From the IMG/VR virus record IMGVR_UViG_3300045988_053311: a stretch of 46,198 nt of DNA, one strand, 5' to 3'. This document shows positions 1 to 46,198 of the stretch, one piece after another. Every line of letters begins with the position of its first letter. Within the stretch, counting starts at the first letter, position 1. The DNA comes from a virus. The position numbers were made by a program, and so were the translations under genes. The notes beneath the pieces were generated by a model. It saw only the letters and a list, made by a program, of their open reading frames with translations. It was not told where the DNA came from and made no database searches.

Positions 1-82
1 GAATACCGTAGTCTTTCAGCTTTTTGTTCCTTGTCAGCATACCGTTCTCCTTTCTAATCGTCTGGGTGGTGCTTGTCGTACA
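1..82. repeat. Terminal direct repeat, copy 1 (exact copy of 46117..46198): circular-closure overlap or short terminal redundancy
   Basis: Bases 1-82 (GAATACCGTAGTCTTTCAGC...GCTTGTCGTACA) recur exactly at the last 82 bases. The repeat contains the RBS and first 40 nt of the 45842..46156 gene and the 3' end of a small ORF, so the operon reads through the junction. Confidence 0.95.
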
Positions 83-155
83 TGATCGCCACACATACAA
101 GACCAGCCACTCCGAATATGGTTCCAAGGGTGAATCCTAATAAGAATGTAATCAT
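54..155 (-). CDS. Small single-pass membrane protein (33 aa), below ORF-track cutoff
   Basis: Hand translation gives MITFLLGFTLGTIFGVAGLVCVAIMYDKHHPDD. Its ATG overlaps the TGA of the upstream gene (ATGA at 152-155). It has one hydrophobic helix and ends inside the terminal repeat. Confidence 0.35.
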   Translation of the reverse strand: MITFLLGFTLGTIFGVAGLVCVAIMYDKHHPDD

Positions 156-382
156 ACAACCACCTCACTGTCCTCTGGCATCTGATAATCAATATGTCCA
201 TTTACATAGGCTTCCTGAATCATATCCAGTACTTTTATGGCTTTTGCTTTGGTGGAATATTCTCCGAGCAAGCAGCACCAACTCATATCTCTTCTTGCAC
301 TTATTACTCCACCCGAAACTTCGATATCGAATAAAAGTTCAAGTGTAGCTAAAACTTCCTTATTCTGACTTCTGATTAACAT
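152..382 (-). CDS. Hypothetical early/middle protein (76 aa)
   Basis: ORF track. It is tightly packed in the same-strand operon and overlaps the end of the upstream gene. No motif recognised. Confidence 0.6.
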   Translation of the reverse strand: MLIRSQNKEVLATLELLFDIEVSGGVISARRDMSWCCLLGEYSTKAKAIKVLDMIQEAYVNGHIDYQMPEDSEVVV

Positions 383-741
383 TTTGCATCCTCCTTGTAA
401 TTCTCGATTGCGGCTATCTTATCCTCGTACATAGCGATTGCTTTTTTAAGTCTGCTGATTTCAACGTTATATATTTCTAAAAATTTATTTTTTACAAACT
501 GATAATTCGGTACTGTCAGCGCAATGTACGGCGTTGAATGACCAGAAATTGTTCCGATATCTTCCTTTTTCACGTATCCGATGTAAATTCCTTCCGGAAA
601 CTGTGTTACTGCTTTGTACGTCTTTGGTTTTTCCATTACCTCGCATTCCTCAACTCTGATCTTGAAAATATAGTCTCCTAATGTTTTAGTTTCTGGATTG
701 TATTCTCTGTTACTGTCTAAAATGTAGAAATATAATTTCAT
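376..741 (-). CDS. Hypothetical protein (121 aa)
   Basis: ORF track. 4-nt overlaps with both neighbours suggest translational coupling. Confidence 0.65.
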   Translation of the reverse strand: MKLYFYILDSNREYNPETKTLGDYIFKIRVEECEVMEKPKTYKAVTQFPEGIYIGYVKKEDIGTISGHSTPYIALTVPNYQFVKNKFLEIYNVEISRLKKAIAMYEDKIAAIENYKEDAKC

Positions 742-1352
742 TTTGCGTCCTCCTTAATCTTACAAAAATCGCATTCAGTATTACATTTTTCCCACTCGTC
801 TGAATATTCTTCATATCCATCCGCTCCATTCAAATACTTGTATGTAAGTACATTCATACATCTTTCACAGGCCGTAGAATAAACAACGAGTGCTTCCTGT
901 AGTGTATAATCTCCGCTGTTTACCATTGCCATTATGACATCTTGATTTCCGCCTCCAATACTTGTATGTAAGTTAATAAGTGGTGTAGTATCCGTTCCAT
1001 AATCCCATTTTCTTCCCCATGGTTGCCACCACTTTCTTGTTTGGCTACACCCGCAATTAGTGCATATATGGCCTTTTAATCCCTTTATCAGACCTGTATC
1101 CTTTTTCCAATATTTTCTTTTGTGTTTGCACGTTTCCTTTTGAGATTTGCTATGTACCGCATAAATGCTTTCCGTTATTTGCAGTGGGAAACAAGAATGA
1201 TACGTTCTTGCCTTTTCCGGTGCTTCCCACATTAAATCTTCTTTTTGATTAATCACATTTCCATTCTCATCTTCGTACCAAATTCCTAATTTCAATTTTG
1301 CTTTATCAATATTCATTACTTGTCTCACTTTCCCCATGTAAGTAACTGACAC
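738..1352 (-). CDS. Cys-rich hypothetical protein (about 190-204 aa), putative zinc-binding
   Basis: ORF track. It contains several CxxC-type pairs (CTNCGC, CERC, CNTECDFC). The listed start is GTG; an ATG 12 codons in (MNIDKAKL) has a better RBS, so the start is uncertain. Confidence 0.65.
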   Translation of the reverse strand: MSVTYMGKVRQVMNIDKAKLKLGIWYEDENGNVINQKEDLMWEAPEKARTYHSCFPLQITESIYAVHSKSQKETCKHKRKYWKKDTGLIKGLKGHICTNCGCSQTRKWWQPWGRKWDYGTDTTPLINLHTSIGGGNQDVIMAMVNSGDYTLQEALVVYSTACERCMNVLTYKYLNGADGYEEYSDEWEKCNTECDFCKIKEDAK

Positions 1353-1400
1353 GCTATTGTGCAGTCCTCCATGATTTCCTATCCAAATGCTACCTGTCCG

Positions 1401-1799
1401 TTATTCTGCATGTCTTTTTATTTCTCCTGAAAAGCTTAATTCAATTCCCAGTTCTTCCTTGATAGCCTGCACATAATCAATCCATTCAGCCAAGCCCTGG
1501 TCGATATAGTCCGAAGCTTTGTCCATGCCTGCCATGAACTTCTGGCATCTTTTCTGACCAAATCCAAATTCATCATGCAGAACAGCTATCGCCATGATCA
1601 CGCAACATTCAGATACAAGCTGCTTGATTTTCTCAGATGCTTTATCCAGATCCTTTCTTGCCAGGGAAGTATGTATTCCTGTTACTCCCCTGAATCTGCA
1701 TTCCTTTTCGAGAGCTTCAATCCCGCCCTGTTTGACAATTCGTCTGGCAAGGTCAAGCCCGTCCTCCCTGCCTCGTTCATATTCACGCATTTTATTCAT
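1401..1799 (-). CDS. Hypothetical protein (132 aa)
   Basis: ORF track. Clean ORF with plausible protein composition and the same orientation as the operon. Confidence 0.65.
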   Translation of the reverse strand: MNKMREYERGREDGLDLARRIVKQGGIEALEKECRFRGVTGIHTSLARKDLDKASEKIKQLVSECCVIMAIAVLHDEFGFGQKRCQKFMAGMDKASDYIDQGLAEWIDYVQAIKEELGIELSFSGEIKRHAE

Positions 1800-1830
1800 T
1801 GTGTTAGACCTCCACGCTTTTTTAGCTTTC

Positions 1831-2079
1831 TCATTCAGTAGCCCTCCTTATCTTCTGAGTCAGGATGTCAAACTGTAAGAATAATTCCCTGTCCTTACAT
1901 TTCCTTGCTTTTATGTCACAGTCATAATCATTTATCTGATATTTCCCTTCTAACAGATCGCCATTATCCAGATATCTTTGAAATACGCCTTTAGAAATCC
2001 CGAACCGTTCCAAAATTTCTATTCTGCTCATACTGTCGACGAATGTACCATCTGCTGTAACAATGTCATAAAGTTTCAT
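1831..2079 (-). CDS. Hypothetical small protein with possible HTH (82 aa)
   Basis: ORF track. The segment SRIEILERFGISKGVFQRYL looks like a helix-turn-helix. Start overlaps the upstream stop. Confidence 0.55.
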   Translation of the reverse strand: MKLYDIVTADGTFVDSMSRIEILERFGISKGVFQRYLDNGDLLEGKYQINDYDCDIKARKCKDRELFLQFDILTQKIRRATE

Positions 2080-2345
2080 TTTATCTCCTTGTTTATCTTT
2101 CTTATTCCGTACCCAACTGGAGTATATGCTCTGTCGGTACTGGGGTGGTTCGTCTTGAGCAAACCATCATCAACTAGATTATTGATATGCTTCCAGACCG
2201 TAGCTCTCCCGGCATCCACCCTTTCAGAAATCTCTGTAATCGACGGTGCATATCCAACCAGTTTAATATAACTGACGATATACATATATATTTCTTTTCT
2301 GAGAGCCTGTCCCTGTTCGTATCTATTCTTTGTGTTGTACGGCAT
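2076..2345 (-). CDS. LexA-N-terminal-like winged-helix DNA-binding protein (89 aa)
   Basis: Start refined to MPYNTKNRY, with RBS AAAGGAGAA 5 nt upstream. The segment GYAPSITEISERVDAGRATVWKHINNLVDDGLL matches the LexA-type wHTH pattern (PS-x-xEI ... V..H...L...G.L). Confidence 0.7.
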   Translation of the reverse strand: MPYNTKNRYEQGQALRKEIYMYIVSYIKLVGYAPSITEISERVDAGRATVWKHINNLVDDGLLKTNHPSTDRAYTPVGYGIRKINKEIK

Positions 2346-2592
2346 TTTGATTCTCCTTTTCCAATTCTTTTGCCTTATTAAACATCTTGGAAAGATAATT
2401 CGAATAAGCAACAAGCATGTGATCTACAAATCCATTTTTGTTATATTTTTCAGATACAACATGGATCTGTTCAACTACCTGCTGCCAGTATTCATCTTTT
2501 GCCTCAATTCCGGCAGTCTGGAGGACCAGTGCCGGAAAGTCAATCTGTAAAAACTTTATGGTGTTCGGTATCTGCTCATGCGTCACTCTCAT
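2323..2592 (-). CDS. Hypothetical protein (89 aa)
   Basis: ORF track. It sits directly downstream of the helicase gene with a 2-nt gap. Confidence 0.6.
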   Translation of the reverse strand: MRVTHEQIPNTIKFLQIDFPALVLQTAGIEAKDEYWQQVVEQIHVVSEKYNKNGFVDHMLVAYSNYLSKMFNKAKELEKENQNAVQHKE

Positions 2593-2594
2593 AC

Positions 2595-3995
2595 TTACGC
2601 ACCTTCTTCTACCTCAAAACTCTGTTCAAGAAGTCGCTCGTTATCCTTGCTAAACGCCTTTATATAGCTCTGTTTTATCGGTCTGATAAAATGTATGCCG
2701 TTAGCTGATTTAGCCCGGGAAACAGCCACATAGAACTGTCCAGGATCCCAACAGCAAGGGTCAATGTTGATTTTTTCAAATGTCTGTCCCTGTGATTTAT
2801 GAATGCTGATTGCCCAGGCAAGTTTTACCGGGAACTGAGAGAAAGAGCCTACTTTCTTACGGACAATCTTCTCTTTCACGATCTTCCGACCATCCTTTTC
2901 TTGTTCGGATTCCTCAATAACCTGTTTCTCAATGTCTTTATTGTATCTATATAAGCTAACTGTTTTGCCCTTATCAGTTTTGATAACCAGATAAGATTCT
3001 TCAAATTCTCCGTTATCCACAATTTTCTGAATGATGCCAATCGTTCCATTGACGTAGTTTCCAGACAGATCATTGACTGTAATCATCACTTTTGCACCGA
3101 TGTTAAGAATTAAGTCCTCTCTGGCAAATGCAATGTTCTTAATATCGGCAGATGTTAGCTCGCCGTCAACTGCTGCATGAAACACTTTTTCGGTCTTTTT
3201 ATCCAACTTGCCAAGGAAAGTATTGTTAATTCTGTCAGCTTCTGCATTAGTGCCAACCAAGAACGGCGCTTCCGGTATAACTTTGTCTGATTCGTTGTTC
3301 TCCAGATATGCAATGGATTTTCTAATATTGTTGCCATATTTAATATCATTCAGCACATACTTAAATCCCTCATCATTCTGCCTGCATACCTCATCAAGTT
3401 TGATATATTCAAATCCCATTTCTTTCCAGTATTCAGACATGAAAGCATATCCATGTTCATACTTTCCACCCTTTCCATAATCAGATCCATACATCCGACA
3501 GAGAATTTTTCGATCGTCTGTCGTAATAACTGGCGGAAGCTGGTAGAAATCACCTATCACGATTAACTGAATGTCTTCTTTGTCCTCTCCGATCAGAAGT
3601 CTGTCAACTGCTCTCTCTTCATTCTCCGTGATAATTGTCTTTGCAATCATATTGAACAAATCGAACCGGCACATGCTGATTTCATCAATGATAAGAACAT
3701 CTGCTTCTTTCAGAAGTTCAGCTCTGGATTTCACCTTTTTCTTATAGTCCTCAAATTTAATTGAAATATTCAATGCTCGGTGTACGGTAGTTGCCCCATA
3801 TCCGATATTATCCGCTGCAATTCCAGTAGTGGCGGATACCAGAATATTTTTACCAGCTTTTTCCGCCTCATCGATGAACGTTTGGATAACCGTTGTCTTG
3901 CCTGTTCCTGCGTCACCTGTCAGAAAAACATTACTGCCAGACAGCATTGTATCTAATGCATATCTTTGCTTTTTATTGAGATCGTCTTTTTTCAT
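2595..3995 (-). CDS. Pif1/RecD-family (AAA_30 + UvrD_C_2-like) DNA helicase
   Basis: Motifs present: Walker A GDAGTGKTT, Walker B LIIDEISM, IGDFYQLPPV, and C-terminal SIHKSQGQTF...YVAVSRAKS. Start refined to MKKDD, with RBS AAGGAGTGG upstream. Confidence 0.85.
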   Translation of the reverse strand: MKKDDLNKKQRYALDTMLSGSNVFLTGDAGTGKTTVIQTFIDEAEKAGKNILVSATTGIAADNIGYGATTVHRALNISIKFEDYKKKVKSRAELLKEADVLIIDEISMCRFDLFNMIAKTIITENEERAVDRLLIGEDKEDIQLIVIGDFYQLPPVITTDDRKILCRMYGSDYGKGGKYEHGYAFMSEYWKEMGFEYIKLDEVCRQNDEGFKYVLNDIKYGNNIRKSIAYLENNESDKVIPEAPFLVGTNAEADRINNTFLGKLDKKTEKVFHAAVDGELTSADIKNIAFAREDLILNIGAKVMITVNDLSGNYVNGTIGIIQKIVDNGEFEESYLVIKTDKGKTVSLYRYNKDIEKQVIEESEQEKDGRKIVKEKIVRKKVGSFSQFPVKLAWAISIHKSQGQTFEKINIDPCCWDPGQFYVAVSRAKSANGIHFIRPIKQSYIKAFSKDNERLLEQSFEVEEGA

Positions 3996-4023
3996 TTTGT
4001 AACCACTCCTTGTAATAATTATG

Positions 4024-4054
4024 TTAACTGAATATTTTTGCAATATTCAGTTAA
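4024..4054. repeat. Perfect 13-bp-arm palindrome TTAACTGAATATT-N5-AATATTCAGTTAA
   Basis: Read directly from the sequence. It lies about 30 nt upstream of the helicase start on the minus strand and is not followed by a U-tract. Confidence 0.8.
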
Positions 4055-4095
4055 TTTTGTTATAATAAATCTAATTGCATATACTTTTTAATTTT

Positions 4096-4299
4096 GTAAC
4101 CCGTGTGTAACCGGCTTTTTTAATCCACTGGTTACGCCACAAACCCTTATTTTATGTGGGCTTCAGAGGTGTGTAACCGTGTAACCAATGTAACCAAGGT
4201 TTTTATATAGGAGAATCACTAGAGTATATGTTTTTTATACACTCTCAAACTTTCTCCTATAGGATGTTTTTTTTCGTGTTACAACGGTTACATGGTTAC
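4096..4299. repeat. Putative replication origin: GTAACC/GGTTAC iteron cluster
   Basis: GTAACC occurs at 4096, 4107, 4173, 4181 and 4190. GGTTAC occurs at 4130, 4286 and 4294, and GTTACA at 4278. All lie in the 259-bp non-coding gap between the SF3 helicase gene and the Pif1-like helicase gene. Confidence 0.6.
4207..4260. repeat. 54-bp imperfect palindrome in the centre of the iteron region
   Basis: ATAGGAGAA (4207-4215) pairs with TTCTCCTAT (4252-4260). The inner arms AGAGTATAT and ATACACTCT match 8 of 9. The centre is T-rich. Confidence 0.7.
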
Positions 4300-4302
4300 A
4301 AA

Positions 4303-6282
4303 TTACGAAAACGGAACATTTGTTTCGGCATCAGCTGGCAGAAAACCAGTTTCAATAACCTCATTTTCTTGCTCGTTTTCAAGACTTTTTATATCAACAA
4401 TCTTTACCGCAATAAGCCTCATTACACTTCCACCGTCTCTTTTTAGTACCGTATCTCTTTTTCCTGTGTGCTTGATTAACTCTCGATTAATCGCCCAGGC
4501 CGAAAAGGCTTTTCTGGAGAATCCATTGTTCTTCAAAAGGTTTTCAAGAGGTTTCGGATAAAAATATACATATACATCTCCATATTCATCTGGCGTTTCC
4601 TTGAATCCCCACTGATCACAGCTAAATTGCGCATCAAAGTGCTGTCCGTACACTGAGAGACTTTCAAGAATGAATTCATAGCATCTCTGACCTTCTGATA
4701 CATCTTTCTTGCGTGTAGGTATGTCTACAACGTCCTCGACCGTCAGCTCACGTCCATCCTTAAATATGAAATCTGTAGCTAATTTGTCAGCCAGCAGAAG
4801 TGTAGATATTGCCATTACCTGCTTTGCTGGAAAGTCATATCCGTCAAAACCTTTCTCAATTTCGGCTTTCATTTCTTTCAGATCATCCGATGTGAACTGT
4901 TTGAGATTTCCAACGAACACTCTTCCAGCAAAGCCGTAGTTCTTCACGACAATGCCGTTAATCTCTGCTGGATTCTCGTAAATATCCTCACAACATTCAA
5001 TTTCAATAATTCTGTTGATAGCTCCGCCGGAATCTGCAAATTCCGAAATAGGGTTCTCACCGTTGCAAATAGTCACATTACTCCATGTATTTTCCTTAGC
5101 TGCTCCGAGGTCCTTATTTGAACGTGCTTTTCCTTTGCCAGAACAGAGATTGTAAATCAATGTTTCGTAGTTATCCCGGATATACTGAGAAGCATTCTTC
5201 GAGTCGTCCAGAATCATCGGAAAGTTATTGAGCATATCTGCCCTTGTCTCCAATGATGTATCTGTTGAACGAAAATTCCCAACGTAGGCTCCCGGTGCCG
5301 GATTCCCCCAAACCGATGCCGCTATATTGATTGTTACCGTCTTTCCGCCTCCTGTCTGCCCATAGAAATCTACGATGAACGGTAGCGCATCAAGCGGCTG
5401 TATAAGAACACTCGCAAAAGATGCTGCCAGTGCTATTCGCGGTTCCAATCGTCCGCATGATCGTAGCTGCTTAGCCAGAGTCACCCACTTGAAGTAGTCT
5501 CCACTTTCCTGTATACTTTGGAATAGCGTTTTAAAGCGGTATTCACCGTCAAAAACGATTGAAAGGTCGTAAGGGACAAATGTATTACCATGCCACCCCA
5601 GTTTGCTTGTAGAGTGCTGTATGTCGATCATATCGGCATTGTACATTTCAACATCCGCCAGATACTTTACGAGAAGCCTTGCATTCTCTGAGTTGACCTG
5701 CACCCCGAACCTTGCAAGATTAGTTATTGCCCTGGAAGTCACAATGTCAATTTTTGGAACAGTTATTTCTGTCCAATATCCATCCCTTTTAAAAGCCACC
5801 GTGATCTGTTCCTCTCCTGTCTCGATGTTTTTTAGACGACGTATCGGCATGATCGGGTGGTGACATACAAGTTCTCTTGCCTTAGATGTTTCAGAGGAAA
5901 ATATTCCGTTCTCTGTAGCTATCCAGCTACCACAAGCCATGTTAGGATATTCCTTATCAACAGAATCAGGATAAAAGTTTGTGATGTTTTCAACTAACTG
6001 CATAGAACGATTTACTTTTTCTTCTTTTTCCTTTTCCTGTTCTGCTTTCTGGAATTCCTTTATGAACTCTTCTGCTATATGCTTCGCTTTCACACTTTTT
6101 GCCCGGTCCATCAGCTTAAACTTGATTTCTGAGCGGTCAATTTTACTTTTTACTGAAAAAAGCTCTTCATACAACTGCTTTTCCATAAAGTCTTGTGCCT
6201 GTAAGTTTTCAATATTTTCAAGAATTTTTCTCACCTCCTGACTTAGCTGATAACATTTCGTATCTGCTTTTTTCTTTCTCAA
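4303..6282 (-). CDS. DUF927-type SF3 replicative helicase (phage/plasmid primase-associated helicase)
   Basis: Contains Walker A YGQTGGGKT, Walker B PMILDDS, and an N-terminal DUF927-like region (ITVAFKRDGYWTEITVPKIDI...KLGWHGNTFVPYD). The listed start overlaps the upstream gene by 65 nt; an internal ATG at 6186 is an alternative. Confidence 0.8.
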   Translation of the reverse strand: MRKKKADTKCYQLSQEVRKILENIENLQAQDFMEKQLYEELFSVKSKIDRSEIKFKLMDRAKSVKAKHIAEEFIKEFQKAEQEKEKEEKVNRSMQLVENITNFYPDSVDKEYPNMACGSWIATENGIFSSETSKARELVCHHPIMPIRRLKNIETGEEQITVAFKRDGYWTEITVPKIDIVTSRAITNLARFGVQVNSENARLLVKYLADVEMYNADMIDIQHSTSKLGWHGNTFVPYDLSIVFDGEYRFKTLFQSIQESGDYFKWVTLAKQLRSCGRLEPRIALAASFASVLIQPLDALPFIVDFYGQTGGGKTVTINIAASVWGNPAPGAYVGNFRSTDTSLETRADMLNNFPMILDDSKNASQYIRDNYETLIYNLCSGKGKARSNKDLGAAKENTWSNVTICNGENPISEFADSGGAINRIIEIECCEDIYENPAEINGIVVKNYGFAGRVFVGNLKQFTSDDLKEMKAEIEKGFDGYDFPAKQVMAISTLLLADKLATDFIFKDGRELTVEDVVDIPTRKKDVSEGQRCYEFILESLSVYGQHFDAQFSCDQWGFKETPDEYGDVYVYFYPKPLENLLKNNGFSRKAFSAWAINRELIKHTGKRDTVLKRDGGSVMRLIAVKIVDIKSLENEQENEVIETGFLPADAETNVPFS

Positions 6283-6715
6283 GATTAAACTGGCACATAT
6301 ACCACTCTTCTGAATCAGGAGGGAACGTTTTTAGTGCTGTTTCGTACATAAGTATGTTCTTTTCTACCTGCTCAATCTCATTAGGATCCTGAACAGGGTT
6401 GTGTTTTTTTGATTTAATATCTCGCATTTCATGTCTGATCTGGTTGCGGCTTTTACCTTTTTTTGATATATAAGTGCCACCCAGCTCAATAAACGCCGTA
6501 CTAAAAGGGACGGATTCGTATTGCATCACAAAATCAAACACATCACCGCCAGTTCCACAGCCGAAACAGTAAAAGGAATCATCGTAGATTTTGCAGGACG
6601 CTGACTTTTCCTTGTGAAAAGGGCAACATATAAATCCTGCTCTATTCGGCCTTAGCCCGTACCTGGAGAGAATTTCTGGCATTTTTACTGACTGTTTGAT
6701 TTCTCCCTTAGTCAT
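6218..6715 (-). CDS. Stand-alone DnaG-type CHC2 zinc-finger protein (no Toprim domain visible)
   Basis: CPFHKEKSASCKIY..FYCFGCGTGGDVFDFV is the CHC2 primase zinc-finger signature. The protein is only 165 aa. Confidence 0.8.
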   Translation of the reverse strand: MTKGEIKQSVKMPEILSRYGLRPNRAGFICCPFHKEKSASCKIYDDSFYCFGCGTGGDVFDFVMQYESVPFSTAFIELGGTYISKKGKSRNQIRHEMRDIKSKKHNPVQDPNEIEQVEKNILMYETALKTFPPDSEEWYMCQFNLEKEKSRYEMLSAKSGGEKNS

Positions 6716-7209
6716 GACAGCAGCTCCACGATCCGCCGCCCAGTTTCTTCTTTCGTGCAGAATTCAAATCGGACTCCGTATCTATCTCTGATTGTGCAGA
6801 GAGATTTATACAACTGGCAGCCATCAACAGCCTTGTCAGAGATTACAGTCTTTACTTTTTTGCCGTTTATCGTCCTCCAGATAACTTTGTGTTTCCTTGG
6901 GTTCTCCCAAAAATACACATCGCCAACTGATTTAATATCTGGTCCATGCTCACATAGGATAATCAGCTGAATACCGGCTTCACGTGCCCTGATAAGTTCT
7001 GCCTTGAATCTTTCATGTTGTTGACAGACATTTCCACAAAGCTCTTGTAAATCCTTCTTACGGTCAATACAGAGCTTTGCGTTGTCAAGCGACTGATAAT
7101 CTCCACAATATAACTTTGATCTGAAATACTGCACTCCAAGGTCATCAAACTGTTTTTGAATCCGTTCCCATTCCTTTTTGTGTTCTCTTGTGTCTGCTTG
7201 TATAACCAT
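6712..7209 (-). CDS. ERCC4 (XPF/Mus81/Hef)-like nuclease, probable junction resolvase
   Basis: Motifs ADTRE ... GDY ... IDRKKDLQEL match the ERCC4 pattern D.RE / GDY / ERKxxxDL. The ATG at 7209 is preferred over the GTG at 7218. Confidence 0.7.
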   Translation of the reverse strand: MVIQADTREHKKEWERIQKQFDDLGVQYFRSKLYCGDYQSLDNAKLCIDRKKDLQELCGNVCQQHERFKAELIRAREAGIQLIILCEHGPDIKSVGDVYFWENPRKHKVIWRTINGKKVKTVISDKAVDGCQLYKSLCTIRDRYGVRFEFCTKEETGRRIVELLS

Positions 7210-7224
7210 TAAAAACACATCCTT

Positions 7225-7836
7225 TTAATTGAACGGAAGGACATCATCTGCCACGCTGTCTGGAATACTCATAAAGTCCGTACCTGACGGATTTGCTCCC
7301 ATGATAGCTTCTTCTTTCAGATGATCGTCATAGGCTTTTGTGGTACGCTCTTCTGGGATATCTGCATCCTTAATTCCCTCAATACTTCGGAACCATGCAA
7401 GCTTGTGACGTTTTACTTCTTTGTTATCGTACCAGTCTTTTTCAAGACGGAAGATTCCACCGATCAGCTTTCCTTTAAACTGCTGCCCGAAGTTATCGCC
7501 CCACTTAACGGCAAATCCCGGATTTGATTTTTCTACGCATGTGATAAATGTTTTAAGGTTACGGACACCATAATCTACACCCTCATCAATAACCATGTAA
7601 TTAGTACCTGCATTCGGATATTTCTTGTCTGGACGGATATCGTTCTCAAACTGTTTCATGAAATAGCCGGCCTGTTCGTCTCCTTCTGCGAAATCAAACA
7701 AGATAACGAGCATATCGAGTCCACCCTGTGTTTTTTTCTCTGACATCTGCTTAATTACCATCTTATGACCACCAAGCTTAATTGGTTCAAATTCTCCTGC
7801 TGCCTGTGTAGTATCGTAATTATTTGGTTTCTGCAT
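7225..7836 (-). CDS. DUF669-type phage SSB-like protein
   Basis: It sits immediately downstream of the Sak4-like ATPase, which is the usual pairing. The acidic C-terminal tip DSVADDVLPFN resembles the bacterial SSB tip DDDIPF. Confidence 0.65.
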   Translation of the reverse strand: MQKPNNYDTTQAAGEFEPIKLGGHKMVIKQMSEKKTQGGLDMLVILFDFAEGDEQAGYFMKQFENDIRPDKKYPNAGTNYMVIDEGVDYGVRNLKTFITCVEKSNPGFAVKWGDNFGQQFKGKLIGGIFRLEKDWYDNKEVKRHKLAWFRSIEGIKDADIPEERTTKAYDDHLKEEAIMGANPSGTDFMSIPDSVADDVLPFN

Positions 7837-8470
7837 TGTCTGTTCCTCCTAATTCATAATAATCTCTGATAACCTTGTCAACTTCTGCAAGGTCGTTATC
7901 AATAGTTAAACTGTCAAACATCCCGATCGGGGACTTACTTACCGCTCCCTGACTGGACTGAGTGACAAATAAGTGCTTTCCACTCTCTTCGATGCATCGA
8001 AGAACGATGGTAAACATGCCCTCGATGCAAACTTTTTCGTCCAGAAGCTTACCAATTGTCTTAGGCTTTACTTCCCCGGAGTCATCTTTTTCCTCATGCA
8101 TCATAAGGTAAACAATTTTATTCTGCGGTACTTTTGTTACAATGAACTGAATAAGATTCCAGAAGTAGTCTCCGATATCATTGTACAGAGCGAACACTGC
8201 ATTACCTTTTCCAGCAGAAGCGTGCCCCTTCATGAAATGATTCGTAATAAGATATCCTGCATCATCAATTACGATAGACTCTGCTTTTGATGCGATCAGG
8301 CACTTCATTACCTGCTGGTAATCATCTGTAAACCATCCGTCAATCTTTCCTTTAAACGGAAGCGGTTTATTCAATACTCTAATAAGATTCCAGTGTTCAT
8401 TCTGGCAGTTCCTAAGACTGGTACTCTTGCCAGAACCAGATTTTCCAATAATTAATACGGGTGTTGCCAT
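7820..8470 (-). CDS. AAA_24 / Sak4-like RecA-core recombination ATPase
   Basis: Has N-terminal Walker A IIGKSGSGKST and Walker B SIVIDDAG. Its size (about 216 aa) and position next to the DUF669 gene fit this family. Confidence 0.75.
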   Translation of the reverse strand: MATPVLIIGKSGSGKSTSLRNCQNEHWNLIRVLNKPLPFKGKIDGWFTDDYQQVMKCLIASKAESIVIDDAGYLITNHFMKGHASAGKGNAVFALYNDIGDYFWNLIQFIVTKVPQNKIVYLMMHEEKDDSGEVKPKTIGKLLDEKVCIEGMFTIVLRCIEESGKHLFVTQSSQGAVSKSPIGMFDSLTIDNDLAEVDKVIRDYYELGGTDNAETK

Positions 8471-8472
8471 TG

Positions 8473-8673
8473 CTATTCCTCCTTGTCATAAACTACATGT
8501 TTACTGCCCTCGATAATCAGCAAACTTGCAATATCTTTCATTGATAAGGTTGATTCGTTATAAATTTCAACCAGTGCATTGTAAGCGTCTGTTGAAACTT
8601 TCACGACAGGGTTATCCTTATCAGTTGCCGGTTGCTTCTTTCTTGCCGGAATACGGATTTCAAATTCACTCAC
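8473..8673 (-). CDS. Hypothetical small protein (66 aa)
   Basis: ORF track. There is a 2-nt gap to the downstream gene. Confidence 0.6.
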   Translation of the reverse strand: MSEFEIRIPARKKQPATDKDNPVVKVSTDAYNALVEIYNESTLSMKDIASLLIIEGSKHVVYDKEE

Positions 8674-8839
8674 CGATATTTTCCTCCTTATACGATTTCT
8701 GAGCCGTTAAAAGCCCGTTCAGAGCCTGTACGTAGCTCGCCAATGTTCTTGCCTTATATGATTCTTCAATAGGATTATCTGCCACAATAGAAAGCTGCCC
8801 ATCTATCAAATCAAGAATTTCATTAATCCTCTCCTGCAT
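8666..8839 (-). CDS. Hypothetical small protein (57 aa)
   Basis: Start refined to MQERINEIL, with GGTGGAGAAAG upstream. The longer track ORF begins in an implausible hydrophobic read-through. Confidence 0.5.
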   Translation of the reverse strand: MQERINEILDLIDGQLSIVADNPIEESYKARTLASYVQALNGLLTAQKSYKEENIGE

Positions 8840-9080
8840 CTTTCTCCACCTCACTAAAAAAACAGTAAACATTGTCAGAACCATCTCCCCTTGCAGGGCT
8901 AATACTGCCACCCGGAAGCAATCCACTGGCACTGTGATATTCAAGATGATTCAGGTACATGTCTGGGTTTTCCCAGTCGATAATGTACTGCTTTCGCTTA
9001 TTCAACTCTGACAGAAGCTCATTTACTGTCGTTATCAGTTCCATTGTCGGTAGAAGTTTCAGCTCCATTTGATTCAACAT
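8823..9080 (-). CDS. Hypothetical protein (85 aa)
   Basis: Start refined to MLNQMELK, with RBS GGGAGGTG 8 nt upstream. Confidence 0.5.
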   Translation of the reverse strand: MLNQMELKLLPTMELITTVNELLSELNKRKQYIIDWENPDMYLNHLEYHSASGLLPGGSISPARGDGSDNVYCFFSEVEKDAGED

Positions 9081-9357
9081 CCAACGGACACCTCCCATCT
9101 ATCAGAAGTTCCAACAAGAAAGCTTTAATTATTCTGAGGCTTTCACGACTTTCTTTCTCATAAAATGGGTTAAAAGATACGTTTTGGTACAAATCCCATT
9201 TAAATTTGTCTTTGAGAAGGAGAACATCTTCTTCCCTTTTAACCCCTCTTACTCCCAAACCGTAGCCCGAAAAATCAAAGGTGATATTTGCTGCCGGAAC
9301 TTCGTTCACAACTCTTTTACAAAGTTCATAAATTTCATCAATCTCTTTCTCAAACAT
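9019..9357 (-). CDS. Hypothetical protein (112 aa)
   Basis: Start refined to MFEKEIDEIYEL, with RBS AAGGAGGATAAG upstream. Its 3' end overlaps the next gene by 62 nt. Confidence 0.55.
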   Translation of the reverse strand: MFEKEIDEIYELCKRVVNEVPAANITFDFSGYGLGVRGVKREEDVLLLKDKFKWDLYQNVSFNPFYEKESRESLRIIKAFLLELLIDGRCPLDVESNGAETSTDNGTDNDSK

Positions 9358-9377
9358 CTTCTTATCCTCCTTATTTT

Positions 9378-9509
9378 CTACTGCCAGTCTGCTTTCATCT
9401 GGCGAACCGCCCATGCTGCCGAGACGCCAAAAAAGATGTTCAGCCAAATAGGTATGTCCACATATTTCCCGGCAAGCATACAAACAGCAATTAGCGTATA
9501 CTCTTTCAT
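9378..9509 (-). CDS. Small membrane protein (43 aa)
   Basis: Sequence MKEYTLIAVCMLAGKYVDIPIWLNIFFGVSAAWAVRQMKADWQ. It has an ATGA overlap with the upstream stop and two hydrophobic segments. Confidence 0.45.
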   Translation of the reverse strand: MKEYTLIAVCMLAGKYVDIPIWLNIFFGVSAAWAVRQMKADWQ

Positions 9510-9691
9510 TTCATTTCTCCCATAATCCACGCCAGATTGCTTGCTACCAGTGCGGCTGCGGTCACAATCCATGCCGTGAACCATTTTCTTGATTTCTTTT
9601 TACTTTTTTCGACAATTTCTGTCGCAAGAATGAACTCAAGTTCGTCCCATGTCGGAACATTTTCACATTTATTTGTGCTATTTCTGCTCAT
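9506..9691 (-). CDS. Small C-terminally membrane-anchored protein (61 aa)
   Basis: ORF track. RBS AAAAAGGAGAAA lies upstream, and WFTAWIVTAAALVASNLAWIMG is a hydrophobic helix. Confidence 0.6.
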   Translation of the reverse strand: MSRNSTNKCENVPTWDELEFILATEIVEKSKKKSRKWFTAWIVTAAALVASNLAWIMGEMK

Positions 9692-9825
9692 ATCGTGCTA
9701 ATTTCTCCTTTTTTGGTATTTACAATTAGCAGATACAAAGTTATAATTAACCTGTACCTACTAAAGCGCGATTTTAGTGGGTGCAACGCTCCGGGGCGGA
9801 GGTATCAGCTCCCTCCGGGGCACTA

Positions 9826-10155
9826 TCACTTCAATGCTTCTTTCCCTCTCCAGACATATCCTGTTTCTTCCCAGAGCTTTCTTGGAGAGATAACAAATTC
9901 TATTCTGCCAGAACCTTTTCTGTCGTGAATCACTTTGTTCCCACGATACGCCGTGCCGATAGGAAACCATCCATAGATGATTCCTGCTCTGACAGATGGT
10001 GTAGGAATGCCTGTCATCTTGCTCACGTCTGATACTGTCAGGCGCTCGTTTGAGAACTCTGGCATCTGTGGGATACCAGATATGATTCTCGCAACCTCTG
10101 CGGCGAACTGATGAACTTCTGCGCTTTCTTTGATGTAAGTATCAACTTCGCTCAT
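9826..10155 (-). CDS. HTH_17/excisionase-type (MerR-like) DNA-binding protein
   Basis: Start refined to MSEVDTY, with RBS AAAGGAG 7 nt upstream. LTVSDVSKMTGIPTPSVRAGIIYGWFP is typical of AlpA/Xis-type HTH proteins. An in-frame upstream start at 10281 is possible. Confidence 0.65.
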   Translation of the reverse strand: MSEVDTYIKESAEVHQFAAEVARIISGIPQMPEFSNERLTVSDVSKMTGIPTPSVRAGIIYGWFPIGTAYRGNKVIHDRKGSGRIEFVISPRKLWEETGYVWRGKEALK

Positions 10156-10258
10156 TTCATGCTCCTTTCTTGTTTTCTTCTTTTTTCTGGTCAGAATTAC
10201 TGCAATCAATAACTCCGTCCATATATCCCAGAATACAATGTTTTTATCTTCTGGAAGC

Positions 10259-10515
10259 TTACGGTGCTCTGCGAGACTCAACTAAAGGAACTTCTGCTTT
10301 ATATGCTCCCTGTTCTCTTAATTTTCCTTTGTTGGAATAGCTTGCAAAGTGTACGGTCGTGTCCACTTCCATATCAATACGGAAATCATCCGGTGTGCAG
10401 GAAATCATAAAACCTGTACATTCATGTCCGAAATCCTCTCCGTTGATGCGGAAGATTTTTTCTCTGTGTCAACTTCGATGGTTTTAAGCTCATGTGGAAT
10501 GAAAATTTTACTCAT
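10259..10515 (-). pseudogene. 85-codon gene interrupted by a frameshift at an A6 run (sequencing error, pseudogene or slippage site)
   Basis: RBS AAAGGAG precedes the ATG at 10515. Frame 0 reads MSKIFIPHELKTIEVDTEKK and stops 16 codons after the A6 run (T6 on the plus strand at 10456-10461). The -1 frame continues as IFRINGEDFGHECTGFMISCTPDDFRIDMEVDTTVHFASYSNKGKLREQGAYKAEVPLVESRRAP to the stop at 10259. The downstream part has no RBS of its own. Confidence 0.6.
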
Positions 10516-10531
10516 AATTTGCTCCTTTCTA

Positions 10532-10599
10532 TTGTTTTTTTTCTTTTCTCCTACCTATAATGTACTTACAGGCACCTCCATGCCGAGTACGGAGAAAAG
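10532..10599 (+). promoter_or_regulatory. Antisense cassette copy 1: promoter-like TTGTTT-N18-TATAAT plus nested hairpin whose 3' arm is the SD of the 10609 ORF
   Basis: TATAAT lies at 10556-10561. CTTTTCTCC (10543-51) pairs with GGAGAAAAG (10591-99), with inner stems GTACT/AGTAC and GGCA/TGCC. The core matches the copy at 10961-11032 at about 30 of 38 positions. Confidence 0.4.
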
Positions 10600-10608
10600 G
10601 AGAATTAT

Positions 10609-10809
10609 ATGGTTGAAACAATCACTCGACTGTATCACTGCCACAAGATTCACAAGCATGTGAACGTTTGTGAAGAGTATGAGGTTTCTGGTAACAGTCG
10701 CCGCCTACTGCGGTGCTCATGTCCATATCATCAATACACGGAAATGAAGCCGCGCTGTGATGGGTATAATGACCATGGTTTTCAATGTGGTTATGCAAAA
10801 AAACAATAA
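10609..10809 (+). CDS. Possible small Cys/His-rich ORF (66 aa) antisense to the 10622..10942 gene
   Basis: RBS GGAGAAAAGGAG lies upstream and the first 60 nt or so are homologous to the start of the 11040 ORF. However, it is fully overlapped by a minus-strand gene and has odd composition. Confidence 0.25.
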   Translation: MVETITRLYHCHKIHKHVNVCEEYEVSGNSRRLLRCSCPYHQYTEMKPRCDGYNDHGFQCGYAKKQ

Positions 10810-10942
10810 CCAGGCTCACTAACTCATCCGGTCGCTCACTTGGCGATAAGTAACAGTAAAGCCGTAGGTCACATTTGCAACAGTCTCCACCAGATTCTTC
10901 GCAGTGCCGACTGACGGCTTTGTTAAATTGTAATGCGTCCAT
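10622..10942 (-). CDS. Cys-rich small protein (106 aa)
   Basis: Start refined to MDALQFNKAVSRHCEESGGDCCKCDLRLYCY, with RBS GGGAGGTG 6 nt upstream. The N-terminal CxxC-type motif is common in small phage or plasmid proteins of Firmicutes. The C-terminal half is atypical. Confidence 0.55.
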   Translation of the reverse strand: MDALQFNKAVSRHCEESGGDCCKCDLRLYCYLSPSERPDELVSLVIVFLHNHIENHGHYTHHSAASFPCIDDMDMSTAVGGDCYQKPHTLHKRSHACESCGSDTVE

Positions 10943-10960
10943 TGTTTTCACCTCCCTACC

Positions 10961-11032
10961 TTGACTTTTTATATTTGTTCTCCTATCCTGTAAGTACAGG
11001 CACTGGCATGCTGAGTATTGAGGAAAGGAGGA
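10961..11032 (+). promoter_or_regulatory. Antisense cassette copy 2: TTGACT-N17-TATCCT plus hairpin sequestering the SD of the 11040 ORF
   Basis: TTGACT lies at 10961-66 and TATCCT at 10984-89. TTCTCCTATCCT (10978-89) pairs with AGGAAAGGAGGA (11021-32), with one A-A mismatch and one G-U pair. The pairing is kept by different sequence than in copy 1. Confidence 0.4.
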
Positions 11033-11039
11033 CGCTACT

Positions 11040-11285
11040 ATGTTTGACAATTTTGGATTAAGCCACTGTGAACTTGCTAAGATTCGTACTGTGAATCCTG
11101 AATTGGCTGCACATAATATTGCTTCAGCTTATATCAAAGCGACTGCACAGGTTACCAAATTGCACAGTGAAGATGAAGTTGATTCTTCTGATGTACTGTC
11201 ACTGTCCAACCAGTATGTACAAGCCTATAACTATGCTTATAATTTTGTCGTTCATGAAAATAAGATTATAAACGAGGCTGAATAG
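11040..11285 (+). CDS. Plus-strand hypothetical protein (81 aa) embedded antisense in the early lytic operon
   Basis: Strong RBS AAAGGAGGA lies 7 nt upstream. No competing minus-strand ORF covers 11051-11265. Its 3' end overlaps the convergent 11266..11487 gene by 20 nt. Confidence 0.55.
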   Translation: MFDNFGLSHCELAKIRTVNPELAAHNIASAYIKATAQVTKLHSEDEVDSSDVLSLSNQYVQAYNYAYNFVVHENKIINEAE

Positions 11286-11487
11286 TATTTATTAAGGTGT
11301 CTGGACTCCGCTTATACATTTCTTCCATAACAGAGTCCAGATGCTTACGGGCAACTTGGCTTTCTGCGATTGTCAATTCTCCCATTGCCATTACGCAATT
11401 TTCTACTGCCTTGAGAATCTTTTCTTTATCATATCCAAGCATCTCTAAAGCATAGTCTGTAAGTCCTGCAACTGTTTTTTCTTTCAT
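11266..11487 (-). CDS. Hypothetical early protein (73 aa)
   Basis: ORF track. There is a perfect RBS, AAGGAGGTGA, upstream. It is the second gene of the rightward-switch operon. Confidence 0.7.
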   Translation of the reverse strand: MKEKTVAGLTDYALEMLGYDKEKILKAVENCVMAMGELTIAESQVARKHLDSVMEEMYKRSPDTLINTIQPRL

Positions 11488-11512
11488 GTATTCTCACCTC
11501 CTTACGTTTCAA

Positions 11513-11740
11513 TCAATCAGCTCCCTTCCGTTCTGGCAACCTTGGTTCAAGAAACTTATCGGTTCCAACAGATAATGCTCCACAAATTAATTCGTATTCA
11601 TCGAAATCTAATTTGCGATTTCCATTGAGAGAAAGATTGAGCTTCTGAACAGGAATACCAGTTTTGTTGGCAACGAATGTCTGTGTTATGCCGTTATTCT
11701 CAAGGTATGACTTGATTTTTTTACCAACACACATTTTCAA
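11513..11740 (-). CDS. Cro-like XRE-family HTH regulator
   Basis: ITQTFVANKTGIPVQKLNLSLNGNRKL is an XRE HTH. It is divergent from the CI-like gene, and RBS GAAAGGAGAA lies upstream. Confidence 0.8.
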   Translation of the reverse strand: MKMCVGKKIKSYLENNGITQTFVANKTGIPVQKLNLSLNGNRKLDFDEYELICGALSVGTDKFLEPRLPERKGAD

Positions 11741-11781
11741 TTCTCCTTTCTATTTAAGTTTCGTTCCTATCGAACAATTAT

Positions 11782-11810
11782 AGTATAACTTCGAAATGTT
11801 CGAATGTCAA
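11782..11810 (-). promoter_or_regulatory. Early lytic (Cro-side) promoter TTGACA-N17-TATACT
   Basis: On the minus strand, TTGACA is the complement of 11805-11810 and TATACT the complement of 11782-11787. The spacer TTCGAACATTTCGAAGT carries two TTCGAA half-sites. Confidence 0.65.
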
Positions 11811-11815
11811 GAATA

Positions 11816-11836
11816 AATTTCGAGAAAATCGAAATT
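11816..11836. promoter_or_regulatory. Operator-like inverted repeat AATTTCGA-N5-TCGAAATT between the divergent -35 boxes
   Basis: This is a perfect 8-bp-arm inverted repeat. Related TTCGAAAT-containing sites lie at 11789-11806 and 11849-11860, inside the two promoter spacers. Confidence 0.6.
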
Positions 11837-11842
11837 ATTTTA

Positions 11843-11871
11843 TTGACAGTTCGAAATTTCTATATTATTAT
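11843..11871 (+). promoter_or_regulatory. Repressor (CI-side) promoter TTGACA-N17-TATTAT
   Basis: TTGACA lies at 11843-48 and TATTAT at 11866-71. The spacer contains GTTCGAAATTTC. Confidence 0.6.
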
Positions 11872-11896
11872 TAATCATGAAAGGAGGAAATCGATA

Positions 11897-12241
11897 ATGA
11901 CATTTGGCGAGAAAATCAAGCAAGCCAGAACAGCAAAGAAATTAACTCAGAAACAACTCGCAGAAAAAATCAATGTAAAACACAATTCAATTAGTGACTG
12001 GGAAAAAGATAAGTGCAAACCAGATATGGACACTATCGAACTTCTATGCGGCGCTCTGGAAGTAACACCGACATATCTCGTGGGTTCTAAAAGCGATGAC
12101 GATTATGCAACCATAATTGGAAACCTTATGTCAGAACCTGACGTCTTAGACTTTATCGAGGAATATAAAGCACTCGATAAAGAAGATAAGAAAGCAATAA
12201 AACAAATAGTTTCATCATTAAACAAAAAGAGCAAGGGTTAA
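11897..12241 (+). CDS. CI-like XRE-family repressor (114 aa)
   Basis: Start refined to MTFGEKIKQARTAKKLTQKQLAEKINVKHNSISDWEKDK, with RBS AAGGAGG 9 nt upstream. It has a classic XRE HTH plus a short C-terminal domain. Confidence 0.85.
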   Translation: MTFGEKIKQARTAKKLTQKQLAEKINVKHNSISDWEKDKCKPDMDTIELLCGALEVTPTYLVGSKSDDDYATIIGNLMSEPDVLDFIEEYKALDKEDKKAIKQIVSSLNKKSKG

Positions 12242-12262
12242 TCCCCTTGCTTCTTTGATTTT
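12231..12262 (+). terminator. Intrinsic terminator after the repressor gene
   Basis: GCAAGGG-TTAATC-CCCTTGC is followed by TTCTTTGATTTT. The hairpin overlaps the stop codons of both convergent genes. Confidence 0.75.
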
Positions 12263-12354
12263 AGATATTTGATAAGAATCGTATAGACAAATTTTAACTT
12301 GCCCTCATTATCACATTTTTCAACCATCTCAATAATTTCCTTCTTATAATCCAT
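12238..12354 (-). CDS. Small protein (38 aa) convergent with the repressor gene
   Basis: Hand translation gives MDYKKEIIEMVEKCDNEGKLKFVYTILIKYLKSKKQGD. RBS GGGAGGG lies 6 nt upstream. It has its own near-consensus promoter, and its stop codon overlaps the repressor stop codon. Confidence 0.5.
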   Translation of the reverse strand: MDYKKEIIEMVEKCDNEGKLKFVYTILIKYLKSKKQGD

Positions 12355-12441
12355 AAATAACCCTCCCTGTCGCAACTACCGCCTACACTACAGTATATGT
12401 CCGGCTGTGGGAAATAGAACCGAACATTAGTTCGTTTTACT

Positions 12442-12470
12442 ATTATACCATCTATTCCGACTCTTGGCAA
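12442..12470 (-). promoter_or_regulatory. Near-consensus promoter TTGCCA-N17-(TGg)TATAAT for the 38-aa gene
   Basis: On the minus strand, TTGCCA is the complement of 12465-70 and TATAAT the complement of 12442-47. The -35 box lies within the palindrome TTGGCA-AC-TGCCAA (12464-12477). Confidence 0.6.
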
Positions 12471-12555
12471 CTGCCAATGATATACATGAACTCTCACTAT
12501 TTTATAGAAAAAAACATTTCTTATTCATCTAAATCACTCTATTTCGTTCTAAATC

Positions 12556-12584
12556 TTTACAATATGCTCTTAAAATGATAAAAT
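12556..12584 (+). promoter_or_regulatory. Promoter TTTACA-N17-(TGa)TAAAAT upstream of the OB-fold membrane protein gene
   Basis: TTTACA lies at 12556-61 and TAAAAT at 12579-84, with an extended -10 TG at 12576-77. Confidence 0.5.
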
Positions 12585-12701
12585 AAAAATACCACGAATA
12601 ACCGTACTTTACATAATATTGCAAAATCAGCGGTACAAAATACATAATCCGCATGAAAAGTGCGAAGCGTGGCGAATAAAGCTATTAGGAGGAGCAATTC
12701 T

Positions 12702-13181
12702 ATGAGTAAGAAAAAAGGTGGAAAACTCAAATGGGTAGTTTTAGCAGTTGTTGCCATTGGCGTTATCGGTGCCGTTGGTGGAAATTCGGATTCAAACACC
12801 ACGTCTTCTTCCAGCGCATCTGCAAAGACGGAATCTGCAAAAGAAACTGATACACCTACACCAATTGAATACACAGCCGTATCAGTCAACGATATGATGT
12901 CTCAGCTTGATGATAACGCACTTGGAGCATCTGATAAATACAAAGGGCAATACTTAGAAATCACTGGTAGACTCGGGAACATTGATTCATCTGGAAAATA
13001 TATCTCCCTCTATCCCGACGATGAATATGCGATAATCGGCGTTCAGTGCCAGATTAAAAATGATGAGCAGCGTTCGAAAGTCGCATCAATGGCAAAAGGT
13101 GATACAGTCACACTAAAGGGAAAATGTACAGACGTAGGTGAAGTTCTTGGATATTCATTTGACATTGAAGAAATAGAATAA
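12702..13181 (+). CDS. Membrane-anchored OB-fold (tRNA_anti-like) protein; lysogeny-module moron, possible superinfection-exclusion function
   Basis: Start refined to MSKKKGGKLKWVVLAVVAIGVIGAVG, with RBS AGGAGGAG upstream. It has an N-terminal TM helix and a Ser/Thr linker. The C-terminal part, YKGQYLEITGRLGNID...GDTVTLKGKCTDVG, fits the tRNA_anti-like OB pattern. Confidence 0.7.
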   Translation: MSKKKGGKLKWVVLAVVAIGVIGAVGGNSDSNTTSSSSASAKTESAKETDTPTPIEYTAVSVNDMMSQLDDNALGASDKYKGQYLEITGRLGNIDSSGKYISLYPDDEYAIIGVQCQIKNDEQRSKVASMAKGDTVTLKGKCTDVGEVLGYSFDIEEIE

Positions 13182-13188
13182 ATAAAAA

Positions 13189-13216
13189 CCACCCCGGCAT
13201 TGGCGTACCGAGGTGG
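13189..13216 (+). terminator. Weak terminator-like hairpin after the OB-fold gene
   Basis: CCACCCCGG-N10-CCGAGGTGG forms a 9-bp stem with one mismatch. The tail CGTTTATAC is a poor U-tract. Confidence 0.35.
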
Positions 13217-13277
13217 CGTTTATACATCTCCGAAGAAATGTAATATTCTGGCAAAACATATTGTATCATCTTCGGAG

Positions 13278-13318
13278 CAGTCGAACAAGACAGAAAATTT
13301 GTTCGGCTGTTATTTTTA
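13278..13318 (+). terminator. Strong intrinsic terminator/attenuator 38 nt upstream of the integrase start
   Basis: CAGTCGAACAA-N10-TTGTTCGGCTG forms an 11-bp stem with one G-U pair, followed by TTATTTTTA. A second 9-bp inverted repeat, CTCCGAAGA/TCTTCGGAG (13228-36 / 13269-77), abuts it. Confidence 0.7.
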
Positions 13319-13355
13319 TACCTAAAACAGCTACATAAAGAAAAGAGGAATAAAA

Positions 13356-14534
13356 ATGGCGAAGAAAAGAAAGAAATACCCAAAGCTTCCAAATAGTTTC
13401 GGCAGCATCCGTTATCTTGGCAAGAATCGGAGAAATTGTTTTGCGGTACATCCGCCAGCTACACTGGACGCGACAGGGAAAGTAGTCCGACCGCCTGCAA
13501 TCTGCTATGTAGACGACTGGATTAAAGGATTTACTGTACTGACCGCATACAAGGCAGGAACATATCAGCCAGGGATGGAACGGGATCTTGAGATATCACC
13601 TACAACGGACGTAGATACCCTTGTTACTCGTTTGATTGCTGACTACAATACAATCAAGGGTGTCGAGGATAAACACCCGGAAATCAAGAAATTGACGTTT
13701 TCAGAGGTATATAAGAAGTTTTACGCATGGAAATTTCCAGAGGGTTCAAAACTTTCTTATAGTTCAAAAATAGCTTACCAGACCGCTTACTCGAACTGCA
13801 CGACTCTGTACAATCGTATCTTTGAGGATTTAAAAGCGCCTGATCTGCAAAAGGTAATTGATGACTGCCCGTTAAAACGTCAGAGCCTTATGGCAATTCT
13901 TACGCTGTTCAAGCAGATGTATAAATATGCTGTTTACTCAGAAATTGTAACAGAAAACAAGGCTTTGTATGTAAAAGTCAACGTGGATGACGACACTGAA
14001 CATGGAACGCCATTTTCTGACAATGAGCTAAAAATTCTCTGGAAGAATTCTGCTGATCCGGAAGTGCAGCTTATATTAATCATGTGTTATTCTGGCTGGA
14101 GAATCGGTGAAGTGCTTAAGTTGACAACTAACTTGGAAGAGAGATACTTTCAGGGCGGGATCAAGACTAAGGCAGGAAAGGACCGCGTAGTACCAATTCA
14201 TTCGGCGGTATACGAATTTGCTAAGCAAAAGGTTCTTACTCAAGATGGGAAGCTCTGTGTATATACTCAGCAGCACCACCGCAATGCTCTGTTCTATCCT
14301 ACACTGGAACGTTTAGGAATAGTCGGTGATCCGAAGCACACTCCGCACGACTGCCGGCATACTTTTTCTGCTTTGTGCGAAAAATATGGAGTCAGGGAGA
14401 ATGATCGTAAGAGAATGCTCGGTCATTCATTCGGCGGTGATGTTACAAACGCGGTATATGGACACAGGACACTAGAAGAACTCCGAACAGAGATTGAAAA
14501 GATAAAAGTCCCATTTGTGACTAACTGTGACTAA
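13356..14534 (+). CDS. int: Tyrosine site-specific integrase
   Basis: The C-terminal catalytic signature is present: SGWRIGEVLKL ... HTPHDCRHTFSALC ... MLGHS...VYGH (R..HxxR..Y). The size is 392 aa. Confidence 0.9.
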   Translation: MAKKRKKYPKLPNSFGSIRYLGKNRRNCFAVHPPATLDATGKVVRPPAICYVDDWIKGFTVLTAYKAGTYQPGMERDLEISPTTDVDTLVTRLIADYNTIKGVEDKHPEIKKLTFSEVYKKFYAWKFPEGSKLSYSSKIAYQTAYSNCTTLYNRIFEDLKAPDLQKVIDDCPLKRQSLMAILTLFKQMYKYAVYSEIVTENKALYVKVNVDDDTEHGTPFSDNELKILWKNSADPEVQLILIMCYSGWRIGEVLKLTTNLEERYFQGGIKTKAGKDRVVPIHSAVYEFAKQKVLTQDGKLCVYTQQHHRNALFYPTLERLGIVGDPKHTPHDCRHTFSALCEKYGVRENDRKRMLGHSFGGDVTNAVYGHRTLEELRTEIEKIKVPFVTNCD

Positions 14535-14830
14535 CGGAATCTTATTTTATCAATTTTATTCATCACAATTCAGAACATAAAAACGCGTGAAACCCTTGTA
14601 AAATCAACATTCTCAGCGATTTTACAAGGAATTCACTCATTCCATTCTCATTATTCTAATTGTATTCAATCAGGATATTAATTAGAACTATGCAAATGTC
14701 AGAAAGTCCTTTAAATACAGTACTTTAGAGGATATTTAATTAGGAAATGATTTTTTTTGTTTGTGACTAACGTGTGTCCAACGAACTAATAGGATTTACA
14801 AAACGAAATGATACAATATGTTATAAGAAA
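14516..14830. other. attP-like region with arm-type repeats
   Basis: TGTGACTAAC occurs three times: in tandem at 14516-14535 and again at 14762-14771. A 12-bp-arm inverted repeat, CCTTGTAAAATC/GATTTTACAAGG, lies at 14594-14629. The direct repeat GGATAT(T)TAATTAG occurs near 14672 and 14730. The region is non-coding and sits between the convergent int and endolysin genes. Confidence 0.55.
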
Positions 14831-14837
14831 CATGATT

Positions 14838-14857
14838 CCCGGGGTACTATCCCCGGG
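14838..14857. terminator. Bidirectional terminator hairpin between integrase and endolysin
   Basis: CCCGGGG-TACTAT-CCCCGGG is followed by AGTTTTTATATTTTTT on the plus strand and by AATCATGTTTCTT on the minus strand. One arm encodes the endolysin C-terminus. Confidence 0.7.
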
Positions 14858-16067
14858 AGTTTTTATATTTTTTAAAGCTTCCTGCAGGTACATATTCTCG
14901 CACAAATCCTTCAGACGGGTGTCCAAGTCGGACAAGATAATATTTCTTTCCGGCAGAATCCTTAATGGTTGCTCCTTTAATTACGTCTACCAGGGTGTTT
15001 TTCTTGATTTTTGGCCAGAGTGTAGATTTTGTCTTTCCGGCGTCCACAAACGTTTGAGTATCTTTACTCATTCTGGCTACGTAAGCAACTGTTTCGGTGT
15101 TTGTAGCAGAGTTAGAAGAATTCTGTTCTGTGTAGAATCTTCTTGCCTGGTAAAACTTAGCGCTGTGGGTATATGTGAGTCCATTTTTATAAGAAGGCGT
15201 TCCTGATCCATGCCCGAACAGCATAGGAATTCCATTTTTCCAGCCAACGAATCCTTCTACGTGTTTTGCCTCTCCGGAACCGAAGTAAATCAAATCGCCA
15301 ACCTGCAGTTTTTTATAGTCAGCTATGGTCAGATTATCTTTTCCTCCATAATAGGCTACCTGTGTACCTTTTTCCACCTGTTCCCCTGTCCAAGTTCCGA
15401 TCTGAATACCATAGGCCTTTTCAAATGATTTCCACCAAATGGAGCTACAATCTGAATAGCCGTTAAATACCTGGCTTCTGAGATCAGATTGTGTGTACTG
15501 ATTCCTCCCTTCTCTTGACTCAGCAAGCTCTACCGCTTTGAATGCTCCTTTTGACACTGTCTCATCTCCTTCATTGTCATCTATATTATCATATTGTGTG
15601 AGGTTATTTTGATTGATAATTAACATTACCTGCTGCACATAATCTGGATCCGTTGCGTAGCCTCCATCCCAAATCGCCTGAATACAGGTTTCTGGGCTGG
15701 ATTGATTACATGCAAAGGCATATCTTCCCAGACTGGTGATCAAATCGAAATAGTCTGATACGGATTCTTCCAGACTATCATAAGCCCGGAATAGGTCTGT
15801 GATTGTCGTAAATGTATGACCGTCATAACATTCTTTCGTTTTTGAGCTGTAGACTTTTCCATTCCAATTCGTTCCGGCTTTGATTCCAAAATAAGCATTT
15901 GCTTTTACCATCATGTCCGATGCGCCCCATCCTGTTTCTAGTGCCGCCTGAGCAATGCAGACAGATGGAAGAATCCATTTTCGACCAGATGATTTTCGGT
16001 TGTGGTATTCGTTCATAGCGTATCTGGACAATGTAGCGATAAAATTTTTAACTTGTGCTGATGACAT
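14847..16067 (-). CDS. Modular endolysin: GH73 N-acetylglucosaminidase + NlpC/P60-like Cys peptidase + SH3-like wall-binding domain
   Basis: CIAQAALETGWG...YATDPDYV is a GH73 motif. GYSDCSSIWW...HVEGFVGW gives the NlpC/P60-type Cys and His. The C-terminal part, KYYLVRLGHPSEGFVREY, is SH3-like. Confidence 0.85.
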   Translation of the reverse strand: MSSAQVKNFIATLSRYAMNEYHNRKSSGRKWILPSVCIAQAALETGWGASDMMVKANAYFGIKAGTNWNGKVYSSKTKECYDGHTFTTITDLFRAYDSLEESVSDYFDLITSLGRYAFACNQSSPETCIQAIWDGGYATDPDYVQQVMLIINQNNLTQYDNIDDNEGDETVSKGAFKAVELAESREGRNQYTQSDLRSQVFNGYSDCSSIWWKSFEKAYGIQIGTWTGEQVEKGTQVAYYGGKDNLTIADYKKLQVGDLIYFGSGEAKHVEGFVGWKNGIPMLFGHGSGTPSYKNGLTYTHSAKFYQARRFYTEQNSSNSATNTETVAYVARMSKDTQTFVDAGKTKSTLWPKIKKNTLVDVIKGATIKDSAGKKYYLVRLGHPSEGFVREYVPAGSFKKYKNSRG

Positions 16068-16110
16068 ATTTTTCTCCTGATTTTATTTCTGCGCATGTAT
16101 TTGTAACACA

Positions 16111-16119
16111 ATTATATCA
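16111..16119 (-). promoter_or_regulatory. Extended -10 promoter (TGATATAAT) for the endolysin gene
   Basis: On the minus strand, TGATATAAT lies between the upstream terminator and the endolysin RBS CAGGAGAAA. No good -35 box is present. Confidence 0.45.
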
Positions 16120-16159
16120 TTTTGAAAATCAATGTCTCTCTACCAATTTAAGGCCATAC

Positions 16160-16183
16160 AAAAAAGAGGACATTCCTGTCCTC
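16160..16183 (-). terminator. Intrinsic terminator ending the tail operon
   Basis: The minus-strand RNA reads GAGGACA-GGAA-TGTCCTC followed by TTTTTTG. Confidence 0.8.
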
Positions 16184-16322
16184 TAAATTGCATATTTCTG
16201 TACCAATCAACTAATAGTACGGTTAGGGCTTGGATTTTGATGGTTTTTGGGAAAATAAGGGCTTATTTGGATTTTTATGGAAAATGCGCTCTTATTTGCG
16301 GTTTTGGGGTTTTTATTCGTTT

Positions 16323-17609
16323 TTACAGTGGTACCTCATCTATGGAATACACTAGGCTGTAAACATCCGAACTGTATTTATCGACATTGAATTGCTTATG
16401 CACATACAGTTTATTATTGGCAATTGTAAGGCAAACAGCCCCGATAAAAGTGTATGAAGCTTCTATTTTGCCGTAAAATATTCTTGTTATTTTCTCACTT
16501 TTGCTCATTTCGTATATTAGTTTGGGCGTTCCACGTGTTGTTAAATTAAGTTTGTATACACCATAAGGATACTTAGAATTATGCGAATCAGGATTTGATA
16601 TAAAGTACATATTATTTGCATAAAATGCGCAAGGAGTCTGTATACGCATACCCCAGTTTCTCCAATCTAAAGAAGCATCAGTGTCTTGCCATGCAGAATA
16701 AACAAGACTGTAATTTTCTCCGTCATATTTGTGTACATACGCACCATAATCTTTATCAAGTTTTCCTGTCATATATACAAAGCCTTTATATCCCCCCAAA
16801 GACACATATGAAGCAGAATCTCTTCCGGAAAATAATATCAGTTTATCTGATTTCACTTCTAATAAAGCTTGTATGAACGGATATTCGGAATACGGAGTTA
16901 GAAAGCGGTTTGATTCAAGGAGTATTTTTCCGGCTATTTTGTATTGGTTTGAAACATAATCTGTTGACGAAGACTTGCACGATATTTTTTCAATTTTTCT
17001 GTTTCCGATATTTTTTCCATTTTTATATTCATACACAGTCGGAGAAACACTTGTATCTGGACTTGGCATATATGAGGATGATAATTGATTGTAAAATATG
17101 CAATAAAAAGTATCATCATCTCCAACATAGAATCCTTGAAAAAACATTTTTTCAACTTTATCGGAATTCGAATAATGGAAAATAAGTTCTCCCTTGTCAG
17201 AGTACTTATAAAAGTCTTTGATATTTTCAAAAAGCCCGTCTGTATGAAGGATATAAAAATAGTTTTTATATGCTACCGCAAAACCTGCTTCGTTTTGCAT
17301 TATGTTGCTAAAATCATATATTATCTTGACTATTGAATTTCCGCCAACAAAAAATGCGAATTTATTACTGATCGCACCTCCTGTTCCTTTGAAACCATAA
17401 ATTAAATTAACTAATGTAGCTCCTGTGGTTGTTGTGCATTTGTCGATTGCAGCATAATCAACTATATTCTTTCTAATACCGCCAGATTTTTTCCACAACA
17501 ATGTATTTCCACCCCATATTTCACTTGTTTCTTTACCTTTGACAGGAAACCCAGTGATTTCCTGTCTGTTCAAAAATGCCTTATATATCATCCGATCAGC
17601 CCTCCTCAA
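16323..17609 (-). CDS. AT-rich tail-tip/receptor-binding candidate (about 422-428 aa), repeated beta-strand-rich protein
   Basis: ORF track. It is the last gene of the tail operon, is Tyr/Asn/Gly-rich like beta-propeller or beta-sandwich proteins, and is visibly lower in GC than its neighbours. An alternative start, MIYKAF, is at 17591. Confidence 0.7.
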   Translation of the reverse strand: MRRADRMIYKAFLNRQEITGFPVKGKETSEIWGGNTLLWKKSGGIRKNIVDYAAIDKCTTTTGATLVNLIYGFKGTGGAISNKFAFFVGGNSIVKIIYDFSNIMQNEAGFAVAYKNYFYILHTDGLFENIKDFYKYSDKGELIFHYSNSDKVEKMFFQGFYVGDDDTFYCIFYNQLSSSYMPSPDTSVSPTVYEYKNGKNIGNRKIEKISCKSSSTDYVSNQYKIAGKILLESNRFLTPYSEYPFIQALLEVKSDKLILFSGRDSASYVSLGGYKGFVYMTGKLDKDYGAYVHKYDGENYSLVYSAWQDTDASLDWRNWGMRIQTPCAFYANNMYFISNPDSHNSKYPYGVYKLNLTTRGTPKLIYEMSKSEKITRIFYGKIEASYTFIGAVCLTIANNKLYVHKQFNVDKYSSDVYSLVYSIDEVPL

Positions 17610-20600
17610 ATGTGAAATACAACGTATCTGCTCGGTCAGTTCCTGCGGCTACAAGAGCATCATAATCAGCTTTTTTTATTCGCTTTACACACCTTAATTG
17701 TGCCTTTTTTAATTGTTCAGAAGTGCTGCCAGAGCCACCAGAACCGTCTGTAAAATCGTCAATCATTGCCGGTGAAAATTCAGAATCCGAACCATCTGTA
17801 AACTCTGCATAGCTGATTGTCGGCATTTCAGATCGTGTAAGATTGACCGTTCCAGATATTTCGGGAGTGTATTTTCCCAACTGCTGGCTGTTACTATTAA
17901 ACGGTGCATTGTTGGCAGAATAGGTGTCAATCATGTCTGTAGCGCCGATTTTGAGTACCCTGCTCATGATGTATGAATGAACGTACCATTGCAGTTCTGT
18001 AGGCTCCTGTTCGTCGTGCTGAATCTGCTTTTTATAGTAGAGTTCGACTGCCTGACCAACCATGTTCAGTGGGTTTCCCTGAACCTCGGCAGTATATCCC
18101 TGCGCACGATAATATTTCCGCAAATCTTGATTTACGAATACACCATAGCAAATCTTCATAATTGGTTCAGCCCTTGAAATACCGCCATATTCGTCTGCAT
18201 CCCAAACGTAATTTAGCCAGTCTTCATTTCCTACAAAGAAGCTGTTTCTGTTGTAATAAACGTTGTTGTCATACGCTTCTTGCGCTGTATAGTCGCCCTG
18301 CGTAAAGCCGAAGGCTCTATTCGGGTCAGGATCACAAAATATAACATTCGGGAACCAAATTCTACCCTCTTTTGCGGTAAAACTTTTGAATGTATCAAGG
18401 TGTACTTCTTCGTTACCGTAGTATTTATAAATGTTCTGATTACCGGTAGTCTGCCCGTACCTATAACTGTTCTGGCGAAGCTTCAGATACTCAAACTTGC
18501 CATCCCTGTTCATCCATCCAAAACGGTCATTCTGCAAGCATAAATCTTTCAGAATGTTCACTACATTCATCTCATTTGAGTTATTCGTATCAGGCACATA
18601 GGTGTCGTCCCAATGCAGTTTTGTACTAACTTGTTCGAGTCCCAAAAACTCAAATAATTTATCTCTAAATTGCTTTTGAGTCAGCTTTTTCTTCTTATCA
18701 GTCGTCTGGTTTTTATACCATCGAGCAATGTCAGTATTTCGTAATTTATACAGATAATCATATGCGATAAAATTACGTGTCAGGGAGTTTGCTTTCCGCT
18801 CCGCACTGTCGATTTCACCTGTGAAAATTTTGATTCTTGTTCCTTTTCTCTCGATGTAAACTTCAATTTTTCCAGAGGGGTAAAACTCTTCCGAGGTACC
18901 GTTAAACTGGTCGTGGTGAGCCTGAAACGTTATCTGATTGCAGACACAACCGCCGAAGATAAAATACTGTTCAGAGCAAATTGACTCCTGTAAAGTAATC
19001 GTCTTCTGGTCGATATTTTCGTTTGTAAGGTCAGCAAATTCTCCGTTAATCCAGTGTACTGTTATTTCTATTGGCTCGGTTTTCTCTTCTTCAACATCAC
19101 CAGAGCCGCCACTTGAGCCACCACTTGAACTATCATCAAATGGGTTTTTCCCGTCGTTCGTGACTTTAATTTGAAAACTATCAGAGCCGACAAATTTGGA
19201 AACTCCGTTGGTTGTTGTATTATAAGAAACTGTGATAGTCTTAGAACCTGCGGTGGAGCTATCGAAACCAGAAATATCATAATCTGTAATTTCTTTCTCG
19301 GTTCCGTCCTGTCTTACTGCCGCTACAGTTAACCCGGTTGGGTCGAACGATTCCCCAATTCTATAATAAATCTTATTTGGGTAATGAGAAATACGGATTC
19401 CGACAGTATCAGGAACTACTTCAACGGTAAACATTGCAGTAAACGACTGATATGTAACTGTAATAGTCTTTTCTCCTGCTTCACTACTATCCAAATCAGA
19501 CACAGTATATCCGTCTGTTAAAACTTCTTTTGAGCCATCTGTCCAGACTGTCGAAATTAGCATCCCAGAAGTGTCTAGTGTATCTCCTTTGGAATATTCT
19601 ACTTTAGTTGGCAAAGCCGTGATTTCTATTTTGATGATCTCTATGACTACAATATCAAAGGTAGTGGATTGTGTTTCGTAAGCTACATTAACAGTCTTAA
19701 CTCCAGCGGTTGACATATCTGGATTTGATAATGTATAGCTTGTTGTTTCTTCTACTCTTCCATCGTCATAAGTTGCGTTTACAATCAATCCAGAGCTATC
19801 AAATTTTTCCCCTTTTTTGTATTTCAGCTTATGCGGCAATGAACTAATCTCAATTTTGACAAGTTGAACTTCCACCCATTCAACTGTTGCGTTTGAGGCT
19901 GACCAAGGAGAACCAGATATGGAATCTTTTGTTTGGTTAATTTTAATCGTTATACCAGAATTACCATCGAAAGCACCACTAGCAATAGTTTTTACATTTT
20001 TTCCAATATATACTGTTTTTAATTTGGAGCAAGCTTGGAATATTGCGTTTCCAAGTTCTTCTATTGACAAGTCATCTGAAATCGTAAACGTTTCAAAGCC
20101 GCATTTACTAAAACAATAATCTGGAATTTTTTTAATCTTATTAGATAATTCTATCGAATTTAGTGAGGTACATTCGCTAAAAGCATTTACACCAATTTCC
20201 GTAACACTATCCGGAATAACAACATTGTTCAGAAGACCGCAACTGGCAAAGCAGGAAACAGGAATACTTGATATACCTTTCCCTATTGATATAGATCTTA
20301 ATTCTGAACATGTAGCAAATTGACCAGTGCCATTCCATTTTACAGTCCCGTTTAAAGCCAACGTTTCGATGTTCTTCCTGTTAAAAACATTACTATAAAT
20401 AGTACCTCCGCGAATAACTAGATTTTTTGCAGAAATATTATATATAGTGCCCCCTTCGCCAGACGATGCAAATATTGCATCGTTGCCTCCTATTTCCAAG
20501 TTTTCAAGAGTGCCCCCTTGGAAACAATATGACATACTCTTGAGTGTCGATGGAAGAATCAAATTTTTCAACGAAGAACAACCACAGAATGTACTTCTCC

Positions 20601-22236
20601 CAATTTCTTCGAGTCCTTCGTGAAATGTCAATTCTGACAGATTCGGACAGTCGTTAAAGCAACCACTTGAAATTTTTACAAAAGATTCTGAAAAAGATAA
20701 AGATGTCCCTAGATATTTATTGAAGTTACCGACACCAATTTCGGATATATCATTTCCAAATACAAGATTTTCTAAGCTTGAAAATCTACTACCGAAATTA
20801 CTCGGAATCTTAGTAATACCGTCGCTAAATACAATCTGCTTACATCTTGTGTATAATGAATTTGGGCAGGCTATACCTTCTGCATTGTCAGATAAGTTAT
20901 TATTAAATTCGCCGGTTCCCGAAATACTCAATATATTTGTTTCGAGATCGAATATTGCAGTTACATCATCTTTAGTAGGCGTTCCGATTTTCACCGAAAA
21001 GGAATCTAAAACTTTTGTTGAAACGGTCGTTGACACTCCAAAATACTCAACCGTTATCAGTAACGAGCCCGGTTCTGTGACCACTACATTATTAACTGTA
21101 TATCCACTTGTTACATACTCGAAGCCGTCCGAATATGAAACAGTTATGCTATATACGGATATATCTGTAGTTTCTCCAACAAAGTATGTGTCTGATGAAT
21201 AGTTTCCGCCAGTTATACTCAATGGTTGCATAATTGTAATATCGAACGTAGTTGTTAATATTCCATAGGTTACCGTTATCGTATTTGTTTTTGGAGAACT
21301 GCTGTCAAACCCAGAATATGTACAATCCTTTGTAACGTCTATAGTGTTTCCATCACTTAACGTTGCAGTCACCACAATACCTGTAGAATCAAATTCTTTT
21401 CCTATGTGATAATTCACCTTGCTTGGCATAGTCGTTACTGATATGGCGGTAATAGAAGCTTCTGAGACAGAAATCTCAAATGTTGTCGTCTTGCCGGATG
21501 CAGTAACGGTTATGGTCTTTGTGCCTGCGGAACTGCTGTCAAATCCTGATAATTCATAATCGGTAGTGGATTCTGATGTTCCATCATTGTATGTCTTTGA
21601 TACTTCAAGTCCTGTGCTGTCGAATAATTCACCCTGATAGTACGTGGTCTTATTTGACATTTTTGACACAGTAATTCCAGTGACGTATTTGTCTTCAACA
21701 AATTTCTCATAGCTAACTATCTGCGACACACCTGCGTTTTTTACTAGAATCGAAATTGGCACTGTAGAAGTTACGGAAATAGTCAGATATGTTATGGTTT
21801 TGCCGTCAATGATTGATGACATGCCAGTGTACGAACTGCTTGTAGGTATCTGAATAACATTGATAAATAATGTCTGTCCTTCTATCAGAAATACTTCGTA
21901 TTTCAGCGCATATGACGATGATGTGCTTGAATAATGTACGTATCCTTCAACTCTGATTTTGATGAATCTTTTTCCCGACGTAAGTGTTCCTTCCTGTCGG
22001 TAAATATAATAAACCGCGCCATCCCTACGCCAGATTTTGAGTTGTTCGGCGTTTTGCCCAAATCCGATGAAATTGTTTCCAGAAACATATATGGTACTGG
22101 CGGTATTTCCTGCGTAGGTAAACCAATCAACGCCTGTGACACTAACTACATCCTCGTCGTGTTTTGTGTTGTTGACAACAGCAGTCATCCCGGCCGTTGT
22201 ATCCAATAAACTGTCAAAAGATACTGTATCTGCCAT
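17596..22236 (-). CDS. Giant tail protein (1546 aa): N-terminal jelly-roll-like domain, 3 Ig-like repeats, BspA-type LRR block, 3 Ig-like repeats, Gly/Ser linker, C-terminal tail-hub (Tal/minor-structural-N-terminal-like) domain
   Basis: Start refined to MADTVSF, with RBS GGGAGGA 5 nt upstream. There are six repeats of the pattern K..Y..GE.FD.TGL.V.A.Y.DG....T.Y..SGFDSS.AG.KTITV. The LRR consensus F..C..L..I.IP.SVT.IG..AF..C.SL is present. The C-terminal part, IEITVHWINGEF...FTGEIDSAERK, resembles the N-terminal region of siphovirus tail-tip proteins. Confidence 0.85.
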   Translation of the reverse strand: MADTVSFDSLLDTTAGMTAVVNNTKHDEDVVSVTGVDWFTYAGNTASTIYVSGNNFIGFGQNAEQLKIWRRDGAVYYIYRQEGTLTSGKRFIKIRVEGYVHYSSTSSSYALKYEVFLIEGQTLFINVIQIPTSSSYTGMSSIIDGKTITYLTISVTSTVPISILVKNAGVSQIVSYEKFVEDKYVTGITVSKMSNKTTYYQGELFDSTGLEVSKTYNDGTSESTTDYELSGFDSSSAGTKTITVTASGKTTTFEISVSEASITAISVTTMPSKVNYHIGKEFDSTGIVVTATLSDGNTIDVTKDCTYSGFDSSSPKTNTITVTYGILTTTFDITIMQPLSITGGNYSSDTYFVGETTDISVYSITVSYSDGFEYVTSGYTVNNVVVTEPGSLLITVEYFGVSTTVSTKVLDSFSVKIGTPTKDDVTAIFDLETNILSISGTGEFNNNLSDNAEGIACPNSLYTRCKQIVFSDGITKIPSNFGSRFSSLENLVFGNDISEIGVGNFNKYLGTSLSFSESFVKISSGCFNDCPNLSELTFHEGLEEIGRSTFCGCSSLKNLILPSTLKSMSYCFQGGTLENLEIGGNDAIFASSGEGGTIYNISAKNLVIRGGTIYSNVFNRKNIETLALNGTVKWNGTGQFATCSELRSISIGKGISSIPVSCFASCGLLNNVVIPDSVTEIGVNAFSECTSLNSIELSNKIKKIPDYCFSKCGFETFTISDDLSIEELGNAIFQACSKLKTVYIGKNVKTIASGAFDGNSGITIKINQTKDSISGSPWSASNATVEWVEVQLVKIEISSLPHKLKYKKGEKFDSSGLIVNATYDDGRVEETTSYTLSNPDMSTAGVKTVNVAYETQSTTFDIVVIEIIKIEITALPTKVEYSKGDTLDTSGMLISTVWTDGSKEVLTDGYTVSDLDSSEAGEKTITVTYQSFTAMFTVEVVPDTVGIRISHYPNKIYYRIGESFDPTGLTVAAVRQDGTEKEITDYDISGFDSSTAGSKTITVSYNTTTNGVSKFVGSDSFQIKVTNDGKNPFDDSSSGGSSGGSGDVEEEKTEPIEITVHWINGEFADLTNENIDQKTITLQESICSEQYFIFGGCVCNQITFQAHHDQFNGTSEEFYPSGKIEVYIERKGTRIKIFTGEIDSAERKANSLTRNFIAYDYLYKLRNTDIARWYKNQTTDKKKKLTQKQFRDKLFEFLGLEQVSTKLHWDDTYVPDTNNSNEMNVVNILKDLCLQNDRFGWMNRDGKFEYLKLRQNSYRYGQTTGNQNIYKYYGNEEVHLDTFKSFTAKEGRIWFPNVIFCDPDPNRAFGFTQGDYTAQEAYDNNVYYNRNSFFVGNEDWLNYVWDADEYGGISRAEPIMKICYGVFVNQDLRKYYRAQGYTAEVQGNPLNMVGQAVELYYKKQIQHDEQEPTELQWYVHSYIMSRVLKIGATDMIDTYSANNAPFNSNSQQLGKYTPEISGTVNLTRSEMPTISYAEFTDGSDSEFSPAMIDDFTDGSGGSGSTSEQLKKAQLRCVKRIKKADYDALVAAGTDRADTLYFTFEEG
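19873..20970 (-). repeat. BspA-like leucine-rich-repeat block inside the giant tail gene (aa about 440-805)
   Basis: Repeated segments of about 23 aa with Cys/Leu/Ile/Phe periodicity, for example FNDCPNLSELTFHEGLEEIGRSTFCGCSSLKNLILPSTLKSM. The region is AT-rich. Confidence 0.7.
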
Positions 22237-22299
22237 AATCATCCTCCCGTCTATAATATAAAAGAGCACATGAGCTGTGACACCCATGCACTCTGGTTG

Positions 22300-22731
22300 T
22301 TAGTATTCGATCAGTGCGATTCGGATGCTTGAATAAAACACCATCCCTCTTTTTTTATCAATTTCATTAATTGTAAAGTCAATATCTGGAACATATACTT
22401 TTGCATTCGTATATGTATTTGTTTCGTCATTCCAGTAGGTGATATTTGCTTTACGCTCTTGCTTATTGATAATTGAGGAATTCATTACATTTTGAATTTT
22501 TATTTTTTCTTCTAGGGTTAAATCGTCAACTGTTTCAAATTCTATCTTTGTACGATAATGTGGGAGTGTGTCCCTGTGCAAATATCCTTTCATATCTGTC
22601 CATGAATCATTTTCAAGTCTTTGATTCGGTGTGCTTTTCCATGTTGCTCTTTTGATAAATTCATGTGGAAATTCTTGAGTCCCGAATTTTAATAGCCATC
22701 CCTGAAAATTCCCTGAACTAAATTCGCTCAT
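22300..22731 (-). CDS. Small tail protein (143 aa) in the distal-tail-protein position
   Basis: ORF track. It lies between the tape-measure gene and the giant tail protein gene. No motif recognised. Confidence 0.65.
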   Translation of the reverse strand: MSEFSSGNFQGWLLKFGTQEFPHEFIKRATWKSTPNQRLENDSWTDMKGYLHRDTLPHYRTKIEFETVDDLTLEEKIKIQNVMNSSIINKQERKANITYWNDETNTYTNAKVYVPDIDFTINEIDKKRGMVFYSSIRIALIEY

Positions 22732-22739
22732 GTGCTCAC

Positions 22740-25496
22740 CTACCCTTCAAAGATTCCGAAGCCTGTCCGGTTCCTGTATTGCCCGTTCTGATCTCTCAAC
22801 CAGCGGATGAATTCGTTTCCGTCAATATTCAATACGATATACTGAGGCGAACCACTACCGCCATTTCCAGATTCTTTCAAAGCTTCCATCATTGCCTGTT
22901 TCATCGTCGACAGTGGAGATACAACCTCTGTCTCACGCTTGTTATCACCGAGGATTGCTGCAAACTCTCCGGCGTTTCGCGGCACAACTGTACCTTTTGC
23001 CAAGTACGGAATCTGTGGCGCTGTCATGGTCGGAATTGTAAATCCCCAGGTACTTCCTCCAATCTTCGGCACCCAATCAGGAACTTTAATCTTTATCCTA
23101 TTCAATACGCCAATAGCTGTGTTTACCCCTGAGATAATTCCACGAATCATTCCATTAATTAAGCCGATCACGCCATTAATTGGGACTTTTGCAATATTTA
23201 CTAACGAGTCAAATATATTTTTGAATACTTCTTTGACTTTTAACCATCCTGCATTCCATCCATTTATGAAAATCGTTATGAGATATTGCAAGATATTCCC
23301 AATAGTAGATATAATCTTAGATGCTGTTTCTTTTATTGAGGTAAGCAAGATTGAACCAGCATTTTTTACTTTTTCTATTAAAGAACTGGCTGTATTTGTG
23401 GCTTTTTCTATGAATGCTCTGCTTTTTTCACCAAAGTAATCAACTATACCTCCGAAAAAGTCCTTTATAGAATCCCAATTTTTCACAAGCAAAACACCCG
23501 CTGCTATTACCGCACCGATTGCAGCAATAATCAGTCCGCCCGGTCCGATCGCTGTTGCTATTGCAGATATTCCGCCAAGTATGCCACCGGAACCCGTCAT
23601 GAGGGCAATTAAGCCTTTCAACGCAAGTCCAATATTGCCGATATTACTGATAAGTGTAGTAACCAATGGGATAATCTTCGCTGTTGCAAACATTCCTATA
23701 AGTGCCGCTCCGAACGCTTCGACCAGCGTCTGATGTTCTCCGAGGAAGTTTAAAAACCCTGATACAATATTAATAAGTGTAGGAACGCCTGTTTCAATCA
23801 ACCACTTCAATGATGGTAAAATAATGTTGGTATATATCCATTCAAGAACATTTCCAAGTGCTTCGATAATTGGTGCAAAGGATTTTGTGAGGTTCTTAAT
23901 AGAATCCAGTAACGGATAAAAATCAAGTTTTCCGGCCCAGTCCGCTGTTGCTTTTGTTATATTTTCAATAAAATCAAGAACTTTCTGAAAAGCATTCGCT
24001 AAATTTTGAATAATTTTTGTTCCAACATTATTTTTATTCCATGCTTTAGATAACTGACTTGCAATATTTCCGATTATCTTGAAAATGTTCTGAAAAATCC
24101 GAAGCATGGTAGATAACATTTCCGTACCTGTTCCATTTGTCCAGACTTCCATAATACTTTTTCCGACACTCTTTGCAAGTTCAGCAAGACTAGAAAACAT
24201 ATACCTTGCAGCATCAATAGTATTCTTACCCTCTCTGCTCCAAGCTTCCTGAAAAGGCTTCCAGATTTGCTTAAGTATATCGGATAATTTCTTTGCGGAT
24301 TTGCTGAGTTTGTCAATCTGGCTTTCTCCTTTTGCCAATCCTCCGTAATCTACCTGTCCAACATTTCCGAGGCTAATATTGTCTGCCTTTACGGTAGGCG
24401 TTTTTGTCACACCAGATATCGCATCCGCCGCTTCTTTTCCAATAACCTTTAATTCGTCAAACGGAGCAATATTCTTTTTTAGAGCCTTGGTCTGCTTATT
24501 TAACGCGCTTGTACTGTCCTTCGTGGAATCTGTTACATTCTGCGTAGCATCAGCCAGACTATCAGCTCCATCCGCAGCACTGGCATAAGCATCTTCTGTG
24601 GCTGACAGGTCTGTTCCAGCAAGTCCCGCTCCACTGGCTCCCGTCTGCCCGGATGATTTGTTCCCGGTTATCAGTTCCGTAAAGGACTTAAAGGCATTTG
24701 CAACCGTGGCAAGTTTTGCCAATAAGATATTTATCACTTTTATGACCGGAGTGAAGATGTTAATCAGTCCTTGTCCGACTGTAGCTTTCAGGGACTGGAT
24801 CTGCAGCTGCATCACCCTAACCTGGTTCGCCCAGCTGTCAGAAGTACGGATAAAGTCACCAGATGCGGCAGATAACTGTTTCTGTACAAAAGCCAGACGA
24901 AGAGCCACTTTCTCCTGCTCGGTCATGGCGGATGTGGTTTTACCATAACCGTTCGCCAGTGCGTACTGGTCTAGTGCCGACTGGGTCATTACCACGCCGA
25001 GATCTTTGAGCGTTTCCGTTTCGCCAGTAAACACTGATTTCAGCTTGATATAAGCCAAGTCCTGACTGATGTTATAAAATGATGCTACATCACCAGTTAG
25101 CTGCGTCAAGGCCGTTGACATATCGTAAGCCTGTGCTTCAGAGAAACCGAACGACTTAGACATTGCTCCGAACGTACCGACATACCTTTTTGCCATTGTC
25201 TCTGACAGTCCGGCTGAGGTCATGGCGTTCTTCGCAAATTCATTTACTTTGTCGGACATGGTGGTAAATGTAACATCGACCACGTTCTGCACTTCTGCGA
25301 GGTCAGAGCCGAGTTCTACACACTCTTTTCCAAACTGTACCAACTTGCCAACCGCAAAAGCCCCACCAATCAGCAGACCGATTTTTTTTACAGCACTTCC
25401 AAGGCCGTTAAATGACTTTTTTATTGCAGACACGCCGTTCTGTACGCCAGACGTGTCCATTCTGGTATCAATAATGACTGAGCCATCAGCAGCCAT
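22740..25496 (-). CDS. Tail tape-measure protein (918 aa)
   Basis: It has a long helical, Ala/Gly/Ile-rich sequence with a central hydrophobic Gly-rich block (GSGGILGGISAIATAIGPGGLIIAAIGAVIAAGVLL). It lies downstream of the two chaperone genes. Confidence 0.9.
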   Translation of the reverse strand: MAADGSVIIDTRMDTSGVQNGVSAIKKSFNGLGSAVKKIGLLIGGAFAVGKLVQFGKECVELGSDLAEVQNVVDVTFTTMSDKVNEFAKNAMTSAGLSETMAKRYVGTFGAMSKSFGFSEAQAYDMSTALTQLTGDVASFYNISQDLAYIKLKSVFTGETETLKDLGVVMTQSALDQYALANGYGKTTSAMTEQEKVALRLAFVQKQLSAASGDFIRTSDSWANQVRVMQLQIQSLKATVGQGLINIFTPVIKVINILLAKLATVANAFKSFTELITGNKSSGQTGASGAGLAGTDLSATEDAYASAADGADSLADATQNVTDSTKDSTSALNKQTKALKKNIAPFDELKVIGKEAADAISGVTKTPTVKADNISLGNVGQVDYGGLAKGESQIDKLSKSAKKLSDILKQIWKPFQEAWSREGKNTIDAARYMFSSLAELAKSVGKSIMEVWTNGTGTEMLSTMLRIFQNIFKIIGNIASQLSKAWNKNNVGTKIIQNLANAFQKVLDFIENITKATADWAGKLDFYPLLDSIKNLTKSFAPIIEALGNVLEWIYTNIILPSLKWLIETGVPTLINIVSGFLNFLGEHQTLVEAFGAALIGMFATAKIIPLVTTLISNIGNIGLALKGLIALMTGSGGILGGISAIATAIGPGGLIIAAIGAVIAAGVLLVKNWDSIKDFFGGIVDYFGEKSRAFIEKATNTASSLIEKVKNAGSILLTSIKETASKIISTIGNILQYLITIFINGWNAGWLKVKEVFKNIFDSLVNIAKVPINGVIGLINGMIRGIISGVNTAIGVLNRIKIKVPDWVPKIGGSTWGFTIPTMTAPQIPYLAKGTVVPRNAGEFAAILGDNKRETEVVSPLSTMKQAMMEALKESGNGGSGSPQYIVLNIDGNEFIRWLRDQNGQYRNRTGFGIFEG

Positions 25497-25511
25497 GTGT
25501 CCACCTCCTAA

Positions 25512-26084
25512 CTATTTGAGGTTAAGCATCTCGTTAAGCTTATCTTTATAAGCCTGTTCCTCTTCAGAGAGACGCGTTTTTATATCAATAAGATTCTTGT
25601 TATCGTGGTAGAATTTCTTTTCCCATTTATCTAATCTTTCGCCAAAAGCTTTTTTTGATCGAATCCCGATAACTGTATTAAGCAAGCATTCTCCCGCTTC
25701 CATGAAATACGAAAAAAATGTCCACCAATGCATATAAGGTGCCGCTCTAACTTCGCTATGAATTACCTTGTTTACCGCCGGAATAATCATTTCCCCGTCC
25801 TGTCCCCAGTCCATCAAGCGTGGCTTCGGCTTTCCCGAATCGTCGTCCGTCTGTCCGCAGTCAATAAATTCACAAGCCTTCTTACAAGCCTCTTCTACGT
25901 TCTCTGGTGGAATGCTTTCCAAGTCTTCATAGAGGATCTTCAGCATTACTATTTTTTTTCCGTAGTTGTCAAGATTCGGGTCGTTCTGTGCAATCAGAAT
26001 ATCTATGATTGCTCGAAAATCCGTTCTGATAGAAAAATCCACCCCACAGATATTTAGTGAGGTGGGTAACTCGTAAGCGGTCAT
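25512..26084 (-). CDS. Gp15-family tail assembly protein
   Basis: LPTSLNICGVDFSIRTDFRAIIDILIAQND...KIVMLKILY matches the phage Gp15 pattern. It has an ATGA overlap with the upstream chaperone gene. Confidence 0.75.
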   Translation of the reverse strand: MTAYELPTSLNICGVDFSIRTDFRAIIDILIAQNDPNLDNYGKKIVMLKILYEDLESIPPENVEEACKKACEFIDCGQTDDDSGKPKPRLMDWGQDGEMIIPAVNKVIHSEVRAAPYMHWWTFFSYFMEAGECLLNTVIGIRSKKAFGERLDKWEKKFYHDNKNLIDIKTRLSEEEQAYKDKLNEMLNLK

Positions 26085-26506
26085 TTTGTGTATTTCTCCG
26101 TATACTTATCAACAGTAGCCTGCATTTTCTTCTTTCTTTTTTCAATTTCCGGTGCAATTGCTTCTGAAATTTTATCAAGCACGATATATGCAAAAACCTG
26201 ACCGTTCGGGAATACAGTTGTTGCAGTAATTGGTTCCTTGAATAAATCCATTGAAGCTTCATACCCTAACAGATAGTTCATTTTATCTTCAATCTGATTG
26301 TTCAGATCCGCCATTTCTTTACTTGATGTGACCTTCTGAATGCTGTCCTGTATCTGTTCAAAAAATGGTTCGATTTCCTCTGCTCTTGCTGCAACATTAA
26401 TGTCGGTAGGGTTTATCTTAAATGAAGAAAATACTTCTCCCTGCTTGTTTGTGAATGTAAAAATAAGAAATCCATCATCAATGCTTGTATTAATTGTTTT
26501 TGCCAT
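26081..26506 (-). CDS. Tail assembly chaperone (141 aa)
   Basis: Called from its position between the major tail and Gp15-like/TMP genes. It is acidic and helical. Confidence 0.65.
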   Translation of the reverse strand: MAKTINTSIDDGFLIFTFTNKQGEVFSSFKINPTDINVAARAEEIEPFFEQIQDSIQKVTSSKEMADLNNQIEDKMNYLLGYEASMDLFKEPITATTVFPNGQVFAYIVLDKISEAIAPEIEKRKKKMQATVDKYTEKYTK

Positions 26507-26527
26507 TTTCTACGCCCTCCTAAAAAA

Positions 26528-27028
26528 TTATTCGCTGTCAGCTGTGAATGAGCCGGAAGTAATGTCAAATTTACCTTTGACGCGCTCTCCAACGTAATTA
26601 ACTGTGAACGGAATCTGATAGCCGGACGTATCACCGCCGTAGCTTGTTGGAACAACATAGCATTCCTGCTGGTATGCTTCATACTTGCCTGCTGTGGCTT
26701 CTGTCCAGAGATGAACCTCAACTGCTTTTGTTTTGAGGTTGTCGTCTTTGAGACGCCCATCTACGATCTTCTGTAATGCTGTGAACAGATCGGAAGTAGT
26801 GTCTGCATAGAACGGATCAGCGTCAGAAGAAGCTTCGTAGCCGTTATGCTTGAATGTGGATTCTCCGAGAATGTTTTTAGATGTTTCAGTATCTGGATTG
26901 AGTTCTACGTTATACTCTTCCAGATCTTTTCCAAGACGCTCATATTTCGGTGTCAGTCCTCCGCAGAGGGAACCTGAATCAATGTAATGAGCCATATATT
27001 TACGGTCAATTTTTCCTGTTACTGGCAT
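26528..27028 (-). CDS. Major tail protein
   Basis: Start refined to MPVTGKIDRKYMAHYID, with RBS AGAAAGGA 7 nt upstream. Its size and position fit TP901-1/phi13-type major tail proteins. Confidence 0.75.
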   Translation of the reverse strand: MPVTGKIDRKYMAHYIDSGSLCGGLTPKYERLGKDLEEYNVELNPDTETSKNILGESTFKHNGYEASSDADPFYADTTSDLFTALQKIVDGRLKDDNLKTKAVEVHLWTEATAGKYEAYQQECYVVPTSYGGDTSGYQIPFTVNYVGERVKGKFDITSGSFTADSE

Positions 27029-27069
27029 AGAAATGTCCTTTCTGCCTATCATTTTTAAAAGGCTGTGTA

Positions 27070-27102
27070 GGTTAGCGACTAGCTCTAATTGATAGCCGGT
27101 TG
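27070..27102 (-). promoter_or_regulatory. Conserved 33-nt inverted-repeat element upstream of the major tail gene (paralogue of 31562..31594)
   Basis: The plus strand reads GGTTAGCGACTAGCTCTAATTGATAGCCGGTTG. It shares GGTTAGCGRCTA...TAGYCGGTK with the element upstream of the major capsid gene. It starts 6 nt after the upstream stop codon. Confidence 0.5.
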
Positions 27103-27107
27103 TTACG

Positions 27108-27617
27108 TTATATTACTTCATAAGTATTTTCGTAGCGTACTGACAATGGCAATAACCAGTCCTGTACGCCACTCTCCTGTGGCTCTAAACCATAGGAATT
27201 ATCACGAGTGATACGTTTTATTACTCTTCCTTGCGAAAGCTCTGGAAAAGCAGATAAGCGTGTCTCAGAGCCATTTATAATAACTGGTTCTCGACATATC
27301 CATTTACCGAGACTGTCCAGAAACTTCTGAACAGATAACTTCTGCCGTTCTTTGTCGGATGCCGTTCGATAAACCACATAAAATGGGTACTGGCACACCT
27401 GATGCATTACTCCGCACACGTCTTCTTTTTCTGAATAGATCAAGGCCCCGTTGTCTGCCGAGAAAGCGATTCCGGAATCTTTGTTCAGCTCTTCGAACTT
27501 GATGCTTTCACCCTGATACAATCCGGGATACTGGTTCAGAAGTGCTTTCATTGCATCTGTCAGAATCTCATATCCAGTTGCATCTTTGCCAATTGGCTTA
27601 TCTGCCATGTCTGCCAC
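27108..27617 (-). CDS. Head-tail joining / tail-completion protein (169 aa)
   Basis: Called from its position between the head-closure genes and the major tail gene. ORF track. Confidence 0.65.
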   Translation of the reverse strand: MADMADKPIGKDATGYEILTDAMKALLNQYPGLYQGESIKFEELNKDSGIAFSADNGALIYSEKEDVCGVMHQVCQYPFYVVYRTASDKERQKLSVQKFLDSLGKWICREPVIINGSETRLSAFPELSQGRVIKRITRDNSYGLEPQESGVQDWLLPLSVRYENTYEVI

Positions 27618-28089
27618 CTCCTGCCTGTGCTTTTACTTTGCGAATCCATGTACTGCCGTATTGTCGTTTTGCGGCATCAAACCAATGGGCTTGTGCCCGT
27701 GGGTGAGCCTGTTTGGTGTATTCAAGATTTTCCTTTGCGGCTGTCTGACCAGAAAACTGACTGACAAGAACTTTCTTTGCTCCACGTCTTGCGTAGGGAC
27801 TTCCAGTTGCTTCATCAACCATTCCTTTCCCCTCGTACAGAAAACGTCCATAAGGAGCCGCCGCCGCACATACTTTCCCAGTTCCTTGCAAGGATGCACT
27901 CTCAACTCTTGTCCGGTTGATAAAGTCCCCTGTAATCATCGGCATGAACGGAACCATACTGTCCATAACCATTCCATCAAGGAGATACTGGGCTTCTTGG
28001 TATTGCCTAGAAAATCTATCCATATTCAGTTTGATTTTCATATCTCCGTCAACTACGGAGAATCCTTTGAAATGATGAATTTTGCTCAT
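27598..28089 (-). CDS. Head-tail joining protein (minor-capsid-2/HK97 gp10-like position)
   Basis: Start refined to MSKIHHFKG (TAATATG junction). PYGRFLYEGKG is typical of this family. Confidence 0.65.
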   Translation of the reverse strand: MSKIHHFKGFSVVDGDMKIKLNMDRFSRQYQEAQYLLDGMVMDSMVPFMPMITGDFINRTRVESASLQGTGKVCAAAAPYGRFLYEGKGMVDEATGSPYARRGAKKVLVSQFSGQTAAKENLEYTKQAHPRAQAHWFDAAKRQYGSTWIRKVKAQAGGGRHGR

Positions 28090-28090
28090 A

Positions 28091-28603
28091 TTACTTACCA
28101 AGAATCTCGAAGTGAGGAATCAGTGTATACGGACCGCCTACACTGGTAATCTTGAACACGTTATCCTTATTCTCATTCATGTACTGATAAAATCCATTTC
28201 TGTAATCACCATCAGTTACTGTTCCGCCAGTCCACTCACCCTCCCAGAAGAACGATTCATCTGAGAATGTGATAGTGTCTTCCAGAGCGTTGTTGATCTG
28301 CTGCTTCCACTCTTTAGGCGGCACCCATGGAAGAATCTTACCGTCTTTATCAGTAATGGTTATATCGCCGTTCTGGACGGTATAGCGGATGTGTAACTGT
28401 GCGTTGTCAGTTGCGTCTGGTCCGTACTTTTTAAGGATTGCTCCTTTGTCTGTAATGAGGTCAACGCCGGATAAAACATGAGGATACCAGTACGCATCTC
28501 CAGTTGTGGCACTTTCGTAATAGTTGAATAGTGTTATAATTTTGCTATAGATATATCTCACCTCACATTTACGGGAGTTGAAACTGCGTCCACATCGCTC
28601 CAA
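28091..28603 (-). CDS. Head-closure/minor capsid-type protein with uncertain, non-ATG start
   Basis: ORF track. The listed start is a TTG 46 nt inside the upstream endonuclease-like gene. A strong SD, GAGGTGA (near 28556-28562), is followed only by ATC, ATT or ATA codons. Confidence 0.6.
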   Translation of the reverse strand: MERCGRSFNSRKCEVRYIYSKIITLFNYYESATTGDAYWYPHVLSGVDLITDKGAILKKYGPDATDNAQLHIRYTVQNGDITITDKDGKILPWVPPKEWKQQINNALEDTITFSDESFFWEGEWTGGTVTDGDYRNGFYQYMNENKDNVFKITSVGGPYTLIPHFEILGK

Positions 28604-29184
28604 CCGCGATATCTTCTCTTGATTATAGTGTTATAGGAAATCCCAGTTATTTCACTCCATTCTGTTAATGTATGCGTTTCCCCATTTACAGTAACGTAAA
28701 CATTGTCTCTTTTATTGTTGGCTTGCTGTTTCAAAGTTGCCCATCTACAATTTTCAGGACAATAATTTTCATCCACGTTTACTCTATCTATAGTAAGATT
28801 TTCAGCATATCCATTTCCTAATGCCCATTCCTTAAAATTAAGGAATGACTTTTCCCATTCTTCACAAACAGAAATGTCCCTGCCACCATAGTTTTTATAA
28901 GATGGATCTCCAATATAGGAACAGCGTCTGCGCATATCTACCCATATAGTGTATAAGCGTGTGTTTCTATCTCCATGAATTTTCTTAGCTTCCGACACTC
29001 TATCTTTTTGATAGCAGCCGCAACTAAGTGTATTCTTGCGAATCAGATTATTTGAAGCTACAATTACTTTATTTCCACAATCGCATTTACAAAGCCACTG
29101 AGATTGCCCTGTTTTATTAACTTTCTCAATGGCTATAAGTCTTCCAAATCTTTGATTTGTTAAATTTCTTGTTGGTCTTGGCAT
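28558..29184 (-). CDS. HNH-like (DRxD...N...N) homing-endonuclease-like protein with N-terminal zinc ribbon and C-terminal HTH; paralogue of 40789..41247
   Basis: Start refined to MPRPTRNLTNQRFGRL. Motifs present: CKCDCGN...SCGC, YTIWVDMRRRC...YKNYGGRDISVCEEW...FKEWALGNGY...LTIDRVNVDENYCPENCRWATLKQQANN, and TLTEWSEITGISYNTIIKRRYRGWS. Confidence 0.75.
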   Translation of the reverse strand: MPRPTRNLTNQRFGRLIAIEKVNKTGQSQWLCKCDCGNKVIVASNNLIRKNTLSCGCYQKDRVSEAKKIHGDRNTRLYTIWVDMRRRCSYIGDPSYKNYGGRDISVCEEWEKSFLNFKEWALGNGYAENLTIDRVNVDENYCPENCRWATLKQQANNKRDNVYVTVNGETHTLTEWSEITGISYNTIIKRRYRGWSDVDAVSTPVNVR

Positions 29185-29247
29185 AATAAATCCATCTCCT
29201 TTTAAGAAAAAGGACTTACTGCTGTCTCGCGACATGCGCCTCCTTAA

Positions 29248-29517
29248 TTATTCTTTCTGCACTGTCTGCTTAATAACCTGATTCACACCAGTGGCCGACA
29301 ATCCATTAAACATACCGACTGCAACTGCCGTGATATAATCCGTTGCCGGGAAATCTGGGATAATTCCCATTCCGACTGCTCCGAGAAATCCACCAATAAC
29401 CGCCATGATTACTGGAATCCATTCATCAGAGATTCTTTTTGATGCTTTACAGCCCATTCCTACGATGTAGCAAATCATAACGATTGTGATACATGAGCCT
29501 AATGTTGAAATGTCCAT
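29248..29517 (-). CDS. Holin (Hol44 / holin superfamily V-like), displaced from the endolysin
   Basis: 89 aa with 2-3 TM segments. IPVIMAVIGGFLGAVGMGIIPDFPATDYITAVAVGMFNGLSATGVNQVIKQ matches the Hol44-type consensus (IPDFP...GL.ATG.NQ..KQ). Confidence 0.75.
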   Translation of the reverse strand: MDISTLGSCITIVMICYIVGMGCKASKRISDEWIPVIMAVIGGFLGAVGMGIIPDFPATDYITAVAVGMFNGLSATGVNQVIKQTVQKE

Positions 29518-29520
29518 AGC

Positions 29521-29835
29521 TTAGTCCTTTCTGTAGTCCTCAATAATGGTCTCAATGCCATATTCAATGGCACAGGTGTTCTCAATCTTGCACCCTCTGG
29601 CTTCGTCCCAGCCTTTGGCGAAATATGCCACGTCAGCTTCTGCCAGAAGTTTAAGAGATTCGCCTAGATACCAGAGCGGCTTTGCATCTACCGGTGCCGA
29701 CTGGAAGAATGAATCAATAACTTCTACCGGTTCACCAACCTGTCTTTCTGCACTTTTGATTGCCTTTTCTCTTACCGCGAGAATTTCCTCATCTGTCTTT
29801 CCTCTCATTGGCTGAGAGATAAATAACTTTTTCAT
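29521..29835 (-). CDS. DUF4406 / nucleoside 2-deoxyribosyltransferase-like protein
   Basis: KKLFISQPMRGKT ... PLWYLGESLKLLAEADVAYFAKGWDEARGCKIENTCAIEYGI matches the DUF4406 pattern (SGPM.G ... W.L..SL..L..AD.V.F..GW..SRGC.IE...A..YGI). Confidence 0.7.
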   Translation of the reverse strand: MKKLFISQPMRGKTDEEILAVREKAIKSAERQVGEPVEVIDSFFQSAPVDAKPLWYLGESLKLLAEADVAYFAKGWDEARGCKIENTCAIEYGIETIIEDYRKD

Positions 29836-29840
29836 ATTAA

Positions 29841-30332
29841 TCACACTCCTGCATACAATACTGGTATTCCATCATCCGTCCTTACTCCCATCAGAAGCGG
29901 TAAAGCTGTCTTAAGAAGCAAGTCATTCGTTTTCTGTGCATCTCCAGCGGCGGCATACACCGCACTCCATTCCTTTGCACTCGCTCCGATCTGTTGAGGA
30001 GTTGCGTAAGAAATGGATTCACTGCCAGATGATACAGACGTTACTACACCGGCTTTGATGTTCCCGACATTTGTGTCGGTAAGATTCGTTGAAGCCTGAT
30101 TGATTGCATTCTTTTCAGCAAGCTCAATCTGATACATTAATTCAGCCAATGAACAGACCGCCTTTTTGATACGCTTCTGAGAGCGTTCGTTCGTTGGCAG
30201 TCCATCCACCAGTCTGTCAAATGTCATTGTGTCCACGAAATCACTGGCTCTTTCCACCAGACGTGAAAAATCGGTTTCCGGCACGACATTGCCGAATGAT
30301 TCTGTATAGAATTTATAATCTGCATAAGCCAT
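29841..30332 (-). CDS. Head-tail connector (gp6/gp15-like) protein
   Basis: It sits directly downstream of the major capsid gene. The N-terminal part, YADYKFYTESFG...FSRLVERASDFVD, is typical of this position. Confidence 0.65.
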   Translation of the reverse strand: MAYADYKFYTESFGNVVPETDFSRLVERASDFVDTMTFDRLVDGLPTNERSQKRIKKAVCSLAELMYQIELAEKNAINQASTNLTDTNVGNIKAGVVTSVSSGSESISYATPQQIGASAKEWSAVYAAAGDAQKTNDLLLKTALPLLMGVRTDDGIPVLYAGV

Positions 30333-30355
30333 GCCAGCTACCTCCTACTTGATCA

Positions 30356-31522
30356 TCATTTTGCTGTTACGCTTGTACTTCCGGCATTCAGTGCTTTGTA
30401 TGTTCCATCACACTCAACCACTGTGATCTTCTGTCCGGTTGTTGCCTTAATGTCAGCTTTTCCGTCCCAAGTAGTCCAGTTTCTGAGGTTCTGTCCATAT
30501 CCAACAGTTACTGCGTCTGCCGCAACTTTGTATTTATATACGTTGTTAGCATTTTCTTTAGCCGGATTTACAGTGATTTTTGTGTCGCCACTTGCTGTTC
30601 CAGCCGCAGATGTTACTGTCAGAGTACCAAGCGTTGGCGTTTCGTCAATGGTGATTACTGCAATTGCGTCAATGTACTCCGCAAAAAGAGTAAGCCCCAT
30701 AACTGCAAACGCTTCGGACACTGCGGTGTGGTAGTTGCCCTGAGTGTGGAATCCGATCAGGTTTGTCTCGCCAGATACAGTGTATACAAGCCCCGCTCTC
30801 GCAAAGTCAGATTCGTTAGGGTCTACATAATACAGAACAATGTTCTCAACAGGTGTTGCAATAACCTGTCCTCTTGGAATCTCGCTGTCAGATAACAGGA
30901 AGATTGTATTGAATCCCATAAAGTCTTTCATGTACTGAAATCCGAACTGGTTCTGAATAGTGATCTCAGCTGCTCCGAGGTATTCATATACGTCCAGAAT
31001 GTTCACAAATCCAACAACACCAGTCACATTCCTGTGCATCTGTTTGAATTTGTTTTCTACACGGCCTTTAGCCATTGCCAGAGCCATCTGGAATGTTGTT
31101 TCTGTGGAAGTAAGCGTACCGGTTTTCAGATAATCATAGAATCTGCCGGTAACGTCAGTCTGAAGCTGAAAAAGGAATTCATCATCAGTCATCTGAACAG
31201 CGTTCTCATAACCGTGATCCTTGATTGCTTCGATAGATACAGCCTTTGCGTACTTTTCAATAGTCATTTCCGCATAGGTCTTTTCTTTTACAGTAAACTT
31301 GCTGTAAGGGATTTCCTCACCCTCACCAACATTTCCGCTCTGCAAAGTACCCTCTGCGTATTTGGACTTGAGTACAGCACCCGGCTGTTTTTTGATAGGT
31401 CTCATGATGCCCAGAATATCACGTAAGTGCTGCCAGTTTCTTTCGAATCTGGTTACAAAGTCAATCTCACGCGCTGTGACCTGAATATCATTACTCATAA
31501 TAAGATTAGCTTTTGCTGCCAT
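30356..31522 (-). CDS. Major capsid protein with C-terminal Ig-like domain
   Basis: 388 aa, downstream of the scaffold gene. The last 90 aa or so (TLGTLTVTSAAGTASGDTKITVNPA...KITVVECDGTYKALNAGSTSVTAK) look like a Big_2-type Ig domain. Confidence 0.85.
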   Translation of the reverse strand: MAAKANLIMSNDIQVTAREIDFVTRFERNWQHLRDILGIMRPIKKQPGAVLKSKYAEGTLQSGNVGEGEEIPYSKFTVKEKTYAEMTIEKYAKAVSIEAIKDHGYENAVQMTDDEFLFQLQTDVTGRFYDYLKTGTLTSTETTFQMALAMAKGRVENKFKQMHRNVTGVVGFVNILDVYEYLGAAEITIQNQFGFQYMKDFMGFNTIFLLSDSEIPRGQVIATPVENIVLYYVDPNESDFARAGLVYTVSGETNLIGFHTQGNYHTAVSEAFAVMGLTLFAEYIDAIAVITIDETPTLGTLTVTSAAGTASGDTKITVNPAKENANNVYKYKVAADAVTVGYGQNLRNWTTWDGKADIKATTGQKITVVECDGTYKALNAGSTSVTAK

Positions 31523-31561
31523 ATAAAAAAATCCTTTCTACCCATAACTATTAAGGTATTG

Positions 31562-31594
31562 GGTTAGCGGCTATACTCTGGTGTATAGTCGGTG
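31562..31594 (-). promoter_or_regulatory. Conserved 33-nt inverted-repeat element upstream of the major capsid gene (paralogue of 27070..27102)
   Basis: The plus strand reads GGTTAGCGGCTATACTCTGGTGTATAGTCGGTG. It starts 8 nt after the scaffold stop codon and lies 40 nt upstream of the capsid ATG. Confidence 0.5.
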
Positions 31595-31601
31595 TAAAAA
31601 A

Positions 31602-32234
31602 TCACTGGAATAACTGGATATTCTGAGCAATTGCAGCCTGTCTTTCGGACGGGTCTTTAATTGCTTCGATATCTTTCTTAGTCATACTTCCCGGTGTCTG
31701 CTGCTGTCCAACGCGAGTGGTAAATCTTGCCTGGTTCTGCTGAGCCTGTTGCTGAGATTCATCTACAAAAGCGGATGCGTCAGACTGTTTCATCTGCTCG
31801 ATCAGATCATTCAGTCCAAGGATTTTACCGTCTTTCAGTTTAAGGCCTGCTTCTTTGATGTCTGCCATAACAGACTTCTTAGCCGCTTCACTGGAAAACT
31901 TAACATCATCGAGTGCCGCCTTGAGTGCGTCTGAGAAATCACGGTCATAGATTTTTGCATTAAATTCTTTCTCTGCATCTGCCGCTTTCTGTTTCCAAGT
32001 CTCTAACTCGGTTTTAACATTTGCCGGGTCGATACCGTCAAAACCTTTCAGGGTCTCTTCTGCTGCTTCAGCACGTTCTTTCCAGTCATCACGTTCTCCC
32101 TCGACTTTCGACAGGGTTTTTGCTACTTCCTTAGCATTTTTGTAATGCTCAGAGAGTGCTTTCTTCACATCTGCCTGTTTATCTTCCGGGATTTCGATTC
32201 CAAATGATTTTAATGTGTCAATAAGTTTCTGCAT
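31602..32234 (-). CDS. Scaffolding protein (Phage_GP20-like)
   Basis: Highly charged coiled-coil protein: MQKLIDTLKSFGIEIPEDKQADVKKALSEHY...ERDDWKERAEAAEETLK. It lies upstream of the capsid gene. Confidence 0.85.
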   Translation of the reverse strand: MQKLIDTLKSFGIEIPEDKQADVKKALSEHYKNAKEVAKTLSKVEGERDDWKERAEAAEETLKGFDGIDPANVKTELETWKQKAADAEKEFNAKIYDRDFSDALKAALDDVKFSSEAAKKSVMADIKEAGLKLKDGKILGLNDLIEQMKQSDASAFVDESQQQAQQNQARFTTRVGQQQTPGSMTKKDIEAIKDPSERQAAIAQNIQLFQ

Positions 32235-32311
32235 ATATATCCTCCTGGTCGTGTTTATTGACCTGCCGCCGCAGGTATTGGATTAAGCCAGTTAGACCAC
32301 TGGCAGGGTAA

Positions 32312-32383
32312 TGGAATGAGAGGACTTGAACCTCTGACGTCAAGAATTCAGCATCTCCGCTCTTCCTACTGAGCTACATTCCA
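32312..32383 (-). tRNA. 72-nt tRNA-like gene with canonical acceptor, D and T arms but a non-pairing anticodon stem (pseudo-tRNA or non-canonical tRNA)
   Basis: The minus strand folds as TGGAATG-TA-GCTC-AGTAGGAA-GAGC-G-GAGAT-GCTGAAT-TCTTG-ACGTC-AGAGG-TTCAAGT-CCTCT-CATTCCA. The acceptor (7 bp), D (4 bp) and T (5 bp) stems are perfect. GAGAT and TCTTG do not pair, and there is no encoded CCA. Confidence 0.55.
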
Positions 32384-32534
32384 CATAACCCGGATTCCCG
32401 GGTTAGCAAGATATTTAACGTGTTATGCCTGCCACGAGTTGTTTCGGATATTTATTTCTTTTTTTAAAAGAAAAGTATGAATAACAAAAACCTTAATCAA
32501 GGAGGTGAGCCATCTTGCGTGCCAGATGACAAAT

Positions 32535-32582
32535 ACGCACGGCAGGATTCGAACCTGTTTAACTTTCCATTAAAGCGTGCGC
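32535..32582 (-). ncRNA. 48-nt mini tRNA-like element (acceptor stem + short hairpin + T arm)
   Basis: The minus strand reads GCGCACG-CTTTAATGGAAAG-TTAA-ACAGG-TTCGAAT-CCTGC-CGTGCGT. It has a 7-bp acceptor-like stem (G1-U72 wobble) and a canonical TTCGAAT T-loop. The D and anticodon arms are replaced by a 4-bp hairpin. Confidence 0.4.
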
Positions 32583-32666
32583 ACCAGCTACTAAATTAAA
32601 GAAAGGAGGATTAAAACGAAAATGTCAAAACAACCGTTTTACTTGTGCTTCCTGCTGCACAATTAC

Positions 32667-32675
32667 ATTATAACA
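32667..32675 (-). promoter_or_regulatory. Extended -10 promoter-like TGTTATAAT heading the non-coding stretch
   Basis: On the minus strand, TGTTATAAT lies about 40 nt downstream of the stop of the 32714 gene. There is no good -35 box. Confidence 0.35.
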
Positions 32676-32713
32676 GATTTCTTTTAACTACCTCTCTACC
32701 ACTTTTTGCGTTT

Positions 32714-33271
32714 TTAAAGCATATCCCGAAGTTTTTCTACGTATCTCTTGACAAGATCGCGTTCCTCCCGGCACTCCGCATCTTTAGACATATCGCTCAT
32801 TTCTGTTGTAAGTTCGTCCAGATGTTCTTCCAGAGCGGCAAGCATCTTCCTTTTGCAGTCTTCAGACTTGCCGGAGCGATAGCTTTGCTTCTGCGCCATG
32901 TAGTCATCGTAAGCGTCTCGCCCATCAGAGCGACTGTAATGCCCTCTGACATAATGTTCACCACGTCTGGCATAAGAACTGCCCCTGTCGTAATCCGGCA
33001 TCATTCTGCCATCATTTGAACTGTATCTCCCCATACTGTCGCGCTTTCTTCCACGTTCACTGTAATCGTCATTGTATCCGCCACCACGCATCTCATCAAG
33101 AACAGTGTTGTAATATTCCACTTTCTTGTCCCAGTACTGCGTGTTCTTGATATCTTTGTACATATCAATCAGTTTGTATGTCATTTCCAGATTTCCGGTG
33201 GTCAGTCCATTATCAGCGATTTTGGAAAGTTCATCTTCGATTCTTGCACATAAGTCTTTAATATCTCTCAT
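32714..33271 (-). CDS. Low-complexity R/D/Y/S/G-rich protein with helical ends (185 aa)
   Basis: Start refined to MRDIKDL, with RBS AGGAGGTG 5 nt upstream. The centre is GGGYNDDYSERGRKRDSMGRYSSNDGRMMPDYDRGSSYARRGEHYVRGHYSRSDGRDAYDDY. Confidence 0.7.
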   Translation of the reverse strand: MRDIKDLCARIEDELSKIADNGLTTGNLEMTYKLIDMYKDIKNTQYWDKKVEYYNTVLDEMRGGGYNDDYSERGRKRDSMGRYSSNDGRMMPDYDRGSSYARRGEHYVRGHYSRSDGRDAYDDYMAQKQSYRSGKSEDCKRKMLAALEEHLDELTTEMSDMSKDAECREERDLVKRYVEKLRDML

Positions 33272-33282
33272 AATCACACCTC

Positions 33283-33705
33283 CTACGCTTCTCTGGTCAC
33301 AACAATGTTTGCGTTCGCAACAGAAATAGCCTGATCGCTTGTGTTTTCTACCGCGATATTAACGCAACATCCGCGTGGTACATCCACGTAAATTCCGGAA
33401 GACACATTATTGTACTGATCCACTGCCGCCGGCGTGGAAATCATCTGAGAAGATAATACAGGTTCGCCAGAGATTGCGATAGCCAGAGAAATAGCTCCGA
33501 CAGTACCGCCTGTTGGAATTGCGATATTGCCAGAAAAATCCACGAAAAATCTTGCTTTACACTGGTTAGTAAGCCCTCTCAGGGTAATGATTCCGCTTCC
33601 CTCTCTGTGCTGAATACAGTTAGAACCTTTGACTGCTGTGTTTGAAAATACTACGTTTCCATTTGCTGCTACAGTCTGAGCAGCTACATTTGTAAATTCT
33701 GCCAT
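33283..33705 (-). CDS. 140-aa all-beta protein; pattern reminiscent of TNF/C1q-like jelly-roll domains (BclA C-terminal domain / BxpB-like)
   Basis: RBS GAAAGGAG lies upstream. NVVFSNTAVKGSNCIQHREGSGIITL...ARFFVDFSGNIAIPTGG...ISLAIAISGEP...NIVVTREA alternates in the way exosporium TNF-like domains do. The assignment is from memory only. Confidence 0.65.
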   Translation of the reverse strand: MAEFTNVAAQTVAANGNVVFSNTAVKGSNCIQHREGSGIITLRGLTNQCKARFFVDFSGNIAIPTGGTVGAISLAIAISGEPVLSSQMISTPAAVDQYNNVSSGIYVDVPRGCCVNIAVENTSDQAISVANANIVVTREA

Positions 33706-33726
33706 AAAAATACTCCTTTCATATCA

Positions 33727-33751
33727 CAAAAGGACAGGTCTCAGCCTGCCC
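33727..33751 (-). terminator. Intrinsic terminator/attenuator inside the low-complexity gene island
   Basis: The minus-strand RNA reads GGGCAGG-CUGAGA-CCUGUCC (one G-U pair) followed by UUUUGUG. It lies between the 33817 and 33283 genes. Confidence 0.6.
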
Positions 33752-33816
33752 CTCTGTGTAATACGGCATAAGCCGACATCCGAAATCAATCGAAAGATAC
33801 TCTCAATATGAAGTTA

Positions 33817-34596
33817 TCAGCAATTGCATCCAGCGTTGCATCCGCATCCGTAATACGTGTTCGGATTAGGAACCTGATATGCCGGAATCGGTGCCGGATT
33901 GATTGCATTAATGAGCTGCTGTGTCTGAGAAGCCATTGCAGTTGTGAGAAGTGCAGACTGGCGATCCTGGGATGCGGCGCGTCTGAGGTCATTGTTTTCA
34001 GCCTGAAGAGAAGAAATCTTTTCATTGCAAAGATAATCAAGAATGGCTCTTGTCCCTGCATTCTGGCTGTCGATAATGTCTCTTGTGTTGCTGTTCATGG
34101 TGTTCTGCAATGCACAGGTGTTCTGTGCCATATTGTAATTTACGCCCTGGATAGCTTCCCTGGTTTCACAACAGCAGTTCGCAAGCTGTGCCTGGAGCGC
34201 ATTTGTGTTCTGCATATTGGCTACAGTATCGGCATTGATTGCCTGCTGGATTCCAAAACCAGTCTGCATGATATTGGTGTTGATTCCGTTAAATCCGGTA
34301 AGCATACCGTTGTTCACTGCATAGAATCCATCACAGAGTCCGTTATTGATTCCGTCAAGCTTGCTGATCACAGCGGAATTGTCGAATCCTCTCTGAATAT
34401 CCGCCTGAGTAGCTGCTGTGGCTACATATCCGCCGCCGTTTCCATTATTGCCCCAGCCATTGTTTCCCCATCCGAAGAAAGCAAAGATGAATAAAACAAT
34501 AATCCACCAGCTACCATCTCCACCAAACATGCCGTCATTATTTCTACCGTTTCCAGTAGCAGCGGCAATATCTGCTAAGCTATAATTTCCATCCAT
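33817..34596 (-). CDS. N/G/Q-rich membrane-anchored protein with Cys-rich C-terminus (259 aa)
   Basis: GGDGSWWIIVLFIFAFFGWGNNGWGNNGNGGG is a TM helix flanked by Gly/Asn, in the style of YjcZ-type sporulation peptides. The protein has a long Asn/Gln-rich helical region with CCCETR and ends in YYGCGCNAGCNC. Confidence 0.75.
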   Translation of the reverse strand: MDGNYSLADIAAATGNGRNNDGMFGGDGSWWIIVLFIFAFFGWGNNGWGNNGNGGGYVATAATQADIQRGFDNSAVISKLDGINNGLCDGFYAVNNGMLTGFNGINTNIMQTGFGIQQAINADTVANMQNTNALQAQLANCCCETREAIQGVNYNMAQNTCALQNTMNSNTRDIIDSQNAGTRAILDYLCNEKISSLQAENNDLRRAASQDRQSALLTTAMASQTQQLINAINPAPIPAYQVPNPNTYYGCGCNAGCNC

Positions 34597-34625
34597 AATA
34601 TAATCTCCTTTTTGTGTATTTACAT

Positions 34626-34641
34626 CAATCTGGCCAGATTG
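34626..34641. repeat. Perfect 16-bp palindrome CAATCTGGCCAGATTG upstream of the 33817..34596 gene
   Basis: Read directly from the sequence. It lies in the 52-nt gap between two island genes. Confidence 0.8.
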
Positions 34642-34648
34642 TAATGTA

Positions 34649-34870
34649 CTATTTCATTCCTTTCAACATGTGCTGGAATTGCCCTGCCATTTGCTGAACC
34701 TGATTAAGTTGCTGTTGAGAAATCTTTCCAGACTGCAACATTTTCTCGACTTCTGCTTTCGGATCTCCCTTAAAATTCTGTTTAAACTGCATAAATTGTT
34801 GTATCATCTGCATTGGTCCGTTTCCCTGCGGCATCCCGCCGCCAAGTGCGTTAAATAATGGATTACTCAT
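34649..34870 (-). CDS. Gln/Met-rich small protein (73 aa)
   Basis: Start refined to MSNPLFNALGGGMPQGNGPMQMIQQFMQFKQNFKG, with RBS GGGAGGAA 6 nt upstream. Confidence 0.65.
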   Translation of the reverse strand: MSNPLFNALGGGMPQGNGPMQMIQQFMQFKQNFKGDPKAEVEKMLQSGKISQQQLNQVQQMAGQFQHMLKGMK

Positions 34871-35333
34871 CTGCATTTCCTCCCTTGATTGCTGATTCCT
34901 GTACGGTATTAGCCCTAACAGGTTCAGAAAATGAATTTAATCGGTTTATAATAGCTTCGTATTTGCCTTTCAAATCATCGTATTCCTGTCGAGTAACATA
35001 TTTACTGTCCATGTTCTGAACAGGCTGCTTAGGCGGCATCTGAGAACCTACCTCGTGGTATTCAAATGTCCGCAGTGGTTGTGGCATACCGGATACATCT
35101 GTGGATTTTATGTAGAACTTTTCACTTTCGCTGTCCATCAGCAAAACACTTGTCCCGGGTGCTACCAGATAGGATTTTGCGCCGACTTCGCCGGATACCC
35201 ACAGGATACCGCTATTATTCTGCTGTGGTTGCTGTACTGGTTGAGCTGGAATCTGGACAGGCTGTTGCTGGAACTGGTTCATTTGCCCAGGAGCACCAAA
35301 ACTATATTGATAAGGATTGTTATATAATGCCAT
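34863..35333 (-). CDS. Protein with Q/P-rich N-terminus and small beta domain (156 aa)
   Basis: Start refined to MALYNNPYQYSFGAPGQMNQFQQQPVQIPAQPVQQPQQ. It then continues ILWVSGEVGAKSYLVAPGTSVLLMDSESEKFYIKSTD. It is the first gene after the 35368-35401 terminator. Confidence 0.7.
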   Translation of the reverse strand: MALYNNPYQYSFGAPGQMNQFQQQPVQIPAQPVQQPQQNNSGILWVSGEVGAKSYLVAPGTSVLLMDSESEKFYIKSTDVSGMPQPLRTFEYHEVGSQMPPKQPVQNMDSKYVTRQEYDDLKGKYEAIINRLNSFSEPVRANTVQESAIKGGNADE

Positions 35334-35367
35334 CTTATACACCGCCTTTCTGATTATATTTTTACAT

Positions 35368-35401
35368 AAAAAAAGAACCGGAAACAGGTCGTTTCTGGCT
35401 C
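35368..35401 (-). terminator. Intrinsic terminator in the middle of the head-gene region
   Basis: The minus-strand RNA reads GAGCCAGAAAC-GACCU-GUUUCCGGUUC followed by UUUUUUU (A7 on the plus strand at 35368-35374). Confidence 0.7.
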
Positions 35402-35421
35402 TAATTAGTATCCAAAAAGTA

Positions 35422-35622
35422 TCAGCACACTTTAATTATTTTATTGTTCACCCGGCGGCTTAACCGTTTTGCCGTAGATATACTCACGTTCATCTGCTCA
35501 GCGCAGTATTCGAGCGTATGTTCTTTACATCTCAGTCGGAACAATCTTTCTTCGTCCGGTGTGAAATTACACTCTATCAAGAATCTGTCTATATCTTTCT
35601 TCGTGAACACATATAATTTCAT
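35422..35622 (-). CDS. Sigma-70 region-4-like (LuxR/ECF-type HTH) small DNA-binding protein
   Basis: FTPDEERLFRLRCKEHTLEYCAEQMNVSISTAKRLSRRVNNKI matches the region-4 pattern (LT..E..vf.L......s..EiA..l.iS..TVk....R...K). It is 66 aa. Confidence 0.65.
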   Translation of the reverse strand: MKLYVFTKKDIDRFLIECNFTPDEERLFRLRCKEHTLEYCAEQMNVSISTAKRLSRRVNNKIIKVC

Positions 35623-35642
35623 GAGCATACCCCTTACTAATG

Positions 35643-35948
35643 CTAACGCTGATTCTGCGCAAGATAATTTGTAAGCTTCTGTTTTGTTTTTTTTAATTCT
35701 TCTACATTATTCCCACTAATCTGACTATCCAGCATGGTTGATAGCACTTCCAAAATCAATGAATCACGTTCCGCAATCCTCTGAAGACTCTCGTAATCTC
35801 GCTTATCATGTTCTTCTAGTGTCTCAACTCGCTTGTTGAGCCGAAATGCCGGAGTAATCCACTTAAAAATAACAGCTGCTGCCCCTCCGACAATAGACAC
35901 CCCTCCGCAGATAGAAAGAAAAATCTGTACAAATTCTGATATGCTCAT
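35643..35948 (-). CDS. N-terminally membrane-anchored coiled-coil protein (101 aa)
   Basis: FVQIFLSICGGVSIVGGAAAVIF is a TM helix, followed by a charged helical region. Confidence 0.65.
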   Translation of the reverse strand: MSISEFVQIFLSICGGVSIVGGAAAVIFKWITPAFRLNKRVETLEEHDKRDYESLQRIAERDSLILEVLSTMLDSQISGNNVEELKKTKQKLTNYLAQNQR

Positions 35949-35952
35949 TTAG

Positions 35953-36336
35953 CTACTCCTTTTCCCAGTAGTATATTGGGATCTCATTACCACTATCCCA
36001 TGTATCGAAATATTTGCCCTCTTGTACCGTCACCACATGACCATCTACGCAGAGAATGTATGTGCCTGTCGGATGTTCTGCACAAAAATCATTGACTGTA
36101 TAGATATATCGCTCTGATTGTTCAATCAGTTTGCGTCTGTACCCATGTTTGTAGAGGTACGCTCCCCAAACGTAATTAGCTGATGGCATATCTGACAGAG
36201 CATATGCCTGTATCATTAATCCGACAAATACCGTTTCCCAGTCGAAGTCAGTTGCTTTGCATATTGCTCGGACAACGCAATCTCCTGTTCTCTTATCCTT
36301 AACAGGATTTGGATTATAATATTCCCATCTGTCCAT
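35953..36336 (-). CDS. 127-aa protein with papain-like Cys...His...Asp arrangement (putative cysteine peptidase fold)
   Basis: Residues GDCVVRAI (Cys20), VDGHVVTV and FDTWDSG are arranged as in such folds. The start is translationally coupled (TGATG) to the minor capsid gene. The assignment is inferential. Confidence 0.6.
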   Translation of the reverse strand: MDRWEYYNPNPVKDKRTGDCVVRAICKATDFDWETVFVGLMIQAYALSDMPSANYVWGAYLYKHGYRRKLIEQSERYIYTVNDFCAEHPTGTYILCVDGHVVTVQEGKYFDTWDSGNEIPIYYWEKE

Positions 36337-37565
36337 CAGTCAATCCCCTTTGCTGTCTTATATCGTTTTGCCGCTCCTCTGGCTTTTGCGGCATTCTGGC
36401 GGTTCCACTTCGCTATCATAAGTCGGTCTTGCAGCTCTCTTAGGTCATTCTGCTTGCAGTAGTCCTTGTATGTAGCATTTTGTTTCTGTAAAAGATAAGA
36501 CTTCCGGTCAAGGTCTTGTTGGAGTACGAATTTTGCCTGTTCGTCCTTGCAGTTATCAACCGCTGCTTGCATTCCAAGGACTTCCCTCTTTGTCTTTCGG
36601 ATTCTTCGCTCATAAGTACGTTGTCTCTGTTCCTTTTCATACTGTTTTCCCTTGTCGGCTTTGTCCCGTGCCGATAGTTCTGCATAAGGATTAAATTCCC
36701 CGTCACTTGCCCCAAAGCTATGCCGACAGTTGACCCCTGACAGTCCACTTGCCGTTCCGTATCCGGTCAATGAGAACGGCGGAAATTTCTCACTCTTGCC
36801 AGAACGAGAGTATATCTTTCCTTGCCACCATGCGTGATTTCCCGGATTCTCGCCGCCGTCACCTGTTCTGGCTCCCATGTGAGCACTGACCAGAACTAAA
36901 TCCCAGCCCATTTCTTCCATGCGTTTGAGGGATATATCTCCAGTAGCCTGAGCCACGCCAGTTCTAACAGAACGTGCGACTGCTGTTTCGATCGTGTCTT
37001 TTCTGCCAGATGGATATGTGACCGTAACACCATCACTCACAACATTATTAACCGCCTCCTTGATGGCTTGCGTATAGCCAACTGTTCCAGTCATCACATG
37101 ATTGTATGCAAGGTCGCATTGGTTGATATACAGCGTCTGAGCCGCATTTGCAGTTGTCCTTGTGAAGTTCCGCCATTCTCCCATTGTAGCAAGCATATTT
37201 CGCTCCATGAGCCTTATCATAGCTGGCGACTGTTCGAGCGGTACAGGGCTTAATCCTGCCGCCTTATATACCTTATCATCATAGTTCATTGCAGTGATTC
37301 CGGCATCCTCAAACGCTTCAAGAAGTTCCTGCTGTTCGCGTTTGGTGTATTTGGATAATTCTGCCAGAATGTCTTCTAGCAGTTCACCAGATTCCTGTAG
37401 CGTTCTGATTCTCCACGCATCTGCATTGGTTAGAATATAATCCTCACCTCTGCCGATTCTTGCCATCATTCTCGACACGATCTCAGAGATGATATATTGA
37501 TGCAGTTCTTCGGCAATCTGCTCACTGCCCTCTGTTATTCTACGTAAATATTCTGGACTAAGCAT
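36336..37565 (-). CDS. Minor capsid / head-morphogenesis protein (SPP1 gp7 / Mu F-like)
   Basis: 409 aa. GVTVTYPSGRKDTIETAVARSVRTGVAQATG and GVNCRHSF are typical of this family. Confidence 0.8.
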   Translation of the reverse strand: MLSPEYLRRITEGSEQIAEELHQYIISEIVSRMMARIGRGEDYILTNADAWRIRTLQESGELLEDILAELSKYTKREQQELLEAFEDAGITAMNYDDKVYKAAGLSPVPLEQSPAMIRLMERNMLATMGEWRNFTRTTANAAQTLYINQCDLAYNHVMTGTVGYTQAIKEAVNNVVSDGVTVTYPSGRKDTIETAVARSVRTGVAQATGDISLKRMEEMGWDLVLVSAHMGARTGDGGENPGNHAWWQGKIYSRSGKSEKFPPFSLTGYGTASGLSGVNCRHSFGASDGEFNPYAELSARDKADKGKQYEKEQRQRTYERRIRKTKREVLGMQAAVDNCKDEQAKFVLQQDLDRKSYLLQKQNATYKDYCKQNDLRELQDRLMIAKWNRQNAAKARGAAKRYKTAKGID

Positions 37566-37644
37566 AATATATCACCTCTTTCGATAAAAGTCGTGGTACA
37601 TGTTTGGGCCCTTTTGATGGTTAATTAAAACCCTCTTTAGTTAA

Positions 37645-37821
37645 TTACTTACTCTCTGGATATTCCTCTTTATACAGCATTTCATATTCTTCCACAGGAA
37701 GTTTTCCTTTTTTCACATACTCAATACCATATTCTCTTACTTTGTCCTGATATTTCTCAGGAATTGCATCATATGTAATAGTTCCTACAATCAATCTGTT
37801 AAAATAAACTTTTGCCATCAT
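37645..37821 (-). CDS. XkdX-like small phage protein (58 aa)
   Basis: MMAKVYFNRLIVGTITYDAIPEKYQDKVREYGIEYVKKGKLPVEEYEMLY is of the type usually found after tail-fibre genes. RBS AAAGGAG lies upstream. Confidence 0.6.
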   Translation of the reverse strand: MMAKVYFNRLIVGTITYDAIPEKYQDKVREYGIEYVKKGKLPVEEYEMLYKEEYPESK

Positions 37822-37837
37822 TTTATTTCTCCTTTTC

Positions 37838-37990
37838 TTATTCAGCATTTCCAAGTGTTTCAAGCAGTTCGCAGACAGCAATCTCAAGGTCATTGATACG
37901 TTCTTCATTGCTTACCACCGTTTCTTTTTTCTCAAAGTCTGATTCAGCCAAACCAAGTTTCTTAATCATCTTTTTCTGCATTTCAGTCAT
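37838..37990 (-). CDS. Small helical protein (50 aa), below ORF-track cutoff
   Basis: Hand translation gives MTEMQKKMIKKLGLAESDFEKKETVVSNEERINDLEIAVCELLETLGNAE. It has an ATGA overlap with the upstream stop. Confidence 0.45.
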   Translation of the reverse strand: MTEMQKKMIKKLGLAESDFEKKETVVSNEERINDLEIAVCELLETLGNAE

Positions 37991-39090
37991 TTTGCCACCT
38001 CCGCTAAAGATATTACATATTCCTCAGAACTTGGTATAGGGATTCTGTAATCATCACCGTGACTGTTTTTAAATGTCAGTGTACCGCCTGCTTCAACTTC
38101 AAGAGGATCTTGGAATGTATCTCCCATAATGTCTGATATATCAATTGTCCTGTCCCCTTTGTGATATTTCTTTTCCACAAAATCAACAAAATTCCCACTC
38201 TCTCCATAACCATCTAGGTCAAGAATGGCTTGTGGGATTGGATATGATGTTTCTTGATTTTTGGTATCTAAATATATAACTTCATTCACAGAAGCACTCA
38301 TCAGTTCACCTGCATTATACGGATAATAGTCTGCTGGAAACATAGCTTCGAATTCCTCTGGGGTGGATGGTTCGTTACCTGCGCCGAACATTTGTGTGAG
38401 GTCAAAAATATTCATTCGCATCGTAACGTTATCCACGGTTACTTTGTCTTTTACAAATATTACTGGATTAAAAGCGTAACTAATAATTATTGCTTTTTTT
38501 AGTGGGGAAGTCCTGCCGTTAATTGCAAAACCATAATTTCCATCAGAATATTTATCGGCTTTAACTAAATATTTATGACCTGATACATATTTTGATGCAA
38601 ATAAATATACGATTGTATTAATTCCTTCATCGTTAGATACACTGCAAGTTCCATTTATTGTCCACGAACCATCCTTATTGTTTATAAAAGAAATACCATT
38701 TTTCGTAATAGATTGCTCATTATTTAAATTCAACTGATTCCAAACAATCGTCTTACCTCCGATGCTTTTAATGCTTGCTACTTTCGCACCACTTGGAACC
38801 GTTTTCTGGTAAGCTTCCGCATCATCTGTCTGAAATTCATAGCTGATACCCTGATTGAGTTTCCAGAGTGCATCGAGTTTTCTGTCAGTTTTGACAAGGG
38901 ATGTTTTATCGGCTTTAGATATTAAATCTTCCTTTAGCGACTTAACTGCGTCACCAGTTGCTTTCGCATCAGCAAATCCACCGTCTACGGATAGGGTTTT
39001 ATCTGATACGTATTCCGGCGTAATTCCTTCTCTTGCAAACGTTCTTTTTTTTCCATCTGCTGTGATTATTCCCTTGAATGTATCAGCCAT
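37987..39090 (-). CDS. Fibre / receptor-binding-like protein (367 aa) located in the head module
   Basis: The N-terminus, TLSVDGGFADAKATGDAVKSLKEDL, is the motif seen at the start of phage fibre and appendage proteins. It is followed by a beta-rich globular part. Confidence 0.7.
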   Translation of the reverse strand: MADTFKGIITADGKKRTFAREGITPEYVSDKTLSVDGGFADAKATGDAVKSLKEDLISKADKTSLVKTDRKLDALWKLNQGISYEFQTDDAEAYQKTVPSGAKVASIKSIGGKTIVWNQLNLNNEQSITKNGISFINNKDGSWTINGTCSVSNDEGINTIVYLFASKYVSGHKYLVKADKYSDGNYGFAINGRTSPLKKAIIISYAFNPVIFVKDKVTVDNVTMRMNIFDLTQMFGAGNEPSTPEEFEAMFPADYYPYNAGELMSASVNEVIYLDTKNQETSYPIPQAILDLDGYGESGNFVDFVEKKYHKGDRTIDISDIMGDTFQDPLEVEAGGTLTFKNSHGDDYRIPIPSSEEYVISLAEVAK

Positions 39091-39337
39091 TATTATTTCC
39101 CTCCGTTGCTTTCAAACTCACATACCCATCTGCGTCAATATCAAGCCCAACGCCCTTATCGGACAGGTATGTCTGGACTGCTTCTGCTATAGCTTCTTTA
39201 CTGGTTCCGATTCCGTCTATACAGAGTTTATACAGATACTTCTCTTTTCGCGTGATCGGTTTTGGAATTTCACCTGTGTAATCACCTGTCAAGTACGCAA
39301 GATACTTTTCTTCCCTTGTTACTGGTTTATCTGCCAT
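39083..39337 (-). CDS. Small protein with duplicated P.TR.EKYL motif (84 aa)
   Basis: PVTREEKYLAYLTG and PITRKEKYLYKLCI form an internal repeat of the kind found at N-termini of some Gram-positive phage fibre or hyaluronidase proteins. Confidence 0.6.
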   Translation of the reverse strand: MADKPVTREEKYLAYLTGDYTGEIPKPITRKEKYLYKLCIDGIGTSKEAIAEAVQTYLSDKGVGLDIDADGYVSLKATEGNNNG

Positions 39338-39343
39338 CTTTTT

Positions 39344-40789
39344 TTACTCCTCTCCGAATAGTGCTGGCTCGTCTGGCTGAGCTTCTTTGACCATTGCCTT
39401 TGCTTCAGATTCCGTCATTCCTTCAAACTTCACGAAGTACATCCATGCCGGAACCTTGCCAGTGGTCACATACTGCCACCATCTAGCACGGTCGTTTTCA
39501 CGCACATACAGAATGTCTCCGAAATCATAATTGACTTCATAAGCCCCAACCGGTGCAAGCCCGTACAAATCAGCGTAAACGTTCAATGCGTAAATAACTT
39601 CGTTCAAACAGGATTCCAGTTTATCTCGAACGTCTTTGATAAACTGCACTGTCCTCTGCTGTTCTGCTTCCACTCCTGTAGCTGTCTGAATGCCGCTAGA
39701 TTCGTTAAAAACGAAGTACCCGTTGGAGAATCCAATCTTGTACCCTAACTGGCTTAAAAGGGCATTTATGCCGCTTATACGGGTATCTGTGTTGAGAATT
39801 GGATTGATTTCTTGATAGAACTCTTTCTTATCCTGCCCGAATACGTTTTTCACATAATCTGGTAAGCTCATTTCTAAGCATCTATGTTCCATTGCCTGTG
39901 GTGTCATAGCGGAGACAGGTGAGCCACTCGGCATCAACAATCTGTCATCTGCCAGAACAGTTCGCTTAGAATCAAGAATTTCTTTTGCGTTCCTGCTATA
40001 TGCAATGTCGAGGTCTTTTAACTCCTCAATGGCTTCGGCAAATATCGGAAGTCCCAGTGGCGTACTAATATCCACGTTATTTGCCTGCGGTGTCCGCAGT
40101 ACTCCGTACAGAGGCCCGTCCAGCTTCTCACCGTTCGCCTTAAGAATCGGCGGAGTGTCTGCCATTAGGTCAGCCCACTTTGTCTGTTTAAGGTCAATCT
40201 TATCGCCAATGCTCTGAGGGGATTTTGACACATAGGCTCTATTAGAAACATAATACGGATAGGTTGTCACTCCGTCCACTGTTGTCTCAACAAACCTATG
40301 ATATTCAAGCCGTGTATAATATTTCCGTCCAACCGTATAAGAATCCTTGAATATAATCCCTTTGATTTCCTGATTATCGTAATCTACAATCATCACATCA
40401 GCCGGTGTAAATACGTCAAGGCTCTCACCGTTTGGTTTAATAAATACTGTTCCGTAGGCACAGCCGTACTCTACCCAGTGCCGAATCTGGAAGTATACCT
40501 TGTCAATCTGTTCCTGCAACCATGTTGCCCTTGCAGAACCATCTATCTGAATGCCTATCGCCAGTGTTGCGAGCCGAGCTGTCTCTGAGCAGACAGATTT
40601 CGCGAAATTAATTGTCTTGATATTATTCTTATCATCTAACCAGTATGGAACGCTTCGATATATGTTTGCACATTTATTAATCAACGATTCCATTTCTGGA
40701 AATTCTGCTGCCTGGATATTAAAGTCCTCTTCGGCTTGTTTTTTGAAAATCATGTTAAACCACCTTTTTAGTGTTGTTGTAAGTCCCAT
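39344..40789 (-). CDS. Portal protein (SPP1 gp6-like)
   Basis: 481 aa, positioned between terminase and head genes. An alternative start, MIFKKQAEEDF at 40753, has RBS AAAGGTGG. Confidence 0.8.
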   Translation of the reverse strand: MGLTTTLKRWFNMIFKKQAEEDFNIQAAEFPEMESLINKCANIYRSVPYWLDDKNNIKTINFAKSVCSETARLATLAIGIQIDGSARATWLQEQIDKVYFQIRHWVEYGCAYGTVFIKPNGESLDVFTPADVMIVDYDNQEIKGIIFKDSYTVGRKYYTRLEYHRFVETTVDGVTTYPYYVSNRAYVSKSPQSIGDKIDLKQTKWADLMADTPPILKANGEKLDGPLYGVLRTPQANNVDISTPLGLPIFAEAIEELKDLDIAYSRNAKEILDSKRTVLADDRLLMPSGSPVSAMTPQAMEHRCLEMSLPDYVKNVFGQDKKEFYQEINPILNTDTRISGINALLSQLGYKIGFSNGYFVFNESSGIQTATGVEAEQQRTVQFIKDVRDKLESCLNEVIYALNVYADLYGLAPVGAYEVNYDFGDILYVRENDRARWWQYVTTGKVPAWMYFVKFEGMTESEAKAMVKEAQPDEPALFGEE

Positions 40790-41247
40790 TACGCACTCAC
40801 GCCCCAGTATTTTATCTCACCCTGTCTACGTGCTTCTGCTGCTTCTTCAAGCGTGTCATGCCTGCCTAGATCAACTTTTTTATTATCTACATAGATTGTT
40901 GCTCTATATTTCCCTCTGTCCATGGAAACACCAGTAACACCAGTTGAATTTATTTTTTCCATTCTTTTGTTTCTTGCCTGCTGAGTCCATGTTGCCCATC
41001 TGCAATTTTCTGGCGAATAGTCCGAATTTGTGTCTATTCTGTCAATACTCAAATTATCAGCATATCCATTTTCTAATGCCCATAGAACAAACGCTTCTGA
41101 ACTTTTATTCCATTCTTTGCAAACCTTTATTCCTCTTCCGCCATAGTCTTCATAATCTTTGTCATTGGGGTTATTGCATCTCTGACGAATTCCCTGCCAG
41201 ATTTTATATATTCGTCTATATTTTAGGCTATATCCTCTTTTAAGCAT
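40789..41247 (-). CDS. HNH-like (DRID...N...N) + AP2-domain homing-endonuclease-like protein; paralogue of 28558..29184
   Basis: Start refined to MLKRGYSLKYRRIYKIWQGIRQRCNNP...YGGRGIKVCKEW...WALENGYADNLSIDRIDTNSDYSPENCRWATWTQQARN. The C-terminal part, GVTGVSMDRGKYRATIYVDNKKVDLGRHDTLEEAAEARRQGEIKYWG, is AP2-like. The gene is wedged between TerL and portal, with overlaps at both ends. Confidence 0.75.
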   Translation of the reverse strand: MLKRGYSLKYRRIYKIWQGIRQRCNNPNDKDYEDYGGRGIKVCKEWNKSSEAFVLWALENGYADNLSIDRIDTNSDYSPENCRWATWTQQARNKRMEKINSTGVTGVSMDRGKYRATIYVDNKKVDLGRHDTLEEAAEARRQGEIKYWGVSA

Positions 41248-42805
41248 TAGTCCCTCTTCTCCTCCATAATGATTCTGTTGCGTATCTACAAGCATCGACT
41301 AAATGGTTGTTCTCGTCAGGATATCCACTTATAACGTTTCCATCTTTGTCTCTTTCATATTCGTACTCTGAAAACTCTTTGTAAGCGTTAGGTGTTCTTT
41401 TGGGGTCAATAACAATAGTTCTTGTCTGAAGCCATTTCATAGAATACTCCACACTTCCAGGCCCTTTTATCGCACCCCTTGCTGGAAGTCCAAAGTCTCT
41501 ATAATCATTGATTGATTTAGGCTCCGCAGAATCGCAAGTAATAGTATAATCATCGTATTTTCTTTTTAGAATCTCGTCTGCTGATTTCCTATTACTCCAT
41601 TTATTTTCGTAAATTTCATCAATGAGATATATCTTTTCAGTGTTATGATTGTAATACAAACGAATAAAAGCATACGGATCAGGGAAAAATCCCCAGTCAC
41701 ACCCCTGAAATATTTTGTCCATGCGGCTAATCTCTTCATCTGTAATATCTCTAATCTCCAGATATTCAAATACGTTTCCGCCGTCACCATTCGGAACGCC
41801 CAAGTATTCATGCTCATAGGCTTCTGGATTGATTTCTTTCAGATGCGCTGCATCGTCAATAAACTTCTGTCCGAGCCACTCCGCCGGAGCTTCCAGATAA
41901 CTCGAATGATGGATAACTCTTTTCGGGTTAGGCGTGAGCTTGATCCTGTTTACCCAGTTTGATTTTGATTTTGGTGGGTTATATGATGAAAAATCATAGG
42001 ATTCATCGCCACCACGAAGCACTGACTGATTAACAGAACGTTCCTGAGCATCTCCCTTCATTTGATCCTTTTCCTCTTTCCAGAGGATTCCGATATGTCC
42101 AAACTCCGGCTTAATAGATTTTAGCTTGGTTTCATCATCCAGACCACGGAAGTATATTGTCTGTCCCGTCTTAATATACTTGATCTCAAGTGGCGACACT
42201 TTGCATTCAAATTCTTCCATCAATCCCAGTTCGTTGATAGCCCATTTCATGTTAGCGTATACAGAATCTTTCAGAGTACCGGCCACCTGTCTTGTAATGC
42301 AGGCGTGCATCTGAGGATTATTCTTGATAAGTTCAACAATCTTAAAAGCCACAAATGAAGATTTCAGACCACCTCGACCGCCCTCGAATACATATTCAAT
42401 ATTGGGCTTAATCTGTCGGTTAATATCCACGAATGCCTTGCCAAGTACTCTGGCAGGAAGTTCATATTTTTCATCATCGTCTTTTGAAGCTGCTGTTAGC
42501 TGCTCCCATTTTTCGATAGCCTGTATATTTCCATCTGCCGCTTTTTTATACAGAGAAGTTGCTACGACTGCCATGTTATTTGCGTCTTCGTCAGCAATCC
42601 CCATTTTTGCAAGTTTCTTTTTTGCAGTACTTGATGCAGGACTTTCGGCTATAATTTTTACATAATCAGAAAGGGCTTTTTTTTGTCGCCTAGAATATCC
42701 AGATGCAATACCGCCTTTTTGTCCGTTTCTCACGGCTTCCTCACGGCTTTGATTGCTTGTAAATGGTTTTAAATTTTCCTCGTTTGCCATCCTATCAACA
42801 TCCAA
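41240..42805 (-). CDS. terL: Terminase large subunit (PBSX/XtmB-like) with a roughly 110-aa N-terminal extension resembling a small-subunit DNA-recognition domain
   Basis: The Walker-A-like VFEGGRGGLKSS lies near aa 140 rather than about aa 30. The C-terminal nuclease region includes DENNHLVDACRYA. The N-terminus, NLKPFTSNQSREEAVRNGQKGGIASGYSRRQKK...GNIQAIEKWEQL, looks like TerS proteins. Confidence 0.85.
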   Translation of the reverse strand: MDVDRMANEENLKPFTSNQSREEAVRNGQKGGIASGYSRRQKKALSDYVKIIAESPASSTAKKKLAKMGIADEDANNMAVVATSLYKKAADGNIQAIEKWEQLTAASKDDDEKYELPARVLGKAFVDINRQIKPNIEYVFEGGRGGLKSSFVAFKIVELIKNNPQMHACITRQVAGTLKDSVYANMKWAINELGLMEEFECKVSPLEIKYIKTGQTIYFRGLDDETKLKSIKPEFGHIGILWKEEKDQMKGDAQERSVNQSVLRGGDESYDFSSYNPPKSKSNWVNRIKLTPNPKRVIHHSSYLEAPAEWLGQKFIDDAAHLKEINPEAYEHEYLGVPNGDGGNVFEYLEIRDITDEEISRMDKIFQGCDWGFFPDPYAFIRLYYNHNTEKIYLIDEIYENKWSNRKSADEILKRKYDDYTITCDSAEPKSINDYRDFGLPARGAIKGPGSVEYSMKWLQTRTIVIDPKRTPNAYKEFSEYEYERDKDGNVISGYPDENNHLVDACRYATESLWRRRGTNA

Positions 42806-42826
42806 TCATATCCTTTCTGAATTAAA

Positions 42827-42877
42827 ACACCCTAGCATAGTTATAGTTATATATACTATAATACCATACTAGGGTGT
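42827..42877. promoter_or_regulatory. 9-bp-stem inverted repeat with 33-nt AT-rich loop immediately upstream of terL
   Basis: ACACCCTAG (42827-35) pairs with CTAGGGTGT (42869-77). The loop is CATAGTTATAGTTATATATACTATAATACCATA. On the minus strand it is followed by TTTTAATT. Confidence 0.5.
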
Positions 42878-42915
42878 ACGTAGCTCTCTACCACTTTTAT
42901 AAATTTTTAAGTTTT

Positions 42916-43212
42916 TTAAAGTCTGCCAATCAATTTTGCCAAATGATAATATTCCGCCATGACCTTGCGTTTGTATCCATAGAAGTCATTTTCAGATACT
43001 GGCATATCTCTGAATCGTTCCATTGTCCGGTATCCTATGCAGTTCACTATGCTGTCATATATCTGCGTTTCTATACCTGGTGCATATTTGATTGATACTT
43101 GCAGAAGATTATATTTGTCATTCTCGTCAAGGTGTCTGAAATGACTTTGAAGTGCCGGTATATCATCCGGCGGCACTCCATAGTCGGTTAGTGTAGCTTT
43201 TCTAAGATTCAT
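42916..43212 (-). CDS. 98-aa protein, paralogue of 45842..46156 (candidate late regulator or packaging accessory protein)
   Basis: The two share L.DYG.P..DI..L ... DFYGY.RK with the other copy. It is the last gene before terL. Confidence 0.65.
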   Translation of the reverse strand: MNLRKATLTDYGVPPDDIPALQSHFRHLDENDKYNLLQVSIKYAPGIETQIYDSIVNCIGYRTMERFRDMPVSENDFYGYKRKVMAEYYHLAKLIGRL

Positions 43213-43217
43213 TTATT

Positions 43218-43505
43218 TCACTCCTCCCAATCTAATTTCTGTCCGCACTTGTTGCAATAAAAATCCGATATATAAAGTTCTTCTATATTACAAACCGGAC
43301 AGTTACCTTTTGTTATATAATATCTGCCAGAAAAATCGGAAATAGTTTTCATGTTATTTGGCTTCATTGGGGTCTGCTTTTCTAACGCTTTAACTGCTAA
43401 TTCTAATGCTTCACGGTACTCAATAATTTCTGGTACATTCGACCAGACCCTTTTAGTTAAGCCGATACGTTCCTGTAAGATTTTAATTGCTTCTTCTGGT
43501 TTCAT
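43218..43505 (-). CDS. Zinc-ribbon protein (95 aa)
   Basis: CPVCN...CNKCGQKL lies at the C-terminus. ORF track. Confidence 0.6.
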   Translation of the reverse strand: MKPEEAIKILQERIGLTKRVWSNVPEIIEYREALELAVKALEKQTPMKPNNMKTISDFSGRYYITKGNCPVCNIEELYISDFYCNKCGQKLDWEE

Positions 43506-43506
43506 G

Positions 43507-43680
43507 TTAATCCTCCCATTCTTCGCAATAATCGTCTAATGCAACCGTTTTTCCGTTTTCTTTCGATTTACTATTCCTGCAAAAGAAATCTCTGAAATCC
43601 ACATTGAATCTGCAATATTTGCATGTGTTACATGTTTTCACTGGCATTTTCTTTTTAAAACGGTTAAATATTTTAAACAT
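43507..43680 (-). CDS. Small Cys-rich protein (57 aa)
   Basis: Start refined to MFKIFNRFKKKMPVKTCNTCKYCRFNVDFRDFFCRN. Confidence 0.5.
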   Translation of the reverse strand: MFKIFNRFKKKMPVKTCNTCKYCRFNVDFRDFFCRNSKSKENGKTVALDDYCEEWED

Positions 43681-44233
43681 TTCGCATCTCCTCCAACTTC
43701 TTCTCAGCTTCTTCAAGAGTAAGGAATAAAAATTTGCCAAATTCATTGTCAAAATATCTGCAACAACATCCCCTTTTTCCAACTGGCTCTGCAAAGTAAC
43801 ATATATTTCCAAATATGCTTGGACAGATTTCTATTTTTTTAATTTGACATTTTGTATAATGACTGTCTCCTGGAAAAAAGCAAAAAACTTCTGTTCCAAC
43901 CTTACACGGCAATCTCACAAGCAAGCCCTGTTCTTCTAAGTCTTTATAAGACTTTAACTCTTCCAACAGTTCTGCAACATCTTTCAACCAATACAATTCT
44001 CCATCTTCAAAACAACATCCATAAGTATTTTGATAATACGGGCATCCAACCGCTTCCTTCCCGCTAATATAATCTCTTAAATCCTCGCCAGTTTCACATA
44101 AAATGCGTTTATGCTTTTCGTCCTCTATATGCATAAAGTTTTCGTGATCCGCGTAGCAATCACCCTCAGCATCTTGGCTGGCAACGCATTTAAGGGCTTT
44201 TATCATATCGTCAATTATTATCTTTTCCATCAT
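43673..44233 (-). CDS. Cys-rich hypothetical protein (186 aa)
   Basis: ORF track. It has many Cys residues (CPYYQNTYGCCF, GCCCRYF) and is coupled to its neighbours. Confidence 0.6.
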   Translation of the reverse strand: MMEKIIIDDMIKALKCVASQDAEGDCYADHENFMHIEDEKHKRILCETGEDLRDYISGKEAVGCPYYQNTYGCCFEDGELYWLKDVAELLEELKSYKDLEEQGLLVRLPCKVGTEVFCFFPGDSHYTKCQIKKIEICPSIFGNICYFAEPVGKRGCCCRYFDNEFGKFLFLTLEEAEKKLEEMRNV

Positions 44234-44778
44234 TCCACCTCTTTCAGCTTCTCCACCGCTAGCTTCAAAGACTCAACAAATTCATCATTTAATGCTGCGC
44301 GGTCTGGATTCTCGATAAATTTTTCAAAAATGTCAATTGCTTTACTCCGGGATTGAATGCCTGTTTTCACAATTTCAAGAAGTTTATCTATATTATTTCC
44401 CCAATTACGGGTATCGCACAAATAATTGTTACACTTATTATTTCTTTTATTCAACACACATCCTATACATTCACGTTCGCAACAATTGCTTACATCTGCA
44501 ATCCGTTCAGCAAATTCTCTTGCTGTCATTTCTTTTGTTCCGAGGAGTTCTGACGCTTCGTAGAAAGTTGAGTCTGGGCCAATATGTGCTTCGCGGGCAA
44601 CATCTTTGTCTTCATAAAATTTTAAAATGTCTGGAAAATATTGTGTTTGTAATGGCTCACAATGGTCTTTTCTATACCAATGAAATTCCTGTTTCTCAGC
44701 TTCTTTGAGAAGCATTTCATTTTCTTCTTTTGTTCTAACCAGAATACATGTATTTCTTAAATCAATCATCTGCTTCAC
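44230..44778 (-). CDS. Cys-rich hypothetical protein (182 aa)
   Basis: ORF track. Contains NCCERECIGCVLNKRNNKCNNYLC. RBS GAGGTGA lies upstream. Confidence 0.6.
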   Translation of the reverse strand: MKQMIDLRNTCILVRTKEENEMLLKEAEKQEFHWYRKDHCEPLQTQYFPDILKFYEDKDVAREAHIGPDSTFYEASELLGTKEMTAREFAERIADVSNCCERECIGCVLNKRNNKCNNYLCDTRNWGNNIDKLLEIVKTGIQSRSKAIDIFEKFIENPDRAALNDEFVESLKLAVEKLKEVE

Positions 44779-44779
44779 C

Positions 44780-44956
44780 TCACAAAAATATATTCTTTTC
44801 TTCGCGCTTTTTCGCGCATTCTTCGCAAATAAAAATTGCTTTCGGATGTCTAAAACAGCTATCAGTAAGTATCAGATAATCCGGTTTATACACTGTGGTT
44901 TTCCATTTGCCACAAACATTACACTTTTTCACAGTTTCGTTTATATTTATTGCCAT
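44780..44956 (-). CDS. Zinc-ribbon mini-protein (58 aa), below ORF-track cutoff
   Basis: Hand translation gives MAININETVKKCNVCGKWKTTVYKPDYLILTDSCFRHPKAIFICEECAKKREEKNIFL. RBS GGGGAG lies upstream. Confidence 0.45.
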   Translation of the reverse strand: MAININETVKKCNVCGKWKTTVYKPDYLILTDSCFRHPKAIFICEECAKKREEKNIFL

Positions 44957-44959
44957 CCA

Positions 44960-45229
44960 TCATTCTCCCCCTGTAATCTCATCAATACACTGGTTCCAAC
45001 CCTCTACAAATCCTGCATCAAATGTATTAGCTGGATAATCTCCATTGTCTTTCTCTGGCAAGTCCATAAGTGGACACCAATCAGGGATTGATTCTACTTC
45101 TCCGTCTAACGTTGACTTTCCTGCAATCGGGCAAAAAACACAGGTTTCTATAATGCTGCTATAATTCTGTCCGATTTCGCAATCTATACATCGTTCTGGT
45201 GTATCTATCACTAATACTGATTTACTCAT
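44960..45229 (-). CDS. Cys-rich hypothetical protein (89 aa)
   Basis: Start refined to MSKSVLVIDTPERCIDCEIGQ, with RBS AGGAGGAG 4 nt upstream. Confidence 0.6.
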   Translation of the reverse strand: MSKSVLVIDTPERCIDCEIGQNYSSIIETCVFCPIAGKSTLDGEVESIPDWCPLMDLPEKDNGDYPANTFDAGFVEGWNQCIDEITGGE

Positions 45230-45638
45230 CTGACTCCTCCTGCAATAATTCTGGATTGTCGAAAATGTTTCCAACTACTTCATAATGTTCCAGATCGAAT
45301 TTATCAAGATATTGTCTGTCTATACTATCAGTTTCGCACCCTACCCATCCGGCAACATTCCATTCAACAGTTTCATATGTCACATCTTCTGGGTAGGATT
45401 CGTCCAAGTGTGCCATCAAAATATCATTTTCCCAAATTTTCTTCCCGTTCTTGTCGCAAAGTCCTGTGAACTGGCAGAGGGTTCCTGAGCTAACTTCCGC
45501 ATGATCAAATACTGTATGACCGTCTGCATAAAAGATTAAATGTTCTTCGTTTCCTAAAAAGTCATGTCTTTTCTGATAATACCCCTCAATCCATTCGCCG
45601 TCTTCAATCCGCTTTCCCTTGAAAAGAATCTCTTTCAT
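45222..45638 (-). CDS. YopX-family protein
   Basis: MKEILFKGKRIEDGEWIEGYY ... LCQFTGLCDKNGKKIWENDI ... YEVVGNIFDNPELL is the YopX signature. Confidence 0.8.
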   Translation of the reverse strand: MKEILFKGKRIEDGEWIEGYYQKRHDFLGNEEHLIFYADGHTVFDHAEVSSGTLCQFTGLCDKNGKKIWENDILMAHLDESYPEDVTYETVEWNVAGWVGCETDSIDRQYLDKFDLEHYEVVGNIFDNPELLQEESDE

Positions 45639-45841
45639 TCAACTCCACCGCCTTTCACGATTTCATCAATTGTTGCATCTCCTTCTATGCAATATTTTTC
45701 AAACAAATAATTCTCTAATTGCTCCACAACCTCATCCACATCAAAAACTGTCGGCTGTTCGTCAATAACTGCACCTATTGCAAAATCCATATCCGAATTT
45801 CCAAGAGAGTCAATTATTTTGTCTGCATCAATTAAACGCAT
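45635..45841 (-). CDS. Hypothetical acidic protein (68 aa)
   Basis: ORF track. It has an MRLIDADK-type N-terminus, which is common among small phage proteins of Firmicutes. Confidence 0.6.
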   Translation of the reverse strand: MRLIDADKIIDSLGNSDMDFAIGAVIDEQPTVFDVDEVVEQLENYLFEKYCIEGDATIDEIVKGGGVE

Positions 45842-46156
45842 TTATTCATCCTCCCACATTCCCAACAACCGCATCCTCTCATACAGTACAGCGACGGTCT
45901 TGCGTCTGTATCCGTAAAAGTCCTTCGGATTCATCGGGATATATCTTTCTCTGCTGATTTTCCTGTAACTTTTCCGGTGCAAGATATTCTCAATAACCAT
46001 ATCTGCTATCACCGTGTTTTTCGGGCAAGCTGACAAGGCGGCACTGGAAAGCAGGTATCCGTACTCTGCCGGAAAGTCTTTCAGCATCGCATTCAGTTTT
46101 TCAATGTCTTCTGCCGGAATACCGTAGTCTTTCAGCTTTTTGTTCCTTGTCAGCAT
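45842..46156 (-). CDS. 104-aa protein, paralogue of 42916..43212
   Basis: ORF track. Its start and RBS lie inside the terminal repeat. It shares KDYGIPAEDIEKL ... DFYGYRRK with the copy upstream of terL. Confidence 0.65.
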   Translation of the reverse strand: MLTRNKKLKDYGIPAEDIEKLNAMLKDFPAEYGYLLSSAALSACPKNTVIADMVIENILHRKSYRKISRERYIPMNPKDFYGYRRKTVAVLYERMRLLGMWEDE

Positions 46157-46198
46157 ACCGTTCTCCTTTCTAATCGTCTGGGTGGTGCTTGTCGTACA
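46117..46198. repeat. Terminal direct repeat, copy 2 (exact copy of 1..82)
   Basis: Identical to bases 1-82 by direct comparison. Confidence 0.95.

What the first reader, a model, noticed from the sequence alone, without database searches (positions are those of the whole stretch)
32235..32713. 479-bp non-coding island: tRNA-like gene with an unpaired anticodon stem, a 48-nt mini tRNA-like element and two 16S-3'-end-like motifs
This is the largest gap without a plausible ORF on the coding (minus) strand. On that strand it contains, in order:
- An extended -10 box, TGTTATAAT.
- AATCCTCCTTTCTTTAA.
- A 48-nt element at 32535-32582 with a 7-bp acceptor-like stem and a canonical T arm (ACAGG-TTCGAAT-CCTGC), but only a 4-bp hairpin in place of the D and anticodon arms.
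- GGCTCACCTCCTTGATTAAGG, which resembles the Firmicute 16S rRNA 3' end GGCTGGATCACCTCCTTTCTAAGG.
- A CCCGG-GAAT-CCGGG hairpin.
- A 72-nt tRNA-like gene at 32312-32383. Its acceptor, D and T arms are perfect, but the anticodon stem (GAGAT/TCTTG) cannot pair in any register and no U33 falls in place.
- Two GC hairpins, GCCAGT-N6-ACTGGC and ACCTGC-GGCG-GCAGGT.

On the plus strand the two anti-SD-like motifs read as very strong SDs (AAGGAGGTGA and AAAGGAGGA). They precede only a 4-codon ORF and a 21-codon ORF (MSKQPFYLCFLLHNYIITDFF, 32622-32687).

Several explanations are possible: decayed phage tRNA genes; non-canonical tRNA-like decoys, for example against anticodon nucleases or tRNA-targeting defence; a structured ncRNA of the kind found next to tRNAs in prophages; or a leader-peptide device on the opposite strand. 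I cannot discriminate between these by eye.
Basis: partly seen in the sequence, partly recalled or inferred. Interest (0 to 1): 0.72.

Follow-up and report, generated by a model that had tools for sequence, protein, structure and literature searches.

The report
Phage tRNA-like island before capsid genes
A non-coding stretch in front of a gut phage's capsid genes holds a tRNA with a crippled anticodon loop, a tRNA look-alike lacking its anticodon arm, and two motifs resembling the end of ribosomal RNA; together they look like a 'cut here' cassette for RNA processing, a new variant of the tRNA and non-coding-RNA islands already known from phages.

Summary
All the listed features are present at the stated coordinates and lie on the gene (minus) strand.

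- **What the window is:** a complete 46.1-kb temperate phage of gut Clostridia. The island sits between an unknown gene and the scaffold and major-capsid genes.
- **Variable slot:** in over 230 related phage loci the same island has constant flanks around a variable slot. The slot holds 1-4 tRNAs or tRNA-like genes, and in two relatives a ROOL RNA.
- **The tRNA-like gene:** it is a well-folded tRNA. ARAGORN calls it Gln-CUG and Rfam scores it 43.7 bits. Its anticodon arm does pair, in the register its family uses: 4 bp, with nucleotide 31 missing and G33 in place of the universal U33. A purine at position 33 recurs in about a third of the distinct tRNA sequences called across all fetched loci.
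- **The 48-nt mini tRNA:** it is a tRNA without an anticodon arm. It occupies exactly the place that RAGATH-21 RNA (Rfam RF03097) holds in sister phages.
- **The two 16S-like CCUCC boxes:** they flank RAGATH-21 in 98 of 107 distinct contexts.
- **Plus-strand peptides:** not conserved.
- **Ribozyme, tmRNA and T-box readings:** all failed.
- **Best model (inferred, untested):** the tRNA-shaped modules are RNase P / RNase Z cutting points. They would separate a hairpin-capped leader RNA from a hairpin-capped late mRNA, and the tRNA-like gene is probably inert in translation.

The parts
32667..32675 (-). Extended -10 promoter box TGTTATAAT. This is the island's own promoter; the -35 element is weak.
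   Evidence: Read directly. The TGnTAnAAT form is kept in both allelic leader types and in Dulem virus 35. The consensus scan does not list it because the -35 is poor.
32596..32612 (-). Box 1, AAUCCUCCUUUCUUUAA. It resembles the anti-Shine-Dalgarno 3' end of 16S rRNA. The CCUCC core lies at 32605-32609.
   Evidence: CCUCC lies within 30 nt upstream of the P1 stem of RAGATH-21 in 98 of 107 distinct contexts. One of only two sense-strand CCUCCUU sites in the minus-strand gene region.
32532..32585 (-). tRNA-like element without an anticodon arm, standing in the place of RAGATH-21. Parts: 10-bp P1 (32576-32585 with 32532-32541), D-arm-like hairpin CUUU-AAUGG-AAAG (32563-32575), and T arm ACAGG-UUCGAAU-CCUGC (32542-32558).
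   Evidence: In 21 variants 99% of cells are paired, two pairs show compensatory changes and three are G.U pairs. The Rfam tRNA model aligns it end to end with the anticodon arm deleted, at 13.1 bits and E=2, which is below threshold. Same position as RF03097 in sister loci.
32509..32530 (-). 7-bp hairpin GUCAUCU-GGCACGCA-AGAUGGC immediately before box 2.
   Evidence: The other leader types have a hairpin at the same place with unrelated sequence. G.U wobbles fit the minus strand only.
32491..32511 (-). Box 2, GGCUCACCUCCUUGAUUAAGG. It resembles the 16S rRNA 3' end. The CCUCC core lies at 32501-32505.
   Evidence: A hairpin followed by ACCUCCUU downstream of RAGATH-21 recurs in most contexts, including a separate lineage.
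32406..32473 (-). Spacer holding an A/U hairpin (32455-32473), CCGAAAC, a CGUG-loop-CACG hairpin (32419-32436) and the linker UUAAAUAUCUUGC. Conserved; role unknown.
   Evidence: Conserved in both leader types. No Rfam family matches. A resemblance to the pistol ribozyme was tested and rejected.
32386..32405 (-). Left frame hairpin UAACCCGG-GAAU-CCGGGUUA, ending 2 nt before tRNA position 1.
   Evidence: Constant in all core-lineage loci, directly before the first tRNA-shaped element.
32311..32383 (-). tRNA-like gene with a Gln-type acceptor stem (U1-A72, G2-C71, G3-C70) and anticodon CUG. The anticodon arm (32342-32357) has a 4-bp stem, an 8-nt loop, no nucleotide 31, and G33 instead of U33.
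   Evidence: ARAGORN calls tRNA-Gln(CUG). Rfam tRNA scores 43.7 bits. Family alignment and covariation. The identical arm occurs in 37 fetched loci.
32235..32310 (-). Conserved structured 5' UTR of the scaffold gene: UACCCU, hairpin A (32287-32304), UUAAUCCA (32279-32286), hairpin B (32261-32276), AAUAAACACG, and the Shine-Dalgarno site AGGAGGAU (32239-32246). The start codon begins at 32234.
   Evidence: Six stem pairs change on both sides across 11 diverse relatives and 95.5% of cells are paired. The UTR always starts directly after a tRNA-shaped element.

Best explanation
**What it is.** The island is the sense-strand, promoter-driven non-coding leader of the head-morphogenesis (scaffold and major capsid) genes. 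The phage is a temperate phage of gut Clostridia.

**How it is built.** It is a modular RNA island made of tRNA-derived parts, in this order:
1. An extended -10 promoter.
2. A CCUCC box.
3. A tRNA-like element without an anticodon arm, which replaces the RAGATH-21 RNA of sister phages.
4. A hairpin followed by a second CCUCC box.
5. A spacer ending in a stable hairpin.
6. One tRNA-Gln-type gene whose anticodon loop is crippled (G33, 8-nt loop).
7. A conserved two-hairpin 5' UTR leading to the scaffold gene's ribosome-binding site.

**Proposed mechanism (inferred).** The whole stretch is transcribed as one RNA. The tRNA-shaped modules are recognised by their acceptor/T-arm/elbow shape and cut out by host RNase P and RNase Z.
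- This would release a leader RNA whose 3' end is capped by the frame hairpin.
- It would also release a late mRNA whose 5' end is capped by hairpin A.

Only the tRNA shape matters for this role. That would explain why relatives carry any tRNA, a tRNA with a disabled loop, an arm-less mini-tRNA or RAGATH-21 at the same junction. It also makes the window's copy most likely inert in translation.

The CCUCC boxes most likely pair with Shine-Dalgarno sequences, either the scaffold gene's own or others.
For: **Shown here**
- Only one Rfam family (tRNA) and one ARAGORN gene are found in the window.
- G.U pairs and covariation put the mini element, the tRNA and the UTR hairpins on the minus strand.
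- No terminator-like site lies on the minus strand between the island and the scaffold gene.
- The island's length varies from 462 to 1588 nt among phages whose scaffold protein is 97-100% identical. The flanks stay constant while the tRNA content varies.
- In 239 loci (79 distinct contexts) the element touching the conserved 5' UTR is always tRNA-shaped or RAGATH-21. The distance from T loop to UTR is fixed at 11-12 nt.
- In Dulem virus 35, RAGATH-21 itself abuts the UTR and there is no tRNA.
- In distant relatives an arm-less mini-tRNA (L169, L170) or an aberrant tRNA (L172) holds that place.
- The element at that junction has a non-canonical anticodon loop in 120 of the 239 loci, and ARAGORN makes no call in a further 38.
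- In L012 and L037 a ROOL RNA is bracketed by tRNAs with no spacing.
- In an unrelated phage lineage a CGCAUAG (G33) tRNA-like gene sits 4-5 nt before the ribosome-binding site of a gene.

**Inferred from established knowledge**
- RNase P and RNase Z recognise the acceptor/T-arm/elbow part of a tRNA.
- Terminal hairpins protect RNAs from exonucleases in Firmicutes.
Against: - No transcript or cleavage data exist for either strand.
- The 10-bp outer stem of the mini element and of RAGATH-21 is longer than the 7-bp acceptor stem that RNase P and RNase Z measure.
- The frame hairpin lies only 2 nt from the tRNA's 5' end, which could hinder RNase P.
- Many relatives carry fully canonical tRNAs in the slot, so the cargo may matter in its own right.
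- The aberrant loops are not random. Across the purine-33 family as a whole, position 33 is always a purine, A37 is kept and the anticodons are sensible triplets (CAU, UAU, CUG, UAA). Most of these loops are 7 nt, although the window's own loop is 8 nt.
- The phage prefers the codon CAG (333 against 120 CAA).
- Together these points hint at selection on the loop itself, for decoding or for mimicry.
- The role of the CCUCC boxes is untested. Pairing of box 1 with the scaffold Shine-Dalgarno site appears only in a single-sequence fold and shows no covariation.
Confidence: 0.5

Rival explanations
1. The gene is a working tRNA-Gln(CUG). It supplies the phage's preferred CAG codon, and its altered anticodon loop (G33, missing nucleotide 31) lets it escape host nucleases that cut tRNA anticodon loops. 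This would match what has been proposed for other phage tRNAs.
For: - Gln-type acceptor stem: U1-A72, G2-C71, G3-C70.
- All tertiary-contact nucleotides are intact, and the gene passes Rfam's threshold.
- CAG is used 333 times against 120 CAA.
- The purine at position 33 recurs together with A37 and real anticodons. CAU and UAU alternate in one backbone, and both can read AUA.
- The same backbone with a canonical loop exists as an amber suppressor in another phage.
- Published precedent: PMC10264068 and PMC11555353.
Against: - U33 is nearly universal because it forms the U-turn of the anticodon loop (established knowledge).
- The window copy also has only a 4-bp stem and an 8-nt loop.
- In the commonest sister class (CGCAUAG), C32 and G38 can pair, which closes the loop to 5 nt.
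- Arm-less and grossly deformed elements occupy the same slot in other relatives. Decoding is therefore not required there.
Confidence: 0.2
2. The gene is a non-decoding decoy. It would be a tRNA mimic with an uncleavable loop that soaks up tRNA-targeting defence nucleases or other tRNA-binding factors.
For: - The tRNA body is preserved while differences are concentrated in the anticodon arm. The window copy and L041 are identical outside a 16-nt arm.
- Purine 33 sits at the position next to the cut site of PrrC-type nucleases (established knowledge).
- High turnover of the slot resembles an arms-race locus.
Against: - No defence or anti-defence gene was linked to the slot here.
- Canonical tRNAs and RAGATH-21 fill the same position.
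- Nothing shows binding to any nuclease.
Confidence: 0.12
3. The tRNA-like gene and the mini element are decaying remnants of tRNA genes under no selection. They persist only because the island recombines often.
For: - Canonical tRNAs (Asn, Tyr, Gln-UUG, Met, Ile, Ser) occupy the slot in relatives.
- The window's anticodon arm has a deletion.
- Sequences within the window's class are too similar to one another to measure selection.
Against: - Damage is confined to the anticodon arm, while acceptor, D and T arms and all tertiary nucleotides are intact.
- The family's anticodon stem covaries.
- Stems of the mini element covary.
- No fetched locus with the conserved 5' UTR lacks a tRNA-shaped element (or RAGATH-21) directly abutting it.
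- The same purine-33 change recurs in independent backbones and in a separate phage lineage.
Confidence: 0.1
4. The leader is a cis-acting translational switch. The CCUCC boxes mask the scaffold gene's Shine-Dalgarno site, and the RAGATH-21-type element senses a ligand or a protein. On this reading the tRNA is incidental.
For: - The minimum-energy fold pairs AUCCUCCU (box 1) with AGGAGGAU (the scaffold SD), closing the whole island.
- Box 1 accompanies RAGATH-21 almost everywhere.
- In Dulem virus 35 only RAGATH-21 and the UTR separate box 1 from the SD.
Against: - There is no covariation beyond the SD/anti-SD core.
- The partners lie about 360 nt apart in the window.
- Relative L169 has the UTR and a mini-tRNA but no CCUCC box.
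Confidence: 0.05
5. The plus strand is the functional one. The two strong SD-like sequences would drive short peptides, for example MSKQPFYLCFLLHNYIITDFF.
For: An SD-like sequence followed by an ATG 5-12 nt later is present after box 1 in most core-lineage relatives.
Against: - The ORF occupies three different frames in near-identical relatives, because homopolymer runs change in length.
- The ORFs after box 2 are 3-9 codons long and not conserved.
- Distant relatives have no ATG there, or ATG followed directly by TGA.
- G.U pairs would become A.C mismatches on the plus strand.
Confidence: 0.02

Closest known systems
RAGATH-21 RNA motif (Rfam RF03097; from the Weinberg et al. 2017 survey of candidate structured RNAs, PMC5737381)
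   Same: - The window's mini element sits at the same place in the island.
- It has a 10-bp outer stem whose outer six pairs are nearly identical to those of sister RAGATH-21 copies, while the inner four covary.
- Its 5' junction sequence is similar: CUUUAAUGGAAAG against CUUAAUAGAAA.
- A terminal hairpin with a 7-nt loop abuts the 3' strand of the outer stem.
- It lies between the same two CCUCC boxes.
   Different: - It lacks the P2 hairpin and the GAGGUUGAAAAGC hairpin.
- Its terminal hairpin is a canonical tRNA T arm (GGUUCGAAUCC) instead of GGAUGCAAUUUCC.
- The Rfam model gives no match at E<=10.
Phage and prophage tRNA islands carrying the large ornate RNAs ROOL and GOLLD
   Same: - Prophage setting and co-location of tRNAs with structured non-coding RNAs.
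- Two close relatives (L012, L037) carry a ROOL RNA at 382-384 bits inside the same array.
- The literature notes that ROOL and GOLLD lie near tRNA islands (PMC5737381, PMC12286853).
   Different: - The window itself has no ROOL or GOLLD.
- The island sits inside the head-gene module, directly upstream of the scaffold gene.
- Its flanks are fixed hairpin frames.
tRNA punctuation and the MALAT1-mascRNA type of processing (works like, from general knowledge)
   Same: - A tRNA-shaped element lies between two functional RNAs.
- A stable structure sits just upstream of the presumed RNase P site.
- The anticodon region of the tRNA-like element is free to degenerate.
   Different: Those are mitochondrial and eukaryotic nuclear systems. 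Cleavage has not been demonstrated here.
Phage tRNAs with anticodon-loop changes that evade tRNA-targeting defences (PMC10264068, PMC11555353)
   Same: Both are phage-encoded tRNAs whose differences from normal tRNAs are concentrated in the anticodon loop.
   Different: The published cases keep a canonical 7-nt loop with U33. PMC10264068 does not mention position 33. Here U33 itself is replaced and the stem or loop length is altered.
Theta (HDV-like) ribozymes that process tRNA 3' ends in gut phages (PMC10879173)
   Same: Both involve a gut phage with a conserved structured element starting directly at the tRNA's 3' end.
   Different: - The element here folds as two simple covarying hairpins.
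- No nested double pseudoknot could be drawn.
- No HDV-type Rfam family matched.
C-rich seed regions of Firmicute regulatory RNAs such as RsaE/RoxS, and the 3' end of 16S rRNA (general knowledge)
   Same: - Both have single-stranded CCUCC-type sequences complementary to Shine-Dalgarno sites.
- Box 1 matches CCUCCUUUCU of the 16S rRNA 3' end.
- Box 2 matches UCACCUCCUU...UAAGG of the 16S rRNA 3' end.
   Different: No target has been identified. The boxes flank a tRNA-like element, and no sequence homology to those RNAs exists.

Membership tests
tRNA (Rfam RF00005) | Cloverleaf with 7-bp acceptor stem, D arm with G18 G19, and T arm with the GUUCRANYC loop | tested here: met
   43.7 bits against a gathering score of 29. 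U8, A14, G18, G19, G53, T54, T55, C56, A58 and C61 are all present.
tRNA (Rfam RF00005) | 5-bp anticodon stem and 7-nt loop with U33 and a purine at 37 | tested here: not met
   4-bp stem, nucleotide 31 absent, 8-nt loop UGCUGAAU, G33. A37 is present. The Rfam alignment skips the arm.
tRNA (Rfam RF00005) | Aminoacylation and decoding on the ribosome | not testable with these tools
   Needs acid gels, tRNA-seq or in-vitro translation.
RAGATH-21 (RF03097), for the mini element | Match to the covariance model at the gathering score (70.3 bits) | tested here: not met
   No RF03097 match at E<=10 in a 651-nt search or an 86-nt search. Sister loci score 75-94 bits.
RAGATH-21 (RF03097), for the mini element | 10-bp P1 enclosing the junction CUUAAUAGAAA, with a 3' terminal hairpin that has a 7-nt loop | tested here: met
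   P1 is GGUGCGCACG with CGUGCGUAUU, the junction is CUUUAAUGGAAAG, and the terminal hairpin has the loop UUCGAAU (compare).
RAGATH-21 (RF03097), for the mini element | P2 hairpin and the small GUU-GAAA-AGC hairpin, giving a four-way junction | tested here: not met
   Both are absent in the window type. One relative of the window type (L006) has a P2-like hairpin.
ROOL (RF03087) / GOLLD | A large (over 500 nt) multi-junction RNA matching the Rfam model | tested here: not met
   No match anywhere in the window. ROOL is present only in relatives L012 and L037.
Theta / HDV-like ribozyme | Nested double pseudoknot (P1, P1.1, P2, P3) starting at the tRNA 3' end, with a catalytic C in J4/2 | tested here: not met
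   No HDV-type Rfam match. By inspection no P3 or P1.1 can be formed. Covariation supports two independent hairpins instead.
Pistol ribozyme (RF02679) | P1, P2 and P3 stems, plus a 6-bp pseudoknot between the P1 loop and the P2-P3 junction (PMC6154101) | tested here: not met
   No Rfam match. No 3' strand for P2 exists. The candidate loop pairing CAUAA/UUAUG is not kept in relatives.
tmRNA | tRNA-like domain plus a tag-peptide reading frame | tested here: not met
   ARAGORN finds no tmRNA and Rfam gives no match.
T-box leader | Match to the Rfam T-box model (stem I specifier loop and T-box antiterminator sequence) | tested here: not met
   No Rfam T-box match at E<=10.

The most novel reading that the evidence does not exclude
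Gut phages may deliberately build tRNAs that are inert in translation, with a purine at position 33 and a closed or mis-sized anticodon loop. They may also build further stripped-down derivatives: arm-less mini-tRNAs and RAGATH-21 itself. These would be general-purpose handles that host RNase P and RNase Z cut, or that tRNA-targeting immune nucleases bind.

On this reading the composite 'CCUCC box - tRNA-elbow mimic - hairpin - CCUCC box' is a functional RNA. It would imitate the 3' end of 16S rRNA next to a tRNA shape so as to capture Shine-Dalgarno sequences or ribosome-associated factors during late infection.
Probability: 0.25. Interest if true: 0.75.

Novelty: new variant of a known kind. 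Interest (0 to 1): 0.58.

Why it matters
- **RAGATH-21 gets a context.** The function of RAGATH-21 and ROOL is not known (ROOL per PMC12286853; no function for RAGATH-21 was found in the held papers). Here RAGATH-21 is interchangeable with tRNA-shaped elements, is flanked by two anti-Shine-Dalgarno-like boxes, and sits in the leader of the capsid genes. That makes its function testable through RNase P and RNase Z assays and reporter fusions.
- **ROOL processing.** Relatives show ROOL bracketed exactly by tRNAs, which suggests how such RNAs are cut out of their transcripts.
- **Purine at tRNA position 33.** Its recurrent use is unusual for an otherwise intact tRNA body, whether for evasion, mimicry or deliberate disabling. 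It matters for annotating phage tRNAs and for the current debate on tRNA-targeting immunity.
- **Limits.** If only the conservative reading holds, this is an ordinary, though neatly organised, phage tRNA and ncRNA island.

Tried and rejected
1. **Pistol ribozyme.** I recalled a resemblance of CGUG..CACGUUAAAUAUCUUGCUAA to a pistol sequence. There is no Rfam match, no 3' strand for P2, and no conserved pseudoknot partner. A candidate pairing of the loop GGCAGG with CCUGCC after the tRNA does not covary: L003-type loops differ while the right flank stays the same.
2. **Theta / HDV-like ribozyme after the tRNA.** No fold can be drawn and there is no Rfam match. Covariation supports two plain hairpins.
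3. **Hammerhead.** CCGAAAC is present but there is no CUGAUGA.
4. **tmRNA, T-box, YrlA-type RNAs, GOLLD and ROOL in the window.** No matches.
5. **Plus-strand peptides.** The reading frames are not conserved.
6. **Pairing of box 1 with the GGAGG inside RAGATH-21, or with the scaffold Shine-Dalgarno site.** Only the CCUC/GAGG core is ever complementary, so covariation cannot decide.
7. **Local structure of the first 60-80 nt of the transcript.** There is no consistent fold, and z-scores range from -1.5 to +0.6.
8. **Literature.** No held paper mentions RAGATH-21 by name, and the supplement of the discovery paper is not held. No paper was found on phage tRNAs lacking U33.
9. **Specific trans targets for the boxes.** The best matches are simply the strongest ribosome-binding sites in the genome.
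Full report
**Setting**

- The window is a complete phage genome of 46,116 bp. Its first 82 nt are repeated at the end.
- It encodes an integrase, terminase, portal, minor head protein, head scaffolding protein (31602-32234) and major head protein (30356-31522).
- Nearly all genes lie on the minus strand.
- The closest named relatives of the capsid protein are Dulem virus 35 (84% identity), Dorea phage DO134P1 and Flavonifractor phage Chenonceau.
- Genome hits fall in Dorea, Lachnospiraceae and Oscillospiraceae assemblies.
- The host is therefore a gut Clostridium-class Firmicute that uses strong Shine-Dalgarno (SD) sites.
- More than 500 IMG/VR contigs encode a scaffold protein related to this one. 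The 80 best that were kept are 97-100% identical.

**Checking the observation**

- ARAGORN calls one gene in the whole window, tRNA-Gln(CUG) at 32310-32384.
- Rfam finds one family at gathering score, tRNA at 32311-32383 with 43.7 bits against 29. Its alignment skips the anticodon arm.
- A permissive Rfam search of 32150-32800 adds nothing credible. There is no tmRNA, T-box, GOLLD, ROOL, HDV-like, pistol or RAGATH-21 match.
- CCTCCTT occurs on the minus strand four times in 46 kb. Two are the SD sites of plus-strand genes and two are in the island, 104 nt apart.
- The other sizeable gaps between long ORFs contain 87-101-aa minus-strand ORFs. 'Largest ORF-free gap on the coding strand' therefore holds.

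**The island is modular and its middle is hypervariable**

In 84 related loci the space between the upstream gene and the scaffold gene ranges from 462 to 1588 nt. Read in gene orientation, the layout is constant:

1. Extended -10 box (TGnTAnAAT).
2. A small hairpin.
3. Box 1, CCUCCUUUC.
4. A long-stem multi-helix element.
5. A hairpin.
6. Box 2, ACCUCCUUG.
7. A spacer.
8. The frame hairpin UAACCCGG-GAAU-CCGGGUUA.
9. A variable array.
10. The constant sequence UUACCCU, hairpin A, UUAAUCCA, hairpin B, AAUAAACACG, the SD site and AUG.

The array holds one to four genes, including tRNA-Asn(GUU), Tyr(GUA), Gln(UUG), Met(CAU), Ile(UAU) and Ser(GCU). It also holds many odd tRNA-like genes. In L012 and L037 it contains a ROOL RNA at 382-384 bits. 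That ROOL abuts a tRNA at both ends.

**The mini tRNA is the local stand-in for RAGATH-21**

- In the second allelic leader type, the long-stem element matches Rfam RAGATH-21 at 75-94 bits. It does so too in Dulem virus 35 and in two genome-assembly relatives, L170 and L171.
- The window's element occupies the same position between the same two boxes.
- It has a 10-bp outer stem, GGUGCGCACG with CGUGCGUAUU, including three G.U pairs.
- Its junction CUUUAAUGGAAAG resembles the consensus CUUAAUAGAAA.
- Its terminal hairpin has a 7-nt loop and abuts the 3' strand of the stem.
- It lacks the two middle hairpins, and its terminal hairpin is a textbook T arm.
- Across 21 variants 99% of stem cells pair. 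Pair 7-53 switches G-C to A-U, and the fifth T-stem pair switches A-U to G-C. The window's own copy has A.C at that pair.
- The Rfam tRNA model aligns the element end to end: acceptor, D arm (CUUU-AAUGG-AAAG), anticodon arm deleted, T arm, discriminator. The score is 13.1 bits with E=2, which is not significant.
- I therefore describe it as a tRNA without an anticodon arm and as a positional and architectural equivalent of RAGATH-21. It is not a member of RF03097, because that model does not match it.

**The tRNA-like gene**

- A pattern search of IMG/VR found 83 stretches with the same D arm and variable loop. Together with the earlier loci they give 23 distinct sequences.
- Aligned, they support the cloverleaf strongly: 12 pairs change on both sides, 96% of cells are paired, and no shuffle does as well.
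- Four of the five anticodon-stem pairs covary.
- In that register the window's arm is G27.U43, A28-U42, G29-C41, A30-U40, a gap at 31, and the loop U32 G33 C34 U35 G36 A37 A38 U39.
- The acceptor stem (U1-A72, G2-C71, G3-C70) is of the bacterial tRNA-Gln type (general knowledge). CAG is the phage's preferred Gln codon, 333 against 120 CAA.
- The sister genes carry loops C-G-CAU-A-G, C-A-CAU-A-G, C/U-G-UAU-A-G and C-A-AAA-A-A. Position 33 is always a purine, and C32 can often pair with G38.
- The only canonical loop in this backbone is an amber suppressor (CUCUAAA) from an unrelated 116-kb phage, L094.
- Of 113 distinct tRNA sequences that ARAGORN calls in all fetched loci, 36 have a purine at 33.
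- The CGCAUAG loop also occurs in two other backbones, and in a different phage lineage. There the gene ends 4-5 nt before the SD site of the next gene.

**The junction rule**

- In 239 loci (79 distinct contexts) the conserved 5' UTR begins at a fixed distance of 11-12 nt after a T loop. The one exception is Dulem virus 35, where it begins directly after the outer stem of RAGATH-21.
- In distant relatives the abutting element is an arm-less mini-tRNA (L169, L170) or a tRNA with a deformed anticodon arm (L172).
- Counted by locus, the abutting element has a canonical loop in 81 loci, a non-canonical loop in 120, and is not callable in 38.
- The UTR hairpins covary: six pairs change on both sides and 95.5% of cells are paired.
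- No terminator-like site separates the island from the scaffold gene on the minus strand.

**Interpretation**

*Shown:*
- The structures lie on the sense strand.
- There is a constant frame around an exchangeable slot.
- A tRNA-shaped element is always present at the junction.
- Canonical anticodon loops are frequently lost at that junction.
- The slot is equivalent for tRNAs, mini-tRNAs and RAGATH-21.

*Inferred:*
- The shape, not decoding, is what is required.
- The likely users of that shape are RNase P and RNase Z.
- Cutting would leave a leader RNA that ends in the frame hairpin and a late mRNA that begins just before hairpin A. Both ends would be protected.
- The same logic would release ROOL in relatives.
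- The purine at 33, and loop closure, may keep such handles out of translation.

I give this model about 0.5. The loop features are too regular for pure neglect, so a nuclease-evading decoder (0.2) or a decoy (0.12) remains open.

**The CCUCC boxes**

- Box 1 reproduces CCUCCUUUCU of the Firmicute 16S rRNA 3' end. Box 2 reproduces UCACCUCCUU...UAAGG.
- CCUCC lies within 30 nt upstream of RAGATH-21 in 98 of 107 distinct contexts. A hairpin followed by ACCUCC follows the element in most of them, including a separate lineage. The boxes therefore belong to an extended RAGATH-21 unit.
- The Rfam match spans only P1 to P1', so the boxes lie outside the modelled motif.
- They are not plus-strand ribosome-binding sites (see the next section).
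- What they pair with is unknown. A single-sequence fold pairs box 1 with the scaffold SD site. Only the core is complementary in relatives, so this stays a hypothesis.

**The plus-strand reading fails**

- The ORF after box 1 appears in three frames among near-identical phages.
- The ORFs after box 2 are 3-9 codons long and unrelated to one another.
- Distant relatives have no start codon there.

**Comparison and novelty**

The island is a member of the known class of phage tRNA and ncRNA islands (RAGATH-21, ROOL). The following were not found described in the papers searched:
- The trimmed, T-arm-bearing variant of RAGATH-21.
- The anti-SD-like boxes flanking that motif.
- The fixed hairpin frames.
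- The junction rule.
- The recurrent purine-33 tRNA-like genes.

I rate it a new variant of a known kind, of moderate interest.

Noticed in passing
window 1-82 and 46117-46198: The first 82 nt of the window recur at its end, so the window is a circularly closed genome of 46,116 bp.
   Followed up: partly
L037 1784-2343; L012 1784-2343: A ROOL RNA (RF03087, 382-384 bits) lies inside the tRNA array of two close relatives. Its 5' end overlaps the 3' end of a tRNA or tRNA-like gene, and its 3' end meets the 5' end of tRNA-Ser(GCU). tRNA processing would therefore excise it exactly.
   Followed up: partly
L094 5266-5339 (minus orientation), contig IMGVR_UViG_3300049046_000039: A 116-kb phage carries an amber-suppressor tRNA (anticodon CUA, CCA encoded). 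Its D arm and variable loop are the same as in the window's tRNA-like gene, but its loop is canonical (CUCUAAA).
   Followed up: no
L285 about 4950-5740; L286 about 7080-7870 (minus orientation): A different phage lineage has a long non-coding island with several tRNAs and structured spacers. It ends in a G33 (CGCAUAG) tRNA-like gene only 4-5 nt before the ribosome-binding site of the next gene.
   Followed up: partly
L003 island positions 430-598 and 673-799; L037 island positions 458-614 and 689-805: Two conserved spacers lie between tRNAs in the longer arrays. One is about 155 nt and is closed by UGUUUGGAG...CUUCCAAACA. The other is about 125 nt. Neither has an Rfam match, and they may be further non-coding RNAs.
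   Followed up: no
L065 / L072 versus L073 (array element, 68 nt): The same short tRNA backbone carries anticodon GUA (Tyr) in two phages and GCA (Cys) in another. This is a one-base anticodon switch in an otherwise identical gene, and the 3' strand of the D stem is truncated.
   Followed up: no
window 32235-32310 (minus strand) and relatives L169, L170, L172, L173: The 5' UTR of the scaffold gene is a conserved structured RNA. Hairpin A has the invariant loop UGGUYUAW, followed by UWAAUCC, hairpin B and AAUMAAYMACG. It is kept in distant relatives and absent from Rfam.
   Followed up: partly
window 32714-36336 (minus strand): Eight small genes lie between the minor head protein and the island. 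The four scanned match only PHROGs families of unknown function. One of them encodes a Gly/Asn/Cys-rich 259-aa protein (33817-34596).
   Followed up: no
RAGATH-21 copies in L001, L003, L170 and others: The conserved core of RAGATH-21 contains GGAGGU followed 11 nt later by AUG in the terminal loop. This looks like a ribosome-binding site on the sense strand, flanked by the two CCUCC boxes. The window's trimmed variant lacks it.
   Followed up: no

Follow-up and report, generated by a model that had tools for sequence, protein, structure and literature searches.

Organization of the locus

The stretch of viral DNA analysed here (46,198 nt, hereafter the window) contains five co-oriented minus-strand ORFs of odd composition, which we call A, B, C, D and E. 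All the ORFs that a preliminary description of this DNA had placed at 32714-35342 are present with the starts given there; they have good ribosome-binding sites and are co-oriented with the head genes. Residue counts within the window bear out the unusual composition claimed for the five genes, e.g. Gln accounts for 11.5% of A and 20.5% of B vs 2-5% in most other window genes. The same description had, however, taken the island to consist of five genes only; r4 and up127, which adjoin upstream, both belong to the module, so that it comprises about seven genes and extends to position 36336. The features of the locus are the following.

32310-32384, minus strand: tRNA-Gln (CUG), at the junction between the module and the scaffold gene
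32714-33271, minus strand: gene E, helical N- and C-terminal segments and R/G/Y/S/D-rich centre (phrog_28802)
33283-33705, minus strand: gene D, 140-aa stand-alone protein, predicted TNF/C1q-like jellyroll of the ExsF/BxpB and BclA-CTD type
33727-33751, minus strand: terminator-like hairpin between C and D (-22.6 kcal/mol, z -5.9)
33817-34596, minus strand: gene C, 259 aa, hydrophobic anchor flanked by Gly/Asn/Trp (phrog_16490)
34626-34641, no strand: perfect 16-bp palindrome between B and C with a TGGCCA core (CAATCTGGCCAGATTG)
34649-34870, minus strand: gene B, 73-aa Met/Gln-rich helical protein (phrog_22984)
34863-35333, minus strand: gene A, P/Q/Y-rich N-terminus, beta core of about 50 aa, C-terminal helix and charged tail (phrog_21718)
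35358-35353, minus strand: -10-like TATAAT, just past the r4 terminator
35368-35401, minus strand: intrinsic terminator after r4 (-13.5 kcal/mol, z -3.4, U7 tail)
35422-35628, minus strand: r4, 68-aa sigma-70 region-4-like helix-turn-helix protein, candidate regulator
35643-35948, minus strand: up101, N-terminal transmembrane helix and coiled-coil tail
35953-36336, minus strand: up127, 127 aa (phrog_3754, unknown function), in most cases the module's first structural gene

The window was compared with 63 related loci; counts out of 64 genomes include the window. The usual order in these loci is r4, terminator, up127, A, B, hairpin, C, (terminator), D, E. The series A-B-C-D-E is intact in 46 of the 63 loci and C-D-E is present in 57; E likewise follows D in 57/63, and B is located between A and C in most of them. 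A homologue of up127 was found in 37 of the 63 loci, and a homologue or analogue of r4 lies upstream of the module in 25. A mobile accessory cassette of seven genes, found in phages of gut and rumen Clostridia, has A to E as its core.

Proteins A-E gave no sequence match in Pfam, NCBIfam, PADLOC or PDB, and profile searches of Pfam, NCBIfam, PHROG, PADLOC and PDB detected no sequence-level relative of known function for any module protein. PADLOC returned no family for all eight proteins at E <= 1, and no structural family was matched in PHROG or Pfam. The matches of the five proteins are to unknown-function PHROGs only, i.e. they do lie outside the characterised phage families, as had been stated. 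According to a hydrophobicity scan, A, B, D and E have neither a hydrophobic N-terminus nor an export signal, and a strongly hydrophobic stretch is found, among the five proteins, in C only.

Transcription signals and tRNA

The terminators and the palindrome reported earlier are all present, and the notion that the island has internal signals of its own is supported by their conservation. The relative MT835739 has about 89% nucleotide identity to the window and its coding DNA differs by about 10-12%; both terminators and the palindrome are identical between the two, and equivalent elements recur in distant relatives. The same type of hairpin followed by a T-run is found after r4 in at least 10 other loci, and a GC-rich hairpin with a T-run occupies the C-D spacer in 19 of the 29 loci that have such a spacer. 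The palindrome is unique in the window, where 0.01 matches are expected by chance. Palindromes centred on TGGCCA or TGCGCA are present in 24 of 41 B-C spacers vs about 2 expected, and their arms covary (score 0.37 vs 0.20 in shuffles, with 0 of 500 shuffles as high); no covariation with the palindrome is visible in the recognition helix of r4. A sigma-70 promoter scan showed no enrichment (9 found vs 13.8 expected); promoters are represented by -10-like motifs only.

Of the tRNA-like RNAs that had been proposed downstream, one is a real tRNA-Gln, detected by both ARAGORN and Rfam (43.7 bits). The second piece, near 32530-32585, is supported by neither Rfam nor ARAGORN and shows no conservation in MT835739. 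A tRNA gene lies at the same junction in loci L049 (Gln-UUG) and L051 (Ile-UAU), and the composition analysis revealed nothing special in the CAG codon bias of the module genes.

The upstream genes and protein C

The candidate regulator r4 matches phrog_1190 'sigma factor' (E 5e-6), Pfam Sigma70_r4 (E 0.008, 16 bits, the cut-off being 24.1) and TIGR02937 (E 4e-4, below cut-off). With only 68 aa it would comprise region 4 alone and cannot be a complete sigma factor. In most loci r4 is situated directly 3' of the late lysis genes, which suggests expression in the lytic cycle. The neighbouring up101 has its peak hydrophobicity (2.21) at residues 9-27 and found no family in Pfam or PHROG; its homologues adjoin the holin in L042 and L045, and it looks like a holin-associated lysis-cassette protein carried along with the module.

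In up127, Cys20, His100 and Asp111 do not vary among 29 sequences sharing 37-57% identity with the protein of the window (alignment A4); lying in a DC...HVV...D pattern, they would correspond, in the right order, to the catalytic Cys, His and Asp/Asn of a papain-like enzyme. No peptidase family of Pfam, Peptidase_C39 included, was matched by the 29 homologues at E <= 1, and there was no PDB profile match. The family contains at least 7999 clusters, all of about 125-130 aa and none of them named. Judging from the conserved residues, we regard up127 as a putative papain-like peptidase or cross-linking enzyme.

Protein C consists of 14.7% Asn and 11.2% Gly and contains 10 Cys (3.9%). Its hydrophobic segment, WWIIVLFIFAFFGW, was located by the hydrophobicity scan, and the protein also has a coiled-coil-like region rich in Asn/Gln, an invariant CCC triplet and the motif C..CGC at its C-terminus. 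Seven Cys are conserved (alignment A6): C141-143 are invariant, and C161, C251, C257 and C259 are found in at least 90% of the sequences. The family has at least 7997 clusters without names or a Pfam entry, and Pfam searches with C gave coiled-coil noise only. An earlier suggestion that the N-terminus of C resembles YjcZ found no NCBIfam support at E <= 1: the NCBIfam/TIGR model of tiny-TM sporulation proteins was not matched, and the single match (to StbC) is spurious.

The N-terminus of C and the motif of up127 bring to mind a membrane-active system, such as a bacteriocin-like weapon, superinfection exclusion or another form of defence, that lysis releases or arms. In such a scheme up127 would be a C39-like peptidase that cleaves the effector, C, behind its double-glycine-type leader, D would bind a receptor, and release would proceed via the neighbouring holin and endolysin. 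In 19 of 49 C proteins a (S/T)xADIAAVTGNN-type start is indeed followed by a Gly-rich hydrophobic stretch, and defence genes concentrate at prophage ends. There are also clostridial loci in which a sigma-like regulator and a holin accompany a cargo, i.e. UviA/UviB with the bacteriocin BCN5 and TcdR/TcdE with toxins. By analogy, the position of the module behind holin and endolysin may recall such loci, as it too has a small sigma-region-4-like regulator and holin-type membrane proteins upstream of a cargo without signal peptides; the cargo itself is, however, unrelated to BCN5 or to the toxins of the TcdR/TcdE locus. We consider a weapon or shield of this kind very improbable: the other 28 of the 49 C proteins start differently (MPVxP), and C, with 230-330 aa among its homologues, a conserved coiled-coil and a Cys-rich tail, is unlike class II bacteriocins. 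Neither PADLOC nor, for up127, Peptidase_C39 gave a match, a transporter and an immunity gene are absent, and no role is left for A, B and E.

The low-complexity proteins A, B and E

Alignments could be made for A (A5) and E (A7). A had no PDB or Pfam match. In E the centre carries the motif RGxSY..RG..(RDSMGRYSRD or HYVRGHYSRD). On the spore-surface reading considered below, the module proteins may have compositional parallels in CotG/ExsB, GerQ and ExsY/CotY.

Protein D

D had been described as an all-beta protein recalling the TNF/C1q fold of BxpB and the BclA C-terminal domain (CTD), and AlphaFold2 and Foldseek bear this out. The model (pLDDT 98, pTM 0.90) predicts a ten-strand TNF-like jellyroll, and every one of the 22 top-ranking Foldseek matches in the PDB is a TNF/C1q protein, with 9h38 (F-BclA CTD; E 7e-8, TM 0.72-0.79) in first place; 8d02, 9h3d and 7r1m (BxpB/ExsF/ExsFA) reach TM 0.76-0.77. 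An earlier, low-confidence model led to the same structural family. The likeness is a structural one: no Pfam family was found at E <= 0.1, BclA_C (PF18573) was not matched, and a 74-sequence profile found no TNF/C1q chain in the PDB. D shares 90% nucleotide but 98.6% amino-acid identity with its counterpart in MT835739 and is hence under strong purifying selection. At 50% identity the family is represented by 757 sequences; most of the 150 listed have about 135-160 aa, the rest being shorter (maximum given 196 aa), and no long or stalk-bearing fusion is among them.

The closest known proteins are ExsF/BxpB (ExsFA) and the CTDs of BclA and F-BclA from the exosporium of the Bacillus cereus group (9h3d, 8d02, 7r1m, 1wck, 9h38), with which D has the fold in common over nearly the whole chain (TM 0.66-0.79, rmsd 2.5-3.7 A). 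Like ExsF/BxpB, D is a stand-alone protein of about 140 aa without a signal peptide, and its gene adjoins genes of Cys-rich and low-complexity proteins, as is the case for exosporium proteins. On the other hand, identity in the structural alignments is only 10-14% with no detectable sequence similarity, and D is encoded by phages, including phages of hosts that are not known to sporulate, unlike the Bacillus proteins. A BclA-type collagen-like glycoprotein was considered and rejected, as D has 140 aa, no repeats, neither collagen stalk nor exosporium leader, and no NCBIfam exosporium-leader match. By analogy D is presumably a homotrimer. In ExsF, the trimer interface forms clefts that accommodate Pro-rich leader peptides (PMC12357932).

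As the BFVD matches show, receptor-binding tips of the TNF/C1q type are also frequent on viral fibres, and D would share its fold and, presumably, its trimeric state with such knobs and with capsid decoration trimers. It differs from them in having no shaft or capsid-binding extension and in the location of its gene, which is usually outside the structural operon.

Distribution and placement in phage genomes

The module was found 3' of the endolysin gene in at least 11 loci (L001, L010, L018, L019, L025, L032, L035, L036, L044, L045, L050), while at least 6 others (L003, L004, L008, L021, L022, L038) have it at a prophage end, directly beside tRNA or housekeeping genes of the host; in L002 and L006 it follows the integrase. 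Placement between the minor capsid and scaffold genes is restricted to 3 of 64 genomes (the window, L049 and L051), where the order is portal-mincap-module-scaffold and the module is co-oriented with the late operon. There is no conserved head-operon synteny, as other loci place the module after the endolysin or integrase; the same block occupies different positions in different phages, as in a moron or accessory cassette. The genomes belong to mutually unrelated types, 44-46 kb (the window type), 60 kb (type-2) and 40 kb (Butyrivibrio virus Ceridwen, where a homologue of up127 is directly upstream of A). Thousands of gut and rumen Clostridia phages carry the cassette, mostly after the lysis genes at the prophage end.

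The earlier view of a foreign, self-contained island within the head operon is supported, given that the same gene set occurs elsewhere at quite different genome positions. Taken as a whole, the preliminary description holds with respect to the foreign island, its conserved signals, the fold of D and the lack of a characterised family, and fails on the five-gene extent, the plural tRNA-like RNAs and YjcZ.

Staphylococcus and Streptococcus prophages have morons and lysogenic-conversion cassettes in the interval from the lysis genes to attR. The module resembles them in being directly 3' of the endolysin and beside the attachment site, in its own terminators, in a position that varies between related phages and in a content unrelated to virion building. 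It differs from them in its cargo, which comprises a regulator and six structural-type proteins that co-evolve as a fixed set, where a moron has one secreted toxin or enzyme; the module has no secretion signal and occurs also in a phage without integrase and inside a head operon.

The three genomes with head-operon placement could suggest, in line with the second hypothesis of the preliminary description, that the module encodes accessory decoration, cement or ejection proteins, added to or packed in the capsid late in assembly, with D trimers on capsid threefold positions or fibre tips. The late-operon orientation in these genomes would fit, as would cytoplasmic proteins without export signals, the frequency of TNF/C1q knobs on viral fibres and the presence of the module in a probably virulent phage (PMC7372960). 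A virion role is nevertheless weakened by the fact that head-operon placement is confined to these three genomes; in the other 61 of 64 the module is outside the structural operon, after endolysin or integrase and beside att. It also has its own regulator and terminators and spans unrelated genome types, whereas a decoration protein has to match a single capsid lattice. A membrane-anchor protein and a shaftless stand-alone TNF domain would be unusual for tailed-phage particles, and structural PHROG or Pfam annotations are lacking. We judge a virion role distinctly unlikely.

That the genes are simply an ordinary, lineage-specific part of an SPP1-type head module, or non-functional low-complexity ORFs, would agree with their ribosome-binding sites and their co-orientation with the head genes. 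The comparative data already contradict this, and its probability is close to negligible: the gene order is conserved also in phages with no head genes in common with the window, the families are very large (C, D and up127 each have about 8000 clusters or more, as lower bounds), D is under purifying selection, and Cys and catalytic residues are invariant.

The hosts include many Lachnospiraceae and Oscillospiraceae, and we also considered the first hypothesis of the preliminary description, spore-surface conversion, in which the mother cell of a sporulating lysogen might surround the spore with an additional layer resembling exosporium or coat. Such a layer would combine a trimer similar to ExsF/BclA with a Cys-rich protein and with low-complexity proteins similar to CotG and GerQ, and an enzyme would process them; if this is true, spore adhesion, resistance or germination could be altered. 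The best structural matches of D, the sigma-r4-like regulator and a prophage-end placement typical of conversion genes are in favour of it, and assembly from the cytoplasm of the mother cell would agree with the absence of signal peptides. The module was, however, also found in bins named Subdoligranulum, Selenomonadaceae, Solobacterium and Christensenellaceae, which to our knowledge are not spore-formers. The Pfam models BclA_C, Coat_F and GerQ and the TIGR exosporium models all remained unmatched, and the position of r4 suggests lytic-cycle expression. Ceridwen has no integrase, was observed in the lytic cycle only and was judged probably virulent (PMC7372960). Sporulation sigma factors were reported to be kept in all examined Lachnospiraceae genomes, but rumen Lachnospiraceae, including Butyrivibrio, were reported to be without key sporulation proteins (PMC3971600); the presence of the module in Ceridwen, whose host genus is among these, weakens the idea. 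A spore-surface function is in our opinion unlikely rather than far-fetched.

Proposed mode of action

The reading that we favour, and to which we would give a little less than an even chance, is that the module is self-regulated and directed at the host, and builds a membrane-anchored, Cys-rich, coat-like assembly inside the cell. r4 would be produced at the end of late transcription, or from a promoter of its own at the prophage end, and would then activate a promoter located behind its own terminator; we infer this link, as well as the timing of expression, from gene order. The hairpin before C and a leaky terminator after C may set the ratios of the products. C would insert into the cytoplasmic membrane, and D trimers would dock onto short Pro/Gly-rich terminal peptides in an ExsF-like manner, while the low-complexity proteins A, B and E may act as filling matrix or adaptor proteins and up127 may trim or cross-link the module proteins. 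D is the one protein with a structure model; composition and motifs are the basis for the roles suggested for A, B, C, E and up127. Several points speak against the favoured reading: no module protein has sequence-level relatives of known function, the r4 recognition helix and the B-C palindrome do not visibly covary, TNF/C1q domains are also frequent on viral fibre tips, and the co-orientation inside the head operon of three genomes is compatible with a virion role.

The module is a new and very widespread system. On the favoured reading its outcome would be a Cys-rich, coat-like protein assembly in the infected or induced cell, and its target would be the host cell and not a part of the virion.

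Genomic context in the window

The window comes from a temperate phage of the human gut. It encodes an integrase, a Sie-like protein and a repressor on the plus strand (11.8-14.5 kb), its endolysin gene occupies 14847-16067, and its nearest database relatives are faecal contigs named 'Bacteriophage sp.'. Read on the minus strand, the region of interest runs from the portal through the minor capsid gene, the module and the scaffold to the major capsid gene. Its features are listed below, where A to E are the five genes of unusual composition, and up127, up101 and r4 are the genes just upstream of A.

39344-40789, minus strand: portal
between portal and minor capsid, minus strand: small genes without family
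36336-37565, minus strand: minor capsid protein (PF06152, E 1e-75)
35953-36336, minus strand: up127, 127 aa
35643-35948, minus strand: up101, 101 aa, transmembrane helix and coiled coil
35422-35628, minus strand: r4, 68 aa, sigma-70 region-4-like
35368-35401, minus strand: hairpin with U7
34863-35333, minus strand: A
34649-34870, minus strand: B
34626-34641: perfect 16-bp palindrome
33817-34596, minus strand: C
33727-33751, minus strand: strong hairpin
33283-33705, minus strand: D
32714-33271, minus strand: E
between E and scaffold: non-coding stretch of ~480 nt with one tRNA-Gln(CUG), 32310-32384
31602-32234, minus strand: scaffold (PF06810)
next after the scaffold: major capsid gene

A few points outside the module should be mentioned. 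The Sie-like superinfection-exclusion gene (phrog_8545; 12660-13181, plus strand) is flanked by the repressor and integrase genes in the lysogeny module, so the phage already owns a conventional exclusion gene. A holin gene (phrog_1129; 29248-29517) and an HNH endonuclease gene (28558-29235) are embedded in the head-completion genes, a long way from the endolysin gene. Between the portal and the minor capsid, three genes at 37645-39337 (products of 84, 367 and 87 aa) lack any informative family match; in PHROG the 84- and 367-aa products have no match and the 87-aa product has a weak one of unknown function. SPP1-type head modules normally have the portal gene next to the gp7-like gene, and these three genes may be the second insert in such a head module of the window.

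The tRNA-like RNAs that had been reported downstream of the block are only partly upheld. One is a true tRNA, the Gln(CUG) listed above; the second element has no Rfam or ARAGORN support, its fold is unremarkable against shuffled sequence (z -0.9), and it is not conserved in MT835739, a close relative of the window. This second element, at 32530-32585 on the minus strand, shows a T-arm-like GGTTCGAATCC and an acceptor-like stem, and may be a decayed tRNA. A role of the tRNA in serving the Gln-rich genes is not supported, since CAG:CAA usage in the module (48:13) does not differ from that elsewhere in the window (202:73) and relatives carry other tRNAs at this junction, namely Gln-UUG in locus L049 (9240-9313) and Ile-UAU in locus L051 (9119-9194). 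The junction between E and the scaffold may be a tRNA-associated recombination spot.

Extent, gene order and distribution of the module

Loci around D homologues were taken from annotated phages, assemblies and one genome per GTDB species, the latter searched with a narrower D alignment, and each gene family was mapped by iterated HMMs across 63 non-redundant loci. The order A-B-C-D-E is kept in 46 of these and C-D-E in 57; the remaining loci are cut contigs. A homologue of up127 is also present in 37 of the 63 loci, normally immediately 5' of A, and an r4-type gene precedes up127 in 25. The window has the order up127-up101-r4 followed by A to E, and up127 is likewise ahead of r4 in L049 and L051. 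As module genes are conserved upstream of A, the island truly spans 32714-36336, and the five-gene block of the preliminary description has to be extended to up127 and r4. What emerges is a conserved, mobile and probably internally regulated seven-gene unit.

A second variant of the module is found in loci L002-L007, L015, L020, L026, L033, L043, L062 and L063. Here a 53-aa acidic protein replaces up127, E is longer (~220-250 aa) and is followed by a conserved 106-aa HExxH (metallopeptidase-like) protein and a 51-aa protein; DUF4417 and an oppositely oriented ArdA gene often come next.

Several of the module proteins are numerous in sequence databases. At 90% identity the D family comprises at least 7973 clusters and the C family at least 7997, all unnamed, and searches with three module proteins returned at least 8000 candidates each, essentially all significant and none named. 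The up127 family is also very large, stand-alone and unnamed. At 50% identity the D family has 757 representatives, and among the 150 listed most are ~135-160 aa long, with no long fusion proteins. In Butyrivibrio virus Ceridwen (L001), the sole cultured carrier, every module gene is annotated as hypothetical, and a literature search found no description of this module.

Genomic position in other phages

An endolysin gene is located within ~1 kb upstream of the module in Ceridwen and in L010, L018, L019, L025, L032, L035, L036, L044, L045 and L050, and six loci have a holin homologue upstream. On the other side, host tRNA genes and then housekeeping genes directly follow E in L008 (Fe-hydrogenase), L021 (aminotransferase), L022 (nucleoside phosphorylase) and L038 (PolC), while an integrase takes this place in L016 and L048. 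Phages of the 60-kb type (L002, L006) carry the module just after integrase and attP, and once the phage is integrated, the module marks the extreme edge of the prophage, adjoining host genes (L003 in Eubacterium ramulus; L004). The arrangement portal, minor capsid, module, tRNA, scaffold occurs, besides the window, only in L049 and L051. The proposal that the block splits a head operon thus holds for the window and these two loci; elsewhere the module follows the endolysin or the integrase. The usual home of the module is the moron position, with the lysis genes on one side and the attachment site on the other, and the head-operon site of the window is an exception. These varied positions indicate an autonomous accessory block, and we conclude that it is a phage accessory cassette; the comparative data exclude that its members are ordinary head genes or junk.

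It is quite improbable that the module products are decoration or ejection proteins of the virion. Such a role would agree with the three cases in the head operon and with the presence of the module in Ceridwen, but the other 61 genomes, the putative private regulator and the spread over unrelated phage types speak against it.

In some phages selfish genes are inserted within the module as well. An HNH gene separates D from E in Ceridwen; it is a homologue of the window HNH gene (28558-29235), and further homologues interrupt the module in L015 and L018. An AntA-domain gene is found between C and D in L004-L006, where a 1.6-kb insertion at 8725-9922 carries it, which shows that the C-D junction, the terminator site in the window, tolerates insertions.

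Signals within the module

Compared with shuffled sequence, the hairpins at 35368-35401 and 33727-33751 are much more stable (z -3.4 and -5.9, respectively), and the 16-bp palindrome is unique in the window (0.01 matches expected). In MT835739 the coding DNA is ~88-90% identical, yet neither the hairpins nor the palindrome differ at a single base. The two terminators and the palindrome named in the preliminary description are thereby borne out.

Similar signals recur in other loci. A strong hairpin with a T-run after the r4 stop codon is present in the window and in at least 10 other loci, and is followed by an A/T-rich -10-like motif (TATAAT at 35358-35353 in the window). A GC-rich hairpin with a T-run was detected in 19 of the 29 loci that have a C-D spacer; C and D are tightly coupled in about 17 others. 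The B-C spacer contains a TGGCCA or TGCGCA core in 24 of 41 cases, as against ~2 expected, centred in palindromic arms of 8-14 bp whose sequences vary among loci yet remain complementary. The covariation of the arms is 0.37, as compared to 0.20 in shuffles (0/500 as high) and 0.07-0.20 in slid controls, with a few G-U cells. Such a pattern fits either an RNA hairpin that may serve processing or stability, or a putative operator co-evolving with its binder. The palindrome was also considered as an operator of r4, but a link could not be made: the half-site sequence shows no visible covariation with the r4 recognition helix. We argue that the conserved internal signals probably set product ratios and keep the module under control apart from neighbouring genes.

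A generic sigma-70 promoter scan was not enriched over shuffled sequence, so that promoters are predicted here and our claims go no further than the -10-like motifs. The best sigma-70-like match of the island (34638-34666, minus strand; TTGAAA, 17 nt, TACAAT, 10/12) ends at the 5' arm of the B-C palindrome, hence a transcript from this candidate start would begin inside the B-C hairpin.

Properties of the module proteins

A to E each match PHROG families of unknown function, and neither single-sequence nor profile searches of the module proteins in Pfam, NCBIfam, PADLOC and PDB sequences returned a usable match, in line with the earlier statement that no characterised phage function could be assigned to the five. 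The unusual composition noted for A, B and C is confirmed by counting: Gln makes up 11.5% of A and 20.5% of B, and C contains 14.7% Asn, 11.2% Gly and ten Cys. A starts with a P/Q/Y-rich segment, continues with ~50 aa of conserved beta core and ends in a helix. In E, helical ends flank a centre with the motif RGxSY..RG..(RDSMGRYSRD or HYVRGHYSRD).

C is a predicted membrane-anchor protein with conserved cysteines, and the only one of the five with a strongly hydrophobic segment. The hydrophobic core is short (only 14 residues), with Gly/Asn/Trp-rich flanks. Its CCC motif is invariant, and another four to five Cys, including those of the C-terminal C..CGC, reach a conservation of at least 90% across the sequences; in Pfam the Asn/Gln-rich region gives coiled-coil noise only. 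Two alternative conserved N-terminal peptides precede the anchor in the alignment of C homologues (A6): an (S/T)xADIAAVTGNN-type (19 of 49 sequences), similar to a double-glycine leader, and an MPVxP-type (28 of 49). Either peptide could be a docking or cleavage signal. up127 is a Cys-His-Asp protein in which Cys20, His100 and Asp111 are invariant, and it has no family or PDB match.

The double-glycine-like motif in 19/49 C proteins, the DC...HVV...D pattern of up127 and the holin and endolysin neighbours might together suggest a bacteriocin-like or exclusion device that is armed at lysis. We regard this as very unlikely, given that there is no profile support from PADLOC or, for up127, from Pfam.

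D had been described as an all-beta protein reminiscent of BclA and BxpB, and its predicted structure agrees. The model built from a diverse 74-sequence alignment has pLDDT 98 and pTM 0.90; the one from a shallow alignment is of low confidence (pLDDT 56). The best solved match is the C-terminal domain of F-BclA (9h38, E 7e-8, TM 0.72-0.79), further ones being EDA and BclA-CTD (1wck and others); the stand-alone exosporium proteins BxpB/ExsF/ExsFA (8d02, 9h3d, 7r1m) give TM 0.76-0.77 and rmsd 2.8-3.0 A. The viral models closest to D are gut-phage proteins without a name, two of which bear the label 'BclA protein'; giant-virus collagen/C1q proteins and phage fibre tips come next. D of MT835739 is 90.3% identical in DNA and 98.6% in protein. 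The resemblance to ExsF/BxpB and BclA-CTD is thus one of predicted fold: Pfam and PDB profile searches detect no sequence-level relation to TNF/C1q or BclA members, and D, unlike BclA, has neither the defining stalk and leader nor sequence membership in BclA_C.

The nearest structures of D, the N-termini of A, B, D and E, none of which is signal-peptide-like, and the prophage-end position would all suit conversion of the spore surface. We nevertheless consider this unlikely. The module occurs in genome bins of taxa that are not known to form spores, although the binning of phage contigs is unreliable. It is also present in Ceridwen, which has no integrase, was seen only in the lytic cycle and was judged probably virulent (PMC7372960). 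The host genus of Ceridwen, Butyrivibrio, belongs to the rumen Lachnospiraceae, which lack key sporulation proteins, yet keep sporulation sigma factors (PMC3971600).

A tentative model and its implications

The module behaves as a moron or conversion cassette in position and autonomy. In its cargo, a fixed set of six proteins with a regulator, it is unlike the described cassettes of this kind. As a general model we tentatively favour, at slightly less than an even chance, a host-directed coat-like assembly that is not part of the particle. r4 would be produced as late transcription ends, or else from a promoter of its own at the prophage edge; we place it late because it follows the lysis genes or, in the window, lies within the head operon. 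It would then switch on the promoter behind its own terminator. C would anchor in the membrane, and D might trimerise and dock on short Pro/Gly-rich terminal peptides by analogy with ExsF, which docks on the leaders of BclA and F-Anchor (PMC12357932). A, B and E could serve as low-complexity matrix or adaptor proteins to be trimmed or cross-linked by up127. These steps would yield a coat-like assembly rich in cysteine, sited in the cytoplasm or on the membrane's inner face.

A bolder and somewhat unlikely version is that tailed phages of anaerobic gut Firmicutes carry a portable kit for a protein coat. From an ExsF/BclA-like trimer, a Cys-rich membrane anchor, prion-like Q/N and R/G/Y matrix proteins, a maturation enzyme and a regulator, the host cell or its spore would acquire a cross-linked, exosporium-like layer or body, inside it or on its surface, a phage-encoded cellular structure for which no counterpart is described. 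If this were true, it would point to a common origin of the spore-surface TNF-like proteins and the phage module.

There is a likely annotation trap here, as the module resembles a part of the head operon in window-like genomes. It ranks with the more common unannotated gene sets of phages from the human gut and the rumen, and why so many Clostridia phages bear six co-evolving structural-type proteins with a private regulator is a gap in the annotation of the gut virome. The module may point to a new way in which phages remodel their hosts, whether by coating the surface or the spore, by an intracellular body or by a lysis-coupled device.
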